Positions 1-63,066 of a stretch of DNA of 63,066 bases are shown piece after piece (position 1 is the first letter of the stretch; each line of letters opens with the position of its first letter). The stretch comes from a virus. Taxonomy: Duplodnaviria > Caudoviricetes. Location of the stretch: the IMG/VR virus record IMGVR_UViG_3300003324_000427, positions 1 to 63,066 of that record; one strand, 5' to 3'. The translations under genes were made by a program, and so were the position numbers. A model generated the notes under the pieces. The model was not told the origin of the DNA. It made no database searches and saw only the letters and a program-made list of their open reading frames with translations.

Positions 1-54
1 GGTGGCTCAAGTAGTTCGTTCTAAAACATCCAGATTGTTGTATAATATGTTTGT

Positions 55-351
55 ATGAATAGCAAAGATATTATACTAATAGCCAAAGGTAAAAGACGAT
101 ATCTCCATCCTAAGTTGGATATATTAGAGAATATTGAATGTAATATTTGGTATGATAGAGAATTCAAGTTTTTTTATATTGAATACGATATAATAAATAA
201 CAAATCAAACAAGTCTTTATTAACAAAAGATACTGAATTGATTTTAACTGAAATAGGAAGATACATAAAACGTAAAATGGAAGAAGAGTCTGAACGTTTA
301 GATAGGTCTTATCAAGAATCCGGAGAAGATAATGTTAGAATTTTTCACTGA
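55..351 (+). CDS. hypothetical protein (98 aa)
   Basis: ORF in + strand gene run; TATAAT at 41-46 just upstream; no recognisable motif. Confidence 0.7.
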   Translation: MNSKDIILIAKGKRRYLHPKLDILENIECNIWYDREFKFFYIEYDIINNKSNKSLLTKDTELILTEIGRYIKRKMEEESERLDRSYQESGEDNVRIFH

Positions 352-589
352 TACCGATGAAGGTAATGTAAGTTTTGCTTTTTATGACGCCGATGGTGAC
401 TCTAAAAAAGCCATAAAACTAGTAAAAGAAACTTTGGGCTACGTATTCGAAAGTACCGAAGACGGTGACATGTTCGATGATTTGCCAGAATTTCTTTCCA
501 ATACTTTAATCCTTGGCATTGATAATATCAATGAGGATATTTTGGAACTAGCTAAAGATAAAGGGTTTGCGATTTACATAGTTCCGTAA
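332..589 (+). CDS. acidic hypothetical protein (85 aa)
   Basis: ORF with GGAG SD just upstream; overlaps end of previous gene. Confidence 0.75.
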   Translation: MLEFFTDTDEGNVSFAFYDADGDSKKAIKLVKETLGYVFESTEDGDMFDDLPEFLSNTLILGIDNINEDILELAKDKGFAIYIVP

Positions 590-600
590 ACTGTTAGAAT
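573..600 (+). promoter_or_regulatory. sigma70-type promoter, probably giving a leaderless mRNA
   Basis: TTTACA(573-578)-N16-TAGAAT(595-600) with TGn extension; ATG at 607 only 6 nt downstream; no SD. Confidence 0.6.
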
Positions 601-606
601 GGTTAA

Positions 607-1395
607 ATGAGCGCCGACGTACCACCAGAAAAAGTAAAGCGTAGAAAGAAGACGCACGACACAACCATATTTTCTTTTAGCCACAGCGGCTTGGAATCAA
701 TGGAATCGTGTTTACGTAAATGGTACCTCATGTACATTAAGGGATATTTCCCTAAACCTAAGCAACCGGCTACTGAATTTGGTAAACTTTGCCATAAAAT
801 AGCAGAAGAATATACTGGTACCGGAATAGCTGAGGCGAGACAGTTATTGGAGCAATATAAAGCTAATCATGAAATAACACCGGAATATGAAACTAAACTT
901 AGTTCCGCCATAAGTATCATTGTTGATTTTCATGATAAGTATTTGAGTAAAGTTGAAAAAGTGTATAAAGAAAAAGAGATTCGTATAGCACTCTCTGAGT
1001 ATATTGACTTATTGGGTAGCATTGACGTTCTTTATAAATCAGAAGAAGATGGTTGGGTGGTGGTAGATTATAAAACTAGCAAAAAGAAATCTGATTACTC
1101 AAAACAGTTAGCGTTTTACTATTTTTTGTTATTGGGTATATCAAACGCTAAACCAAAAAAATTGAAATGTCAGATAGTTTATCTAGCTTTGGACGGCCAA
1201 AAAGACTATATAGACGAATACGAATTGTCAAAAGATGAACTTGAGTTTTGTGAAATGAGAATACAGTCTGCCATTAATAGAATTATGCATTTGGGCATAG
1301 ATGACCAAGGCGCATGGCGTAAGAAAGTTGGACCATTGTGTAATTACTGTAATTTCAAAATAGTTGGATATTGTGACGGAGTTGAACATGACTGA
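607..1395 (+). CDS. PD-(D/E)XK exonuclease, Cas4/RecB-like with Fe-S cysteines
   Basis: SHS..SC.RKWY N-terminus; GSIDVL...VVDYKT...QLAFY RecB motifs; C-terminal CNYC...C. Confidence 0.85.
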   Translation: MSADVPPEKVKRRKKTHDTTIFSFSHSGLESMESCLRKWYLMYIKGYFPKPKQPATEFGKLCHKIAEEYTGTGIAEARQLLEQYKANHEITPEYETKLSSAISIIVDFHDKYLSKVEKVYKEKEIRIALSEYIDLLGSIDVLYKSEEDGWVVVDYKTSKKKSDYSKQLAFYYFLLLGISNAKPKKLKCQIVYLALDGQKDYIDEYELSKDELEFCEMRIQSAINRIMHLGIDDQGAWRKKVGPLCNYCNFKIVGYCDGVEHD

Positions 1396-1567
1396 TTCTG
1401 AGTTTGAAGACGTGAGGCCCAAGAGGAATCACACTAAGGGTAAAAACAAAGGTAATGGTGATCCATTCCTTAGAAAAAGAAAAGCTAATTATAAGAAGCA
1501 TAAACAAGATGAATACGAAGAATATGAAGAAGATTACATGGACGAAGAGGATGAGTTTTCCGAATAA
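1388..1567 (+). CDS. small basic/acidic bipartite protein
   Basis: ATG at 1388 overlaps end of nuclease gene; K/R-rich middle, E/D/Y-rich tail. Confidence 0.65.
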   Translation: MTDSEFEDVRPKRNHTKGKNKGNGDPFLRKRKANYKKHKQDEYEEYEEDYMDEEDEFSE

Positions 1568-1577
1568 GAATATGGCG

Positions 1578-1605
1578 TTGTCAAGTCGCTAAACTGTAGT
1601 AAAAT
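1578..1605 (+). promoter_or_regulatory. sigma70-type promoter
   Basis: TTGTCA-N16-TAAAAT upstream of a strong GAAAGGT SD. Confidence 0.6.
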
Positions 1606-1651
1606 TACTACGTGTTGATCATAAATCATTACTTAGAAAGGTAAAAATCAC

Positions 1652-1855
1652 ATGACAAAAAGAAATCGTACAAATTACATCGTTCGCGCTCAACTCGGAG
1701 CCGGCGCTGGTTATCTCACACGCAGAGTAAACGTTACCCGCACTAGCGGCCGTTATCGCTGGTCAAAGACTTCAAGAAACGTCGCAACTGTTCTCAGTTA
1801 TGACGCTGCTCGTCGTGCTGCTCGTCAATATGGCGGTTGCGTAGTTCCAGTTTGA
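1652..1855 (+). CDS. small Arg-rich protein (67 aa)
   Basis: strong SD; CGT/GCT-biased codons; own promoter and terminator. Confidence 0.8.
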   Translation: MTKRNRTNYIVRAQLGAGAGYLTRRVNVTRTSGRYRWSKTSRNVATVLSYDAARRAARQYGGCVVPV

Positions 1856-1916
1856 ATTTTGATAGATTAGTTGCTACTCTCTCATAAAACTCTTTTCAAG
1901 CAAAGAGTCTATCAGC

Positions 1917-1948
1917 AAATACCCAGGATGGAAAGTCCTGGGTATTTT
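1917..1948 (+). terminator. intrinsic terminator
   Basis: AAATACCCAGGA-tggaaag-TCCTGGGTATTT 12-bp stem ending in a T run. Confidence 0.8.
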
Positions 1949-1974
1949 GCTATAATATTAGCATAAGGAACCTT

Positions 1975-2247
1975 ATGCAAGACGACATCGTAACAAACAC
2001 TGTTTTACTAAACGTTGTATTATTGAAATTGAAGGCTACTGAAAGAAACATATCAGTCAATTCCGCAGATATAAAAACATTCGTTGATGTTTTGCTCACC
2101 GGCTATCCTAAAAAGAACAAAAAAGCTATAATTGAAACTATTATAGCGATGGACGATTTTATTGATATGTTTACAATTGGAATACAACAAGATGTAATCA
2201 GTAAAATAAAGCCAAAAAAGAATAAGATTAGAAAAATAAGGTATTGA
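1975..2247 (+). CDS. hypothetical protein (90 aa)
   Basis: extended -10 TGCTATAAT at 1948-1956 and AAGGA SD upstream. Confidence 0.75.
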   Translation: MQDDIVTNTVLLNVVLLKLKATERNISVNSADIKTFVDVLLTGYPKKNKKAIIETIIAMDDFIDMFTIGIQQDVISKIKPKKNKIRKIRY

Positions 2248-2248
2248 T

Positions 2249-4582
2249 ATGTCCGATTTTATTGTGTTAACTCCTGAGAAAGACGCTAAAGTTCCAACAA
2301 GAAAAAAGTTTTGCTATTGGACAGTAGCCGACGGCAAATACGCAAAAATGATAGAAACTACTATAGCTTCCGCTAGAGCGGTAGGCGTAAAAGAAGATTT
2401 CCATGTTTGGACTGATCAAAAAATTGAAGGTGCTATAACACATGATTGCGGAAATTTCGATAAGCATCTCTACATTTTCAAGTTTAAGTTCCTCAAAGAA
2501 CATGTACAGAAGCTAGATTATGACTATTTCATATTTTTAGATGCTGACAATTTATTTGTTAGGAATCCAGGTGATATACTTTCAGTAATGGGCGATTCTC
2601 CTGTTTTCGCATGTATGGAAAATGACTGCGATCCAAACAAAGTAAAAAGAAGAGAATGGTGGGGCTGTAAGATTGAGTTCTGGAGCGAACTGCTAAGAAT
2701 GTATGGCGTTAAGACGCCTAAAATTTACAATACTAATGCTGGTTTTTGGATAGTCAAAAAAGACTACGTAGATAAGTTCTATGAATTAGGAATGAAGTTC
2801 TGGAGTGAATGTCATGCTACTTATGGCCTTCTTCAGTTTACCGAAGAACCGGCTTTAGCGTATGTAGCGCACACTCTTGCCGCTGACTATCAAGATAAGC
2901 ACACGCTTGATAAAACAAGTCATATATGGGCTTCTGACTGGACTGGTAATTTCAAGAACGCATTACCAACTGGCGCACCATGGGAATTTGAAGATTACAT
3001 GTCTGGTGAAAAGAAAGTTGTCAATCCAGCTATTGTACACGTTATGAGAAGCGACGACCTCATGGTCGCCGAAACAGATAAAAGAAGAGCACGTGCTTCC
3101 GCTTCACCAATAGACATTTCTAAGGGATTCTGGATGGGCCACCAAATGCTTGGTGACGTAATTGGTTTCTGCGCTGCTGCTCATATCCTCCATAAGAAAA
3201 CTGGTCAGATAATAAAGATTCATTTCCCTCAAGAAGAACGTAGAGGCATCACTAGTTATTTCACTGGTATTAGATGGGTTAAAAAAGAAGAGATACCTCA
3301 AGCTGTAAATTGCGGTATGGACCCAACACCAGAACAATGGCCAACCATGAACGGTGTAAAGAGATTCTATAGATTTATGGACCCGGCGATGAAGCCAACT
3401 ATATCGTTTGATGTTCATATGAATATCGAAAAGTATGCTGCGCCAAAAGAAAAACTTATAGGTATAGTTGCGCATTCCGTCACGCAAGGCAGCATACCTA
3501 CTAGTGTCGTTACTCAAATGTGTAAAGACGCTCTTGAAAAATTCCCAGGATACAAGTTGGTGTTATTAGGGGAAAAGAAGAACACGTTTACTTTCCCTAA
3601 TGATATTGCGATTGAAGATAGAAGAGACGAAGCTGCAGATTATGATTCACTAGTTGAACAAATAAGAAATCTTGCTTTGTTGTTATGTCCTCAAACTGGT
3701 CCATGTTTTATTGCCGCCGGACTTCGTGTCCCTATGTGGGTTTATAGAAGCAAAGAAGTACATTGGGATTATGTGTTGAACTACGACACGCATAAAGTTC
3801 AAAAGTGGTACGACAGGGAACAAGAGAAAACATTTAGGGATTATAGTAATTTTTTACTTGGGTGCTCAGGTATTGGCGATATGACGTGCGCGTTGAACGC
3901 CTTGGAAAGTATCGGAATTGAAAACAATAAAGATGTCTATGTTTACGTAGATAAAACAAAAATAGAAAAGCTCTACAACTTACATAGTCTTTTCTCGTTG
4001 AATAGAGTGAAGATAACTACAGAAATGCCAGAAAAGAATATCACTATGGGCGCTAATGCTCACGGCATGGACTGTTCTTGGGTATATGATTGGCCAGCAG
4101 CATGGGGAGTCACGAAGCGACTTGGTGATAACTACATGATGAAGCCAAAACATTTTTCTTGGAGAGGTAGGAAAGGAACCGTTGGAGTTTCCTTTACTGT
4201 AAATTTCGCAAGACATAAGAATCCATCTACAGAATATAAGTCCAGCATTGTACGTAGTTTGATAAAAGATGGTTACAAAGTTGTGTATTTCGGTGCTATA
4301 GATACCCATGATACGGAAAGTCTATGGCAGAGAGAGTTTGGCAAAAATATACAGTATGCCCCGAAGGACCTATTCCAGACTGCGGATATGTTGTGTAATT
4401 GTGAACATTTCATAGGTGCGGATAGCGGTATGGCGTGGCTGAGTGTGTTTTTCAAAGTTCCTACAACTGTCGTATTAGGAAGGACTTACGGCAACGAACT
4501 CCCTAAGACTTTCACTAAGATAAAGCACTGTAAGATGTTATGGGAAGATGAAGTTGAAGCGGTAATCAAGAAACAAATTTAA
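2249..4582 (+). CDS. multidomain glycosyltransferase (GT-A domain plus two GT9/heptosyltransferase-like GT-B units)
   Basis: FIFLDADN DxD motif, NAGF and EEP in N-terminal domain; MLGDV...TGPCFIAAGL..P and GIGDM...FIGADSGMAWLS...PT GT9-like motifs. Confidence 0.8.
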   Translation: MSDFIVLTPEKDAKVPTRKKFCYWTVADGKYAKMIETTIASARAVGVKEDFHVWTDQKIEGAITHDCGNFDKHLYIFKFKFLKEHVQKLDYDYFIFLDADNLFVRNPGDILSVMGDSPVFACMENDCDPNKVKRREWWGCKIEFWSELLRMYGVKTPKIYNTNAGFWIVKKDYVDKFYELGMKFWSECHATYGLLQFTEEPALAYVAHTLAADYQDKHTLDKTSHIWASDWTGNFKNALPTGAPWEFEDYMSGEKKVVNPAIVHVMRSDDLMVAETDKRRARASASPIDISKGFWMGHQMLGDVIGFCAAAHILHKKTGQIIKIHFPQEERRGITSYFTGIRWVKKEEIPQAVNCGMDPTPEQWPTMNGVKRFYRFMDPAMKPTISFDVHMNIEKYAAPKEKLIGIVAHSVTQGSIPTSVVTQMCKDALEKFPGYKLVLLGEKKNTFTFPNDIAIEDRRDEAADYDSLVEQIRNLALLLCPQTGPCFIAAGLRVPMWVYRSKEVHWDYVLNYDTHKVQKWYDREQEKTFRDYSNFLLGCSGIGDMTCALNALESIGIENNKDVYVYVDKTKIEKLYNLHSLFSLNRVKITTEMPEKNITMGANAHGMDCSWVYDWPAAWGVTKRLGDNYMMKPKHFSWRGRKGTVGVSFTVNFARHKNPSTEYKSSIVRSLIKDGYKVVYFGAIDTHDTESLWQREFGKNIQYAPKDLFQTADMLCNCEHFIGADSGMAWLSVFFKVPTTVVLGRTYGNELPKTFTKIKHCKMLWEDEVEAVIKKQI

Positions 4583-4583
4583 C

Positions 4584-4610
4584 TTGCCAAAATTTATATT
4601 TTGGTATACT
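4584..4610 (+). promoter_or_regulatory. sigma70-type promoter with palindromic spacer
   Basis: TTGCCA-N15-TATACT with TGn; CCAAAAT/ATTTTGG inverted repeat across the spacer. Confidence 0.6.
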
Positions 4611-4635
4611 TCCAGCATACCTAAAAGGAGATACC

Positions 4636-5169
4636 ATGCGTACTATGGTACTTAATCAATCAATGGAATTCTTGGGCATAGTGCCTTGGTTCGATGCTTT
4701 TACTCTTGTATTGACCAATAAGGCTCACACCATTGGTAGCTACAACAAGAAGGTACGTTCTGCTTATGCGGAATGGGATATGCCTGCCGTAATCGTTACC
4801 AATGACTACAAGAACACTAAGAAGCGTCCACGCGCTTTTGCTGCTAGCACTCGTAACGTATTGATACGTGATAACTTCACTTGTCAATACTGCGGTTGTA
4901 AGTTGACTCTCAAGACTGGTACTAAGGATCACGTTCATCCTGCCGCTCAAGGTGGTAAGACTATTATGACTAACCTCGTAGCAGCTTGTAAGCCATGTAA
5001 CGGTAAGAAGGATAACCGTACTCCTGCTCAATCTGGCATGCACCCAGCTAACCCAGCTAGAGAAATGACTGATGAAGAAAAGCTTCGTTCTGTCATGAAG
5101 ACTTTCCAGTCCAGGGAAAGAAATGTATGGTTAGATGTTCTTAAGGAGCACAATATAACTCTATGGTAA
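4636..5169 (+). CDS. HNH endonuclease (McrA-like)
   Basis: RD.FTCQYCG...TKDHVHP..QGG....NLVAACKPCN..K; AGGAG SD. Confidence 0.92.
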   Translation: MRTMVLNQSMEFLGIVPWFDAFTLVLTNKAHTIGSYNKKVRSAYAEWDMPAVIVTNDYKNTKKRPRAFAASTRNVLIRDNFTCQYCGCKLTLKTGTKDHVHPAAQGGKTIMTNLVAACKPCNGKKDNRTPAQSGMHPANPAREMTDEEKLRSVMKTFQSRERNVWLDVLKEHNITLW

Positions 5170-5420
5170 AACTCATACCTGTAAAATTGGTAGGGTTGAA
5201 CGAAAGAGCCAATAAAATTATTGACTTCTATGGCAATAATTTGCTTCTAAGAGAATACGACACATATGGTAGGCCCCTCAACATGTTTGAGGGTGAGCCT
5301 GCCATATTTTGTTGTTCCGCTGATATGTTCTGGAATGGGTGGTTTGTTCTTGATAAAGACGTTCGGTTTGTTGAAGAAGTCAATAATGTGAAGAAAAGCG
5401 TGGAAGGGTCAGAAAAGTAA
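5163..5420 (+). CDS. hypothetical protein (85 aa)
   Basis: ORF overlapping end of HNH gene. Confidence 0.7.
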   Translation: MVKLIPVKLVGLNERANKIIDFYGNNLLLREYDTYGRPLNMFEGEPAIFCCSADMFWNGWFVLDKDVRFVEEVNNVKKSVEGSEK

Positions 5421-5437
5421 CTATAATAAATATAGTT

Positions 5438-6469
5438 ATGAGAATCAAACGCGCACATTGGGGATTGGGCGACACGTACATTGATGTTACGTCAAAGTTG
5501 TTGGAAGAATTGTCTAAATCGCCATCCGTCAAAGCGTGTAACGAATTATTCACCGACCCTTTGCCTGGTAACTATAAGCAGCTAACAGTACACATAGATG
5601 ATAAAGTGTACACTGTGTTTGAGACATCTTTCTTCTGTCTTGATAAAATCACTAAGATAAAAGAGAAAATTGGATACTACTCAGTAAAAGAACAAGAAGT
5701 TTACGATTATCTATCTAAGTTAGATAACAATACTGATTATTTTGAAGAGCATATTGTCATGACCGTAATAAATCATACGGATAAAACAGGAATAGTAATA
5801 TCGAAACCAGATACTTATGCCGGTTTTTACTGCTTCGTCGCATATTACTACAAGAAGATAAACGATATTGTCAATGTCTACGGATATAAACTGGATAGAC
5901 TCTTTAGTAAAGATGGTTTTACTGTTTATAAAGACACGCCGGAAGATGATTTGTACAAAATAATTTTTTCAAGAAACGAGAATAGCCGTAATTTATATTT
6001 GAAACATTTCTCTCCATCACCAGGAGTTCTTAAGAGAATAGAAGAACTGAAACAGAAATACAACATAAACTGTGAGAATTCTATAGGTGTCTATTACAGA
6101 GGTACGGATAAAATACGAGAAATAAAATTGCCTGATGTTGAGCGTTATTATTCTGTTATAGATTCTAAAGATGCTTCCCTAAAAATATTTTTACAAACCG
6201 ATCAACAGCAAATATTGGATCAATTCTTACAGAGATACGGCAACAGGGTAATATACTTTACCGAATTACCGTTTTCCTCTACTCAGAAAAGCACATATCA
6301 TTCTCAGAAAGAAGATAGGGTGAAAAACGCCATAGAATTCAACGCATCATTGAATATTATAGCTAAATGTAAGTATATGCTTATGACAGATGGTTCTAAT
6401 GTATCCGGATATTTGTGGAATATTCGTGATAAGGATTTACGTACAAAGGATACTTTTTCTATCAAATAA
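5438..6469 (+). CDS. NodZ-like (GT23-type) fucosyltransferase with a small N-terminal DUF3395/lectin-like domain
   Basis: IGVYYRGTDK and IFLQTD GDP-fucose-binding motifs; SNVS near C-terminus; N-terminal A.WG...DVT...N..F.DP.PG..K.L.V. Confidence 0.72.
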   Translation: MRIKRAHWGLGDTYIDVTSKLLEELSKSPSVKACNELFTDPLPGNYKQLTVHIDDKVYTVFETSFFCLDKITKIKEKIGYYSVKEQEVYDYLSKLDNNTDYFEEHIVMTVINHTDKTGIVISKPDTYAGFYCFVAYYYKKINDIVNVYGYKLDRLFSKDGFTVYKDTPEDDLYKIIFSRNENSRNLYLKHFSPSPGVLKRIEELKQKYNINCENSIGVYYRGTDKIREIKLPDVERYYSVIDSKDASLKIFLQTDQQQILDQFLQRYGNRVIYFTELPFSSTQKSTYHSQKEDRVKNAIEFNASLNIIAKCKYMLMTDGSNVSGYLWNIRDKDLRTKDTFSIK

Positions 6470-6470
6470 T

Positions 6471-6481
6471 TGTGCTATAAT
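6471..6481 (+). promoter_or_regulatory. extended -10 promoter
   Basis: TGTGCTATAAT upstream of GAAAGGG SD. Confidence 0.65.
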
Positions 6482-6502
6482 GGTGGTTAGAAAGGGATTC
6501 GT

Positions 6503-6811
6503 ATGCTTGAAATTCTTCTTGGCATTATAGTATTCTTGTTGATGTCTATAGGTACTTCACACCTATGGAGTCATTCTGATATATTTTCATATGTCAGAAA
6601 TCTCATTGCGCTAAACTTTCATCCTTTTTTCTCAAGGTTGTTTCTATGCCCTGAGTGCTCTGCTTTTTGGATAGGCGTAGCAATCTCATTCTGTTTCAAT
6701 CCGCTTGCCGGCGTTCTAATATACAAAGTATATTGGTTGTCGCATATATTCTGTGGGATAATAACCTATCTCTTCGCAAGCCCATTATATAAGAAATCTG
6801 TATTGGAGTAA
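6503..6811 (+). CDS. small membrane protein with CxxC (DUF1360-like)
   Basis: hydrophobic segments; LFLCPECSAFWIG motif. Confidence 0.7.
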   Translation: MLEILLGIIVFLLMSIGTSHLWSHSDIFSYVRNLIALNFHPFFSRLFLCPECSAFWIGVAISFCFNPLAGVLIYKVYWLSHIFCGIITYLFASPLYKKSVLE

Positions 6812-6813
6812 GC

Positions 6814-7209
6814 ATGTATCCTGTTGATTACTACGTAAAGCTCATTAGAAGTGAAAAAGCATACGCTGAATTGCTGATGAAGCAATGTGAGCCTATTGCT
6901 GCAGATATAGTCACGTTCCAGGCTAATCCAAATTGCTCATGTAAGAAAAAGATAATAGATTACATAAATAGCAATAAGGAACTCGTAAAGCAAGTTTATA
7001 CACAATTTGTATCCGAAAATCCAAATTTTGTACCGGAAAAGCCAGAAGAAAATATAGCTGGAAAAGTTATAGAAATTGAAGCTGATCCAATAAAGTACCA
7101 AAAGCTAATAGAACATCTCAAACAAAACAATCAAGTTTACAAGGGATTGACTATTATGGATGTCGTTAAGGAACAAGAGAAGGTTGTATGGCTTGTTTTC
7201 TTCTATTGA
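6814..7209 (+). CDS. hypothetical protein with NPNCSC motif
   Basis: GGAG SD; 2 nt after previous gene. Confidence 0.75.
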   Translation: MYPVDYYVKLIRSEKAYAELLMKQCEPIAADIVTFQANPNCSCKKKIIDYINSNKELVKQVYTQFVSENPNFVPEKPEENIAGKVIEIEADPIKYQKLIEHLKQNNQVYKGLTIMDVVKEQEKVVWLVFFY

Positions 7210-7217
7210 GGTAAAAC

Positions 7218-8813
7218 ATGTCGGACCTTACTGACTGGAGTGAAATATCGCGTAATAATTTCCGTTTTGACGGGAATCATAGAGCTATCGTTGAAGATAT
7301 CAATGATCCGGAAAATGCGGGTAGGGTTAGAGTCAGAATATTCGGCATACACTCACCAGACCCAACAGTCACTACAACTGAAGAGCTTCCATGGGCAGAG
7401 CCTGCGCTAAGCCTATACTTCGGTGGTGGTATTCTCAATGACAAGAACATAAATGATGAAGCGGATTTGACGGGTAGATACACCCCTAAGAAGGATATAG
7501 TCGCTGATGTACCAGGAAGGCACGTGACGCAATTGACGCCATCTAATGGAAAATGGCAAGATGATGTCATGAACGCCTGCGGTGCGCCTGGTATCTACAC
7601 GGTTCCTAGATTGGGAAGCATAGTATGGATATTCTTTGATGCTGGAAATCACGTTTATCCTAAATATTGGGCAACGGCACCAAGGAAATTAGATTGGGAA
7701 GCGCAACGTAAGAAGATAGACGATTTGATTGCCGAGAAAAGGGATCAAATAAACACACTCAAAGATAGTATAGAAGTTGATACCGGTGAATATAACGGTG
7801 CTGGCCAATCTACCAGAAACGCTAAGGTTTCTACCAAGATACCAACACCAAAAATGTGGATACATCAATTGAGTGATATTGATAATTCAGATATCACCAG
7901 CGTTACGTCAGCATTCGGCGCAACTTACATAATAGTCAACAAGAACGGTAAAGAAAGACTTTATGTGTTCAATAAAGGCGCTGCTCAATATGTAGACGAG
8001 AATGGACAAACCAAGTCTTTGGTTGGTATTTCCAGCAATTCCGGCACGGATCAAAACAATGACTTTCAAATGATGGTTGGTAACAACGTAGAGATACATT
8101 TGCTTGGTGACTACAACCTCTTCGCAAAGAATAACATATTCGTACAAACCGAAGGTAATGTTGAAATAAATTCCAAGAACAATGTTGGAATAGTTGCCCG
8201 TGAAGGTGACATTGACATTATCACGTCAAACGGTCACTGTAATATAGACGTAAAGGGTAACTGTAATATCAGAACTGGTGGTAATACTCAGTTAGAAACA
8301 GAAGGTGATTTGATTGCTAAAGTAACTGGAAAGTTGGATGCCGCTGTTACTGGTGACGTAATTGCCAATGTTGATGGTGATATTGATCTAAAGACAAACG
8401 GCGACGCTAATATTTCCTCTATAGGAAATATAAACATGAATGCTACAGGTGACATCACAATGTCCTGTAATAATTTAGCAGTTCAAACGAATGCTGCTAT
8501 GTCTGTCACGTCAACTACGTCTGTAGACGTTCAAGCAAATACTGGCATTTCTCTCTCAGGTGGCGGTTCTGGTATTTCATTGGCACCTGGAGCCGCTAAT
8601 GTTCAATCTACGCAAATTGGACTTTCTGGTTCCTCGGTTCAAATCCAAGGACAAGTGAATATGGGCTCGTCTGCTTCTGGTGGAACTGCCAATCCGCCAA
8701 GTGTTCAAGCTGTCACTCCGGTACAAATTCCACCTGCAGAACAATTTGCGGAAAGTGGAAGTGGTAAAACTATTTCTGCTACAGAGTCTCAGGTCAGCGA
8801 TCAAGATAATTAA
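7218..8813 (+). CDS. gp5: baseplate central spike protein (T4 gp5/VgrG-like OB fold plus beta-helix, no lysozyme domain)
   Basis: IVEDINDP...GRVRVRIFGIH...LPWA and P..GS.VWIFF OB-fold motifs; ~8-residue VxG[ND] beta-helix repeats in C-terminal half. Confidence 0.9.
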   Translation: MSDLTDWSEISRNNFRFDGNHRAIVEDINDPENAGRVRVRIFGIHSPDPTVTTTEELPWAEPALSLYFGGGILNDKNINDEADLTGRYTPKKDIVADVPGRHVTQLTPSNGKWQDDVMNACGAPGIYTVPRLGSIVWIFFDAGNHVYPKYWATAPRKLDWEAQRKKIDDLIAEKRDQINTLKDSIEVDTGEYNGAGQSTRNAKVSTKIPTPKMWIHQLSDIDNSDITSVTSAFGATYIIVNKNGKERLYVFNKGAAQYVDENGQTKSLVGISSNSGTDQNNDFQMMVGNNVEIHLLGDYNLFAKNNIFVQTEGNVEINSKNNVGIVAREGDIDIITSNGHCNIDVKGNCNIRTGGNTQLETEGDLIAKVTGKLDAAVTGDVIANVDGDIDLKTNGDANISSIGNINMNATGDITMSCNNLAVQTNAAMSVTSTTSVDVQANTGISLSGGGSGISLAPGAANVQSTQIGLSGSSVQIQGQVNMGSSASGGTANPPSVQAVTPVQIPPAEQFAESGSGKTISATESQVSDQDN

Positions 8814-8823
8814 CGCTGAAAAG

Positions 8824-8831
8824 TATAAATA
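8824..8831 (+). promoter_or_regulatory. T4-type late promoter
   Basis: exact TATAAATA in the intergenic gap before the gp25-like gene. Confidence 0.65.
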
Positions 8832-8848
8832 CAGGCTGGAGTTTATCA

Positions 8849-9241
8849 ATGCCAGCGAAACAAGAAGTAGAAGTTTATTCTGACCTGTCATATACGCCAA
8901 TATTAAACCAATTGGGCGACTTGACAACCGTTACGAATCAAGATTCGATAAAACAATCAATTAGAACTATCATAAATACTCCAAAAGGTAGTCGTATATT
9001 TGAACCAGATTTTGGTTGTAATGTTAATTTTTACTTATTTGAGCCGTTTTTACCAGAAACCGGCATGAGAATAGGTAAGGATATTGAATATAATATTTCT
9101 ACCTATGAACCAAGAGTAGACTTACTCAACATAAAAGTAACTCTAGATAATCAAAATGAGGGTTACGCTATTGATGTGGTCTACCGAATCAAAGAAGTAC
9201 AAAAGATTGATACTGTCACAATAACATTACAGAGATTATAA
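8849..9241 (+). CDS. gp25: baseplate wedge / sheath initiator (T4 gp25-like)
   Basis: SIKQSI..II.TPKGSR.FEPDFGC...YEPRV signature. Confidence 0.93.
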   Translation: MPAKQEVEVYSDLSYTPILNQLGDLTTVTNQDSIKQSIRTIINTPKGSRIFEPDFGCNVNFYLFEPFLPETGMRIGKDIEYNISTYEPRVDLLNIKVTLDNQNEGYAIDVVYRIKEVQKIDTVTITLQRL

Positions 9242-9243
9242 AA

Positions 9244-12200
9244 ATGAGTAACAATAACACTGTAAAAAGAACTATTGATTATACAAGCTATGACTTTGAT
9301 GTTCTTAGACAAGAACTCATTGGATATCTCCAAGAAACTAATTCGTTCAAGGACGCCGAATACGTCGCTTCAAACATAAGAACTTGGGTAGACATCTCAT
9401 CATATATTGGCTCTTTGTTCGGTTATTATATCAATTCTGCAGCAAATGAAGTATTCTTACCAACAGCTAAGAAGTATAAGAATCTCAATAAGATAGCTCA
9501 ATTACTCCGTTACGATCCAAGAGGAAAGATTTCAGCAAACGTTGACGTTATTGGTTCATTGAATCCAGAATATGTCTATGGAAAGGAAAATCAATTCATA
9601 GAAATACCAGCATATTCTATTTTTCCATCGTCTCAACCAACCAAGACAGGCGAAGACTTCTCATTTACTAACCCAACTCCTATCACACATATGGTAAAGT
9701 CATATGGTGTTAACTTTGTTCAAGAAGAAGACTTGTCATATAAGGGATATTCTTTCCCTTTCACTGCTCCACGTTCATTCTTTACTGCCGATTTGTCTGA
9801 AACTGGTGAAGTTGTCATTGATCCAACCGGTATTTCATTACCATTAAGCCTCCAAAAACCACTTTCTATCATAGTTAAGACAAGTGAAGACGGATATCAT
9901 GGTTTTGACACTGAAAATTACCCAATGTCTGACCCATCCAACTCACAAAGCGTTGGACAACCATTCACTAAGACAGTAAATACCGTAGAATACGGTAGCG
10001 CAATGGTACCAAACGTCATTTATTACCTAGTATTCAACTACGACAGAGCTACAGCTTCTCCGTATATGACTATTGTTGAGAACATAAACTCATTAGGTGA
10101 TAAGCAAAACGACATTATCTGCTCATTTATCCTTGAACCTACCGACAGCACAGAAAACTTCTACACTTTACGTGTTGAAGAGATGGAAACTTTCAGTCGT
10201 TTCTACGTTGGTGTATTGGGACTCATCAACCTTGAAAGCGTTGCTTGGGAATTTGATGAATTAGCTGAAAGATCAGACGCAGTAGAACGTATCAAGCTCG
10301 TTATCAACAAAGACGGTAACTCGGAACCATTCAGCGTATTGCTTGGTGGTAGAATATTCACGTTTACTAGCGGAACCATTTACTCTCAGAAGTTCCCAAA
10401 GGACTTCTTTGACGCTTCTATCTTGGAATATAACGTAAACCTCATCATAGAAGATGAAAATGACCAAGCTAACAACTACGGCGCACGACTTGAAGTCACT
10501 TCAAATCCACCTATAGCTAATCAAATAACTATAGCTAAGATTAACACTAAGTTTGCTGACCCTGAAACCGATACTACTTCAATAAAGAAGAATCCAGGTA
10601 AGAAGTTTGGTGATTTCCAAGTCTCAAAGACTCCACCAGCAACCACATCAGAACAAAAAGCAGGTAGAGTGTTCTTCAAGAGTGGCGAAACGGTTCAAAA
10701 GATAACTTTCAACGCGCCATTTGAATTAGCAGAAGGCGAAACCAATGTTGAATATCACATTGCTTTAACGCCAGACAACAATGTAAGAACTTGGTGGGCA
10801 AATAAGACAACTTCTGGATTCAATGCTTATGTTGAACCAAACACTCAATACGAAGGTTATGTATCTTGGACAGCAACTAGAGTTATTCAACAGAAGCTCA
10901 TTAGCGTACCTGTCGTTTTCAATCAACCAATACCAACATCAGTAACAGTTGACGGTAATATTTCTAATTACATGGTTCAATTGACACCAAATGAAAACGT
11001 ACAAGTTTGGTACGATAATTTAGGTCCTAATGGATTTGAAGTAAAAGCAGAATTAGACTTCCAAGGTAAAGTATCTTGGTCTGTATTCAATTACTTTGAA
11101 AATGATACCGTTCCTTCTGAACCAGAAAGTGGTTACAGACAAAGAGGACAAGTAAAGTTGAGAGGGGATACCATTGAAAGTGGATTGGACGTAACTCTTG
11201 AAAATTCAATTCCAGATGAAAATTACGCTATACAACTCATTCCTAATAAGAACGTAAACGTCTTCTACACTAATAAAAAGTCAGGCTCTTTCAAGATAAA
11301 CGTTGAACCTGGCATAAATGAAGAAGTAACCGTTGATTGGTATGTTGATTCCACCAACGGATATTCGTTCCAAAGACACGGTGAGATAGAATTTAAGGGT
11401 AGAACAATTGAAAGCTCTAACATCCCAGGATTGTACTTCGTTAATGTTCCGGAAACATTTGAAATAAACGGATTGATACAAGGTTCAGTGGCATTTACAT
11501 CAATAAACTCCAATACTGTAATTGATCAATTGAACAACGGATTGAATCTTGAAATTGACCCTTCTAGAACAAGCGAAAATGACGTTCGTTACATCATAAA
11601 GAATGTCAACGTTTCTACAAATGGAATAAGAGTATTCGTCAAGAATGACTCAGGTACTTGGGACGAATGGGAACGTGGTGGTACTGGATACAATGCCGAC
11701 ACATCCCCTGGTAATAAGACATTCTTGGTAAGAGTCAATGCCGATAGATACGCTATGATTGAATTTGGTGACGGCGTATCTTGGGGTGAAACTCCAATCA
11801 ATAAAGAAAGTCTTATCATTGGTGTTCTTTCCGTAGGTAAGGAAGGAAACATTAATAAGGGCGTCATGTCGCCTAATGTAATACTCTCAAGATACATCCT
11901 CGGAAATGACAGAACTACAGTTGAATTTGAAAAGTCTTTCGTTGACTTATTGGGACTCAAGTCTCAACAATTCTTTGATGGTAATTTACCAGATACTTCT
12001 ATAATTGACTCAGAAAATACCAAGTTGAAGACTAATGACTTGACTATTCAACAGAACAAGAATGCCTTTGGTGGTAATGAAATAGAAACTGTTGATGAGT
12101 TGAGAAAGAATGCTTCCAACTACTTCTTGAGACAAGGAAGAAACGTATCTCTTGGTGACTACGAAAGATTCTCCGAAGAAGTATTCAGTGACTATATTGC

Positions 12201-12873
12201 CAAGACTAAAACATTGACATATAAGCAAATCAAGCAAGCTGGATTGATTTCTGAAACAGAACTTGAGAAGTATTGGTTCAATTTCATCTTCATCGTTGCG
12301 TTGAATAAGGATGGTACCAACTTTATTTCTAAGTCTCTTAGAGATTCGCTATTGGAACAATTAGATAACTCAAGCGCTAAGATGATAGGAACTGAACATG
12401 AAATTGTAGCAGCAACTTGGGTACCAATTGACGTTGTTATCAGATACAAGAAGACTAAATTTGGCAACGCCGAAGTCATAGAAACAGATATGAAAAAGAA
12501 CATAACTGATTTCTTCTCTATTGATAATCACGAATTGGGTTCAAGAATCAATAGCTCTGATATTGATAAGTTGATAAACCTTGATAACGTTGAATCGTTT
12601 GAAGTCATGTTGAATAGAGATGACAATAACAGATTTACATATAATGATTATCGCGTAGAAGTATTTGAAGCCGATGGTGATCCAGAAAAGGTAAGAAGAA
12701 ACAGATTGATGTCCCTGGTCGCTAAGGACCCATCCTTGGTTAAGGTATTCCAACCATTGTTTGATACCATGAAGCTTGATGGAACTCAAGATTGGAACTA
12801 TTCTCTCTACATTCAGTTGTCAGAGTTCGAATTCCCTAAACTTGGGGATATAATAATACAAAGAGAAGAATAA
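9244..12873 (+). CDS. gp6: baseplate wedge protein (T4 gp6-like), enlarged by insertions
   Basis: DYTSYDFD.LR..L..YL N-terminus; IEFGDG..G..P; GG...ET.DELR.NA...Q.R.V...DY; follows gp25. Confidence 0.9.
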   Translation: MSNNNTVKRTIDYTSYDFDVLRQELIGYLQETNSFKDAEYVASNIRTWVDISSYIGSLFGYYINSAANEVFLPTAKKYKNLNKIAQLLRYDPRGKISANVDVIGSLNPEYVYGKENQFIEIPAYSIFPSSQPTKTGEDFSFTNPTPITHMVKSYGVNFVQEEDLSYKGYSFPFTAPRSFFTADLSETGEVVIDPTGISLPLSLQKPLSIIVKTSEDGYHGFDTENYPMSDPSNSQSVGQPFTKTVNTVEYGSAMVPNVIYYLVFNYDRATASPYMTIVENINSLGDKQNDIICSFILEPTDSTENFYTLRVEEMETFSRFYVGVLGLINLESVAWEFDELAERSDAVERIKLVINKDGNSEPFSVLLGGRIFTFTSGTIYSQKFPKDFFDASILEYNVNLIIEDENDQANNYGARLEVTSNPPIANQITIAKINTKFADPETDTTSIKKNPGKKFGDFQVSKTPPATTSEQKAGRVFFKSGETVQKITFNAPFELAEGETNVEYHIALTPDNNVRTWWANKTTSGFNAYVEPNTQYEGYVSWTATRVIQQKLISVPVVFNQPIPTSVTVDGNISNYMVQLTPNENVQVWYDNLGPNGFEVKAELDFQGKVSWSVFNYFENDTVPSEPESGYRQRGQVKLRGDTIESGLDVTLENSIPDENYAIQLIPNKNVNVFYTNKKSGSFKINVEPGINEEVTVDWYVDSTNGYSFQRHGEIEFKGRTIESSNIPGLYFVNVPETFEINGLIQGSVAFTSINSNTVIDQLNNGLNLEIDPSRTSENDVRYIIKNVNVSTNGIRVFVKNDSGTWDEWERGGTGYNADTSPGNKTFLVRVNADRYAMIEFGDGVSWGETPINKESLIIGVLSVGKEGNINKGVMSPNVILSRYILGNDRTTVEFEKSFVDLLGLKSQQFFDGNLPDTSIIDSENTKLKTNDLTIQQNKNAFGGNEIETVDELRKNASNYFLRQGRNVSLGDYERFSEEVFSDYIAKTKTLTYKQIKQAGLISETELEKYWFNFIFIVALNKDGTNFISKSLRDSLLEQLDNSSAKMIGTEHEIVAATWVPIDVVIRYKKTKFGNAEVIETDMKKNITDFFSIDNHELGSRINSSDIDKLINLDNVESFEVMLNRDDNNRFTYNDYRVEVFEADGDPEKVRRNRLMSLVAKDPSLVKVFQPLFDTMKLDGTQDWNYSLYIQLSEFEFPKLGDIIIQREE

Positions 12874-12885
12874 CGGAGATTATGA

Positions 12886-15800
12886 ATGCCATTTTCTGCT
12901 GACTTTGAAATAAAAGGCGATCCAGCTTATTCAAATGAAAAGATAGAATTCAATTCTACTTCAACAACAGGCGTTGTTGTAGATTCTGATGATTTGGAAG
13001 TAGAAGGTGATGTAACGAAAGAGGAAGTATTCTCTAGTGGTGACTCTTATGTCGTTTCTGTTATTACAAAGACTACCTGGACAACCAGCACAGGATACTT
13101 CTTCTCAGGCGACACGTTAATCTATAGTTTCAATGATTCCGGAATTGCCAACGTAGAAATAAGCGTTTATTCTCAGTATTTCGAATATAACGGAAAGAGA
13201 TTCCGCTTCAAGATTTCATCTAATAGAGACGTAACTATATTCTCTAAGTTCTATAAGATGATAATTGATAGATTCCCATTATGGGAACAAAACCAAAATC
13301 AAGCTCAAAAAGATTTATTCTATGCGGCTTCTCAATTCTTTGAAAGAATCTACAAGGACATAAAGAGAACTCTAAACAACATCGACATGGAAATCATAAG
13401 TCCAGACTTGTTTGAATACATGTCATTGACTTTTGGACATGACCCTAACTATTCCAGAAAGGTAGGTGCTGATGTTAATAACGAAGAATTTGATAGCTAT
13501 GACATCTATGAAAAGATAAGAGTAAATAAAGCTACAGACGATGAAATCAAGGCTTTCAGACAATTCTTACTTTTTAGCTCCGCTTTGTTCAAGGGTAAAG
13601 GTACTCCTGACGGATTGAAAGCTTTCTTATCTTTATTCACAATAGACTCCAAAATAATAGAACTTTGGACTCAATATTGGGGATTGAAGACTAAGGGCGT
13701 TACGGACGAAACTTTTGCCGCATTAACTACCTTCACTGACAATTTGTTAGGTTTACGTTGGGTAGACGTAAGAGTAGTTGGTAATAACAACGATGTTGGC
13801 CAATTCTCAAATAACTTCAATTCGTTCACAATAGACAATTACCACCAAGCAGAAAAGGTAGAATACGACGCCGACGTTGTTTCTGTTGTTTCTAGTGGCG
13901 GTGAAAAAGACGGTTGGTATGAGTTTGAAATCTCCGGACTCGAAGAGCTTTTCATTAGCATAAAGAGAGAAAACGGCGACGAAATAGCTGACCCAGAAAC
14001 AAATGTCATTCCGGAATTGTACGATATAGTTCCAAATGTGCCAGTAAGAAATGACCCAAGCAAGCCATATGTTCTTCAATTGTCTCCGGATGTTGTAGAG
14101 CACGGCGATAGATTCTCTTTGAATTTCACCAATGCTATTGAGGAAGAAGTAGATTCTCTTGTTGCTTCTACTAAAGAAAAAGTCAAAAATCTTGACATTA
14201 GCATAAAGTACAAGATTCATGATATTTCTATTCCAGAAAAGAATAGTAACTTTAGATTACCAGAAGATGAAATATTCGTTTGTTTACGCGGTGTTCCAAA
14301 AGATACAGATAGATATGCTGATTTCAACGAATACTACAGAGTGTCAATCAATGCTAGAAGAAATACCTTCTCGTTAGAAAAGGTAGTCGAAAATAACGTC
14401 GGTAAATTGATAACTCAAAAAATAAATCTTTCCGGTGACAAGAATAATTTGATTTTTGATAAGTATATACTTGACCCAGAAACCGATGAACCATATGTCT
14501 TCTTGAAAGATTACATTTACGAATTCAAAGTATCAATCAATGGTGATACTGTATCTGCTTATTTCAGAAAAGCAACGGTTGACGAGGAAATTGAAAGTAA
14601 GATAGCATCCGATGAGGGTGATATTCCTTTCGGAGAAGAAGAAACTGAAACTTGGATTTCGTTAATTGAAAACGTAAGTATAGACGTTGATGACTCATCT
14701 GTCGTATCTACCGATCAAAATGGTGAAGAAGTAATAAGCTATCCATATACCCCAATCACAGACGCCGGCTTTATTGGCGTTGGTTGTCGCAATACTATTT
14801 TTGAAGTCCGCGAAATATATCTTGATAATCTTGATTATGACGAAACTCTTTACTCGACTGAAGATAAAGAAATAAATCTCAAGCCTTTATACCTTGAATG
14901 GCTAAACGATAAGCTTATCAAGTACAACAGCTACCCTAATAACGTTCAAAGCTTCACTAAGCCAATAGAGAAGCCATTTGATAAGGATACTAAGTCCTAT
15001 ACCATTACTGAACAAGAGAAGGACGCTTTGGAGTTCTTCTATTTTGATGGCGCTAATGTTACAGAAGATATTGGAAGTCGTTACACTGTCATATTCAATC
15101 AAGAATGGGTTGATGAAAACTTCACGTCTGAAACTGACGTAATGAGCAAAATAGTAGTTCCGTTCGGTAGCCAACCTTCCTGGTTCATGCCGGAATCAAG
15201 AGTCCATAACAGAGCGGCATATAAGAATTACTACGGTAATAACGAAACTGTTTGGGTAGAAACTGAGCCAACTACAAGTAGTCCTACTACCTCTGACCCT
15301 ACAACCATAACAGCAAGTGGTTATATTCCTGGTTTCTTCAATTACGATTTAGTACCAACATACGACAAATATAAGACAGAACCATTTGATGACTTTTCGT
15401 CAATGGATAGAAATGAAGATGGTTACGGAAAGATACTCTACTTAAACGATAGAATTACTCAATATAAGCTCTCTGGTAACTCATTCTTCTTGAAGGGTGT
15501 GTACGAAGAAGTATCACCACTATCTACGTATTTTGAAGAATTAGATGGCGTAAGAAAATTAGCAGATGACAGTAACTATAAGAATAAAGTATTCTTACCT
15601 ATAGTTTTTAAGACAGCAACTTATAGAAGATTGTTGGGTGTAAGATTTAGACACTGCGACGATATTAAAACTATCATTGACAGAGCAACTTTTGAATTCC
15701 AGAATGAAATTCAACTCTACGGCGCATTTGATTTACACTTCCCGCCGGAAGCTGTAAAGTTTAGACCTGATAGAGAAATCCAATTGCGTCCTTCTCCATT

Positions 15801-18642
15801 CAGAGAAAATTACGTAATAGGTAGAATATACGTACCTCTTGGTGTGTTGAATCCAAGCATCCAGAACTATTCTCTTGGTGCCGAATTCATGCATTTTGTG
15901 GACAATTCCGGAGCAACTGATATTTGGATGGATGGTGTCTATTTCAGAATACCAAAGAACAAAACTATCTATAGAGATAGTTTGAACGAAGTTGAAATTG
16001 AAACAGTAAACCCATTTGAAAATATTGAAAAGGGACTTTCCTGCAGACATTTCTTGAGTGCTGAACTGAATCTCGGTACTAGTCTTGAAGATTATGAAAG
16101 AACAACACTAGAAGACGAAATTTCTAATAAGTATCTCATAAGCTCAAACATTAGAAAGTTTATGAACACGTTGGAAGATACCGAAACTTACGACTATGAC
16201 ACTGATTATCTTTGGTGGTTGCCTAAGCAATTGTTCAGAAAGAGAGATTTCATAATTGCCGAAATGAATGTTGATTCCGATATAGCAACTGGCATAAACT
16301 TCACACCAAGCAGCGGCGTGGACAAATCTTTCTACGGTAACACTTTCCATTCAGCATCCGATGATCCTAAGTTCTTCCAACTTAAAATAACAGACGGTCC
16401 AATCAATAAGAACACTTACTACTACGCTAAGATAGTCGTAAGAATGAACTACTCCGGTTTCAACCAAAGTAACTTGAATAGAGACCAAGATAGCGTTGAA
16501 AGAGAAAATAGACCACTTTCCGGTACGGAAGCTAATAACGTTAAGGTTGTCGGTGGATTGAAGCAGATATATGACAATAACATAATCGCTCCAGTAAAGG
16601 AATGTTTAGACTTCTATGTTCCTATTGCTTGGTATCCAGATGGTGAAGTCCCATCCAATAACATAATTGAATGGGCTAATTACCTAAGAGGTAATTACGG
16701 TAGTTCTTCTACATACCCAACATTGACAATGACTCCTTACGGTTTGATGACTTGGCTCATCCAATACAGCGGCGAACCAAACGCATCGGAATTGGTAGAA
16801 CAAATCGCACAAGTCACTTCCGGTTGGACACTAAGAGACTGGAACGATAGATTCAGAGATTTGGTCAAGATAGAATCGATAGTTGAGAAGATACCTACAG
16901 ATAAGTATTCTCTCTATGAGGAATTCGGCTTTGTCAGCAAGTACGCCCCTAATAACGGCGCATATGTTCAAGTAAATTACGATATTGGCGATTTACCATG
17001 GAAGGTTGAGGACACTGCCAACTTAATACCGAAGGAAATTAATAGCTATTATTTCACAATTCCTAGAGACGTTCAGTCTATAAGAGATTGGGTATTCAAG
17101 GTAGAAAGCCTTAAACTTTACAATTACATCTTACCTCAAAGTTTCTACGAATTCAATTCTCCAACGAAATTCACATTGAACAACGATATTCTATTTGATA
17201 TATTTGACGGTTCTACTTTCAATGGTAGATATTTCTTTGATATATTCTTTGATAGCACGGAGTTTGAAGTTCTATCTGATGATTTTGATAAGACAAGAAA
17301 TCTCACTTGGACAGTATACGAAAATACAGTCGAAGATAAGTTTGAATTAGCAACAAGAAATCCAAGTACGGATATAGTATTTGAAGCAGAAGACCCTACA
17401 TATGAGATAATATCTGTAGATGGTTCTATGGCGTTCAAGAGAATTGACGGCAAGACTGTTTCAAAGTTTGATCCACGTAAATCTGGTTCTTCTCAAGCTA
17501 AGAACAATAGCAATATCACAATTGACGATAACGGCGGTTTCAGTCAAACGGTATACATCATTGATAGTAAGAATGAGGTATTTGATTTAGAAGCTGACGT
17601 ATTCTTTGACGAAGCTCTTGACGAATCGACAGATTACAACGGTAAGAAGTTTGAATTCATCATCAAGTCTAATAGCACGTATAACCCACTCACCAAGAAG
17701 TATAACCTATCGGAATACTACTTCTTAGGTGTCGGTACTTATGGATTTGATATTGCTCTTGGTGTTGCTAAGTATGATTTCACTACCAATAAGGTTAACA
17801 AAACATTCCTAGCTGGATTTGGACAATATAATACGAGAAACATATTGACTCAAACTTGGTACAAGTTGAAGGTTTCTGTGAATAATCAATTCATCAAAGT
17901 AATGTTCAATGAAAGAAATGACAGACCAAGACAGGTTCTCACCTATTGTATTGATCCATCAAGACAGACGGACCCTAATAAGTACCTTAAGGGTGAATTT
18001 GAAGAATTAGTATACTTAGTAACTGGACTTGAAAACCTTGACATAACTTACCCTGAGAAGTTAGCTGAGAAGAGTTCACAAGTATTCTTTGACTCTAATT
18101 GGAATGAAGCATTGGCTAGAGATGTTCGCCCTGTTGGTCCATTCTCCGGATTCAGAGTCTTCAACGATATGACTTACGTAACTAACATCGTCTACAAAGC
18201 TAAGATTGAAGACGATAGAACTTACGGTGAAGTACACGATGTTACTGACTACACGAATGTTGTAAGCAGAATAAAGACTATCTTTGATATCAGCGACGAT
18301 GTTGTTTACGTTGGCAAAACATTGAATGGCTCTATTGTCGTACAGATGGGAAATAACCTATTCTATCAACACGGTTCTAACGATCCAGTCCTTTATAGCG
18401 ACGAAGTAGATAAGGTTATCGTCTTCAAGAGTATAATAATAGTCAAATATATGAGCGATAGCACTATTCAGATGGTAATTGTTGACGAAAACTTCAAGTC
18501 AGAGAGAAATGTCTACGTCAAGGATAGTGGGTTCAACTTCGACCACATCTATAAATATTTACAGTACACACAAAGAGGTATTAGCAACTTGTACGTTACT
18601 AAGGACCATCTCCATATAGTCATGGAAAATATACAGGAATAA
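12886..18642 (+). CDS. large baseplate wedge protein (gp7/P2 gpI-like N-terminal region) with beta-sandwich domains
   Basis: FKGKGT..GL..FL..F....I.ELW motif typical of gp7/gpI-type proteins; directly after gp6; 1918 aa. Confidence 0.65.
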   Translation: MPFSADFEIKGDPAYSNEKIEFNSTSTTGVVVDSDDLEVEGDVTKEEVFSSGDSYVVSVITKTTWTTSTGYFFSGDTLIYSFNDSGIANVEISVYSQYFEYNGKRFRFKISSNRDVTIFSKFYKMIIDRFPLWEQNQNQAQKDLFYAASQFFERIYKDIKRTLNNIDMEIISPDLFEYMSLTFGHDPNYSRKVGADVNNEEFDSYDIYEKIRVNKATDDEIKAFRQFLLFSSALFKGKGTPDGLKAFLSLFTIDSKIIELWTQYWGLKTKGVTDETFAALTTFTDNLLGLRWVDVRVVGNNNDVGQFSNNFNSFTIDNYHQAEKVEYDADVVSVVSSGGEKDGWYEFEISGLEELFISIKRENGDEIADPETNVIPELYDIVPNVPVRNDPSKPYVLQLSPDVVEHGDRFSLNFTNAIEEEVDSLVASTKEKVKNLDISIKYKIHDISIPEKNSNFRLPEDEIFVCLRGVPKDTDRYADFNEYYRVSINARRNTFSLEKVVENNVGKLITQKINLSGDKNNLIFDKYILDPETDEPYVFLKDYIYEFKVSINGDTVSAYFRKATVDEEIESKIASDEGDIPFGEEETETWISLIENVSIDVDDSSVVSTDQNGEEVISYPYTPITDAGFIGVGCRNTIFEVREIYLDNLDYDETLYSTEDKEINLKPLYLEWLNDKLIKYNSYPNNVQSFTKPIEKPFDKDTKSYTITEQEKDALEFFYFDGANVTEDIGSRYTVIFNQEWVDENFTSETDVMSKIVVPFGSQPSWFMPESRVHNRAAYKNYYGNNETVWVETEPTTSSPTTSDPTTITASGYIPGFFNYDLVPTYDKYKTEPFDDFSSMDRNEDGYGKILYLNDRITQYKLSGNSFFLKGVYEEVSPLSTYFEELDGVRKLADDSNYKNKVFLPIVFKTATYRRLLGVRFRHCDDIKTIIDRATFEFQNEIQLYGAFDLHFPPEAVKFRPDREIQLRPSPFRENYVIGRIYVPLGVLNPSIQNYSLGAEFMHFVDNSGATDIWMDGVYFRIPKNKTIYRDSLNEVEIETVNPFENIEKGLSCRHFLSAELNLGTSLEDYERTTLEDEISNKYLISSNIRKFMNTLEDTETYDYDTDYLWWLPKQLFRKRDFIIAEMNVDSDIATGINFTPSSGVDKSFYGNTFHSASDDPKFFQLKITDGPINKNTYYYAKIVVRMNYSGFNQSNLNRDQDSVERENRPLSGTEANNVKVVGGLKQIYDNNIIAPVKECLDFYVPIAWYPDGEVPSNNIIEWANYLRGNYGSSSTYPTLTMTPYGLMTWLIQYSGEPNASELVEQIAQVTSGWTLRDWNDRFRDLVKIESIVEKIPTDKYSLYEEFGFVSKYAPNNGAYVQVNYDIGDLPWKVEDTANLIPKEINSYYFTIPRDVQSIRDWVFKVESLKLYNYILPQSFYEFNSPTKFTLNNDILFDIFDGSTFNGRYFFDIFFDSTEFEVLSDDFDKTRNLTWTVYENTVEDKFELATRNPSTDIVFEAEDPTYEIISVDGSMAFKRIDGKTVSKFDPRKSGSSQAKNNSNITIDDNGGFSQTVYIIDSKNEVFDLEADVFFDEALDESTDYNGKKFEFIIKSNSTYNPLTKKYNLSEYYFLGVGTYGFDIALGVAKYDFTTNKVNKTFLAGFGQYNTRNILTQTWYKLKVSVNNQFIKVMFNERNDRPRQVLTYCIDPSRQTDPNKYLKGEFEELVYLVTGLENLDITYPEKLAEKSSQVFFDSNWNEALARDVRPVGPFSGFRVFNDMTYVTNIVYKAKIEDDRTYGEVHDVTDYTNVVSRIKTIFDISDDVVYVGKTLNGSIVVQMGNNLFYQHGSNDPVLYSDEVDKVIVFKSIIIVKYMSDSTIQMVIVDENFKSERNVYVKDSGFNFDHIYKYLQYTQRGISNLYVTKDHLHIVMENIQE

Positions 18643-18645
18643 TGA

Positions 18646-21600
18646 ATGTTAGTCTATAGACCATCAAAAGGAAACTTCGTAACTGAAGTTGGAATTTCAA
18701 ATGACGCCGAATGGTTCGGTGAATCATTAGGTGGTGTTGTTGTTCCTCGTCTAAAGCTACCTTCCCCACCAAAGAATCCGGTTGAGTCTAATCTTTCTGC
18801 CATTTCAACGTGGTTTTATAAAGACATAACTGATTATGACTTCATAAACGGAAGTTCTACTTATAGAGCAATGTATATTGGTGCTAATGATAAGTTCGAT
18901 GAAAATGAGTTGCTTGGTACTATCTCCGCTTCCATAACGAATGACAGCGGTAATCCAGATTTAGATGATTCTGTAAACTTAGAGATATGGAGAGAAGGTG
19001 GTATTTATGATTTACCATCTGGATTAGCTCACGGTGCCGGAATAGTTCTTGATAATGAACAAGATACCACTAATAAATTAGCTGACGCTGTTTGGTCAAG
19101 CTCAATAGACATAAATGAAACGCTCATATCTGGTCAATATGTGAAAATTTGGATAAAGATAAAATCAAAGAATGATTTGTCTTTACTTGAAACAGGAGAT
19201 TTCTCGTATGTCTATACGATAAATGGACTCTCAATACCCGTATCAAGAGTTAGAGGAAGACTAAACGTATCAAAAGTATATAGCGTTTCCTTAGAAAACA
19301 CCAAACAGAACAACAATTTCGTTGTCCATCAGACACTTCCATATGACTTTGACGCTGATAAGATAGTGAAAATAATTGATCATATGGGCGTCATGAATGT
19401 CTTCTATTTTGATGAAGAAAACAATTTGAAGATAATTTGTGTAAAACCAGACATAGATATCAATGAAAACAAATATGTTGAAGTTGATTTGAGTCCTATT
19501 ACCGGTGACATAAGCTCCGCAATTACTGAACAGCTTTACACAGAAGTTTCGCAATGCGTAACTATCCCACCAACTGGTGAGCCAATTCCTGACCCAATTG
19601 TAAATGACTACTTGAACAAGAGATTCATAGTTGACATTCATTCTACAAACAAAGATAGGAATATATTCTACATCTTCTTCAATGAATTTGTTTCTGATAG
19701 CGATGTCGAATATCAAAGAAACTACGGACACAAACTTTACATTTGGAAAAATGGCATAATCAAAGTAGACTTGGAAAACGTCAACTCATTTGATTTCGAT
19801 ACTATCGAACCCGGATTGGAAAATACCAAATACATAAGTGTTACCGATCAAGATTTAGTATATGAGATAGACGAATGGCATTACCTAACCTCTGTGGTAT
19901 TGCTTGATGACTTGTTTATCTGCGCGGGCTTTGACGTTGAAGACTGTCGTGTCATAGACAACAAGGGTAAGCTTGATTACATTTGGGAAAAGGACATTAT
20001 AAAGTCTGACATAAAAGTCCAGAAGACTCTTATACCAAAAGTTGACAATAACACATTACATACCATAAAAAACAAAGCTTCAAAGGAAGCATATTTGGTG
20101 TTTGATGATATCTCACTTATTGATAGAAACGATTTGAACTACGATAGAGAAGTAATAGTTCTTGATAACAATAAGTCATACGTAAATATGGGAAGTCAGA
20201 CTAGAAGAAGAGTTTATCACGACTACAGCGGTGTGTCATATGATGTCCCATTACAAATTGACGACTTCTCTTCTACATGGGCGTTCTCCATAAACAGAGA
20301 ATCGGTAACTACACAAACAACCGGAACAACTTCTACTCCAACTACGTCAACTCCAGGTAGTAGCACGCCTTTCAATAAGTTCGTGTTGGATAATCCTTAT
20401 GCTGTTCATTTGAAGTTACAAGCTGATTTTAACGAAATCATAGCAAATCCTGACCAACAACCTTATTATGTAAAAACATGGGACTTCTTGAATGAATATG
20501 TTTCTGTGTTCAAACTCCATTGTAACGGTGATGTTTCTAATTATGCTTTAGGTGCTAAGTATAGCTTCTTCGATAAGAGATGGCAGATAACTACTTTCGA
20601 TAAAGACAACGTTGAAAGTACAGTAACAATAATTCCAGATAATGGACAAGAACTATCAGTTGACTACGAAAATGTCATAACGCTTAATGTTACCAGAACT
20701 CAAGTATTTGGTTGCGGTAAGAAGTACATGGTTCATTTTGAACTTTATGTTTCTGGAAAATTGTTATATTCTGGTCAAACATTCACTACGAATACAACAG
20801 ACACGTATGTCGTAACACATAACGACTCTCATAATTTTGCCGGCGGCATCTCCTACTTTGAAGTAAGAGAATACTTAGAAGACTCAGGAAGAGAATACGC
20901 TTATTCCGTATTCCAAGTTCACACTAATCTCGCCTGGGCTGAATTAGAAGATAGTTCATTGAACGAAAACAGCCCTAATGGATTTGAGTTCTTTGGGTTC
21001 AAGAGAAATCTCTTATTCCACAATCTTTCTTGGTCAAACGAAGAAAACTCAGTTGTTTTCCCTATAGTATTACAGGGAAATGCTTACAACATCAGCGAAA
21101 CTTATAACCAAGAAGTAAGAAGAACCACTTTTGATTTCAATCAAATTGATGTCAATAAACCATCATTCATGTTTACATTTGAAGGTGTATCCGTACCTCT
21201 TCAATGGTATGCTGAACAATATGACTTCGATAAAGACATTATGGTAGTATGGGTAAAGCTTGAGAATTGGAAGGGTCAAAGATTAACTATGTACTACGGC
21301 GACGTTCGTCTTATCCAAGACAATATAAATAACGTTGGCGTTTTCAATGGTTTCTATGGTGTCTGGTTGATGGATCAATTTATCCAAGAAAGATACTTGA
21401 GATACTTGACTAACACTATTTTTGACGTTGGTGAAGGAATGCTTGTTGAGAAGAATGCTAATGGAATCTTTATGATTCAATTAGATAAGCAATATATGTT
21501 CGGTATATTGAACCTCTATAAGAGCAACCAGTTTGATGTCAAATACGATGATTATGGTGTTGATAGACACCGTGCTGATAGCGTTAAGGACTTTATAGTC

Positions 21601-21699
21601 TCGCAATCAGAAGGATTCAAACCTGGATTTATGGAAATCAGAAATGTCGAAAGTATTCATCCTTATAAGATAGAATCAAACAATAGCGACAAGGACTAA
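18646..21699 (+). CDS. virion structural protein with C-terminal DUF2341-like domain
   Basis: FDF.......F.F.....PL.WY.E.YD......VWVKL......LTMYYG resembles DUF2341; lies in structural operon. Confidence 0.65.
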   Translation: MLVYRPSKGNFVTEVGISNDAEWFGESLGGVVVPRLKLPSPPKNPVESNLSAISTWFYKDITDYDFINGSSTYRAMYIGANDKFDENELLGTISASITNDSGNPDLDDSVNLEIWREGGIYDLPSGLAHGAGIVLDNEQDTTNKLADAVWSSSIDINETLISGQYVKIWIKIKSKNDLSLLETGDFSYVYTINGLSIPVSRVRGRLNVSKVYSVSLENTKQNNNFVVHQTLPYDFDADKIVKIIDHMGVMNVFYFDEENNLKIICVKPDIDINENKYVEVDLSPITGDISSAITEQLYTEVSQCVTIPPTGEPIPDPIVNDYLNKRFIVDIHSTNKDRNIFYIFFNEFVSDSDVEYQRNYGHKLYIWKNGIIKVDLENVNSFDFDTIEPGLENTKYISVTDQDLVYEIDEWHYLTSVVLLDDLFICAGFDVEDCRVIDNKGKLDYIWEKDIIKSDIKVQKTLIPKVDNNTLHTIKNKASKEAYLVFDDISLIDRNDLNYDREVIVLDNNKSYVNMGSQTRRRVYHDYSGVSYDVPLQIDDFSSTWAFSINRESVTTQTTGTTSTPTTSTPGSSTPFNKFVLDNPYAVHLKLQADFNEIIANPDQQPYYVKTWDFLNEYVSVFKLHCNGDVSNYALGAKYSFFDKRWQITTFDKDNVESTVTIIPDNGQELSVDYENVITLNVTRTQVFGCGKKYMVHFELYVSGKLLYSGQTFTTNTTDTYVVTHNDSHNFAGGISYFEVREYLEDSGREYAYSVFQVHTNLAWAELEDSSLNENSPNGFEFFGFKRNLLFHNLSWSNEENSVVFPIVLQGNAYNISETYNQEVRRTTFDFNQIDVNKPSFMFTFEGVSVPLQWYAEQYDFDKDIMVVWVKLENWKGQRLTMYYGDVRLIQDNINNVGVFNGFYGVWLMDQFIQERYLRYLTNTIFDVGEGMLVEKNANGIFMIQLDKQYMFGILNLYKSNQFDVKYDDYGVDRHRADSVKDFIVSQSEGFKPGFMEIRNVESIHPYKIESNNSDKD

Positions 21700-21701
21700 A
21701 T

Positions 21702-22469
21702 ATGTCAAACTTACTAATAGATAACAGAAAGATAACAGATGGCATAATCGCTACGCCAGGGACCAATACCAATACATGGTACTGCAGAGAGCCTAACAAT
21801 AGCTTTAGCATCAATGGTGCTTTCAATGGCGCAGAGAGCTTGTTTGATTGGGTACTCACTAAGACAACAAACTCCAAATACATCAAGTCCGGTGTCGTAA
21901 AGATAGCCGCTGCTAAAAAGTCACTTGTGGTTCTGTTTGATACCGCATTTCCAAGTTCTGACTACTTCGTGTTCTTCTCTTCAAATGCCAATGTAAAATT
22001 GTTCTACGTTGATAAGAAGATAAATCGATTTGTTATCAACGCAAGTTCAAATGTTGGTACAGAAGTCACCTGGATAGCTTTCCATAAGGAATTCGCCAAG
22101 AAAACTGGTGTAAATAACCCAGGAAGTATTTTTGTTGGTAGCAGAACATTCGGGGAACCAATTCCAGATATTATTTTACCTGACGGAAGCATATTGGAAA
22201 CATTGGACATTACAAACGACGAATATGCTAATATGTCGTCTTGGTATCACAACGAATACATAATAAAGCCAACAAATTACATAGACGGAATACAACAAAC
22301 TCCAGATTTAGATGAATATTCAACCATACTAACACCTAGCAGTAATATAAATATATTTTGGTGTGAAAAAGCCAGAGATAGAGTCAAAATCGCTGCTAGT
22401 TATCCAAAACAATGTATAATAGATTATCTCATGATAAAAAAAGGCATTGACTGGTGGGATGAATTCTAA
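21702..22469 (+). CDS. virion structural protein with two copies of the recurrent beta module
   Basis: SG.V......V.FDTAF..SDY.V....N.NV..FY..K....F.I module, plus a second degenerate copy. Confidence 0.7.
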   Translation: MSNLLIDNRKITDGIIATPGTNTNTWYCREPNNSFSINGAFNGAESLFDWVLTKTTNSKYIKSGVVKIAAAKKSLVVLFDTAFPSSDYFVFFSSNANVKLFYVDKKINRFVINASSNVGTEVTWIAFHKEFAKKTGVNNPGSIFVGSRTFGEPIPDIILPDGSILETLDITNDEYANMSSWYHNEYIIKPTNYIDGIQQTPDLDEYSTILTPSSNINIFWCEKARDRVKIAASYPKQCIIDYLMIKKGIDWWDEF

Positions 22470-22487
22470 TAGAATAAGGAGTTTTAG

Positions 22488-24017
22488 ATGGCAAAGTTGA
22501 ATAAGGACATAACCCTGGTCAATCCTACTGACCTCGTTAATGACCAAAATGCCAATGCTGCTCCTAGAGAAATCCAAGAGAATATCAATTATATTCTCAA
22601 TTATTTGAATGGTAATAAGGCTCTCCTTAGCGGTATTTTTGGTAATTTGTGGGACTATAACAGCGACGGAAAGAGAATCCTAAGCAATGGTGGAAAGTTT
22701 GACACGTTTAAGAAGTGTCAAGCATGGAAGTCTCTTACTGATTACGCAGTAAGTAATGACGTTGAAATCTCTTTCGATTCCGCTAATGAAAAGTGCGTTT
22801 ACGAAGGTAGAAGCACGCTAACTACCAATAGAGAGAAGTGGATTGAAAGAGAAATCTGGATTCCAGAAACACTCAGAGACCAAGAATTGGTATTCTCTAT
22901 AAAAGCTGCCGGTTCATCAGAACAAACAGGTTGGGATCAAACTAATTCAGTTTACGAAACCATAGCTATTCAAATCCTCGGTGGAGAGGAAGATGTAAAC
23001 GCATTTAGAACTGTCGGTTATTGGAACAACCATAATTATTACGCAAATACGTCATATGCTCCATCAATGACAACGCAACATGTGTTTTTCAGAACAAGTA
23101 AGAGCACTACAAGCGTAAAAATAAAGATTTACAGAACGTTGAACACTGGTTACTTACATATTGATAAGATTTACGTCGGCGGTTTAGCTACCCCTTACGA
23201 TAATGCTACCGAAACTTACGATTTCACTAACTTGGACATCAATGAATTGTTTGATTACACCAACGGAATAACCAAAGTTATATCAACAGCAGTAATGGGA
23301 CATAAAGTTCCAGATAAGTTTGAGAACATTAGAGGTTCCGATATAGTTACGTTTGAATCTTTGATGCTTTTCCTTCGCTCCTGGTTGTATAATTCATCTG
23401 GAAATTGTAACATTCAAAACTTACAAGGAAGCACTGATGTTGATACTGTAAGTAAGTTATATACCATAACTGATTCAAAAATTGTAGAAGGCGACGTACC
23501 TGTAGTAAGTTTGGAATTACCAGATGACTCAACAGACGTTGGTTTCAATTACGCATTAGTTGCTACTGGTACTTCCGGTTCTAGTGGTTATGACATTACT
23601 ATTCTTGATGATTGTGTAAGCGTAACTGAAGTAACTGATGCTTTATCTAAGCCAGTTTCTTCTGGCGATTGTGAATTCTGCTTATCGTGTGTAACACAAG
23701 ATGTTTCTGGTGATACATCATATAAGACATTTGAATGTAGATTTAGACGTGACCTCCACATAGATGGTGTTATGAACGTTCAAGATGGACAATTCCAAGT
23801 CCTTCTTTCTGTTCCTGCTCCAACTAGTGGTTATAAGATAAATTGGCAGATAAATAGATTTGACTGTGAAAGTGCGGCAACAACATCAGCAAGCGGAGTT
23901 GGCAACTTCTTCTCTCCTGAGTTAGCACTAAGTAGCTTAAGCTTACCATCAGCCGATGAAGAACCAACCCCAACCGCATATCCAGACATATTCAATTATA
24001 CTTCTGATTTACAATAA
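22488..24017 (+). CDS. virion structural / tail appendage protein (509 aa)
   Basis: AGGAG SD; NG.F... carbohydrate-binding-like beta region; Cys-rich C-terminal part. Confidence 0.7.
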   Translation: MAKLNKDITLVNPTDLVNDQNANAAPREIQENINYILNYLNGNKALLSGIFGNLWDYNSDGKRILSNGGKFDTFKKCQAWKSLTDYAVSNDVEISFDSANEKCVYEGRSTLTTNREKWIEREIWIPETLRDQELVFSIKAAGSSEQTGWDQTNSVYETIAIQILGGEEDVNAFRTVGYWNNHNYYANTSYAPSMTTQHVFFRTSKSTTSVKIKIYRTLNTGYLHIDKIYVGGLATPYDNATETYDFTNLDINELFDYTNGITKVISTAVMGHKVPDKFENIRGSDIVTFESLMLFLRSWLYNSSGNCNIQNLQGSTDVDTVSKLYTITDSKIVEGDVPVVSLELPDDSTDVGFNYALVATGTSGSSGYDITILDDCVSVTEVTDALSKPVSSGDCEFCLSCVTQDVSGDTSYKTFECRFRRDLHIDGVMNVQDGQFQVLLSVPAPTSGYKINWQINRFDCESAATTSASGVGNFFSPELALSSLSLPSADEEPTPTAYPDIFNYTSDLQ

Positions 24018-24064
24018 TGACGGTGTGAATGTCGTATAATATTATTGAAAATCACGGGAAATAA

Positions 24065-27000
24065 ATGACAATAGGTGATACAAGAGAATTTACTGCAGCA
24101 GAAAGGATAACTATAATCGGAAACGATAATAGTGATAGGATTTCCGCTGACATTCTCAAAGTATCAATTGATGGTACTAAATTCGGCACTATACAACCAG
24201 CTATCGCATTCAATGACGAATGGTCCACTAAGACTGAGAATTTCTCAGGTGGTGGTGAATTCATCAACAACATAAACATTTCAAATTTATTAGACATTCC
24301 CGCTGGTGTCATTTGGGATAATGATAATAGCACTTTAACATTCAAAGATAACTCTATCCAAGAATACGACTCAACTGGTTGCCCATTAGAAGGTACAGAT
24401 GAGATAACTTTATCGCAATTAACTGGCGACGTTGAAGTGTTGACTTACTTTGATAAGGTAAATCAATTCGGTAAGGTTTATGACTTCCAATTCAGACAAA
24501 TTCAATTTGGACAATACAAGTTTGCTAATACTAGAATCTGTTCCGCTATTGCTAGCGCTTTGGGATACTTCTCTGTAGATAAAATCATAAATGACGAAAA
24601 AGTAAGAATGGAAAAGCAGAATGCTTTATACCAACAGTATAAAGATGATCCTGAAAATTCCGCTAACTTCAAACCATATTCTGGTTTCCTCACTAGTGAA
24701 TCTTATCTCAATGAAGGTTGGATAGATTTTGACCACTTAGTCCATGTTTTCTATGAAAACGAAAACGCATATGACTCAGACGCATCTCTTTCAATCATAA
24801 CTAAGAAATTCTCAGAAGCTAAGAGAGCACTCGTAATGCTCTGCCTCAGCTATTCAAGCGATATAGTTGATTTAGCTTCATTCAATAAGATTACTGATTT
24901 CGGAGTTCGTGTCGTAGATAAAACTACTGGACAGTTACTTGATTTCTCTAACTTCAAGAATGACTTACACGCAACTTACGGTAACTCAGGAATTGCCTTG
25001 TTCACTGGTAAGTTACAATATGCTAATTCAACTGATGCCGCAGCCGATCCAAAGTGTAGCCCATGTACATCAATAAAAGTTGACAAGTGTACTGGCGAAA
25101 TGTCAGAAGTTACACATTGCTCCACTAACAAGAGCAATGAGCAAACCGGCGTCAACCACCTTCTATCTCCGCAATTCAGATTGAACCCATTGATAGAAAC
25201 TAGAAAGAATAAGCAAGATATTCTCAACACTATAGACCCTATCCAATGGACAACCGGTACTCAAGATTTCACTGAAGAAGATTTCCCAGGTATTACCGAT
25301 TTGAGAGAAGAATTCGGTGAGGATACTCTTACTGTAGGACGTTTGAATGAAGATAGAGGTTTTGCGCTCGGCGGCGGTAAGGATCACACTGACGGTTTCG
25401 TTGCCTCTGGTTTCTATCACCAATTAGACCAAGCAACTGATACTTCGACTTATGGACTAAGAAGCTCAACAGAAGAATGGAACGGTACAGCGTGGGTTAC
25501 ATTATCCACTGGTGACGTTCCATCCCCAAGAGGCGCAGGTTTAGGTGGCGGTGAAAAGACTTTCAAGGCAATCGCTTTCGGAACTAGACCAAATTACACC
25601 CCATACACTGACATAAGCGTTGCTTCTGCAGTTCCTGTTTCTTTCACTACTACCACACAAACAAGCGATACTTTGGTATTCGCAGATGGTGCTTGGTATT
25701 CTCTTCCAGCCGGTTCCAATACTAACGTTCCAAGACACTCCGTAGCCGGATTCTTGAAGTCAACTTATAGAGCAACCGGAGCCGATGGTAAGAGCGTCAC
25801 TGGATGTAACGGTGGTAGCACAACTTCTACTAGTCTATCTAATCTTATTGGTGAAGACGTTGAAGATGACGTTGATTTAGCACTCTGTCCAGAAGTTTTA
25901 GCCGCAGCAAGTTCATTCATAAGAGATGCCGGTGCCCGTGCCGCAGGACAGATGACTAATACATCGTTGAAGATGGTTGGTCCGGCATTTGATCCTAATT
26001 GTATGAACGAAACTGGAACTAGCGAAAATGATGTTCCAACAAACTCAAGCGGATTGGGATTCAACCTACCAGATATCACTATTGGTGGTTCAATAAGCTG
26101 CTCCGGTGTATCAATAGATTCCAACTTCTCAACTAAGTCAACATTTGCTCAAGATTTCGTTGTTCCTCTTTGCCCTTCTGTAAGCAATAAGCTTCCAAGT
26201 CTCGGTGGTATATTCCCAGGTCCAACAATGGGACTCCCACCTGGAATAACTACTGACCCTGGACACCCTGTAGCATCTTGGAAGGACCCAGTTGTTATGC
26301 CTGACGGTTCTATCGTATTTAAGGACGATAGCGCAACTGTTGATCCTGGATTGCTAAGAACTAATTCCTCTGGAAGACCATCTAATGTTGATTCCGGAAG
26401 TTACTATGAATTCTGGAATTTGAGCGGTATTGCCTTCAATGGTTCCACAGGCGACATGAAGTTAGATGGTGTTATTGAAAACGAATTGTCAGATACTTTT
26501 GAATTCATAAGCTGGATACGTATTCACCATCACGCAACTATAAGAAAGTCACCAACAACTTATAAGCCTTATACTTTCAAGTTTGAGCAAGGTTGCTGGA
26601 ACGTTGACACGACAAGAAAATATCCAATAAAGACTGTCGGTACTTGCTATGTAGGTAACGAATGTACTGGATTGGCTACAGGCGGTAAGACATCGAATCA
26701 GTTAGTTGGATGTGAAAGCGATAATGCTTCATTGAATATGAAGTATGGATATTTCTCAGATTCCCGTTACGACGAATTCAACAATTCAGTAGTAAATATA
26801 GCTTACGAAAACAACGGTTCTGCTTGGATAAGAAGAGATAATTTACCGGAAAACGTTTGCTACCATGTTGGTGTTGGTAATAAGGACCACGCTCTGTTTT
26901 GGGGCGGTATCCACGCTACTCTCGAAACTCCTAACGTTTCAGTTTCTTTCCCTGGTTGTGAAGATTGGTACCAAATGGTTAGAAACTTTGGTGGTGTCTT

Positions 27001-30000
27001 CAACAGAAGAGGAAACATTGGTTTAGACAAGGAAGTAAGATATACATTCTTCGGAACACAAGCCGTAGACGATTTCGGTAATCACTATTTCAAAGCTGGT
27101 GACAACCGCGATCCAAACAAAGACGGTATTGTTTATAGCCAAGAATATATTGATTCTGGTTCCTCAACATCGTTGAGCGGTAGAAATTGGGAAGGATACA
27201 CAACTTCTAACCCTGGTCACATATATTCCGTTTCTTACACGGGTAAGAATAAGGATGTTGATGAACCGCAAACTGGACTTGAAATCATCTACTTCACTCA
27301 CGGTGAAAGCTGGATAGGTGATGCGGTTGTTGCTGAAAACCTCAATAACGGAAATGCCGAATTACCATACGCAGAAAGACAAGCCGCTGCTGTGTTGGGT
27401 GTAGATGGTGAAAGCGAAACAACTGATCAAGTAGGTTCTTATATCAAGTCTCTTCTTGCTGAAGGATTTGATCAATTTGAAGAAACTTGGAGACCTGATA
27501 CCGAAACTAATAGCTTCCCACTCAGCGGTTTCTGGCCAAAACTTTACAACTATTTCTTGAACGGTTCTGATCAAAGACCTGTATGGAAATATTCGGGACA
27601 CCCTGTAGATGGCGCAATGTGGATATGGTCACGTCCAACCGCAGGTGAAGCTTTCTTCAATCCTAAGAATCTCCATCCGGAACCAATTTCGGAATCAGAA
27701 TGGCAATCACTCGAAAAGTGGAAATTACACTCTTTTGAAAACCACACTGGTTTAGAATACTTCTACACTAAGTTTGATGCTAACTATTCAGATTTAGTTG
27801 ATTATACTTTAGAAACACCAAGTTCTGGTAATTACAAGAAGACAGTCTATTGGGTAACTGATAACTTTGACACTAATAGCGATAATACCTATACAACTCT
27901 TTACGACTACGATCCGTTCAAGATTGAACAATTCTTAGACGAATATGCTGGCGTTATCACCTATTCTTCCTGGCAAAACTTCTTAGCACAAGAAGGTGGT
28001 AGAGTCCGCGTCCGTTCAGAAGACCCATACATGAAGCACGAATACCTCAGAAGTGTCGTTGCTGATGAAAGCCTATATAACCTCTATAAGAGAGGTAAGA
28101 TAAGCTCAATAAATGTACCATCTTCTGGTGGTTTAGCTCCGCAATTGTTTACCCACAACATTTCATCTTGTCTAAGTTTCTCTAACTCTTACGACGTAAC
28201 ATTAACTCCATCTGCTACATTACCTGCGTACAGCATTTCAAAATTCGTAAGCGGATTTACTATCCACTTATCTGGCGCATACAACGGAGACATCTCTTGG
28301 GAAATCTCAGAAGATATCATTCCGGATGTAGCTAAAGCATGGTGTGAATATAGAAAGAGCTACAACGAAATTTCTAGTGGTATTGGTTACTACTATGAAG
28401 ACAATATTGTAAGTGATTTCAGATCATTCACTGCAGCAAAGATTGTAAAGGTAATATCTAAGGCAAACGAAGATGGTTATATACCAAAAGAAGCTCTTAG
28501 TGATCCTCTCTTAGCACACGTACCCGAAGAAGGTATGACGCCACCAATAGCAACTTCCGGTGGATACAGATATTACGCACCAACACCATATGATGTAAGC
28601 GAATACGCTGATATATTCTCAGACCCAGACATGATAGTTCCACTTTCTCAATTAACATTGAGAGATTGGGATGCTTCCTCGCCAATAACATCAGGCGCAT
28701 GGGCATTGTCAAGATATAAGCTAGCCAACGTCTTATCTAGAGACGAAGACGGAAATCTTGTTCAAACAGTAAAGAAGGTTCTTTCTTATACCAAGACTTT
28801 AACAGAAAACCCAAGAGACTTCTTCTATAGTCATAACTTAGCATCGCATGTTGATGGTTATAACAGAAGATTCTACTTACCAAAAGTAAAGAGCAAATTC
28901 ATTGAAGACTTCTCAATTAGCGACACTAGAAGTGAAAATGGACTATTGTTGTTGCCGGAACTCAACAAGAGATATATTAGCAAGTATTTCCCTGACTCTG
29001 TTCTTTCTAACAACCTCGCATGTTACGGAAATAGCGGCTTAGTAATAGACGGAATTTCATATGTTGACACTGGTAGATACTCATCTCTTTCGGAAACTTG
29101 CTCTGGATTTGCTTACAGAACAAATGCGGATTTAGCAACCATACTTTCATATGGTAACAATTATGACATATTGGGTGGTTCGTTTGACATGTTCTGGTTC
29201 AATAATGTAACCAGAAGTGCCGATGAAATAGACCCATCTCTACAATACGAGAGCGGTTCGGAATATGACGAATCCCTTGACGCTATTGCTCAAGCAGTTT
29301 ACATGCCATCTAAGCAATCCGCTGGCTTTGATGACTTCCATTACTTCTATAAAGTAAACACTTGGTCATCACAAATAAGCTCTGCTAACTTGGACCCAAA
29401 TAGCGCTTCATTCTGGATTACTGGTGGTTATGCTCCAGTTAGCGCATGCCAATCTGCTAATACTTCCGCAGGTGATCCAGATATTGATACCAATTGCTGG
29501 CCAACCGATACTCTCACACCTTCTTCAAACCCAATAACAGCAACTACAGTTGATAGTATTTCCTATCAAGTTTCTGGTTCTGGTTACATATTCTCAGCTT
29601 CCGGAAGATACCTAACAGATTACAACTCTTCTGCTGTTGCTGATATTTCTGCTGGCTTCGCATATCACTTTGGATATGAAAGAAGTCTCCATAACGTAGC
29701 TCCAATAACCAATATATCCGATAGATTTGATCAGTTTGATTACTTCCGCTATCGCTTTGAGGACCACAATGCTGCAGATTGGTTATACATGCCAACTGTT
29801 CTTGAAGGTGAATATAATGGCGGTGATGCCCTTGATGACATGGGCTTTGCTACCGGTACTTACGCTCCAAGTGGTATAACATATTCATTCTATATCACAA
29901 GAAATTGCGGCGGATTGGATCAATTCATTTGGGGTAGAGATAAGAAGACATTCGTTGAAAAGTGGAAGCAACCATGTGTTGATGAAGTCTTAAATGCTCT

Positions 30001-33000
30001 TGATATTAACTCTGAATATGACGGCGTTGGTCCTATAGGAACTATGGTAGGTGATTCAAGCGGTAATAAATCATTCATTGAAATGAGAGATTACATCCCA
30101 TTCAATTGGGGTACGCTATCAGTCGGTGAATTCACCTATCCTGTCATTACTAAGGGTCAGATAAACTCTGGTGTTGAAAACCCACTTAAGTCCATATTCA
30201 ATGGCATATACGAAAGACAAAGCGATGATGTCTCTGTATTTGGTGTAACTTCTGGACAATCTTCCGCAGCATGGCAAGACTTGTATGATTATCTTGATGC
30301 TCCAATTCCAGATGATAACACAGAAGCAACAAACTATTACCCATTAACTTATGATACTTTCCAAGGCAACCCAGCTTACTTGCCACAATTACCATTCTTC
30401 AAGGTAGATGAAGAAGAAACCAATATTAGATTCTTGACTGATGCCGATTCTTCAAGCATAAGAGACAGAGCAACATTGTGGCCATGGTGTGATTTACTTG
30501 ACGGTGACGCAAGAAATGACGCAGCCGCTGGTGATGTAACTTGGCAGTTCACAACTGACGGACATTTCTGGATAGCCGAAACCGTTTCCAGAGAATGGAT
30601 AACCCCAAAGGCATGTCAGAATCCTGCAGCTAATACTGATCCATTACACAGAGACATTACCCACACTGGAATGTACCCTGTTGACGGATATTGGAGAGAA
30701 GTATTCAGAATTCGTAGATACGATAATCGTTCCCAATTGGTATTTGATTACACTATCACATATGACGAAGCTGCTGGTCCAGAAATTGAAGCTCCAAAAC
30801 AAATAGCATCTGATTTCAATATGTTCGGTATGAACATAAAGAAGAAGACTATTGAATTGAACCACTTCAACAACAAGCCAATAAACGGCCCAACACAAAC
30901 TTGGGTATCTGAACTTGACGAAGATAAGTCTTGGTTAGCAACCAACTGGTTGAGACAAGAAATTTCAGACTTGAGACGTGGTATTTCTGATATACAACCA
31001 GAAGTAGAAGGTATTTCCGCTACTATTTCTGAACTCTACAATTACAGACACGAAAGCCTCTGTGAAATGATAACTGGTGGATACAACAAAGCAGTATTCG
31101 TTCCATCTACTGGCGTATTCTGTGAAGCAGAACAAGACAGCATTTGGGTATACTCCGTTCCGTTCGGTGAACAAACTGGTGTCTTAGAACACGAAAGCTT
31201 CTTCATTGAAGAATCCCCATACGTAAGAACTGCTGTAATTTCCGGAACAGATGTTGGTTATGATATCTTTGGTGATATCACTGAAAACATTAGAGTTGTT
31301 GACGTATCAGCAAGCTATACTTGTATCGCTGAAGTAATAACTGGTGGAACTCCTTATATTTCCGGTAGCAGCATTTACGTCTCCGGTGGTACTGTAGTAT
31401 TGTCTGGTGGTCAAGAATGTGGTGCTGGAAGTCAAATTATCCACGCTAAGACATACACTAACAACGGCAAGACTGGATTGAGAATGTCCAGAGCTATAAT
31501 CGCTGGTCCATATTCCAGAGGAATCGGAATGTTGGATTACGGTAAGTCACAAGCATTTGATAAGAAGTTGCTCCATAATGGCGTAAGACAACCATGTACT
31601 TACAAGGAAGACGAGAACACAGCCTTCCACCCAAGCGATTCTACTATTAAGAAGGCATGGCCATGGAATATAATCGGTCAAGGCGGAACAGTTGGTCCTA
31701 AGGGATTCACTGACTTGATTGACTCCGATGGTAATTACTGGTTCGCAATGGGTGAGAAGTATAATTATGACGAAATAGAAAAGGCAGGAACAGCTAACGT
31801 CAACTATAAGAATTCTTATGTAATTGGTATGGTAAAGCAAACCAATATGACAGAATTCATGAAGACTGCTCTCGCTAAGACTAACTACATCCAAGCAAAT
31901 GAAACTCTCACTGCTATCAATCGTTTCGCACCAAGCGGTAACTATACACTTTACGGAACAGAAAACGTTGGTTCTAGATTCAGAGAAGGAATCCTTGAAT
32001 TAGTACATGCCAATAATGGTGACGAGTTGTTTGAACTCTATGTAAGAATAATGGAAGAAAACGTCATCGATGTTGATGCTTCCGCATATTCAAACAAGTA
32101 TAAGGGTATTTCTGAATATGAAATGCCAAAGGACGGTAACGGCGTTCTCATAGATTCCGTAACTCTCCCACTTGATCCATTGTTAGATGCTCCAGTTGTA
32201 AACAAACTCCAAGAACTTGAAGTTGTCAATCAAACCGATCCAACTTGCCTTGAATGCCTCACTTGCGCATCTGATACAAGTGACTACGCAACCACAGTAA
32301 CTAATCCAACTACATGGTTCCAACACAACCACGACCAATGGGTTGCCCCATTCCTTGAATCTCCATTCGCTGGTCCATATTCAATTGACGGATTCAATGT
32401 TTGGTTGACTGCAGGAAACGCAGCACGTTGGGGAACTCCACTTTGGTCAACCGTCAAGGATGGTAAGTTCTGGTTGTCCTACAGAAGAGCAAGATTACAC
32501 GCTAACCCATATAGAAACCACGTAGTATTGTCTTTCATCAATGCCTCTATCGCAGTTGAAGACTTCGCAGAAGCTAATACTGACAATATACCAGTTTATA
32601 TTACTTACGATGAATTCTTGTTTGATTACGAAGACTATAAGAACTTGAACATAATCAAGGAAATAGTTGAAGATGAAAACCTTGGTGCTCTCGGCAGAGA
32701 TTGTACAGATAACCTCGCAGCATACGTTCCAATTCAATATCCTGAGTTTGAAGCGTTTGATACTGGCGCAATCTGCTTGGCAACTTCCGCAGATTGGCAG
32801 AGCGTTTACAACTTGGGTTCGTATTCCGCAAGCATCTCGGCATTCAGTTCATTCCCAACATCAGCATGGGCATGCCCTGGAAGCATAACAAGCTATACAG
32901 TACAACAAGTTCCAACTTCTGGTTCTGGTACATTCACTCTCAGTAACGTAGTTGGATGTAATGACATTAATGTCTTCACTGTTGCTGCTTCCGCTGCTGC

Positions 33001-33943
33001 TCTATCCGGACAATGGATTTACATTACAAGCATAGCTTCCGAAGTAACTGGATGTTCCGGCGTATTCACTTGCCCTGACAATAATCCAAACGAAAGATAC
33101 ACTGAATGGGCAACCGCATTCATCCAAGAATACAAGAACCGTAAGATTTCTGATCAAAGCGGCGTCATGAAGAAATACTTCTTCAAGTATGACGTTATGA
33201 ACACTTACGATTCCAACACATTACTTGAATTGCCAAACATAACAGAGAAGAAGCTTGTTCCATATGATTGGAGAAGATACCAAGACGGCGTAGGTTTAGG
33301 TGGTGATGCTCCAGCGTTCAATGTCTATAGCGACAGCGAAAGAGCATGTAACGCTCTTAATCAATACTATGTCGGACAAACAGCATTCGGAAGCACTTCC
33401 AATGCCGTTATAGTTGGTGGATTCACAGTTCAAACCGATGGTGAATTGACACAAAGTCACGCATGGTGGGAAAGAACCACTACAGGAACTACATTCAAGT
33501 GGAGCACTCAAGTAATTTCACCAGAAGATAGCGTCAACGGAAACTATAAGAATAGAACGTTCTCGCCATTCTTCACTAATGGTGAACAAACCCTCTCCAA
33601 CACTACTCACGGCGCTATAATCTTTGATTTGAGCAAGCAAATAACCATTGAAAGACAAGGAATTGCTCAATTTGAAGATCAGAAGGAATTCCAAGTCACA
33701 TTTGATACCGCAATACCAGATTGGGCTACAAATAAAGATAAATATAGTATAACGCTAATGCCAGATCAAAACGTCAAGGTATGGTGGGATAACAAGACAG
33801 CAACTGGATTCACAATCAAAGTTGAGTTGGAAACCTGGACCGGAAGCGTAGATTGGCAAATAACCTTGGTGGATAACATTCCATCCTCTGAGGTAGATGG
33901 ACTAGGAACGCAAGAAACTTTTGATAAATTCAATAACCTCTAA
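24065..33943 (+). CDS. giant tail fibre/appendage protein with Kelch-like blades (3292 aa)
   Basis: uninterrupted 9.9-kb ORF in structural operon; STEEWNGTAW, AYENNGSAW, GNKDHALFWGG, GSTSNAVIVGG Kelch-like motifs; C-terminal recurrent module. Confidence 0.75.
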   Translation: MTIGDTREFTAAERITIIGNDNSDRISADILKVSIDGTKFGTIQPAIAFNDEWSTKTENFSGGGEFINNINISNLLDIPAGVIWDNDNSTLTFKDNSIQEYDSTGCPLEGTDEITLSQLTGDVEVLTYFDKVNQFGKVYDFQFRQIQFGQYKFANTRICSAIASALGYFSVDKIINDEKVRMEKQNALYQQYKDDPENSANFKPYSGFLTSESYLNEGWIDFDHLVHVFYENENAYDSDASLSIITKKFSEAKRALVMLCLSYSSDIVDLASFNKITDFGVRVVDKTTGQLLDFSNFKNDLHATYGNSGIALFTGKLQYANSTDAAADPKCSPCTSIKVDKCTGEMSEVTHCSTNKSNEQTGVNHLLSPQFRLNPLIETRKNKQDILNTIDPIQWTTGTQDFTEEDFPGITDLREEFGEDTLTVGRLNEDRGFALGGGKDHTDGFVASGFYHQLDQATDTSTYGLRSSTEEWNGTAWVTLSTGDVPSPRGAGLGGGEKTFKAIAFGTRPNYTPYTDISVASAVPVSFTTTTQTSDTLVFADGAWYSLPAGSNTNVPRHSVAGFLKSTYRATGADGKSVTGCNGGSTTSTSLSNLIGEDVEDDVDLALCPEVLAAASSFIRDAGARAAGQMTNTSLKMVGPAFDPNCMNETGTSENDVPTNSSGLGFNLPDITIGGSISCSGVSIDSNFSTKSTFAQDFVVPLCPSVSNKLPSLGGIFPGPTMGLPPGITTDPGHPVASWKDPVVMPDGSIVFKDDSATVDPGLLRTNSSGRPSNVDSGSYYEFWNLSGIAFNGSTGDMKLDGVIENELSDTFEFISWIRIHHHATIRKSPTTYKPYTFKFEQGCWNVDTTRKYPIKTVGTCYVGNECTGLATGGKTSNQLVGCESDNASLNMKYGYFSDSRYDEFNNSVVNIAYENNGSAWIRRDNLPENVCYHVGVGNKDHALFWGGIHATLETPNVSVSFPGCEDWYQMVRNFGGVFNRRGNIGLDKEVRYTFFGTQAVDDFGNHYFKAGDNRDPNKDGIVYSQEYIDSGSSTSLSGRNWEGYTTSNPGHIYSVSYTGKNKDVDEPQTGLEIIYFTHGESWIGDAVVAENLNNGNAELPYAERQAAAVLGVDGESETTDQVGSYIKSLLAEGFDQFEETWRPDTETNSFPLSGFWPKLYNYFLNGSDQRPVWKYSGHPVDGAMWIWSRPTAGEAFFNPKNLHPEPISESEWQSLEKWKLHSFENHTGLEYFYTKFDANYSDLVDYTLETPSSGNYKKTVYWVTDNFDTNSDNTYTTLYDYDPFKIEQFLDEYAGVITYSSWQNFLAQEGGRVRVRSEDPYMKHEYLRSVVADESLYNLYKRGKISSINVPSSGGLAPQLFTHNISSCLSFSNSYDVTLTPSATLPAYSISKFVSGFTIHLSGAYNGDISWEISEDIIPDVAKAWCEYRKSYNEISSGIGYYYEDNIVSDFRSFTAAKIVKVISKANEDGYIPKEALSDPLLAHVPEEGMTPPIATSGGYRYYAPTPYDVSEYADIFSDPDMIVPLSQLTLRDWDASSPITSGAWALSRYKLANVLSRDEDGNLVQTVKKVLSYTKTLTENPRDFFYSHNLASHVDGYNRRFYLPKVKSKFIEDFSISDTRSENGLLLLPELNKRYISKYFPDSVLSNNLACYGNSGLVIDGISYVDTGRYSSLSETCSGFAYRTNADLATILSYGNNYDILGGSFDMFWFNNVTRSADEIDPSLQYESGSEYDESLDAIAQAVYMPSKQSAGFDDFHYFYKVNTWSSQISSANLDPNSASFWITGGYAPVSACQSANTSAGDPDIDTNCWPTDTLTPSSNPITATTVDSISYQVSGSGYIFSASGRYLTDYNSSAVADISAGFAYHFGYERSLHNVAPITNISDRFDQFDYFRYRFEDHNAADWLYMPTVLEGEYNGGDALDDMGFATGTYAPSGITYSFYITRNCGGLDQFIWGRDKKTFVEKWKQPCVDEVLNALDINSEYDGVGPIGTMVGDSSGNKSFIEMRDYIPFNWGTLSVGEFTYPVITKGQINSGVENPLKSIFNGIYERQSDDVSVFGVTSGQSSAAWQDLYDYLDAPIPDDNTEATNYYPLTYDTFQGNPAYLPQLPFFKVDEEETNIRFLTDADSSSIRDRATLWPWCDLLDGDARNDAAAGDVTWQFTTDGHFWIAETVSREWITPKACQNPAANTDPLHRDITHTGMYPVDGYWREVFRIRRYDNRSQLVFDYTITYDEAAGPEIEAPKQIASDFNMFGMNIKKKTIELNHFNNKPINGPTQTWVSELDEDKSWLATNWLRQEISDLRRGISDIQPEVEGISATISELYNYRHESLCEMITGGYNKAVFVPSTGVFCEAEQDSIWVYSVPFGEQTGVLEHESFFIEESPYVRTAVISGTDVGYDIFGDITENIRVVDVSASYTCIAEVITGGTPYISGSSIYVSGGTVVLSGGQECGAGSQIIHAKTYTNNGKTGLRMSRAIIAGPYSRGIGMLDYGKSQAFDKKLLHNGVRQPCTYKEDENTAFHPSDSTIKKAWPWNIIGQGGTVGPKGFTDLIDSDGNYWFAMGEKYNYDEIEKAGTANVNYKNSYVIGMVKQTNMTEFMKTALAKTNYIQANETLTAINRFAPSGNYTLYGTENVGSRFREGILELVHANNGDELFELYVRIMEENVIDVDASAYSNKYKGISEYEMPKDGNGVLIDSVTLPLDPLLDAPVVNKLQELEVVNQTDPTCLECLTCASDTSDYATTVTNPTTWFQHNHDQWVAPFLESPFAGPYSIDGFNVWLTAGNAARWGTPLWSTVKDGKFWLSYRRARLHANPYRNHVVLSFINASIAVEDFAEANTDNIPVYITYDEFLFDYEDYKNLNIIKEIVEDENLGALGRDCTDNLAAYVPIQYPEFEAFDTGAICLATSADWQSVYNLGSYSASISAFSSFPTSAWACPGSITSYTVQQVPTSGSGTFTLSNVVGCNDINVFTVAASAAALSGQWIYITSIASEVTGCSGVFTCPDNNPNERYTEWATAFIQEYKNRKISDQSGVMKKYFFKYDVMNTYDSNTLLELPNITEKKLVPYDWRRYQDGVGLGGDAPAFNVYSDSERACNALNQYYVGQTAFGSTSNAVIVGGFTVQTDGELTQSHAWWERTTTGTTFKWSTQVISPEDSVNGNYKNRTFSPFFTNGEQTLSNTTHGAIIFDLSKQITIERQGIAQFEDQKEFQVTFDTAIPDWATNKDKYSITLMPDQNVKVWWDNKTATGFTIKVELETWTGSVDWQITLVDNIPSSEVDGLGTQETFDKFNNL

Positions 33944-33951
33944 GAGAGCAT

Positions 33952-35208
33952 ATGGCTAACGTACCAGATAAATCATTTTTCGCAGCGGGAATAACTCTCA
34001 CTAAGCCAGCCGAAAGTAACTCGTCAGGGGCAATCACTGACGTAAATACTGCGTTGTTTATTGATAGCAATGGCAATTTGAATTTTAGAGATGAGTACGT
34101 AAAGAAGATACTTGGTAAAGATAGTCTTACTCTCAAAGAGCTTTATACCCGTGCCAAAGGCGTTTTCGTAAAAGATGACAAGCTTTACTTCAAAGATGAT
34201 AGCCTATCAAGAGCTTATTCGTTAGAAGAGATTGTAGGAGCTTGCCGTAACTGGAAAGAAAACCTTACTACTGGTTCTCTTTGGTGGTTGGGAAGAAAGG
34301 AAATTGACCACAGCGCATGCGCTAATTTGCCAAGATTTTCCGACCCAACCGGTCCTAATTTCGTTTGGTCAATTGATAGATTCCTAGCTCAAGTAGCTAA
34401 GTTATCATCTTGTTCTGCTCCAACTCCGTTGACTTTCTATGAAAAGACAGTTGATCCTAATACGGGAGAATGGAGATGGTGGGACGTTCCTGGTTTGGAA
34501 ATAGTAATACCTCCAGTAACCGATCAATATAAGCTTGGAATGATAATTGCTAAGTTGGCATATGGTGCGTACAACTCACCAGAACCAGTTATTTTTAGAC
34601 TTTATGACCAAACTGCTAATAAAGAATTAGCAAGAACATCGGTCATTCAAGGTTGTGAATCAAAAATAATGTATCCAACCACACTTACTTTCTTCGGCAC
34701 TATGCCTAATTCAACCGAAGACTGTACTGCTCCAGAAAATTGCGGATGCGTAACATTAGATTGCGTAACTGGCGATACAAGCTGCGATGCTCCAGATACA
34801 GGTACCGTGATATTAAATAAATTTGAATCCGGTTCTCACCTTCTAAAAATTCAATTCCACGTTATAAACTACCAACCAAACCATTGGGAAAGAGTATTTG
34901 GAGTTGAAATAGATGGTGAATACCTCAGCACTTCAACTATAGACGCTGTTGTGTTTGACGCAAATCCAAATGATAAGTATGCTAAGAAACAAGGAACAGT
35001 TCAATTCAATGGCGAAAGCCAAAAGACAGTATCGTTTGGTACTCCAATGTCTTCTACAAGCTATTCAATTTCTCTATCTTCAAATAGAAACGTCAATGTT
35101 TGGTATGACAATAAGTCCGAAACTGGATTTAGAATAAATGGTGAATTGCCATTTAGTGGATACGTTGATTGGTCTATAGTAAACCTAAACCCAAATACAG
35201 GAAGATAA
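33952..35208 (+). CDS. virion structural protein, short paralog of the 3292-aa protein
   Basis: shares N-terminal motifs (L.F.D...L..L; R..D.T...L; HLL..QF) and the C-terminal module with 24065-33943. Confidence 0.7.
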   Translation: MANVPDKSFFAAGITLTKPAESNSSGAITDVNTALFIDSNGNLNFRDEYVKKILGKDSLTLKELYTRAKGVFVKDDKLYFKDDSLSRAYSLEEIVGACRNWKENLTTGSLWWLGRKEIDHSACANLPRFSDPTGPNFVWSIDRFLAQVAKLSSCSAPTPLTFYEKTVDPNTGEWRWWDVPGLEIVIPPVTDQYKLGMIIAKLAYGAYNSPEPVIFRLYDQTANKELARTSVIQGCESKIMYPTTLTFFGTMPNSTEDCTAPENCGCVTLDCVTGDTSCDAPDTGTVILNKFESGSHLLKIQFHVINYQPNHWERVFGVEIDGEYLSTSTIDAVVFDANPNDKYAKKQGTVQFNGESQKTVSFGTPMSSTSYSISLSSNRNVNVWYDNKSETGFRINGELPFSGYVDWSIVNLNPNTGR

Positions 35209-35212
35209 ACTT

Positions 35213-35617
35213 ATGACTTGTGGACGTGGCCCCTTTGAAGTTACCGATATACAAATAGGACGTGAAGGCGTAGGACTTAGTGCCGGCGTGGATGGTTCTT
35301 TACAATTCACAGATTTGGTTTCTGGTACTGTAAAACTCTCAGATTTAATCAATCAAGAAATCATAGTCAACCCTGCAGTTGTTATTGAAGTTGAAGAAGC
35401 TGACTGGACTCCTATTGTTTTAGACGATGGTAGAACATTCTATACAGTTGATGTTCCACATAACTTCAATGTTACTAATTTCGCATTAGTTGATGTGGTT
35501 ATTTGGGATACAGATTATAATATGTTAAGCATAGATAATATTCAACAAAAAGCTAATTCGGCTTTGTTACGTTCAATAATACCTCTTCATATCTATGTAA
35601 CAGCTAAGAAGGTATAA
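35213..35617 (+). CDS. small virion structural protein
   Basis: GSLQFTD....KLSDL motif shared with the two upstream genes; V.HNF motif. Confidence 0.7.
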   Translation: MTCGRGPFEVTDIQIGREGVGLSAGVDGSLQFTDLVSGTVKLSDLINQEIIVNPAVVIEVEEADWTPIVLDDGRTFYTVDVPHNFNVTNFALVDVVIWDTDYNMLSIDNIQQKANSALLRSIIPLHIYVTAKKV

Positions 35618-35627
35618 AGGAATAGTT

Positions 35628-36398
35628 ATGGCAGTTATTGAGAATGAATTTCCTTTCAAGATATACGAAGCAAGAAATCTTGCTACATCGGAAGCTTACG
35701 TTTATCTCGGAAAAGCATCTATCGCCGGTTTGAATGGCGCTAATGAAAACTACTTTTCTCATCAAGCTGATGCCAACTGTTTCACGACGTTCTTATTTGC
35801 TTCCATCGTAGGCGGTAGAAATGTTCGTATTGACGCCGCAACAGAAGACGATCCTTACATCTATATTGATTCTCGTTGGTATGATTTTAGACCATGTGGT
35901 GTTGAAAGTAACGATCAAACTACTTGGCCAGCTAACGGTATATTGAGTCACGTTGATTACAAAGATAACGGCGACGTAGTTACATATTTCAAATCAATCA
36001 CTAGCGACGGTTCTATAGTCATAGAAGGTGGAAATCCATCATTTGTGTGGAGTGACGAAGGCCCTGCAGGTGATCAATTCAATAGCGGTAACGCTGAGGA
36101 TTGTAATTTGATATTGAAAGCTCACAAGTATATTGTTGCTAATTCTTGTGAAACTAATGGAATATTACAAAGCACTCAGGGTGTTCCTGGTGCTTCTGAC
36201 GTGGTATTCTATTTGAAATCTATTGTAGGCGGAAGCTGTATCAATGTTACCGATACCGGTTCATCCCTTGTCATTTCTTTTGACTTAGGCGCATGTAATC
36301 CATGTTCATTCTGTACTGGTTCCTTCCCAACAACTGTTGACGAAGAAACTGAATGTTCCCAATGGATACCTTCTGAAATAGGTGTTTCTCTAACTTAA
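35628..36398 (+). CDS. Cys-rich tail-fibre-like protein with three internal repeats
   Basis: LFASIVGGRNVRI / YFKSITSDGSIVI / YLKSIVGGSCINV repeats; last gene of the + strand block. Confidence 0.65.
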   Translation: MAVIENEFPFKIYEARNLATSEAYVYLGKASIAGLNGANENYFSHQADANCFTTFLFASIVGGRNVRIDAATEDDPYIYIDSRWYDFRPCGVESNDQTTWPANGILSHVDYKDNGDVVTYFKSITSDGSIVIEGGNPSFVWSDEGPAGDQFNSGNAEDCNLILKAHKYIVANSCETNGILQSTQGVPGASDVVFYLKSIVGGSCINVTDTGSSLVISFDLGACNPCSFCTGSFPTTVDEETECSQWIPSEIGVSLT

Positions 36399-37126
36399 TT
36401 CTTCTTTTGAGAAGCCTTAACTAATAGTTCCTTGAACGTATTGAGTTGATCAAGCGCTATTGCTTTTTCTTCTTCGGTTTTAGCTTCAGCGACTTTATAC
36501 TCAAGTTGTTTGAATTTAGCTTCTGGTAAGTGTTCCTTGAACAAAGTTGGGCTATATTGAAGCTTTCCTTTTAGTGATTCGGAAATCTTATGCCAGTCTG
36601 ATACCTCTTCAATTCTGTATTTGATTGTCTTTTCCAATTGCTTCAATTCAAACACATATTCTTTTCTTTTTATTTCTAGTCTCTTCAAGTCAAACTTGGC
36701 TAGTTCTGGATCAAATTGTTCTTCTTTTTTGATTAGTCCCTTATCAATGGCTACATTAATACTCTTTATTTTGTAATCAATTTCTTCAATATCAACTAAA
36801 GCTCTTTCGTACTTGTTGTAAGCTCTTACTAGTTCATTATAGTGAACTTCTGCTTCCGACTTACACTGCCAGTATTTTGAGTCTGGTGTAGGGAAATTTC
36901 CATTGGTAAGAACGCTACAAAGCTTGACTACCATTGGTCTAAATTGCGTAACATCCGTATAAGTCGAAAGTAAAAAAGACTGAGCTTCTTTGAGTGACTT
37001 CACGTCATCTGGTGTTATGAGGGTTAGATTGTCTAGCTTTGAAATTATCTCATTTGATAGATTTGCGGATTGGTTCAAAAGAACATTGTTTTCCGTTAGA
37101 GATAATTCTTTGTTCGTATCGCTCAT
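36395..37126 (-). CDS. coiled-coil phage protein (possible fibre-assembly factor)
   Basis: heptad-rich; FR....SVL....FPTP.SKYWQC motif; convergent with the structural block (4-nt overlap). Confidence 0.7.
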   Translation of the reverse strand: MSDTNKELSLTENNVLLNQSANLSNEIISKLDNLTLITPDDVKSLKEAQSFLLSTYTDVTQFRPMVVKLCSVLTNGNFPTPDSKYWQCKSEAEVHYNELVRAYNKYERALVDIEEIDYKIKSINVAIDKGLIKKEEQFDPELAKFDLKRLEIKRKEYVFELKQLEKTIKYRIEEVSDWHKISESLKGKLQYSPTLFKEHLPEAKFKQLEYKVAEAKTEEEKAIALDQLNTFKELLVKASQKKN

Positions 37127-37770
37127 TGGTCATCTTCCTCTTTTTCTTCTTTTTTTATTAGCTTTTCTAATTTCTTTATTCTTTTGGTTTTGCTGGATAC
37201 AACAACTTCATCAACTATGTTGTACTTCTTCGCTTGCTTTGGTGTCAACCAAGAATCGCTACCGTTCAAGAGATTAGTTTTTATTACGCTCTCTGACAAC
37301 CCGGTACATTCCTTGTAGTGAGTCAACATTCTCTTGATGATGTTGTTGAACTCCTTAGTAGTTGCTATGAGTTGATCGTGATTACCTTCTGTTCCCCATG
37401 AATATTCGTGAGACATGAGAGCGGTTCTATCCGTAATCTTTCTATTACCTATGCTACCATTCATCAATATTACTAATGCTGCTGAACAGATTTGACCCAA
37501 ACCAATAGTATGAATTGGCGTAGAAACAAAGTCCATTACGTCACAGATTTGCCATGCTGCAGTTAAATCGCCGCCTGGACTGTTGATAATAAGACTTATT
37601 GGCTCTACCTTTCCGTTTGTTTTATTGATGAAGTCAATAGATAACAATCTTGAACACACATTAGCTGCCATTTCTTCCGTGATTGGTCCAGAAAGAAAGA
37701 TAATGTTCCACATGTCTGGACTTTCAAGTCCTTGTTCCGGAATAGGGAAACTAAGTGAATTTTTTGTCAT
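37123..37770 (-). CDS. clpP: ClpP-type serine protease proteolytic subunit
   Basis: IIFLSGPI; INSPGG; GLGQICSAA (catalytic S); MSH (H); D.WLT...A..Y..VD (D); start at 37770 forms ATGA overlap with upstream stop. Confidence 0.9.
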   Translation of the reverse strand: MTKNSLSFPIPEQGLESPDMWNIIFLSGPITEEMAANVCSRLLSIDFINKTNGKVEPISLIINSPGGDLTAAWQICDVMDFVSTPIHTIGLGQICSAALVILMNGSIGNRKITDRTALMSHEYSWGTEGNHDQLIATTKEFNNIIKRMLTHYKECTGLSESVIKTNLLNGSDSWLTPKQAKKYNIVDEVVVSSKTKRIKKLEKLIKKEEKEEDDQ

Positions 37771-38045
37771 GGAGTATAGTATCCTTTTTGTATGTTCTTT
37801 ATTTTTTCTGGGTCCACTGTTTCGGCATTTACATCTGGACAATTCTGATCATTTATTTCAATGATAGTAAGCTCTTCGTAGTCTCTTCCAGCAGTACCAT
37901 TTCTAATCAAATGGGTTCTTCCTCCGGAAATTTTGAGCGAACCACAATCACATACTTCCACGTCAGATGGTCTATGTTCTTGTGAAATAACAATGGAGTT
38001 ACATCTTAAGCATTTGGCTTTATTTAGTTTTATGAAGCGAAACAT
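37767..38045 (-). CDS. small zinc-ribbon protein
   Basis: KAKC..C...I.S......CDCG...ISGG pattern common in phages. Confidence 0.75.
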   Translation of the reverse strand: MFRFIKLNKAKCLRCNSIVISQEHRPSDVEVCDCGSLKISGGRTHLIRNGTAGRDYEELTIIEINDQNCPDVNAETVDPEKIKNIQKGYYTP

Positions 38046-38052
38046 GATTACC

Positions 38053-38688
38053 TCAGAGTACGGTATCTATTATATTCCCAAGTTGTGTTCTTAAACGCTC
38101 TATCCAGTTTTCACTATCATCGTCGTTCAAAATTACATGGTCCCAATAAGATACATCATCTGGAACTTGATCATCTGCCCCGTCATTAGAGAATATACCA
38201 TTTGGGCGGTGAACTAGTATCTTATGGATAATAGGTTTATTAACATATTTATTCTTCTCTGGGTCCATATTTACGTAACTATTGAATATTTCATCAAACC
38301 CGTCACATTCGTTAGGGAACCTAAAATCAGAAATTATGCCAATTTTAGCGCCACTCTGAAGTATTTCGCTAAATGCTATATTTGCCCAAGCGTGAATCCA
38401 TATACTTCTGGCAAATATACCCTCTTTGATAAGAACATCACGGACAGATAATCCGCCAAGATGTTCTGGTTTACTAATTTTGTACGCATTGTCATCCATT
38501 CTATCGAAATCAAGATTGTATTTCATAGCGGATACTCTCTTCAACTCTTTAGCGAAGAAAGTTCTTTTGTAGCTTATTCTCTTCGCATCTAATTGACGCT
38601 CAAGAAGATTTGCGCAGGTGTCTTTTCCGTGTTGTTTTCTGTGACCAAATAAAAATATGTGTTCAGTATTCACGTTCAGCCCTTTCAA
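38053..38688 (-). CDS. deoxynucleoside monophosphate kinase (T4 gp1-like)
   Basis: G....GKDT P-loop; FA..LK; R.VL...G; ISD.RFPNE. Confidence 0.8.
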   Translation of the reverse strand: MKGLNVNTEHIFLFGHRKQHGKDTCANLLERQLDAKRISYKRTFFAKELKRVSAMKYNLDFDRMDDNAYKISKPEHLGGLSVRDVLIKEGIFARSIWIHAWANIAFSEILQSGAKIGIISDFRFPNECDGFDEIFNSYVNMDPEKNKYVNKPIIHKILVHRPNGIFSNDGADDQVPDDVSYWDHVILNDDDSENWIERLRTQLGNIIDTVL

Positions 38689-39251
38689 ATTGAATTTGGA
38701 TTGCGGATTGGACGTGTATTAGTTAACGCATCAAGTCTTGACGCGAGACTATTATTATTCTTCCTCGTTTCTTCTCTTATGAGCTTATTCATATCTTTCT
38801 GAATAGCTCTATCTCTTTGACGTAAAAGTTTTCTACCCAACTTGCCGCCAGGCGCTTTTCTTGGCCCTTCTTGTTTCTGCGCTTCTGGTGGTTGCTCTGG
38901 TGGTAATACTCTGTCAGCGCCTTGGGTTCTCTTCATGTCAGTTGGTGCTTGTTTCCAACCAACTGGAAGTCCATTAGGTTTGATAATGCCCATTTCAATT
39001 TGTCTACGAATTGCCTCTTTCTTTTCAAGCTCTTCTTGAGAAGAATCAGAGTTCTTTGCCTTTACAGCAAACCACGCAAATTCCATTTTTTCTTGATGAT
39101 CAATGCTAAGCTCCTGTGCCTTTACCTCTTCAAAAGGACCAGAAAGGGAAGACACGTATGAACCGTTGAGCCATCCGATATCTAATTCGGATGCCTTCTT
39201 CATTTCTTGCTGTGGCTGTTCTTGTGATGTAGTGTCAGGTTGATTATCCAT
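38685..39251 (-). CDS. hypothetical protein (188 aa)
   Basis: GAGGA SD and TGATAAAAT extended -10 upstream. Confidence 0.7.
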   Translation of the reverse strand: MDNQPDTTSQEQPQQEMKKASELDIGWLNGSYVSSLSGPFEEVKAQELSIDHQEKMEFAWFAVKAKNSDSSQEELEKKEAIRRQIEMGIIKPNGLPVGWKQAPTDMKRTQGADRVLPPEQPPEAQKQEGPRKAPGGKLGRKLLRQRDRAIQKDMNKLIREETRKNNNSLASRLDALTNTRPIRNPNSI

Positions 39252-39282
39252 AATAATCCTCTGACACTATTTTATCACAAAG

Positions 39283-39753
39283 TTATTCCACTACAATGAT
39301 TTGCGTGAATCCCTCGGTCAGTTCTGGCGGCGCTTCTTGAATGCTCTTGTACATGTTGTCCAAGACATCCTCTGGTACCTTACGGGCACGCGCAGCATTC
39401 CGTGACTTAGCAACGTCCAATGGGACTTTGAACCAGATGCCGATCACTTCGTAATTTGCCTTCTTGGCGTCCTCTATGACTTCCTTGCGGTACTTACGAC
39501 GAGCACTGGTGTTATCCCAATAGATAACTTCAACGTTGTTTGACATTGCGCTACGTAAAGTTGATTTCGCAACCCTAGCAACCAAGTCATTCTTTGACAT
39601 GTTTTCTTCTGAACCGGTCAGTTCCTTACGAATGGTGTCCATATTGATGCGCAAAGCGGTATTTGGGATGGTACCCTTTGACACAGCAGTTTCCCACCAA
39701 GTCGACTTACCTGAGCCTGGAACGCCGATTGCCATATAAATTGTCTTTTTCAT
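39283..39753 (-). CDS. P-loop kinase, polynucleotide-kinase/AAA_33-like
   Basis: GVPGSGKST; D.IR; DNT....R; RN..R...VP...L. Confidence 0.85.
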   Translation of the reverse strand: MKKTIYMAIGVPGSGKSTWWETAVSKGTIPNTALRINMDTIRKELTGSEENMSKNDLVARVAKSTLRSAMSNNVEVIYWDNTSARRKYRKEVIEDAKKANYEVIGIWFKVPLDVAKSRNAARARKVPEDVLDNMYKSIQEAPPELTEGFTQIIVVE

Positions 39754-40427
39754 TCTATGTGAGTCGCTTTCTTTACGAATTGTAGATGCCTACTATATCC
39801 AGTATTCCACAATAGCAAGCCTTTATTTTGGTTATCTATCATTACTGCCTTATCATTCAAGCAGTTATATACGTTTTTTATGTTACTGATGAATTTCTTT
39901 AGATACTTACCAACATCTTCTTCAAGCAAATACGGTTCGTTTGCCAAACCTTTGAATCTTATTATTCCTACTAACCCTATCCCAGCTAACCATTTCTGAG
40001 CGTGTCTTATTCGTTCTGTGTCATTTTCTTCCTCAAACCCTAATGAGTCCTTATATACCATTAGGATTTGTCTAATACCCTCCGGTAAGTCAGCAAACTG
40101 GGTGTTCTTATGGAAGGTGTACTTGAACAGATGCGTAAATACAGAATCGCCAACTTTAATTTTTCTACATATCTCGTCAACGTTGATTTCCACGTATTTT
40201 TTTTCAACGCCGTTTTTTATTATAGGTGCTGGTTTTGGTTTTTTGCCTAAGAATAAATCAAGCTTCTTCTTGTCTTGAGCTTTGAGAGTCAATTTTATAA
40301 AATTGGCGATGCCTTCAAGCTCATGCTTGGACATTTTTGAAAAGTCTAAGTCCTTTTCAATTAACGAATCTACAATAATATCTAAATTATTTAAGATTTC
40401 CTTTTTGAGTGTATTTCTGTTTGACAT
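39750..40427 (-). CDS. hypothetical protein (225 aa)
   Basis: ORF in - strand run with ATGA overlap to the kinase gene. Confidence 0.7.
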   Translation of the reverse strand: MSNRNTLKKEILNNLDIIVDSLIEKDLDFSKMSKHELEGIANFIKLTLKAQDKKKLDLFLGKKPKPAPIIKNGVEKKYVEINVDEICRKIKVGDSVFTHLFKYTFHKNTQFADLPEGIRQILMVYKDSLGFEEENDTERIRHAQKWLAGIGLVGIIRFKGLANEPYLLEEDVGKYLKKFISNIKNVYNCLNDKAVMIDNQNKGLLLWNTGYSRHLQFVKKATHIE

Positions 40428-40429
40428 GT

Positions 40430-40478
40430 AAAGTAACGCCTATTCATACAAATATTATATCAAAATAGGCGTTACTTT
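40430..40478 (-). promoter_or_regulatory. 15-bp hairpin with extended -10 in its loop (RBS-occluding; may also act as terminator)
   Basis: arms 40430-40444 and 40464-40478 are perfect reverse complements; TGATATAAT (minus strand) at 40462-40454. Confidence 0.7.
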
Positions 40479-40484
40479 TGTGTC

Positions 40485-41552
40485 TTATGCCCAAGAACAG
40501 GTAGCGATGTCAGGGAAAACGCCAATCAAGTTCTTACAGTATTGGTAAGCATCTTCATACTTGGCGCGAACTTCCTTGATTGGAACTTTCTTACAGATGT
40601 CTGCGGTTGTTCCCTTGGCACTATCAAAGTCAAGGACAGACTCTTCACCCAGCAATTCGTTGGCATAACGTAGATAATTGCGAATGTAGATGATTCCCTG
40701 CATGATGCGGACAAGCTTACGACGATCGCGCATTGCGTTGATGAGCTTCATTTGCGAATCGTTCATTCCCTCTTCGCCACGCTTCTTATCATAAGCTAAC
40801 CAAATTCCTGACTTGCTTTGAATGTTGGAAAGCTTGAGAACGTCACCGTTGTTCTTCTTCTGTGTTTCCGCATCAAAAACAGCGCGTGAAGTCTTATACA
40901 GCATGGAAATTTCGTTCATTGCCGGCATCAAGTTGTCAGCTAGCAATTCCCGACTACCACCGATGAGATACACGTAGTCTCCACGGTCGCTATTCTCTGG
41001 TGCTTCATTGCGAACGATGTAGCGAATTGAAACGGGGTCCTCAAACCACTTATCACATGCCATACCAAGTTCAATGATAGCACGCTTACCTTCAATTGAA
41101 GATAGTGACTTGTCAATGAGACGCATAGGTGCTTTCTTTTCATCGCTTGAATACCATTTCATGCATGAGAAGAGTGAGCAAATCTTGTCTGGTTGACGAG
41201 TTTTGAGGATTTGGTCGGTAGTAACGTAACCGGAGCTATTCAAGAACGTGCTTGAACGCTTCATCATTACGTTAGACTCATAGAGTCCCTTCTTGACTGG
41301 TGCGAACCCGTTTAGCCAAACGGATGCCATGCCGTACATGTTATCCTTTTCTTCCTCTTGTACATTCTGCATGTTAGGATAAGCGAGCAGCGCGGCCTTT
41401 GGGGACCAATCTGGACTCTTAGCTTGCTTAGTCATAGTAGTTTCATTGTAACCAGCTTCGTCATTGGTGTCGATGATTGTTCCACCGAACACCATAACGC
41501 GGGCGTCCTTTACATTGAAAAGCTTGCTGACTGGATCGTTTTCTTTTGACAT
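40485..41552 (-). CDS. hypothetical protein (355 aa)
   Basis: AAGGA SD; own promoter TTGAAA-N16-TAGAAT (41598-41571). Confidence 0.8.
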   Translation of the reverse strand: MSKENDPVSKLFNVKDARVMVFGGTIIDTNDEAGYNETTMTKQAKSPDWSPKAALLAYPNMQNVQEEEKDNMYGMASVWLNGFAPVKKGLYESNVMMKRSSTFLNSSGYVTTDQILKTRQPDKICSLFSCMKWYSSDEKKAPMRLIDKSLSSIEGKRAIIELGMACDKWFEDPVSIRYIVRNEAPENSDRGDYVYLIGGSRELLADNLMPAMNEISMLYKTSRAVFDAETQKKNNGDVLKLSNIQSKSGIWLAYDKKRGEEGMNDSQMKLINAMRDRRKLVRIMQGIIYIRNYLRYANELLGEESVLDFDSAKGTTADICKKVPIKEVRAKYEDAYQYCKNLIGVFPDIATCSWA

Positions 41553-41598
41553 TTTATTTCCTTGGGTGGTATTCTATCTAGTTGTTTGTAAATTTCAA

Positions 41599-42753
41599 TC
41601 ACCAAACGTTGGCTAGTCCAGAAGCGCTAAGTATCTTCTTCTTATCAAAGAACTTACCGAGTTCCAGGTTCACGTCAGGGGACAACATGCTATCACGGAT
41701 ATGCTTGTTGGTAGTGAAGAAGTTTTCACAGTGTTCAGTTGGGATGATTGGGGTTTCAAAGAACTTAATCATGTAGTTAAGGTCCTTGATGGTTACTCCC
41801 GCATTATCTTGGATGTGCTGCTTGAGCAATTCGGTTGCTTTCGTGAGGATGTCAATTCTGACAGTCCTACGCCCGTCAATCGTAGTGGTAAGAGCATCTT
41901 CAATGTCTGACTTATAGACATCGTATTCTTGAATCATGTCAAGGGTGATGCTTTTGTCACCGATAGCGAATGCTTCGCACCACTTGAGAGCGAAAGATTC
42001 ACCAAGGTAGGTTTCAATGATGTGCGGAGCGTGATCGGCAATCCACTTCTTTGGCTTCTTACCGATTTTTGACATGATGTTGACGATGCTACGACGTGAA
42101 GGTTCAACTTCAAATGACAATTCAATTTCTGGAATTTTAGCGAATTCGTTGTTCTTCTTGATAACGTCGATGGTTACACTGTCCATTCCGATGGAGCGCA
42201 TGTACTCAAGGTACTCACTGACGGTTGGACTTAGGACGATGTGTCCGAGACGGTTTAGCAACGCCTTGTCGGTTAGTTCGTTTACTTCGTAATTCTCGTT
42301 AGCTGGGTTAGCAGCAGCGATTACGGCGTCTTTTGGTCCAATTTTGTGGGTGTGTAGGATACCTTCAATGAGGAATGGTAACATGGCAGCTAGTACGAGA
42401 CGTGGGCCACGGTTGAATTCGTCAAGGAAGAATAGAGTTGGCTTACCGTTCTTCTCACTGAGCTTCTTAGCGTCATGGAGCCAGCTTGGAACTGCCCAAC
42501 GCTGAACTTCTACCCCATCGACAGTTTCTGTCACTGGTCGGCCGATAAGGTCAATAATGTCCTGGGTAGCAAGGTGGAGAATGGTGACGTTATAGTCCAT
42601 TTCCTTAGCCACTTGCTTGACGATTTCCGTTTTACCTACACCGTGACTACCCCAAAGTAATACTGGTAGCTTAGTTGTTTCGGTTGCGTTCTCTATTGAG
42701 AATTTGATGCATTGGATAGCATCGTCACGCTTGAGTGTCTTAGTTTTTGGCAT
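41599..42753 (-). CDS. MoxR-like AAA+ ATPase
   Basis: LLWGSHGVGKT Walker A; LFFLDEFNR Walker B; IAAANP sensor 1; ALLNR. Confidence 0.9.
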   Translation of the reverse strand: MPKTKTLKRDDAIQCIKFSIENATETTKLPVLLWGSHGVGKTEIVKQVAKEMDYNVTILHLATQDIIDLIGRPVTETVDGVEVQRWAVPSWLHDAKKLSEKNGKPTLFFLDEFNRGPRLVLAAMLPFLIEGILHTHKIGPKDAVIAAANPANENYEVNELTDKALLNRLGHIVLSPTVSEYLEYMRSIGMDSVTIDVIKKNNEFAKIPEIELSFEVEPSRRSIVNIMSKIGKKPKKWIADHAPHIIETYLGESFALKWCEAFAIGDKSITLDMIQEYDVYKSDIEDALTTTIDGRRTVRIDILTKATELLKQHIQDNAGVTIKDLNYMIKFFETPIIPTEHCENFFTTNKHIRDSMLSPDVNLELGKFFDKKKILSASGLANVW

Positions 42754-42779
42754 ATGTATGAACCTCTTTCATAGGTGGA

Positions 42780-42806
42780 ATTGTATGTACTTTTTTATTA
42801 AGTCAA
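42780..42806 (-). promoter_or_regulatory. sigma70-type promoter
   Basis: TTGACT-N15-TACAAT upstream of GAGGT SD. Confidence 0.6.
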
Positions 42807-43397
42807 TTAGCAATTTTTGATGGAGTTCCAGTAGATACAATACTTACTTTCTTTGTAGGTGTCATATACTGGTGCTTCATAGTAGGGCGTGAGTTTATCT
42901 GCCCTGGCAAAAAAATCAATACGAATTTTGCTGTCTTCTAGAATGGTACAACCAACCACAATATCTCTTTCGGTTGGGTGATCAATAATAGGGTCTTCTT
43001 TTCTGAAAGACCAGCTTTTCTTACCAAGCTTTTTAGTCATGTAGTCGGAAGTTGACTTTATGTGAAAGTCGTTTTTCTCAGTAACTATATCTGGCTCGTC
43101 AAGAGCTTTCTTTGGTCTTTCAGATTCTGTCCATATTAGTGTATCTGGTACTGACGGGTTTTGTCCACGATCACGCATCCACTGATAAACAGCAAACTCA
43201 GACATTTTACCTTCGTAGTGGTTTTTCCATAAGACATTTCTACTATGTCCTTTTTGTTCGTAACGGTCATTTGCTTTCCCGTCATCGCACATCTTGTCTG
43301 CGAACTCGCGGCAAAGTTTCTCATATTGCTCTTCAACTGTAATTACGACGTTTTTTGGTCTACGTATTATGGAATGTTCATCAGACATGTTATTCAA
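42807..43397 (-). CDS. putative PD-(D/E)XK-fold (restriction-endonuclease-like) protein
   Basis: GKMSE helix followed by PD...PDI......HIKS; directly downstream of and overlapping the methyltransferase. Confidence 0.5.
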   Translation of the reverse strand: MNNMSDEHSIIRRPKNVVITVEEQYEKLCREFADKMCDDGKANDRYEQKGHSRNVLWKNHYEGKMSEFAVYQWMRDRGQNPSVPDTLIWTESERPKKALDEPDIVTEKNDFHIKSTSDYMTKKLGKKSWSFRKEDPIIDHPTERDIVVGCTILEDSKIRIDFFARADKLTPYYEAPVYDTYKESKYCIYWNSIKNC

Positions 43398-44265
43398 ACA
43401 ATTCGTTTATGGATGTTTTATATTTTGTTATTCTGTCTTTAGCTATTTCAGCGTACTTCTCATTCCATTCCATACCTATCCATTTTCTACCATGGATAGC
43501 TGACATCTTGCCGGTAGTACCACTGCCCATGAATGGGTCTAATATTACGTCACCTGGATTGCTCCACGAAAGAATGTGATCCTCAGCTAGCTTTTCTGGA
43601 AATATAGCAGGATGGTCGAACGCTTCTTCGTCTTTAGTTGAGAAGCCGGCACCAGTGTTGTATCTCCAAATATTGAAGCGAGCGCCAAAGTCCGGAGTAA
43701 TATGTCCTTTAGTTTCTATTAGTTCGTCATTCTTACCGCGTGAAGTCTTCTTACCCCAATTACCAACTCCTGCCCAATTGTTCTTTCTATCTTTCAATAG
43801 ATTTACAGTAGTTGGCCGGCCTTTAGTGATGATGAACATGTACTCAAACACTTGATAGTATCTATTCTTTGACGGGAAAGAACATCCGTTCTTTTCGTAA
43901 ATCATAGTATCATGGATATTAAATCCTAATGATTTGAAATAAAGAGCTTGTCTGAAACTAGTTCCAGTTTCAGAACCATTCTTATCAGTACCATCTCCGA
44001 CAACCCAAGCAATTGTTCCGCCAGGCTTAACTATTCTATAGAGTTCTTTAGCTAAGCCCTCAAAGTCAAAAGAATAGCCATTGTATTTTTCTAATAACTC
44101 TTCTTTGGTGTCATTGTCGTACAGCTTGTTATCGTAATTTCTAATATCATCGTAGGGTGGCGAAGTAACTACCAGATTTATACATTCATCTGGTAGTTTC
44201 CGACAAGACTCTACGTTGTCACCAACCATTATTGTGTTTACATATTGCTCAAAATCATTCATCAT
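43390..44265 (-). CDS. DNA N4-cytosine/N6-adenine methyltransferase (beta class)
   Basis: VTSPPY motif IV precedes HPA.FP and DPFMGSGTT motif I; probable start ATG at 44265 overlaps upstream stop. Confidence 0.92.
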   Translation of the reverse strand: MMNDFEQYVNTIMVGDNVESCRKLPDECINLVVTSPPYDDIRNYDNKLYDNDTKEELLEKYNGYSFDFEGLAKELYRIVKPGGTIAWVVGDGTDKNGSETGTSFRQALYFKSLGFNIHDTMIYEKNGCSFPSKNRYYQVFEYMFIITKGRPTTVNLLKDRKNNWAGVGNWGKKTSRGKNDELIETKGHITPDFGARFNIWRYNTGAGFSTKDEEAFDHPAIFPEKLAEDHILSWSNPGDVILDPFMGSGTTGKMSAIHGRKWIGMEWNEKYAEIAKDRITKYKTSINELFE

Positions 44266-46438
44266 CTTGACAGATAACCTTAAATCCCTTCGCCTCAAGT
44301 TGCTTACGGTTTTCAACACCGCCTCTTGATAGGAACATTATACTTCTAAATCCTGGGAATTCATCTTTCTTAAAATCGTCAATGAATCCGTCAGTGAAGA
44401 GAACTAAGAGTTTCTTGTTCTTTTCTCGCTTCAATTTCTCATAAACAAGACGCATAGTGGTACCACCAACTTCTTTTATTGGGATATTCTTGGCGCGCCG
44501 GATGTTGTAGATGCGGTCTTCTGAGATTCGATTATGACATTGGATGATACGTGCTCTGTCAATGTCGCAGTCTCTTGAAATCTTTTCAATCTGCTGAATG
44601 AAATCGTTCCAGTCACCGCCATTGATAGAACCTGACGTATCTACACCGATTACCAAGTCGATACCCAAGTCTCTCTTCTTACCTGGGAAAGTATCATCAA
44701 GAGCACGGTGTTCACGACTCATAGTATAGTCGTGTTCAGTTGGATTGAGACAGTGTACCAATTCCTGGCAAAGTTCCCTCTTCCAGTTCTTCTTTCTGAC
44801 GTTGAACCATTCCTTTACTACGTGTCCGAAGACAGCAAGGTGCGGAATGTCATTAAGAGCAGCTTCAATTTCTTCTGGGCTGTCTGGATTATAACCAGCA
44901 CGACGGATACTGTCTCTGATAGTCTGCTTTACTTCTTCACGTGCTGCAGAGTGATGGACGTTGAACCCCTGGTGCTCTTGGCCGCCGGAACCTTTTCCGC
45001 GCTCCTTCTGTTCAGAAGGTTGGCCGTTACCTGCAGCTTTGCCCTTCTTTTTGTTCATGATTTCGTTTACTTTGTCTTTTACTTCCTGTGGCACGTTGTC
45101 CATGTCCACTGGTTTCCCGCCCTTACCGTTCTTACCGATAACGATGGTGTTGACTTTACCTTGGCCCTCACCTTGACCGGAGCCTTGCCCTTCCTTTTCA
45201 CCCTCACCGCCGTTGCCTTCACCTTCTTGATCGCCTTCGCCACCCTGACCGTCTCCATTTCCGTCATCATCGCCAGTAGCGTCAATTATTTGCCAAGTTT
45301 CGTGACCGTGGGCACCCTGATCGACTTTATCAAAGTCGGTATTAGCTTCCATGAACACCTTGTAATAGAATTCGGCGCTTTGATTTGAGAATTTGTTTCT
45401 CTTTCTAGTGAATAGATTCCAGCTATTGCCCTCTGACATGTACTTGTCAAAAAGGTGCTTCTCATGAGGAATGAATTCGTCAATTGGACTTGAAGAATTC
45501 AAGTTATATTCCTTAGCTATTTCTTCCCTTATTTCTTTGTCATTGATGATTTGCCACTTCATGATGGAGTATACGAATGTGCTCCAGAAACTTGGCGAAT
45601 CTTCTGTGATGAGAACCTTTCGGAATTCTTCTGGCCAATTCAACTGTGAGTTGATGGCGAAGTCTGCGGCGATGTTCCATACCTGTGGATTCTTATCATT
45701 TACACGTGTCAAGTGATCCCACATGACGTGCATCATTTCGTGCATAATTACGCAGTTGATTGAGTTTCTGAAATACTCACAAGTGAAGATAAGATCGCAC
45801 CACATCTTCCAACCGGTGTCTGTCCATCCGCCTTCCTCAGCGCACTTCTTCAACTCCATGTAGAATGGATGACTGATTCCGTACTTATCGAAATCCGGTT
45901 GCTTCTTAAGGTTGAAAGTTCCTTCCTTTTCAAACTTCTCAATGTTACTATCGTGCCATTCAGTTAAACGCTTAGAGTAATCTTTCTTTTCTTCGCCGTT
46001 CTTTCTCTTTGGTTGGGTGTCGAAAATTGACGATACAACGCTGAGCTTGTATATCTCAAAGGGGTTGATCATCATTTTGTAACGGTGTGCGTTACCAAGG
46101 AAGCACATTGCTGCTGGCCCTGGGAAAGTGAAGTCGTCAAGCTGCCAGAGGCGCTTAGAAAACGACTTCCAGAATGGATTGTTTTGAATGTCAATCATTA
46201 TTTCGCGGTACGAAACAACTTTGTTGTTTGACACACGTTGACTATCGTGTAGGGAATTGAATTCCTGGTAATAGATGTTGCCGTTGTAGTTTTGTAAGAT
46301 GTAACATGGGGAATAACCAAAGAATAGCGAAAGTGTTGAGTGGCTAAACTTTGGTGTTATCCCGTTGTTGAGTATGTTACTCTTGATTACTTGAACAGTT
46401 ACGTTCTTGTCGGTACTGGTATTTGCGTCAGCGGACAT
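44255..46438 (-). CDS. DUF2201-like metallopeptidase plus vWA domain protein (MoxR partner)
   Basis: HEMMH..W.H HEXXH; WNIAAD.AIN; Gly/acidic linker; C-terminal vWA with DTSGS MIDAS, GGT, FTDG. Confidence 0.9.
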   Translation of the reverse strand: MSADANTSTDKNVTVQVIKSNILNNGITPKFSHSTLSLFFGYSPCYILQNYNGNIYYQEFNSLHDSQRVSNNKVVSYREIMIDIQNNPFWKSFSKRLWQLDDFTFPGPAAMCFLGNAHRYKMMINPFEIYKLSVVSSIFDTQPKRKNGEEKKDYSKRLTEWHDSNIEKFEKEGTFNLKKQPDFDKYGISHPFYMELKKCAEEGGWTDTGWKMWCDLIFTCEYFRNSINCVIMHEMMHVMWDHLTRVNDKNPQVWNIAADFAINSQLNWPEEFRKVLITEDSPSFWSTFVYSIMKWQIINDKEIREEIAKEYNLNSSSPIDEFIPHEKHLFDKYMSEGNSWNLFTRKRNKFSNQSAEFYYKVFMEANTDFDKVDQGAHGHETWQIIDATGDDDGNGDGQGGEGDQEGEGNGGEGEKEGQGSGQGEGQGKVNTIVIGKNGKGGKPVDMDNVPQEVKDKVNEIMNKKKGKAAGNGQPSEQKERGKGSGGQEHQGFNVHHSAAREEVKQTIRDSIRRAGYNPDSPEEIEAALNDIPHLAVFGHVVKEWFNVRKKNWKRELCQELVHCLNPTEHDYTMSREHRALDDTFPGKKRDLGIDLVIGVDTSGSINGGDWNDFIQQIEKISRDCDIDRARIIQCHNRISEDRIYNIRRAKNIPIKEVGGTTMRLVYEKLKREKNKKLLVLFTDGFIDDFKKDEFPGFRSIMFLSRGGVENRKQLEAKGFKVICQDDE

Positions 46439-46455
46439 GATTTTCCCTTTCCAGT

Positions 46456-46483
46456 ATCTTACAGAGAGGAATCAGTTAATCAA
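46456..46483 (-). promoter_or_regulatory. sigma70-type promoter
   Basis: TTGATT-N16-TAAGAT upstream of GAAAGGG SD. Confidence 0.55.
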
Positions 46484-46489
46484 TATCTT

Positions 46490-47098
46490 TTATTTGAGCT
46501 TCCCGTTGCTTGGGCAGCTAATTTTGACTCCATTAATCCTAAATGGGTCGTTTTCTTCCCAAAAGGTTCTCCATACTGACCCATCTGCAGCTAGCTTCAT
46601 TTCGCTTTCTTTGGCGGTAGAAGTGACATTGTGTCCAGAAGCTAATACATCATACGTGTGTGATAGTCTTCCCGGTGTAACAACTTTGAACACCGTGGTT
46701 CCGCCGGATATATTGACTAAATCACCAGTCTTGAACTTAGTCTTGATTCTATCGTTCCACATTACCTTTGGTGGTAAGTTGGGTCTAATCTTACCCATTG
46801 GACGCTTCTCTTCGATTTCACCAGTAACAGAAGAAACGTCTTCAAACGTACCAACATCGCTATCAGTAAATTCTTCTTCCTTGTCAATAGACGCTAAACT
46901 TTCAACTGGTTCAACGTTATCTTCTTCTAAGGAAACTAAGGATTCTGTATTGGTATCTAAAGCATCTTCCCATTCCTTTTCGTTCTCTTCTACTTCTGGC
47001 TCAACAGGAACGATAGGTGTTTTCATGGGTGCTGGTTCTTTCTTTTTCTCTTTTTTTACTTTTATGGTTTTTGTGGTTTTTACTTTACGCTTATTCAT
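46490..47098 (-). CDS. hypothetical protein: basic N-terminus, acidic middle, SH3/KOW-like C-terminus
   Basis: FKTGDLV.I.. beta-barrel-like motif. Confidence 0.7.
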   Translation of the reverse strand: MNKRKVKTTKTIKVKKEKKKEPAPMKTPIVPVEPEVEENEKEWEDALDTNTESLVSLEEDNVEPVESLASIDKEEEFTDSDVGTFEDVSSVTGEIEEKRPMGKIRPNLPPKVMWNDRIKTKFKTGDLVNISGGTTVFKVVTPGRLSHTYDVLASGHNVTSTAKESEMKLAADGSVWRTFWEENDPFRINGVKISCPSNGKLK

Positions 47099-47348
47099 TT
47101 TCGGCGTCTTTCGTTACTAGAACTTCTTCTTTAGGTATAGCTAGTTTTGGTTTAGCTTTGATTAGCTCGTCACTTGAGCAAAAACGTCTGTCACCGATTA
47201 CGTTGTTTTTAACGAAGTGAACGTTCCATTCTTTCTTCTGCTTATTGAACTTGTTATCAACATCAAGTTCTGATACTATAACTCCGTCAATGGTTGGCTG
47301 GTCCGTTAGGTTAACCTTATCGCCTACCTTGAATGATGATTTGCGCAT
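47091..47348 (-). CDS. small SH3-like hypothetical protein
   Basis: FKVGDKV.L......G.I...W.V.F. Confidence 0.7.
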   Translation of the reverse strand: MRKSSFKVGDKVNLTDQPTIDGVIVSELDVDNKFNKQKKEWNVHFVKNNVIGDRRFCSSDELIKAKPKLAIPKEEVLVTKDAENE

Positions 47349-48434
47349 TTATGAGCCTCTTCTTTCCTTGTTAAGATAGATAAGTAGTTTACTCTTATCG
47401 TTATATGATGGCTCAGTTATAACTTTATTGAGAGCCAAATCAAGGAGTTTCTGCGCCTCGTTTTCCTCAATGCGGAAGGAAACTTTGATTAATTCAACGT
47501 TCAAATCTAACTCGTCATATGATACAGCGGCAGCTTTTTGGTCTTTCACGTACTTAGATAAAGTCTTGTATCCCAATGCTTTAAGTAGTCTGGTTAGGCT
47601 TTGAAGCTTGTCTTTACCGCATATGTTGAGAATCTTCCTAGCGGTAACTTCGTCTTCTTTTTCTATCTGCTTGATACAGGAAAATATTTTTATGACATTT
47701 ACTGTATCTTTCTCAGCAAAGCCAACTTTATTAACAAGGAAAAACTTCAAGTTGTTTATATCAACATTTTTGAAAATAACAGCGAAGTATTCTTCAATGT
47801 CTTTTTTATTAAGATGGTTCAAAATAGCAGTCTCTGATAGATTCTCACCAAACAATACTGACGAAACGCCAAGAGTGTTTATTATGGCTATTATCTTTCT
47901 TGTTTTCTTACTCTTAACGAAAACGTCTATTAGGAAGCGGTAGATTTCTCTTTTGTTGGAAATACTCAAAAGGTTTTCTCTTTGGAAGAACAATGTCTTC
48001 ATGAGAGAAACGCTTAATGAGAATCCGGTTTCGGCTAATAGAGTAATGGTTTCCAGTATGAGTCTAGGGTTATTAGAAATGGTACTTTCTAATTCCGGAA
48101 CAATATTGATAACACCCATAGTCAAATCTGTGAACCCATTACCAGTTGGAGTTGGTACAGCTATAAGGGAATCATTCACCTTCACGTGAATATCATCTAT
48201 AGTAAAGCGAACATCATCTTTTGGTATTTCTGAGCCATAGAAGTATGTGAAATTTATAACATGCTTCGATAGTATGTTTTCGGTTTCTTGACTTACTGGC
48301 CCCTTTACAAATACAGAAATCTTATCCGGCGAATTCTTGAGAATCAAATTCCTCAATGATTTACCAAACAAGAACAATTCGTTAGGGACATCCTTGGACA
48401 GTTGCTTTAATTCATTTAGTATAATTTCGTCCAT
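47349..48434 (-). CDS. tRNA nucleotidyltransferase (CCA)/poly(A) polymerase-like protein, degenerate active site
   Basis: LFGKSLRNLIL (cf. VGGAVRDLLL); RFTIDD (RRDFTIN); GFTDL..G.I; NPRLIL (DPLRIL); ISNKRE (IS.ER); no DxD. Confidence 0.65.
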   Translation of the reverse strand: MDEIILNELKQLSKDVPNELFLFGKSLRNLILKNSPDKISVFVKGPVSQETENILSKHVINFTYFYGSEIPKDDVRFTIDDIHVKVNDSLIAVPTPTGNGFTDLTMGVINIVPELESTISNNPRLILETITLLAETGFSLSVSLMKTLFFQRENLLSISNKREIYRFLIDVFVKSKKTRKIIAIINTLGVSSVLFGENLSETAILNHLNKKDIEEYFAVIFKNVDINNLKFFLVNKVGFAEKDTVNVIKIFSCIKQIEKEDEVTARKILNICGKDKLQSLTRLLKALGYKTLSKYVKDQKAAAVSYDELDLNVELIKVSFRIEENEAQKLLDLALNKVITEPSYNDKSKLLIYLNKERRGS

Positions 48435-48454
48435 GGTATATTCCCTTGAGACTT

Positions 48455-48679
48455 TTACTTATCTTTTACTTCAGATGAAACGTGATCGCCGCTCAAGTCA
48501 CCGAATCCTGGTGGAATTGGGCTCTTGTTTTCTAGTTCATGAACTTTATTTTCAAGTTGCTTGATGTATAGAAATGCGGATAAGCACGCTTGACTTAACG
48601 AGCCCATTTGTCCTATTTGGGCAAGACGTATGAGTTCATCTGTAGTGTAGACTTTACCGGCTGGAGTTAGTTTTGGCAT
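48455..48679 (-). CDS. hypothetical protein
   Basis: probable start MPKLTP at 48679 with GAGGT SD. Confidence 0.65.
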   Translation of the reverse strand: MPKLTPAGKVYTTDELIRLAQIGQMGSLSQACLSAFLYIKQLENKVHELENKSPIPPGFGDLSGDHVSSEVKDK

Positions 48680-48689
48680 AATTTGTACC

Positions 48690-49115
48690 TCAATAATATG
48701 TTCGTTCGTAGATATCATTATACCCGGTTAAGTTAGAACTCCAAGCGGGTCCTACACATATGGCAACTGGTTCGTCAATGATATAAGAGACGGTTTTCTT
48801 TCGTATATGGTTGTTGTTTAACAATTCAATCATCTTTTTTGTACTTGATACTTTATAGATTACCGGTTCTGATTTTCTATTTACCCACGCTTGACATTCC
48901 TGTGAAGATGTCCAAGAGAAAAACCAACTTGAAACGCAGTCTATAATTGCCACTTGTTGGAAATCTGCAGGATAGTCTTCATTTACAAACACCACAATAT
49001 GAGAAACGTCTATTTTTGGCAGTCCAGTTCTTGGATCAATGTTGTTTGGAGTGTTTTTCTGTTTCCACTGCTTCAACTTTCTTAGTATCAAGAGCCGCTT
49101 GAGAAACTTCATCAT
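48690..49115 (-). CDS. peptidyl-tRNA hydrolase 2 (Pth2)-like protein, degenerate
   Basis: IVVFVNED; W......VIYKV.S...M.EL; IID..VAICVGPA follow Pth2 motif order; catalytic K and DAG-T absent. Confidence 0.5.
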   Translation of the reverse strand: MMKFLKRLLILRKLKQWKQKNTPNNIDPRTGLPKIDVSHIVVFVNEDYPADFQQVAIIDCVSSWFFSWTSSQECQAWVNRKSEPVIYKVSSTKKMIELLNNNHIRKKTVSYIIDEPVAICVGPAWSSNLTGYNDIYERTYY

Positions 49116-49308
49116 TTATGTAACCTTTGTAAAACATGAACCCAATAATCAAGACAATCGCAGCGAAGCATGTGTGAATGGCGCGTTTGATGTTCTTTAC
49201 GTCATCTCTTTGAAGTCTGGTCTCATAGAACTTCACGCCTGCAGCGGCAGTGAAATAGAGAAACAGTATACACAAAGATAATAGAATTAAAGACGTATAA
49301 AACATCAT
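49036..49308 (-). CDS. small membrane protein (2 TM)
   Basis: two hydrophobic stretches; GGAG SD; promoter TTGAAA-N17-TATGAT (49353-49325). Confidence 0.65.
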   Translation of the reverse strand: MMFYTSLILLSLCILFLYFTAAAGVKFYETRLQRDDVKNIKRAIHTCFAAIVLIIGFMFYKGYINDEVSQAALDTKKVEAVETEKHSKQH

Positions 49309-49353
49309 TCAGTCTCCGCTCAATATCATACGAGACTGTTAGCCAAATTTCAA

Positions 49354-49704
49354 TTATTTCTTTTCTTCTTTTTTGGCTTTCTCTAAGTCTTTCTTATCGT
49401 CATTACCTTTGAAATTACCGAACTTGAAATTGAATTCATCAGCCAATTGTTTAATCTTAGGTAATTCTTTAACGAGTGTAAGAATTCTTTTTTCTACAGG
49501 AAGAGATACCAATGAAACTGGAACGTTGCTGTGCTTCTGCTTAATATTTCCTGAGATGTGCTTATTCAGTATGAGCCAGGAAATAAAAGATTCTAAAGAA
49601 GGAATTTCAACCTTGACGACATCAAAGAATTTGTCTTCTGGTGATGAAGTCTTTTCATCAATCTTAGTCTTAGGATCGCTATACCAATCTCTGAAAGAAG
49701 CCAT
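49354..49704 (-). CDS. late-expressed hypothetical protein (possible internal head protein)
   Basis: TATAAATA at 49730-49723 upstream; MASFRDW N-terminus. Confidence 0.65.
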   Translation of the reverse strand: MASFRDWYSDPKTKIDEKTSSPEDKFFDVVKVEIPSLESFISWLILNKHISGNIKQKHSNVPVSLVSLPVEKRILTLVKELPKIKQLADEFNFKFGNFKGNDDKKDLEKAKKEEKK

Positions 49705-49722
49705 GTTGTTCCCCTTTCAATC

Positions 49723-49730
49723 TATTTATA
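49723..49730 (-). promoter_or_regulatory. T4-type late promoter
   Basis: exact TATAAATA on minus strand in intergenic gap. Confidence 0.6.
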
Positions 49731-49733
49731 TTA

Positions 49734-50081
49734 CTAAGCTGAGATTTTTTGTATTAACTTTTGGTAGTTATCCCCGTTATCGTTAGCATCTACTAAAAAA
49801 TTGGCAAGATGTATGAAAGACTGCGGTAATACTTGATGAAAACGTTGCTCATCAACTTTTCTGGCTTTCATGGCGATCCACCCAGCTACCGCCAATTTTA
49901 ACATCTCTTGAGAAGTAAGCGGTTCCCGATTGAGGACTTTGAACATATTCATAGATTGGAATATGCTTAGTGCCTGGGCAGCCGGCTCTATGTGTTCTGT
50001 TTCTGACTTTGGGGGAAGAGTCGGACATAGAACCATCAACCAACCAAGGTCTTCTTTTATTTTGTCTTCAAATTTACTCAT
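49734..50081 (-). CDS. hypothetical protein
   Basis: probable start at 50081 (ATGA overlap with upstream stop). Confidence 0.65.
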   Translation of the reverse strand: MSKFEDKIKEDLGWLMVLCPTLPPKSETEHIEPAAQALSIFQSMNMFKVLNREPLTSQEMLKLAVAGWIAMKARKVDEQRFHQVLPQSFIHLANFLVDANDNGDNYQKLIQKISA

Positions 50082-50539
50082 AAAACACACCAGCCTAATA
50101 ATAAAAATGGTATAAGTATTATACTCGCAGTTATGACGTTAGCTATGGGCGCAATAACGATGTCGTAATACGTTTCCGCTGATTCCCACGGAATGATGAA
50201 TATTTTCAATAGCTTATAAGCTTTTGGGAATTTTTCTTGAAATTTAGACAGCGTTATCTTAATGAAACTTACGCCTTTTGTGTTGTCGTCACCTTCGGCG
50301 GTAATAACAGCGGTGTACCCCAATGACGCAAACATGTTTTTAATGTCATATCTGTCTAGATTATTGACTTTCGCTTGATAATGAACTTCCGCAACTCCAT
50401 TTTTAGAAGTAATAATTTGAAGTACAGAACCATTTTTACATAAATTGATAGTTATGTCTTTAGCTGTACTCAATTCTTTTTCGTATTTTTCTACAGCTTG
50501 TTCAAGAGTTTTGATGTATATGTCTTTCTCTTCTGTCAT
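50078..50539 (-). CDS. hypothetical protein with C-terminal TM segment
   Basis: N-terminal coiled coil; hydrophobic C-terminus; ATGA overlaps. Confidence 0.7.
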   Translation of the reverse strand: MTEEKDIYIKTLEQAVEKYEKELSTAKDITINLCKNGSVLQIITSKNGVAEVHYQAKVNNLDRYDIKNMFASLGYTAVITAEGDDNTKGVSFIKITLSKFQEKFPKAYKLLKIFIIPWESAETYYDIVIAPIANVITASIILIPFLLLGWCVL

Positions 50540-50781
50540 TTTGTATCTTTCTTAGGTACCGGAGCTTTGAAAGTTACGAGATATCTCTTCCCATTGAAGA
50601 ATAAGATATCGCCTTCTTTAACGGCATAAGACGGGTTACGTATAAGAACATCGTTTACCTTTATTAGTTTACGTTTGACGAAATCTTGAATTGATTTGAA
50701 TTCAAGAGTAAATTGACTACGCATCCATTCAATCAATGGCATGCTTTTTACCGAATTATCCACACTAGCGTTATTTTCCAT
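50536..50781 (-). CDS. stand-alone S4 RNA-binding domain protein
   Basis: L..W......KSIQDFV....IKVND....NPSY.VK.GD.I S4 consensus; GAGGT SD. Confidence 0.8.
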   Translation of the reverse strand: MENNASVDNSVKSMPLIEWMRSQFTLEFKSIQDFVKRKLIKVNDVLIRNPSYAVKEGDILFFNGKRYLVTFKAPVPKKDTK

Positions 50782-50789
50782 GTATTACC

Positions 50790-51662
50790 TCAAAGAAGGA
50801 CTGAGCCTTTGAATTGCCAGTCTGTATATAATTCTCCATTTGGGAAGAAGATAAGTTGCCTGGCGGTTTCTTCTTCTGGATTTCTTGTCAAGCAATTGCT
50901 CAAGCAAAGGTTTTGTCCGTTCAAATCGTAAACTTGGGCCCCGTGGACAAGATTTTGGATAAGGGTGCCGTGTCTGCGGACATAGTTAATGATATCATCT
51001 TTTTGGTGTACCTTTAGGAAGTGTTTCTTCGTCCATTCTGATACTTCCGAATCTTCTGACTTATCTGGTGCGTTTACTGGACGCCACGAAATTTGACGGA
51101 CATTGTTATCCTTGGCGAACTTCATAAGGTTTAGTATCTTTTCTGAGCTATCAATATAACCGTCAAGGCCAACGCACGTCAAGCGTACATTTATACCGCT
51201 ATTTTGAATCTTCTTTATGACTGCTGGTAAGTCAAAATACTTCTCTGCTTTCGGCATATAAGTTTGACGATTAATCTCTGGTTCATAGTGAACTACGGAA
51301 ATTAGAATAGTAGTCATTCCAAGTAGATACCACTGTGATAGCATAGTGTCAGTTACTAAATCTTTTGCTATCATAGTTCCGTTAGTCTGCAGCTCAATGA
51401 ACGGAAAATCAAATTTATTCAGATGTGCGAGGTAATCTGATATTTGTTGTGGGTGAAGAGTTGGTTCGCCTTTACCGGTGATAATAACAGTGTTTGTACC
51501 TGACCGATATGCGAGATTAGCAGCTTTCATAAAATTGCGGACGTTTATGGGGGTAATCTTACGTTCTACGCCATCAAATCCGGTTTGTCTACTAACGCAG
51601 AATGGGCACGATGCGTTACAAATTTCAGAACCACTCACAATGCTAAAAGTCTGGTATTTCAT
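50790..51662 (-). CDS. radical SAM protein
   Basis: CNASCPFC CxxxCxxC; ITGKGEPTL; QTNG. Confidence 0.9.
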   Translation of the reverse strand: MKYQTFSIVSGSEICNASCPFCVSRQTGFDGVERKITPINVRNFMKAANLAYRSGTNTVIITGKGEPTLHPQQISDYLAHLNKFDFPFIELQTNGTMIAKDLVTDTMLSQWYLLGMTTILISVVHYEPEINRQTYMPKAEKYFDLPAVIKKIQNSGINVRLTCVGLDGYIDSSEKILNLMKFAKDNNVRQISWRPVNAPDKSEDSEVSEWTKKHFLKVHQKDDIINYVRRHGTLIQNLVHGAQVYDLNGQNLCLSNCLTRNPEEETARQLIFFPNGELYTDWQFKGSVLL

Positions 51663-51672
51663 AGTGTCTTTC

Positions 51673-51981
51673 TTAGATTAGTTTGTCCCAAATTGCGTCA
51701 GCGTGTCTTAATGCCGAACTTATCATGTTCTTACCATATCCATCAAGTGAGTGACAGTTCCAGCCGATCCGATGTGGCATCTTCTTATCAATGGTTCTCT
51801 TTTCCATCCAACAAGCGATCATATAACCGTCGCCGTTATCTTTCATGTTACCAAGATTGTAATTGAGAGAAATGTAGTCGTATTTGCCGGTGGACAACTC
51901 GTCTATAGCGTCCCAAGCAGTTTTAACCCACTTGTCAAAACCACGTGGCGCTGGTCTATCAGCATCAACCCAAAGTCTCAT
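51673..51981 (-). CDS. cyclic-phosphate-processing receiver (cREC)-like domain protein
   Basis: M.LWVD..RPAP.G...WV...ISL...LG...GY....W...HS...G...M; promoter TTGATT-N15-TAGAAT (52029-52003). Confidence 0.75.
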   Translation of the reverse strand: MRLWVDADRPAPRGFDKWVKTAWDAIDELSTGKYDYISLNYNLGNMKDNGDGYMIACWMEKRTIDKKMPHRIGWNCHSLDGYGKNMISSALRHADAIWDKLI

Positions 51982-52025
51982 TTACACCCTTTCGTTGTTC
52001 AGATTCTATCAACTATTACGAAAAA

Positions 52026-52466
52026 TCAATCTTTTTTCTTTCTTTTTGATTTCTTTGGCTCTTTGTGTTCTTTTACTCGCCAAATGAACTCATTGAATTT
52101 TGAATCCCAGCACATCTCTAATATATTCTGATCAACCAATCGTCCTAAGAACTTAGAAATTATATGGTTAGCAAGAGTCTTGACTATATCTTCGATGTTG
52201 TATTTGAGTATGTACGGTTCCTTACTGTCGGCACCGTAGAACACAAAGCGTCTCAACTCAAACATTATAACATCATGTGGTAAGTCTTCGTCACCAATAT
52301 CATCGGTGTCCAACTCAATCTTTTTTATGTCCTTCTTGTCTTTGAAGTGCTTAGCTACTTTCAAGCTGAATTCTTGCCACGACTTCTTTTTCAGATAGTC
52401 AACAAAGCCTTCCATATTTGTAATCTTACAGATATATAAATCGCTTTGATCGTCCGATTCAGACAT
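52026..52466 (-). CDS. hypothetical protein (146 aa)
   Basis: GGGGT SD; LV....LE..WD....EF.W C-terminal motif. Confidence 0.75.
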   Translation of the reverse strand: MSESDDQSDLYICKITNMEGFVDYLKKKSWQEFSLKVAKHFKDKKDIKKIELDTDDIGDEDLPHDVIMFELRRFVFYGADSKEPYILKYNIEDIVKTLANHIISKFLGRLVDQNILEMCWDSKFNEFIWRVKEHKEPKKSKRKKKD

Positions 52467-52469
52467 TCA

Positions 52470-52559
52470 TACCCCGTAAGACGACAATGTAACATTGTTC
52501 ATCAAACGTATTTATCAACAATTGTCAACAAATAGCCTGTTATGGCGTATTACGGGGTA
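52470..52559 (-). promoter_or_regulatory. long-range hairpin enclosing promoter elements and occluding SD
   Basis: TACCCCGTAA(52470-52479)/TTACGGGGTA(52550-52559) plus 3 further bp; loop contains TTGACA and GATAAATA on the minus strand. Confidence 0.6.
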
Positions 52560-52562
52560 CTT

Positions 52563-53402
52563 TTATCTCATTCTAGTCCGGTGCATTCCGTGAAAGTTAC
52601 CAAGTTCTGCTTTATGATACTCAATAGTTTTCTTATCGGTATCATAAATAAAGGCTTCCTTCCAGTCTCTACCATCCGAACTATCAGTGCTCCCAACACA
52701 GTAAAAGTAAGTGCTTTGAACTTTCTTCATACATGTTTGATGAAAATGGCCATATGCCCAATTCTCTGGTTTGGTGGTTAGTCCAGTCCAGAGTCTTGTC
52801 AATGCGCCTTCACCGCAATCGTGATTTGGTCCAGTAGAATGCCCTTTTCTGTGACAGAATTTATCAATGCTCTCAAAGAAAAACGCATTACCTACCATAC
52901 CAACACCAATAGAATGTGGGCAGCTATGAGTTATCATCAAATCAATCTTTGGAACAGAATTGAATTTGACAATAGCTTCAGCTACTTCAACGCGAAGTGG
53001 GTAGTTAGTGGTTCTCCGGTCAATTGAACCTTCTTGTGCTCGGTCAACGTTTAGAGCGCCACCGAAAAACCCGACAGTTGCCCCGTCAAACACTTCAATG
53101 GTGCCGCGTGGTTTATAAGTGAAGTTGTACTTCTCTTGCCACTCCGCACCGTGAGTAACGTTTGCTTCCTTCAACCATTCGTGATCCTCATGATTTCCGT
53201 CAATAACAAACGTTTTGATTGGTAGCTTATCGGTTCCCTTCAAGTTCTTAAACACGCTTCCGTAAAATCCAAAATCACCCACTTGGATACAGTGAGTGAT
53301 ATCTGGAAATTTCTTGAGTGCCTGAGTTTGAACATAGACAAGGTGTACCAGTCCAGTTCCTGGACCAGCATGTAAGTCACCTAAAATGAGAATTTTAGCC
53401 AT
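52563..53402 (-). CDS. calcineurin-like metallophosphoesterase
   Basis: GDLH, GDFG, GNHE, TH..P, GHFH motifs. Confidence 0.92.
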   Translation of the reverse strand: MAKILILGDLHAGPGTGLVHLVYVQTQALKKFPDITHCIQVGDFGFYGSVFKNLKGTDKLPIKTFVIDGNHEDHEWLKEANVTHGAEWQEKYNFTYKPRGTIEVFDGATVGFFGGALNVDRAQEGSIDRRTTNYPLRVEVAEAIVKFNSVPKIDLMITHSCPHSIGVGMVGNAFFFESIDKFCHRKGHSTGPNHDCGEGALTRLWTGLTTKPENWAYGHFHQTCMKKVQSTYFYCVGSTDSSDGRDWKEAFIYDTDKKTIEYHKAELGNFHGMHRTRMR

Positions 53403-53438
53403 ATCTTATTTCCTGCGGCGAAGTCTACAAGACTTAAC

Positions 53439-53765
53439 CTATAATTCAATAGAAATATCTTCGTCAGCACCAACAGTTATGATGGCGTCAATCCTATGTG
53501 GTAACTGGACTTCTGCGTTTCTATACTCGGCGTATTCAAGACTGACCGGGCATGCGTCAATGGATACCGATATTTCGGTATCACAGTTTTGGATTGCGTC
53601 AAGAATAGACACCTTCAACAACGCTAAATTGTCGTTTTTGGTGTTTAGCTTGTGTACGTTAACAACCATTACGTCGCCGCTCATTGCGTCCACAAGAGCT
53701 ACTACTAGCTCCTTAGCTTGTTTCTTAACTGGTTTCTTTTTGATAACTTTTTTATTTTTTGCCAT
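53439..53765 (-). CDS. hypothetical protein (108 aa)
   Basis: AAGGA SD; basic N-terminus. Confidence 0.7.
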   Translation of the reverse strand: MAKNKKVIKKKPVKKQAKELVVALVDAMSGDVMVVNVHKLNTKNDNLALLKVSILDAIQNCDTEISVSIDACPVSLEYAEYRNAEVQLPHRIDAIITVGADEDISIEL

Positions 53766-54507
53766 AGAAGTATTCCTTGTGAAATTGTATGCTGAACTCG
53801 TTAACCTTGTTTTCGTCCGGCTTCAACGGAAGTTTGGAGTTACTTACTGCAGTCTTCATCTTATCCGCTAGTCCTTGGACTAACGCTATGACTTCCTCTC
53901 TGCTGTGGAAACCACCAACCTTCAACTTGCGTGCTATGTCTAATTCCTCACCACTAAGAGTAGGGTTTATTCTACCTTCAGTGAACAATTGCGCACCTTG
54001 AACACCTATTCTGTAGGCGTGTGATGCCATCTTAGTATCAAAGCCGAACTTCTCTACTAACTCACGTCTCTTTTCTCGGTGAACACCGGAACGGTTGACG
54101 AAGCACTTTATTTGATCGTGATAATATCCGTAGTAACCATTGAACAAGTGTTGGGTTATCATGTGCTCTCTAACGAAAGCCATGAGATTTCTACCAGCTT
54201 CGGTGTTTACTACCATATACTCTTCGTCTACGAATGGTATTTCCGCTAAAGTAGGATTACCGTTCATGAAAAGTTGTAGGAAGTAGACAACGGAATACAA
54301 AGTGGTTTCAACTTTGTCCTTGCCTTCTCCTACAACACTCTCAATACGTTTCTGAGGCTTGTATTCCTTTAGACCGAAGTAATCCGCTTCAGTTGGAACA
54401 ACCTTGTCAACTGATTCTATGAAAACACCCTTAAAATCGGTGTCTGAATTTTCGTTAGCTAAGCCGTAAAGCCTTGAACCAACATAAGTTTTGAATAAAA
54501 CATCCAT
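53752..54507 (-). CDS. Pol-beta superfamily nucleotidyltransferase (YcgL/RlaP/T4 NrdC.11-like)
   Basis: VGSRLYGL....SDTDFKGVF; GNP...E; D.K.ASHA.R. Confidence 0.88.
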   Translation of the reverse strand: MDVLFKTYVGSRLYGLANENSDTDFKGVFIESVDKVVPTEADYFGLKEYKPQKRIESVVGEGKDKVETTLYSVVYFLQLFMNGNPTLAEIPFVDEEYMVVNTEAGRNLMAFVREHMITQHLFNGYYGYYHDQIKCFVNRSGVHREKRRELVEKFGFDTKMASHAYRIGVQGAQLFTEGRINPTLSGEELDIARKLKVGGFHSREEVIALVQGLADKMKTAVSNSKLPLKPDENKVNEFSIQFHKEYFYGKK

Positions 54508-54560
54508 ACTTTACTCCAATTTGAGAATTCCAATTATAATATGTAAAGTATGGATGTCAA
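54500..54560 (-). promoter_or_regulatory. consensus promoter inside a 15-bp inverted repeat covering the start codon
   Basis: TTGACA(54560-54555)-N16-TATAAT(54538-54533); arms 54500-54514 and 54543-54557. Confidence 0.75.
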
Positions 54561-54564
54561 ACTA

Positions 54565-55770
54565 TTAGTGTTTGCCGCGTCGTTCTTCTTTACCCTTGTT
54601 CCAACCGTCTTCGTAACCGTTCTTTAGTTCTGCAGCAACTTCATCTTGTCTGCCCATTAGCGCATCATATTTACGAGTATGCGCTTTTTGATCGGCATAA
54701 CCCATATCAAAACCATTGCTGTAGGTTTCCTTAGAGTTGACATCTGGGTCTTCAAATTCAAAATCAAATTCCGTGTCAGAATCTTCGTCTTCTTCCTCTT
54801 CATCAGTTTCGTAGTCAGCAACACCCATGTAGTATCCATCAACGAAAGCTTCCTTGAAGTCTTCAGTCTTATCTTTGTACAAGAGAGATAGAAGGTTACT
54901 CATTCCCTTGGTTTCTTCAAGTACACAACCATTTTCAACGTGATTCTTAGCTAATTCATAACCAGCATCATAACCATCATCGTAACGTGCTGTTTCGTCG
55001 CTGTAAACTTTGTTTACTCCGCTATTACGATCACGATTTCTTGAGTAGAGGTTTTCGCCGTCAAGCTCACCTTCAAAGTCACCAAGGACTGTGTAAGCGC
55101 ATACTCTCATCTTCTTACCATCGTAGTCTGTTGGGACAGAGACTACGTTTTGTGGGTTTACTTCCACGTATATTAACTGATCACATGAAGAACCGTAGTG
55201 ATTCATGGAATAGTCAAGATTGGCAACGTGTAAACCAACCGAGCAAGTATTGTTTGGATTATCGTCAACTTCTTCTCTTGGCATTGAAACAACTTTGTTT
55301 TTTGAATTATCCATTAATCCAGTGCGCAAATCTCTGTAGTTACTTCCAACCTTCTTATACGCAATGAAGTTACCTTCTTCGGTTATTGGATGTCCATTGT
55401 GCTCTAAGAAACCAAACAAAGCATTACGTGCTCTGAATGATGGGTTCTTTGATAGGTTTACCCAAAACTTGATAATTGGTTCAAATGGAAGTTGTTGTTC
55501 CATGAAGCTGATTATCTTATTACTAATAACATCTGGAATAACCTTACCATTTATATACACTTGTCCGTCTTTGACTTCAAAGTTACCTTCGGACTTTTCT
55601 TTTAGCTTCTTTGAGAAGTTGATTAAGTCTGGCAACTTATCCCATTTCTTTTCTTTTAGGGCAGCAATTACGTCCTTGTAGGAATGATTAGCTGCTGAAA
55701 TAGTGTGGTTCTTACCGTTATAGATGAACGTCACACCTTTTTCCGAAATAGTAAATGGAATATAATTCAT
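54565..55770 (-). CDS. rIIB: RIIB-like protein
   Basis: FW.NL..NPS...LF.FL; IT..G.F.AYK; MPR..VDD.P..TCS.GLH; V.P..VVSVP.DY...K.RVC.Y.V; downstream of rIIA. Confidence 0.92.
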   Translation of the reverse strand: MNYIPFTISEKGVTFIYNGKNHTISAANHSYKDVIAALKEKKWDKLPDLINFSKKLKEKSEGNFEVKDGQVYINGKVIPDVISNKIISFMEQQLPFEPIIKFWVNLSKNPSFRARNALFGFLEHNGHPITEEGNFIAYKKVGSNYRDLRTGLMDNSKNKVVSMPREEVDDNPNNTCSVGLHVANLDYSMNHYGSSCDQLIYVEVNPQNVVSVPTDYDGKKMRVCAYTVLGDFEGELDGENLYSRNRDRNSGVNKVYSDETARYDDGYDAGYELAKNHVENGCVLEETKGMSNLLSLLYKDKTEDFKEAFVDGYYMGVADYETDEEEEDEDSDTEFDFEFEDPDVNSKETYSNGFDMGYADQKAHTRKYDALMGRQDEVAAELKNGYEDGWNKGKEERRGKH

Positions 55771-55801
55771 ATAAAAATGCCCTTTTTCTTATTCTACCTT
55801 G

Positions 55802-58087
55802 TTATTTTACTTTGTCAACCGTCTCAACGTATCTTATGATAGTTTTCTTCCTATCTGGCTTATCGCTATCCGAACACCAAGTATCAAGATACTTTATCAT
55901 TTCATAAGTTTTTTCCACATCATCAATGATAGCTTTTCTTTCCTTTGTTTGATATTTCTTGTAAAGAATATCATTACCAAGGAACATTTTATAGATTGGT
56001 ACTTTATCGGCATTTTCATCGGTGATGAAGAATGTTTCTAAGTAATTTCTCATCTTGCTGTTCTTGTTCTCAATGTCAGCAGCAGTTATCTTGAATTTTT
56101 CCATAACTGACTGAATTTTATGAATGTCAGATAGTTTACCTTCAATAACGCCACAGTAAGTATTTGCTAATACTCTATCAAATAGCTCTTTACCCTCAGC
56201 AGTTTTCATCATTTCGTCTAGCTTGTTGAATATACCAGCTTCTAATTTAGTCAATTTGCTATTGCCGACTACGCTGCTTAGTAGTCTTCTTGGAATAGCA
56301 TATAGCTTCTTACATCCCAAGAATTTTTTACAGGTATTGATGTAATGCCAATTATGAGTAGATGAATCTCGGTGACAGATTTGCTTATCAAATAGATAGA
56401 GATGTTGGCCTTCTAATTCAATATAATAACCGTCAAAGTCTTTCATAGCGACATTACGTTTTTGGATTGAACATTGATGCTCGTCAATCTCATAGATATT
56501 GAATTTTACGTTTCCATCTCTTGCGACAACTCGTTTAGCTGCTTTTTTCTTCTCTACCTTTGAAAGATAGATAGGTTCGTATGCTGAAATGTTGTGAGTC
56601 TTCAAATCAGAAAGAAATTCATCATGGGCGTCTTTCCACGATTCGTAGTCGGTGAAATTAGTCGTTATGACGAAGATATCTTCATCTGTCTTCTTATTAT
56701 CGAAGATTGTTCTCATTCTAGCGACGTTTGGTCTCTTTTCGTCTGGAACGTCGTTTACTACGAGAATTATATCATTCTTGATTTTTGATTTCTCGGCATT
56801 GTAGTTGTAATGATATGCGTCGTTTTCTTTCCGGAACATGGTATTGGCGACAGTTTGCGTAGTATAACCACATGCCTTAGAAGAATCTTCGGCTATTAGA
56901 ACTATCTTCATAGCTTCTGTACATGAAATGTGGGAATCTACAGTCTTACCCTTCCACTTTATTCCCTTAACAAGTGACAATACGATATTGTTGTAAGAAG
57001 CCAGCGCTTTCATTGCTAAAAGCATGTTAGGTTGCGATTCAACATCATCCCTAACATTTTTAGTCATTTCGTATAATGCGTTCTCAATTCTCTTTATGAT
57101 AGCGTTAGAAGTTTTCTGGTTATACTGCAGAGATTCGCGGCTGATAGAAACGTCAACCTGTCCAGTCTTGAAGTATAGGAAGCAATTGAATTTCTGAATG
57201 AATGTCTGAATATTACCTTGGTTGGCGTATTTCGCTTTCTCTGCTTCTTGTATAACAACTGCGCTATCCAATGGGTAGAACACGCCGTCGACTATTACTG
57301 AACAACCAGTAGCATTCGCACCTGGGGTTCTTCCGGTGCTGATGTCAATTGTTTTACCATTAGATTTTGCCGCTTCTTCAACGTCGCCGTCATATTCTGC
57401 TGTGGTGTTACGAAGAACCCAATGTCCGTGTTCGCTCTTAGTGATAATGGACTTATCTGATGGCCACTTTATATTGGCGTTGAGTCGGTGAATAACTGGA
57501 CGTACATCCCAATGGGCGCACGAATACACAATCCATTCACCGAACTTTGAAATATCTTTCAGCGCAATAGGAACGCTAACGAGGGTACCGTTCTCTTCTG
57601 TGGTTGGTTCTTCTGCTAATAGATTCATTTCACCGCATTGGGTTTCGTCAAGAGACATGCTGTAGTATCTCTTGGTGCCGTCAATGAATGTAACTACGCT
57701 GAATTGGTCAGTATATGACCAAGCAGACTTAGCGCCTAATCCGAACCCACCTGTTTGATCATTTGATTGTGTCTTAGTGGAAGAACCGAACTTACAGAAA
57801 ATGTTTTCCATTCTATCTGGACTTACACCTGGGCCGAAATCTCTGATTTCTAATGTCTGATCTTCAATTGTTGGGGCGTATACGTGGATAGGAACGTTGT
57901 CCTTCCCAACTTCTCTATGGGCATCTCTACCATTACACATGTACTCTTGGCAAATAACTCTAATCTTGTTGGAGTAAATGTTATTTCTGAGGAATCCGAT
58001 AATCATTGGAACATTACCAATGGAGAATTTTTCGCTTAGGAGAACTTCTGACTTATCGACTTCCTTACCACCAAATGCTACTTTCAT
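55802..58087 (-). CDS. rIIA: RIIA-like protein (N-terminal GHKL/HATPase domain)
   Basis: IYSNKI....E...N.RDAH; IRDFGPG; STK......GGFGLG.KS...YT..F; SRE.L.Y. Confidence 0.93.
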   Translation of the reverse strand: MKVAFGGKEVDKSEVLLSEKFSIGNVPMIIGFLRNNIYSNKIRVICQEYMCNGRDAHREVGKDNVPIHVYAPTIEDQTLEIRDFGPGVSPDRMENIFCKFGSSTKTQSNDQTGGFGLGAKSAWSYTDQFSVVTFIDGTKRYYSMSLDETQCGEMNLLAEEPTTEENGTLVSVPIALKDISKFGEWIVYSCAHWDVRPVIHRLNANIKWPSDKSIITKSEHGHWVLRNTTAEYDGDVEEAAKSNGKTIDISTGRTPGANATGCSVIVDGVFYPLDSAVVIQEAEKAKYANQGNIQTFIQKFNCFLYFKTGQVDVSISRESLQYNQKTSNAIIKRIENALYEMTKNVRDDVESQPNMLLAMKALASYNNIVLSLVKGIKWKGKTVDSHISCTEAMKIVLIAEDSSKACGYTTQTVANTMFRKENDAYHYNYNAEKSKIKNDIILVVNDVPDEKRPNVARMRTIFDNKKTDEDIFVITTNFTDYESWKDAHDEFLSDLKTHNISAYEPIYLSKVEKKKAAKRVVARDGNVKFNIYEIDEHQCSIQKRNVAMKDFDGYYIELEGQHLYLFDKQICHRDSSTHNWHYINTCKKFLGCKKLYAIPRRLLSSVVGNSKLTKLEAGIFNKLDEMMKTAEGKELFDRVLANTYCGVIEGKLSDIHKIQSVMEKFKITAADIENKNSKMRNYLETFFITDENADKVPIYKMFLGNDILYKKYQTKERKAIIDDVEKTYEMIKYLDTWCSDSDKPDRKKTIIRYVETVDKVK

Positions 58088-58111
58088 TGAGAGCCTTTCG
58101 TATTGCGCAGG

Positions 58112-58138
58112 ATTCTACAGATTATTTTGAATTGTCAA
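58112..58138 (-). promoter_or_regulatory. sigma70-type promoter for rIIA
   Basis: TTGACA-N15-TAGAAT upstream of GAAAGG SD. Confidence 0.65.
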
Positions 58139-58658
58139 TGTTTTTCTTTGAATCGTAATAAGTTGTTACTTTATCAAATATAGCATGAATAGACTCTGGA
58201 GAATCATACACGTCCATTTGAATTGGATTACCAGCGTCAATTACTTTTATGATGTTCAGTTCTTTTTCTGTTATCATGTGTGACTGAATACTACAATGAA
58301 CTATTCTTTTAGCTCCAACGTTTTTTATCTTACCGAAACAATCTGGACAAGGCATTCCAGTTACATAAAACGTTGAATTCTTAAGACTTACACCAACTCT
58401 AGCGGCATTACTTATGGCATTATCTTCGGCGTGCCTAAAGTATGGATACTTTTCTGGCCTGGTCAATGGAATGTCTTTATCGCAACATCCTCTTGGTGGA
58501 CTGTTATAACCAACTGACAGGATAGTCTTATCGTCATCTACGACTATACACCCATGTTTAGTGGATGGGTCTAAAGAACGTTGTGCTGTCATCAAGCAGA
58601 GCGATAGGAAATAATAATCCCATTTGGGCCTACCAAAGTCATCAAACGGGGTTGTCAT
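58122..58658 (-). CDS. dCMP deaminase
   Basis: RP.WD.YF; RS.DP.TK.GC; GYN; HAE.NAI; PC..C. Confidence 0.93.
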   Translation of the reverse strand: MTTPFDDFGRPKWDYYFLSLCLMTAQRSLDPSTKHGCIVVDDDKTILSVGYNSPPRGCCDKDIPLTRPEKYPYFRHAEDNAISNAARVGVSLKNSTFYVTGMPCPDCFGKIKNVGAKRIVHCSIQSHMITEKELNIIKVIDAGNPIQMDVYDSPESIHAIFDKVTTYYDSKKNIDNSK

Positions 58659-58848
58659 TATTCTTTTCCGATTCTTCCTGTAATTCTTTTTCTTGGCGAA
58701 TCCACTCTTTAATTCTAATGATAGCTATATGTTGGCTTAATTCAACAAACTCATAAAGAACTTCCGGATTTCCGGTTTTCATTATACATGTTCTAACACC
58801 ATTGAGGAATGGATTAAAAGAAACCTCGTATGTCTTCTGCTCAGCCAT
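58642..58848 (-). CDS. hypothetical protein (68 aa)
   Basis: ORF overlapping neighbours in operon. Confidence 0.65.
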   Translation of the reverse strand: MAEQKTYEVSFNPFLNGVRTCIMKTGNPEVLYEFVELSQHIAIIRIKEWIRQEKELQEESEKNNDNPV

Positions 58849-59188
58849 TGTCTTTTTTGTTTTTAGCTATCTTAGTAGCTGTATCTTCCCATTTGCTTAG
58901 TTTCTCAGACATCTTGTTGAGGTATTCGTCGTAACTGAATCCTTCTGCGGTCAAGATGCTCTTGAGTATGATTACGCAATCGCACGCCTCTTCAAGAAGG
59001 TTTTCCCTTACGTCCTTGTCCGTTTTGTTACCTTTACCTTTTAGGTTTCTGCTTTGTAGAAATCCAGCAGCAAATTCGCCGGCTTCTTCCATGAGCTTTA
59101 CTACTTTTTCGGTTTGGGTTTTTACTTCTTTGTTTTTAGTTACTTGAGCAATCTTTTCAAATAACTCTCTACCTTTGAGCTTATCCAT
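58841..59188 (-). CDS. MazG-like NTP pyrophosphohydrolase
   Basis: KLMEEAGE.A...EE.CD ExxE/ExxD motif; KL.KW. Confidence 0.85.
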   Translation of the reverse strand: MDKLKGRELFEKIAQVTKNKEVKTQTEKVVKLMEEAGEFAAGFLQSRNLKGKGNKTDKDVRENLLEEACDCVIILKSILTAEGFSYDEYLNKMSEKLSKWEDTATKIAKNKKDNG

Positions 59189-59601
59189 TAGCGGTTCACT
59201 TCGTAGTAGTTGATCACATCAAATGACCATTGATTGTAGTCTTCCATGGTTTTGAATGTCGCGTAGAGGTTATGTGTTTTAGCAATCTTTGCCCACGCAA
59301 CGTCATCGGAAACATCTTTTTCTTTCTTGTAGTTCATCCATTCTAAAATGAGTTTGTTTCTGGTACCAAGAACGTTTTGAATCTCTGATTCTGACATTGA
59401 CTTGGTTCGCTCAAATAGATTCTTACCAATTTCTTTTAGTCTATCTTCTGTTCCGTTTATTGGTTTATAATTTGCTGTCTTATTCTTCGTTTTTATGAGA
59501 TGTACAAGGGCATCTGCTTTCGTTTTATCGGGGGTGAGCATTACTGGCTTACTCTCACAGTAAACAAGATAATGGCAATCAATCTTACGGGCTTTAGTCA
59601 T
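59188..59601 (-). CDS. hypothetical protein (137 aa)
   Basis: GAAAGGT SD; promoter TTGACT-N16-TATCAT (59648-59621). Confidence 0.75.
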   Translation of the reverse strand: MTKARKIDCHYLVYCESKPVMLTPDKTKADALVHLIKTKNKTANYKPINGTEDRLKEIGKNLFERTKSMSESEIQNVLGTRNKLILEWMNYKKEKDVSDDVAWAKIAKTHNLYATFKTMEDYNQWSFDVINYYEVNR

Positions 59602-59644
59602 AATAAACCTTTCGTCACTTATGATAACAAACTATTCTGTAAAG

Positions 59645-59905
59645 TCAATCGTCAGTACGCTTAAGCTTCAAGCGGACAACCTTATATGATATATCGACTT
59701 CAACTTCCTTAACGTCTTTCAAATTCTCACGAACCGCGTGGCCAAACTTTTCCGCCGCTTCGTTTCTGTCATCCCCGCTATCATCGAAGAAGTAAGTATC
59801 AGTACCACCACACCTTTTTAGGTATTCAACAATTCCAATGCTACTAACATTTTTCTTGTTTTTATTTGGTTGAGTGAAGATGTCAGCGGCGAGATTTCTA
59901 GGCAT
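59645..59905 (-). CDS. hypothetical protein (86 aa)
   Basis: AGGAG SD; GATAAATA upstream. Confidence 0.7.
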   Translation of the reverse strand: MPRNLAADIFTQPNKNKKNVSSIGIVEYLKRCGGTDTYFFDDSGDDRNEAAEKFGHAVRENLKDVKEVEVDISYKVVRLKLKRTDD

Positions 59906-59925
59906 AGGTAGCTCCTTTTATGTAT

Positions 59926-60447
59926 TTATCTTTTTTTCATTGGCTTTTTAGTCTTAAACACCCTAAGTGGTACTTCAAAGGGTATATAAATTTCACCATT
60001 CCCGCCCATTGCTTTGTGGTATGAACGCCACTCTGCGTCATGGAAGGAATTACCAATGTAGTAAAACTGAAGTAAGTGCGCAAACTCATGCGCTACTGTG
60101 TCATATACATCCGCAGCAGGGATGTACTGCATTATTCTTGGCGATATAGACATTACATAGTAATGTTTTACCGGCTCCACTAAACAAGGATAGAGCATAT
60201 CTTTTGATAACTCTATGTTCTTTTTGTAGTATTCTCTTTTAGGTTTGTCTTTTGCTTTCGTTGGATGAACCATCCAGGCGAATGCCCATGTTATACGTAA
60301 TTTATCATTACAATGAATGATGATCTTTTTAGCTAACTCTTTAGCCGTCTTCTTTACGTGCTTCGGTAGATTGGGGTCCTCACTTAACTTCTTAGCTGCT
60401 CTAATAAGCATTTTTCGCAGCAAAGGTTGGGTGATATTCCACATCAT
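59926..60447 (-). CDS. SprT-like zinc metalloprotease
   Basis: DTVAHEFAH HEXXH followed by H...W......MGG. Confidence 0.78.
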   Translation of the reverse strand: MMWNITQPLLRKMLIRAAKKLSEDPNLPKHVKKTAKELAKKIIIHCNDKLRITWAFAWMVHPTKAKDKPKREYYKKNIELSKDMLYPCLVEPVKHYYVMSISPRIMQYIPAADVYDTVAHEFAHLLQFYYIGNSFHDAEWRSYHKAMGGNGEIYIPFEVPLRVFKTKKPMKKR

Positions 60448-60806
60448 AACTTGTTTTTTTCTATATCCTTGACTATTTTAAGCTTGTCTTGTAGGGAGCA
60501 TCTTACCTTCTCATTCTCCAATTTCAAGCGTTCTTTTTCCGCTAAGTAATGATCTATCAATGGTAAAGATATAAATGAAACGTTATACTCACCTGACGCC
60601 ATTTCGTGAATTGAGAGCCCATCCCTATCGTGTAAGGTGTCTTTCTTACCGTCTTTATACTCTTTTATGTATAATTGACCAACATTAGCATTTGTCGCAA
60701 CAAGTGTTTCACTTGGCTTCAATTCGTCTTCGCAGATTGGTAGTTCCAATTCCCTACCGCTTGAGGTTAGTACGACTTTCCTTTGTCTAGGTAATTCACT
60801 TCGCAT
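60444..60806 (-). CDS. hypothetical protein (120 aa)
   Basis: GGAG SD; ATGA overlap with the SprT-like gene. Confidence 0.65.
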   Translation of the reverse strand: MRSELPRQRKVVLTSSGRELELPICEDELKPSETLVATNANVGQLYIKEYKDGKKDTLHDRDGLSIHEMASGEYNVSFISLPLIDHYLAEKERLKLENEKVRCSLQDKLKIVKDIEKNKL

Positions 60807-61057
60807 ACGTCTCCGTTTTCTACAATCTTAGTATCTTCATATGGACCTATAAGTCTTCTATAGAATTCCAACTTACAGTTTTCAAGAGAGCTAACAACAT
60901 CACTAACGTTTTGATAGTTGAGCCCTTTTTTCTTGACATATAGTTGAGCTATTTTGGTGAACACGTAGTTCATATCACCGCCGCACTCAACTTTGCTTGC
61001 TATGTCTTCAATAGCAGCATCGTACTGTGGTCTTTTTTCTGGCTTTATGTAAGGCAT
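60767..61057 (-). CDS. conserved phage protein (DUF6899-like)
   Basis: MPYI...R...G..NY..T...Y...LE..KLE.YRR...PYED.K...NGDV. Confidence 0.8.
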   Translation of the reverse strand: MPYIKPEKRPQYDAAIEDIASKVECGGDMNYVFTKIAQLYVKKKGLNYQNVSDVVSSLENCKLEFYRRLIGPYEDTKIVENGDVCEVNYLDKGKSY

Positions 61058-61058
61058 T

Positions 61059-61238
61059 TTATCCTTCTTTCTTTTCTTCCGTTACTTCAACTTCTTCAAG
61101 TGAAACTTCTACGCCTTCTGTACCGTCGATACATGGCTTTATATTCACAACCTTTTTACCGAGTTTCTTTTCTACAAACTTGGTAAGCATCTTGTTTATT
61201 TCTTCTTGAGTAAGTGTAACTGTTTGACGTAATCTCAT
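61059..61238 (-). CDS. hypothetical protein (59 aa, not in ORF track)
   Basis: manually translated MRLRQTVTLTQEEINKML...TEEKKEG*; AAGGA SD; fills the gap between neighbours. Confidence 0.7.
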   Translation of the reverse strand: MRLRQTVTLTQEEINKMLTKFVEKKLGKKVVNIKPCIDGTEGVEVSLEEVEVTEEKKEG

Positions 61239-61248
61239 ATTGTGTTCC

Positions 61249-61770
61249 TTATAGTGTCCAATAACTGCTATCTATTTTACCATCATCTATCTCTTTCAGA
61301 TAGTCAAATAAGTCATCCCATTTTGTGAAGATGCAGTTTTCTTTGACTAAGGTAAGTGCCCATGGATTGAAATGTTCAATTTTTGACTCATCAAACCACA
61401 TTAGTATTGGCTTCTTTTGATGACTAGCTTCCACCATTTCGTGAATGGTGCCAAACATATGGACGGTTGGGTCATAAACGACAATAATGAAATCACTCTT
61501 ATCTACAGCACGTAAGTCTTTTCTTACTATATTCCAGAATATTTTCTTTACTTCAAGGAACTTTTTTTCTTTGATAAGTTCCACAAGAGCTTTCTTGTCA
61601 TCTTTGACTTCACCGAATCCACCAACAGTCTTCTTACAAGGGTCCTCTACTACTAATCCAAAATCATTGATAAGTCTTGGGGTAATAGAGTCACGCCAGC
61701 CAATTCCGTCATCATTACATGCGTGAATTGGCCCAGCAAGATAAACTTGTTTGTTAGATAAGTATTTCAT
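61249..61770 (-). CDS. nucleoside 2-deoxyribosyltransferase-like protein
   Basis: VYLAGPI; D...V.KSD.II; GT..E...A....KP. Confidence 0.85.
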   Translation of the reverse strand: MKYLSNKQVYLAGPIHACNDDGIGWRDSITPRLINDFGLVVEDPCKKTVGGFGEVKDDKKALVELIKEKKFLEVKKIFWNIVRKDLRAVDKSDFIIVVYDPTVHMFGTIHEMVEASHQKKPILMWFDESKIEHFNPWALTLVKENCIFTKWDDLFDYLKEIDDGKIDSSYWTL

Positions 61771-62015
61771 TATTGAAGTACGCTACCGTATCTCTCAAGT
61801 AATGACAAGTCGAACACTTCTTCTACGTTATCATATTGCGGAACTTCCGCTTCATAGATGTAAGTATTTGGGTATTTACCACCATTGCTACGAATGAGAT
61901 TCTTTATGACTTCAAATTCCTTTTCTGCAGACTCCTTGGTTTCGTGACCATCCCATTTCATGTGATGCTCTTTGCCAGTCTGATCTTCTATAGCTATCCA
62001 TACGTAAGATTTCAT
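61770..62015 (-). CDS. hypothetical protein
   Basis: probable start MKSYV at 62015 with AAGGAG SD. Confidence 0.65.
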   Translation of the reverse strand: MKSYVWIAIEDQTGKEHHMKWDGHETKESAEKEFEVIKNLIRSNGGKYPNTYIYEAEVPQYDNVEEVFDLSLLERYGSVLQ

Positions 62016-62031
62016 ATAATCTCCTTGTTTA

Positions 62032-63066
62032 TTATTGTACGTCACCAATTGATGTCAGCAAGTTCTGATCAGCAAGTGATTTGGCTTCATTTAGTCGTTT
62101 TGTGTAAATTCTCTCAAATGATTGGTATAACTCAAACCCGACATAGTTTCTATCGTGCTCAAGTGCAACAACGCCAGTAGTACCGGAACCGTTGAATGGG
62201 TCCATGATTAAGTCCCCCGGTTTACTACCAGCTAGAACGCATGGTATTACTAATCCTTTTGGGTAAGTAGCAACGTGTTCATTATCTGGCCCAATTTCTC
62301 CGCCGGAAGTATTCACATCCCATACAGAGCGTTTATTACGGAACCCGTCAGGTGTCCAAGACTTGTCTTGGATTTCTTTGTTTTTCTTGTTCTCTTCTTC
62401 TATGAGAACGTCGTCTTTTATCTTGATTTCGCCGTCTGAAAAATCCATGAATGAAACGTCTTTAGTTTTCTTACGTTTCTTCTTTAGTTTCTCCACATTT
62501 GAGGAATCTGCTTGCTCTCTAATAGCTTCGTGGTCAAAGTAATATTCTTCATTCTTAGATAGAAGGAATATGTGCTCATGCGATTTAGTACATCTGTCGG
62601 TACATGATTCCGGCATTGGGTTTGGTTTTGACCAAATGATTTCTTGTCTCAAATACCATCCACGTTTACGCATAGCGAACGCAAACATCCAAGGGATACC
62701 AGTCATGTCTTTTCTCTTCAAATCACCAGTTAGTTTTCTTCCCGGTTGAGCTACATTTTGCCTACCTGGACGTTCAGCTTGGAAGTCAGCAGAACCGAAC
62801 TTCTTTACGCCTTCCGATACGTCCCCGGCATAGGTATCGCCAAGGTTTACCCACATGGTACCGTCATCAGCAAGTTTTGGTTTTATCTCATCAAATACTT
62901 TACAGAGATTTTCTATGAATTCCTCTGGTGTCGGCTCAGTTCCTAATTCATCGTCGCTGTCCCCGTATCTTCTAAGACGAAAATACGGAGGGGAGGTTAC
63001 GACAACTTTAACACTTCCGTCTTTAAGAAGTTTTATGTTATCTACATTTTTACCTAAATGAACTTT
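62032..63066 (-). CDS. DNA N4-cytosine/N6-adenine methyltransferase, 5'-truncated by window edge
   Basis: frame stays open to 63066 and encodes VTSPPY upstream of the track ORF; W.N.GD, IIW.KPN, H.A.YP, DPFNGSGTT. Confidence 0.92.
   Translation of the reverse strand, partial: KVHLGKNVDNIKLLKDGSVKVVVTSPPYFRLRRYGDSDDELGTEPTPEEFIENLCKVFDEIKPKLADDGTMWVNLGDTYAGDVSEGVKKFGSADFQAERPGRQNVAQPGRKLTGDLKRKDMTGIPWMFAFAMRKRGWYLRQEIIWSKPNPMPESCTDRCTKSHEHIFLLSKNEEYYFDHEAIREQADSSNVEKLKKKRKKTKDVSFMDFSDGEIKIKDDVLIEEENKKNKEIQDKSWTPDGFRNKRSVWDVNTSGGEIGPDNEHVATYPKGLVIPCVLAGSKPGDLIMDPFNGSGTTGVVALEHDRNYVGFELYQSFERIYTKRLNEAKSLADQNLLTSIGDVQ

Follow-up and report, generated by a model that had tools for sequence, protein, structure and literature searches.

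RNA-repair and tRNA-maintenance gene families in a jumbo phage fragment: a probable share of a dispersed toolkit with a dead CCA-adding enzyme paralog

The 63-kb stretch of viral DNA analysed here (the window) corresponds to an IMG/VR virus record with a CheckV completeness of 29% and is a fragment of a jumbo phage. Taken as a whole, the evidence is best explained if the interval 47349-54507 is a portion of the early-gene block of this uncultivated jumbo phage and carries part of a toolkit for RNA repair and tRNA maintenance whose genes are dispersed and form no self-contained island; this explanation is considered probable. A sequence-only reading had assigned eight domain proteins to the region, all of which were found at the expected positions on the minus strand in the list of open reading frames and their translations. 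RlaP, the metallophosphoesterase, the radical SAM enzyme, the lone S4 protein and the PNK-type kinase have intact motifs or domains; the CCA-like paralog is dead and the cREC domain degenerate, so that the side-by-side occurrence of live and dead enzymes proposed in that reading is confirmed.

Intact and degenerate members of the interval

All the features described below lie on the minus strand. Upstream of the interval are, as context only, an rIIB-like gene (54565-55770; phrog_609 at 2.7e-67), directly adjoining, and an rIIA-like gene (55802-58087; phrog_612 at 9.7e-89). The spacer between the rIIB-like gene and RlaP carries the sigma-70 consensus TTGACA-16-TATAAT at 54533..54560 (12/12 matches), a possible early promoter of the RlaP unit judging from its sequence, which is singled out by position and perfection only, since the promoter-like sites of the region are not in excess (36 against a shuffle mean of 36.8).

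The 251-aa RlaP-family Pol-beta nucleotidyltransferase (53752..54507) matches PF10127 with 68.4 bits (cut-off 23) and phrog_388 at 2e-40; its GS...SDTD motif is intact, with G10, S11, D22 and D24 invariant (alignment A6), and no solved chain was matched by sequence. In a recent preprint, RlaP of the Pseudomonas RtcB operons adds 1-2 NMPs to RNA 3'-OH ends and is reported to be necessary for restoring the function of repaired tRNAs with excessive damage, and T4 NrdC.11 is named as a member (bioRxiv 10.64898/2025.12.29.696909). The window protein shares the Pfam family and the intact nucleotidyltransferase motif with Pseudomonas RlaP, but it is not next to RtcB or RtcA and its third carboxylate is Glu, where homologs have Asp. 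Between RlaP and the phosphoesterase lies a 108-aa ORF (53439..53765) with no Pfam, PHROGs or NCBIfam match and no homolog in the relative G054 described below.

The calcineurin-like metallophosphoesterase (279 aa; 52563..53402) is identified by phrog_1649 at 2e-20 and scores slightly below the cut-offs of the Pfam Metallophos models (24 against 27 for Metallophos_2; 19.7 against 21.5 for the other). Its translation shows DxH, GD, GNHE and GHxH, which we take to be the metal-binding motifs of metallophosphoesterases, and it has no close relative among solved structures. A homolog of 25% identity in Sinorhizobium phage phiN3 (NC_028945) has PTH2, Macro, NAMPT and RNA ligase genes as neighbours, the ligase being ~1.5 kb away. 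The phiN3 stretch gp219-gp234 thus brings together the phosphoesterase homolog, a Pth2-type hydrolase and an RNA ligase in ~8 kb, with NAD-related genes mixed in; it differs from the window in that its PTH2 passes PF01981, a ligase is present, and RlaP, cREC, radical SAM, S4 and dead CCA genes are all missing from it.

The PNK-like kinase proposed at 39283..39753, outside the interval, is borne out as a 156-aa PNK-type P-loop kinase carrying no phosphatase domain (AAA_33, 82 bits; phrog_505 polynucleotide kinase, 1e-24), which matches the kinase domain of T4 Pnk (E 1.4e-7) and the kinase part of bacterial Pnkp (3.3e-9). Healing and sealing of RNA ends are carried out by T4 Pnk with Rnl1/Rnl2 and by bacterial Pnkp, and a calcineurin-type phosphatase is also used by the latter. 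Unlike in these systems, the kinase and the phosphatase of the window are separate genes 13 kb apart, with neither a HAD phosphatase nor a ligase in the window.

The cREC, radical SAM, S4 and 153-aa genes are tightly packed on the same strand, separated by 8-10 nt or overlapping. The 102-aa cREC protein (51673..51981; PF20274, 54.8 bits, cut-off 27) has three conserved aspartates replaced, reading WVDA, LNYNLG and HSLD, whereas all seven other cRECs in alignment A5 read [DE]D, LD[HR]D[LM]G and HS/HT-x-NP; the window copy is probably no longer a phosphoesterase. The stand-alone S4 RNA-binding domain protein (81 aa; 50536..50781) falls narrowly below the PF01479 cut-off (21 bits against 22.8) and matches S4/S4_2 in the Atlas structure search (TM 0.72, feature score 0.90). 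It is followed by a 153-aa ORF (50078..50539) with a hydrophobic C-terminus and no family match, and by a 118-aa ORF (49734..50090) with no family match above noise and a homolog in L003, a relative of 60% identity.

The 290-aa radical SAM enzyme (50790..51662; PF04055, 50.5 bits, cut-off 29.5) is a member of a large family from uncultivated viral contigs, with 286 cluster representatives at E <= 1e-30 and relatives encoded at 89 viral loci. A search of 50,697 deposited phage records gave no match at 1e-8. C15, C19 and C22 are invariant across 36 sequences, and the nearest solved structures are MoaA (1.7e-11) and viperin (7.6e-8). In 13 of 56 clusters, non-redundant at 90% identity, a NAPRTase, NAD synthase, isochorismatase-type or NMNAT-like gene lies within ±6 kb, often adjoining; RtcB occurs within ~4 kb at three loci, adjacent at one, and cREC within 1.5 kb in only one of 50 records. 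The family is often found among NAD+ salvage genes and not beside S4 or cREC. The enzyme had been counted as part of a tRNA/ribosome-protection island; it is present with its motif intact, but the company kept by its family is often NAD+ salvage, and it might have no RNA role at all.

Next to a 90-aa ORF of predicted membrane location (49036..49308), which has an L003 homolog and shares 80 nt with the next gene, is a 141-aa protein (48690..49115) with a probable Pth2-like fold. The Atlas search gave a feature score of 0.90 and a TM of 0.61, VIA-align ranked Pth2 first (Z 5.2), and Foldseek with a low-confidence model returned Pth2/Bit1 throughout among the matches listed of the first 14 ranks (best E 1e-2). 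Sequence and profile searches gave no PTH2 relation, and syntenic homologs are 66% (L003) and 28% (L098) identical. The proposal of an eroded Pth2-like protein therefore stands at the level of the fold but not of sequence or profile, which makes it the weakest of the eight domain calls.

The 361-aa protein (47349..48434), proposed to be eroded and CCA-like, is a class II CCA-adding enzyme/poly(A) polymerase paralog, which in its predicted model has the full fold of that class and none of its catalytic motifs. It has no Pfam match, and PF01743 matches none of the eight members of the family; the family profile matches E. coli poly(A) polymerase at E 7e-4. The AF2 model (pLDDT 77.6) gave 46 Foldseek matches at E <= 1e-3 (best 1.8e-7; query-length TM up to 0.66), those listed being all class II CCA/A-adding enzymes or poly(A) polymerase. 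The head-neck-body-tail architecture of these enzymes (PF01743; PDB 1miv, 3h39, 4x4w, 3aqm) is matched as a whole, but compared with the live paralog of G054, the first Asp of DxD, the RRD and the Arg of EDxxR are each retained in 0/8 members and the head domain has a deletion of ~35-40 aa. Mean pairwise identity is 26.5% in the head against ~45% in the body and tail.

Conservation in the relatives

Seven kb conserved as one unit, as had been supposed, were not recovered: the region consists of a backbone with insertions. A relative of ~90% identity is colinear over 38.9-58.4 kb. In the four to five distant relatives, the conserved backbone comprises a 146-aa protein (52026..52466; homologs in L006, L008, L098 and L103, one or two copies per relative; no match in family searches), a 116-aa protein (49354..49704) and an 87-aa ORF directly preceding the CCA-like gene (48455..48718), the last two with homologs in L003, L006, L008, L098 and L103, together with the dead CCA gene, which is kept by every relative covering the site and accompanied by the Pth2-like neighbour in some lineages. 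At least two lineage-specific insertions are recognised, namely RlaP-108-aa-phosphoesterase and cREC-radical SAM-S4-153-aa-118-aa. In all four distinct distant relatives that span the interval (L006, L008, L098, L103), the latter is missing between the 146-like and 116-like genes, the 153-aa ORF being likewise not at this site; RlaP and the phosphoesterase are missing upstream of the 146-like genes in 3/3 (L008, L098, L103), and the kinase is missing from its window site in 5/5 (L006, L007, L008, L098, L103). Since the relatives are fragments rated 22-44% complete, these absences hold for the site or the fragment, not the genome.

In G054 (44% complete, 101.6 kb), RlaP, an intact cREC, a PNK-like kinase (50% identical, at another site), a Pth2-like gene, the dead CCA gene, a live CCA enzyme (PF01743) and two ligases (PF09414 and PF09511, Rnl1-type) are dispersed over ~50 kb, with 19 tRNAs beyond that span. 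Gene-neighbourhood conservation holds at ~90% identity; in the four to five distant relatives the backbone is kept without the insertions at these sites, and the shared members are scattered in G054. The lack of an RNA ligase noted for the window was borne out by a search of its 63 kb for ligase families, which found none, and no tRNA was found there either; G054 encodes two ligases and 19 tRNAs, and no ligase was found in fragments of three relatives. The window probably lacks a ligase because of the contig end.

Weighing the alternative readings

The sequence-only reading took the 7 kb for one co-adapted anti-defence island, in which the dead CCA-like, cREC and Pth2-like proteins serve the live enzymes as decoys or scaffolds, roles that are purely conjectural. 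The tight packing from cREC to the 153-aa ORF, the perfect sigma-70 consensus immediately upstream of RlaP, the colinear close relative and the confirmed mixture of dead and live members are in its favour, but the blocks are missing at the same sites in four to five distant relatives, where the dead CCA gene is nevertheless retained, shared members in G054 are up to ~50 kb apart, and in L006, L008 and L103 the dead CCA gene persists with no Pth2-like, cREC or RlaP neighbour; this reading is regarded as very unlikely. That the genes are functionally unrelated accessories gathered in a variable early region, their RNA theme reflecting families common in large phages, would agree with the several separate insertion points, the ORFs of no family match interleaved throughout, and the varied contexts of RlaP homologs in 457 phage records (tblastn). 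It appears quite unlikely given that, in G054, RlaP, cREC, kinase, dead CCA and Pth2-like genes occur alongside a live CCA enzyme, two RNA ligases and 19 tRNAs, and that the distribution of RlaP is reported to mirror that of RNA ligases (Iyer et al. 2021, PMC7824862, section 3.4.9).

The cREC-radical SAM pair, perhaps with the phosphoesterase, could instead act in NAD+/ADP-ribose or nucleotide-signal counter-defence and not in RNA repair, an explanation that we consider unlikely. The NAD-related neighbours in 13/56 clusters, the nucleotide substrates of MoaA and viperin, the NAMPT and Macro genes near the phiN3 homolog and the ties of cRec to NAD+/ADPr-processing enzymes, with cADPr or 2',3'-cyclic nucleotides as proposed substrates (PMC7824862), all argue for it; NAD salvage genes were, however, not found among the scanned minus-strand ORFs of the window, the window cREC lacks the conserved aspartates, cREC seldom lies near the radical SAM gene and RtcB does so at three loci.

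The preferred reading of a dispersed toolkit also has points against it: the window has no ligase or tRNA; RlaP homologs of Bacillus phages lie among nucleotide-metabolism and replication genes, with ligases not adjoining; the Pth2-like protein has no sequence support; the phosphoesterase, radical SAM and S4 genes were not found in the 101.6 kb of G054; and the phosphoesterase, with no close solved relative, belongs to a family that includes enzymes placed among cyclic-nucleotide degraders (Iyer et al. 2021, PMC7824862). Under this preferred reading, RNA broken by host nuclease attack would have its ends healed by the intact enzymes, the phosphoesterase removing 2',3'-cyclic or 3'-phosphate ends, RlaP re-adding one or two lost 3' nucleotides and the kinase of PNK type encoded 8 kb downstream phosphorylating 5'-OH ends, while sealing would be left to RNA ligases encoded beyond the 29% fragment, as in G054, or to a host ligase.

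Relation to the known jumbo phage complement

The association of these families with RNA end healing and with tRNA and ribosome rescue is supported, but calling the set undescribed was too strong, because Iyer, Anantharaman, Krishnan, Burroughs and Aravind (2021; PMC7824862, section 3.4.9) already list an RNA repair and ribosome rescue complement of jumbo phages comprising RlaP, cRec, calcineurin-like phosphatases, PNK, CCA-adding enzyme, PTH2, RNA ligases and tRNA arrays; the main text has no occurrence of a radical SAM enzyme or S4 domain. The window carries families of that list, but its CCA paralog is dead, with both a dead and a live form encoded in G054, its cREC lacks the aspartates and its Pth2-like protein is not recognised by the PTH2 model. 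Three elements are new: the degenerate cREC, the NAD-linked radical SAM family and the conserved dead CCA paralog, the last looking new in itself, which would most likely bind tRNA and add no nucleotides, its body and tail being better kept than its head.

Gene content of the window and its RNA-end enzymes

The window, an IMG/VR virus record of 63,066 bases with a GC content of 36-43%, was rated 29% complete by CheckV, which implies a genome of about 200 kb. Plus-strand genes occupy bases 1-36,398 and include giant ORFs of 1,209, 1,918, 1,017 and 3,292 amino acids, and a block of minus-strand genes extends from 36,395 to the end of the window. The latter encodes a ClpP-like protease, two N6/N4 DNA methylases, a dCMP deaminase, SprT-like and nucleoside-deoxyribosyltransferase-like proteins, a MoxR-type AAA ATPase with its DUF2201 VWA/metallopeptidase partner, and rIIA-like and rIIB-like proteins. 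Homologous pieces of two of the giant plus-strand ORFs of the structural block (24065-33943, 3,292 amino acids; 12886-18642, 1,918 amino acids) are found in relatives as separate shorter ORFs of 370-1,452 amino acids. No tRNA genes, no Rfam families at gathering score and no members of the RtcB, RNA_ligase or Rnl1 families were detected in the 63 kb, and a DNA-level search of 50,697 deposited phage records returned no match to the window or to the interval 47349-54507 (minus strand). A sequence-only reading of this interval had proposed an undescribed tRNA/ribosome-protection island mixing dead and live RNA-end enzymes, and every ORF it had named proved to be present where it had been placed.

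The RlaP-type nucleotidyltransferase (53752-54507) matches PF10127 with 68.4 bits against a cut-off of 23, and phrog_388 over its full length (2e-40). Its GS and D-x-D motifs are invariant relative to three phage homologs, with D22 and D24 kept, and the third carboxylate is a Glu in the window and an Asp in the three homologs, a conservative change. According to the RlaP preprint (bioRxiv 10.64898/2025.12.29.696909), the three catalytic carboxylates of Pol-beta nucleotidyltransferases are strictly conserved aspartates, RlaP adds one or two NMPs at RNA 3'-OH ends and T4 NrdC.11 is a member of the family. Homologs of RlaP were identified by tblastn in 457 deposited phage records, in two of which, of Bastille-type Bacillus phages, they lie amid ribonucleotide reductase and methylase genes; a scan of viral contigs with the single protein gave one weak locus (L002) sharing no genes with the window. 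The 252-aa neighbour of RlaP in phage Bcp1 was considered as a homolog of the phosphoesterase and set aside, as no homology was found. With respect to a genomic association of RlaP with RNA ligases, no ligase lies within the 63 kb, a window amounting to 29% of the genome.

A perfect sigma-70 consensus (TTGACA-16-TATAAT, 12/12) is located on the minus strand at 54533-54560, in the spacer between rIIB and RlaP, where host RNA polymerase would be able to initiate a unit at RlaP; matches to the consensus are no commoner in the region than in shuffled sequences. A further site matching 11 of the 12 positions lies in the intergenic spacer upstream of rIIB (55791-55818, minus strand).

The metallophosphoesterase (52563-53402) matches phrog_1649 (2e-20) and scores just below the cut-offs of both PF12850 (Metallophos_2, 24 bits against 27) and PF00149 (19.7 against 21.5). 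Calcineurin-like enzymes bind metal through the motifs DxH, GD, GNH[DE], H and GHxH, and the translation shows GDLH, VGDFG, DGNHED, THS and GHFH. The kinase, which lies outside the interval at 39283-39753, does have the PNK-type P-loop domain ascribed to it (AAA_33, 82 bits; phrog_505, 1e-24; T4 Pnk, E 1.4e-7), with GSGKS as the P-loop in the translation; it matches L-seryl-tRNA(Sec) kinase (1.4e-8) no less well than T4 Pnk and is without a phosphatase domain. The product of 50536-50781 is probably an S4 domain, as suggested by Pfam (PF01479, 21 bits against a cut-off of 22.8) together with an Atlas structure search (TM 0.72 to S4_2/S4 clusters, feature score 0.90). What the analysis establishes are domain identities, motif states, synteny and co-occurrence; in the proposed mechanism, the phosphoesterase, the kinase and RlaP would heal nuclease-damaged RNA ends for ligases encoded elsewhere.

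Conserved backbone, insertions and the toolkit of a fuller relative

Relatives of the window were retrieved with the CCA-like, VWA and MoxR proteins. The distant ones, with 32-37% identity in the CCA-like protein, are the loci L006 (the same phage as L009/L101), L008 (= L100), the near-identical pair L098/L099 (records G054 and G055), L103 and L007 (= L102), whose sequence covers no more than the final 51 residues of the CCA-like gene. The backbone order comprises a 146-aa gene in one or two copies, a 116-aa gene, a small membrane ORF, an 87-aa gene, the degenerate CCA gene and 85-aa and 202-aa genes, followed by the VWA/metallopeptidase, MoxR, 355-aa, 188-aa, 211-aa, 92-aa, ClpP, 243-aa and structural genes. 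Upstream of the 146-aa gene the window carries rIIA, rIIB, RlaP, a 108-aa ORF and the phosphoesterase, all absent from that position in the three relatives that cover it (L008, L098, L103). Between the 146-aa and 116-aa genes it carries the cREC, radical SAM, S4, 153-aa and 118-aa ORFs, which are absent there in four of four (L006, L008, L098, L103). Also extra in the window are a methylase and a 196-aa ORF between VWA and MoxR. The 355-aa and 188-aa genes flank two more additions, a 225-aa ORF and the kinase, and the latter is absent at this site in 5/5 relatives (L006, L007, L008, L098, L103).

At shorter range the arrangement of the window is kept: homologs of its cREC come from contigs equal in length to those of the CCA-like homologs with 96% and 75% identity, and a strain about 90% identical to the window is represented by contigs that follow the same gene order from 38.9 to 58.4 kb, one of them spanning 49,193-53,446 (parts of the stretch without contig cover in X1 and X2 were not counted as absences). 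The 7 kb thus consists of a conserved core interrupted by two or more lineage-specific insertions, an arrangement that is stable over short evolutionary distances.

The 146-aa backbone protein, encoded at 52026-52466 in the window, is duplicated in tandem in relatives (L006 1705-2639; L008 6288-7215; L098 3023-4056; L103 4158-5025); near their C-terminus the copies have in common the motif C-W-D...F-[IV]-W and, after it, a Lys-rich tail, and they belong to no known family. Where the window has the block from rIIA to the phosphoesterase, L006 (2-1654) and L008 (4516-6189) instead encode a membrane-anchored protein some 550 amino acids long.

Whole-record searches located RlaP in none of the records G001-G003 and in one of the four records G054-G057, cREC in two of the seven (G054, G055) and the radical SAM family in none of the seven. 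The fuller relative, G054 (101.6 kb, rated 44% complete), encodes on one strand an RlaP with 37% identity, truncated by the contig end (94-579), an intact cREC (about 17.8 kb), a live CCA enzyme (25.5 kb), an RNA ligase of the PHA02142-OB + PF09414 type (29.8 kb), a PF09511 Rnl1-type ligase (38.4 kb), a PNK-like kinase with 50% identity (40.8 kb), the Pth2-like gene (48.6 kb) and the degenerate CCA gene (49.3 kb). A second AAA_33 kinase (12 kb) lies on the opposite strand, and the stretch at 91.8-101 kb contains 19 tRNA genes, for one of which the anticodon was called, oddly, as two bases. Homologs of the phosphoesterase, radical SAM, S4, 108-aa, 153-aa, 118-aa, rIIA and rIIB proteins are absent from the 101.6 kb.

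In contrast to complete RNA repair, which consists of healing and sealing, the window has no RNA ligase, the fragment representing 29% of the genome. The two ligases of G054 lie 29-38 kb from its RlaP. Like its live CCA enzyme and kinase, they are located on the side corresponding to the contig end of the window at 63,066, which is upstream in the direction of the genes, and the missing ligase is probably, and most simply, explained by an incomplete contig. Beyond the window, G054 supplies two ligases and 19 tRNAs, and RNA ligase families were found in none of three records searched. A similar set of genes occurs in the cultured Sinorhizobium phage phiN3, where NAMPT, PTH2 (PF01981), Macro, phosphoesterase and RNA ligase genes lie within about 8 kb; the phosphoesterase is 25% identical to that of the window and the ligase is of the PHA02142-OB/PF09414 type. 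For jumbo phages, Iyer et al. 2021 (PMC7824862) describe a set of genes for RNA repair and ribosome rescue made up of RtcB and ATP-grasp ligases, polynucleotide kinases, phosphatases of the HAD, calcineurin-like and HD types, cRec, RlaP, CCA-adding enzyme, Thg1, PTH2 and tRNA arrays.

The reading as an undescribed island is only partly right. The mixture of dead and live components stands; the interval is not one co-conserved unit in the gene neighbourhoods of distant relatives, from which whole blocks are absent, the kit is a known one and the ligase is probably off the contig. What is new is the conserved CCA-adding-enzyme paralog, dead by its motifs and coexisting with a live one, the degenerate cREC and the large NAD-linked radical SAM family in viral contigs, and the remainder of the interval is the ordinary RNA repair toolkit of jumbo phages, already in print.

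The degenerate CCA paralog and its neighbours

Taken alone, the 361-aa CCA-like protein (47349-48434) matches no Pfam family and touches yeast Cca1 only marginally (E 0.18). Seven homologs with 35-96% identity were identified, one of them named at source 'tRNA nucleotidyltransferase/poly(A) polymerase', and a profile built from all eight proteins finds E. coli poly(A) polymerase, aligned from motif B to the neck (E 6.7e-4). The AlphaFold2 model (pLDDT 77.6) yielded 46 Foldseek matches at E <= 1e-3, with alignments spanning about 340-520 columns, and the matches listed are all class II CCA-adding, A-adding or poly(A) polymerases. None of the eight family members matches the PolyA_pol head-domain model (PF01743) at E <= 1; the live paralog of G054 matches it at 9.4e-22.

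As G054 has both the degenerate and the genuine form, a direct comparison is possible. The catalytic motifs are DxD (motif A), RRD (motif B) and EDxxR (motif D), and the live paralog reads GGPVRD...DID, RRDFTIN and EDPLRMLR. The second Gly, the first Asp of DxD, RRD and the Arg of EDxxR are lost in 8/8 members of the degenerate family; the second Asp position of DxD is still acidic in five of the eight, and in the window protein the two Asp positions are occupied by Lys and Ser. The head is short by about 35-40 residues, and mean pairwise identity within the degenerate family rises from 26.5% in the head through 33% in the neck to about 45% across body and tail. It is the body and tail of class II CCA-adding enzymes that bind tRNA, and the pattern fits a family that has lost catalysis and retained the tRNA-holding parts of the real enzymes, so that the degenerate paralog would bind tRNA without catalysis. 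The sequence-only description of an eroded CCA-like protein is borne out, the class II fold going together with loss of the catalytic motifs in all eight members. The protein gave no match in deposited phages by tblastn, and a scan of viral contigs with A1 also came back empty. A literature search covering titles and abstracts turned up no publication that deals with a catalytically dead CCA paralog in phages.

The 85-aa (47091-47348) and 202-aa (46490-47098) genes are conserved neighbours of the degenerate CCA gene; the product of the first and the C-terminal portion of that of the second begin alike, with FK[VT]GD-x-VN, and may be paralogous small beta-domains. Directly downstream of the CCA gene lies a pair kept in all relatives (41599-46438). 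One partner is the MoxR-type AAA ATPase, of 384 aa; in the other, of 727 aa, a Gly/Glu/Gln-rich linker joins a DUF2201 metallopeptidase-like N-domain to a VWA-like C-domain.

The Pth2-like protein (48690-49115) is the weakest assignment of the set. In the Atlas it reaches a feature score of 0.90 with viral clusters, 21-40% of whose members carry PF01981, and a structural TM of 0.61 with a PTH2 cluster. The AlphaFold2 model is of low confidence (pLDDT 57); with it, Foldseek placed Pth2/Bit1 proteins in the first 14 ranks (among the 12 rows listed), with a best E of 1e-2, and VIA-align against 48,161 chains placed Pyrococcus Pth2 first, at values that the tool calls common (Z 5.2, rmsd 3.3 A, 88 residues). 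There is no match to PF01981 or any other Pfam family, searches of the PDB with the sequence and with the profiles A3 and A9 found no Pth2, and hhalign gave a probability of 0.3% against the bona fide PTH2 of phiN3. In a relative at 60% identity (L003) and in L098 (28% identity, E 5e-9) the gene keeps its position, flanked by the membrane ORF and the 87-aa gene; it is missing from L006, L008 and L103. With starts called at the first codon, the 90-aa membrane ORF and the Pth2-like ORF (48690-49308) overlap by 80 nt, and the true start of one or the other may lie further downstream.

Hosts are increasingly recognised to defend themselves by cleaving tRNAs, 3' tails included, one example being Cas12a3 (PMC12851939). 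A broader interpretation, which we consider rather unlikely, is that a clade of uncultivated jumbo phages keeps, by purifying selection, a dead class II CCA paralog alongside a live copy, a pair of RNA ligases and a tRNA array. The dead paralog would then be a putative non-enzymatic binder of the tRNA acceptor end. It might protect 3' ends against host nucleases that attack the CCA tail or acceptor stem, or it might capture peptidyl-tRNA or damaged tRNA on behalf of the repair enzymes and the adjacent Pth2-like protein. In the lineage of the window, the module would have drawn in further repair genes and a second pseudo-enzyme, the cREC.

The altered cREC and the radical SAM family

The cREC protein (51673-51981) matches PF20274 with 54.8 bits against a cut-off of 27. 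It was aligned (A5) with two close homologs and with seven cRECs from viral records and Roseobacter phage DSS3P8, all seven of which show an acidic pair ending strand 1, LD[HR]D[LM]G and HS/HT-x-NP. The window protein reads WVDA, LNYNLG and HSLD, the second acidic residue of the DD pair being replaced by Ala and DHD by NYN, and the altered acidic residues noticed from the sequence alone are confirmed against these seven intact proteins. A homolog at 69% identity (P0009) reads LDYNLG, and the intact cREC of G054 reads WLDD, LDHDLG and HSQN. Among deposited phages, the window cREC matches one record only by tblastn. In Iyer et al. 2021 (PMC7824862), cRec is tied to NAD+/ADPr systems and to RNA ligases alike, and its phosphoesterase activity is a proposal resting on receiver-derived aspartates. 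As these aspartates are now lost, the window copy is probably non-catalytic, provided that cRec has the proposed activity in the first place.

The radical SAM enzyme (50790-51662) matches PF04055 with 50.5 bits against 29.5 and carries CxxxCxxC, with C15, C19 and C22 invariant in 36 sequences. Its nearest solved relatives are MoaA and the viperins; an identity as either was rejected, the scores being far below the equivalog cut-offs (41 bits against 284 for MoaA, 29 against 180 for prokaryotic viperin), and phrog_2076 'QueE-like' is matched at 1e-9 only. An exhaustive search identified 1,175 cluster representatives at E <= 1e-3, including 286 at E <= 1e-30 that are mostly full-length (about 290 aa); the source names are generic ('radical SAM protein' once and 'MoaA' twice in 10 clusters), and tblastn at 1e-8 found no deposited phage record. 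A relative is encoded in 89 viral-contig stretches, of which 80 were kept, and all ORFs of the 80 loci were clustered and the representatives scanned against Pfam.

The recurrent neighbours in these loci are isochorismatase-type proteins (15), NAPRTase (11), NAD synthase (9) and NMNAT-like proteins (6), accompanied by DeoC (4), UDG (4) and RtcB (3, within about 4 kb). Collapsing the radical SAM proteins at 90% identity leaves 56 clusters, in 13 of which one or more NAD salvage genes occur within 6 kb on either side, and the radical SAM gene is frequently placed inside the NAD gene run. Loci combining it with NAD+ salvage genes are L013, L015, L018, L019, L024-L026, L031, L032, L034, L051, L064, L072 and L073. 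In L036 (4460-6004), the RtcB homolog directly upstream of the radical SAM gene is split into ORFs of 175 and 274 amino acids, which could be due to a frameshift, an intein or an assembly error.

General links of the family to cREC and S4 were considered and rejected. Six of 50 records carry PF20274, and in just one of them does it come within 1.5 kb of the radical SAM gene; PF01479 exceeds its cut-off in two of the 50, where the nearest copy is 3.2 kb off and of a different type; and phmmer with the S4 and cREC proteins of the window found neither in the 80 loci (0/80). We infer that the enzyme works in an NAD- or nucleotide-centred process, not with S4. Radical SAM enzymes are unmentioned in the main text of Iyer et al. 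2021 (PMC7824862), and a search of titles and abstracts for radical SAM, jumbo phages and NAD returned no relevant paper.

This large unnamed family tied to NAD+ salvage is a lead for NAD-centred counter-defence. To our knowledge, the counter-measures of phages to tRNA cutting have so far been enzymes and spare tRNAs, and the conserved degenerate CCA paralog, if it is a true binder, would add to them a non-catalytic, tRNA-binding one.
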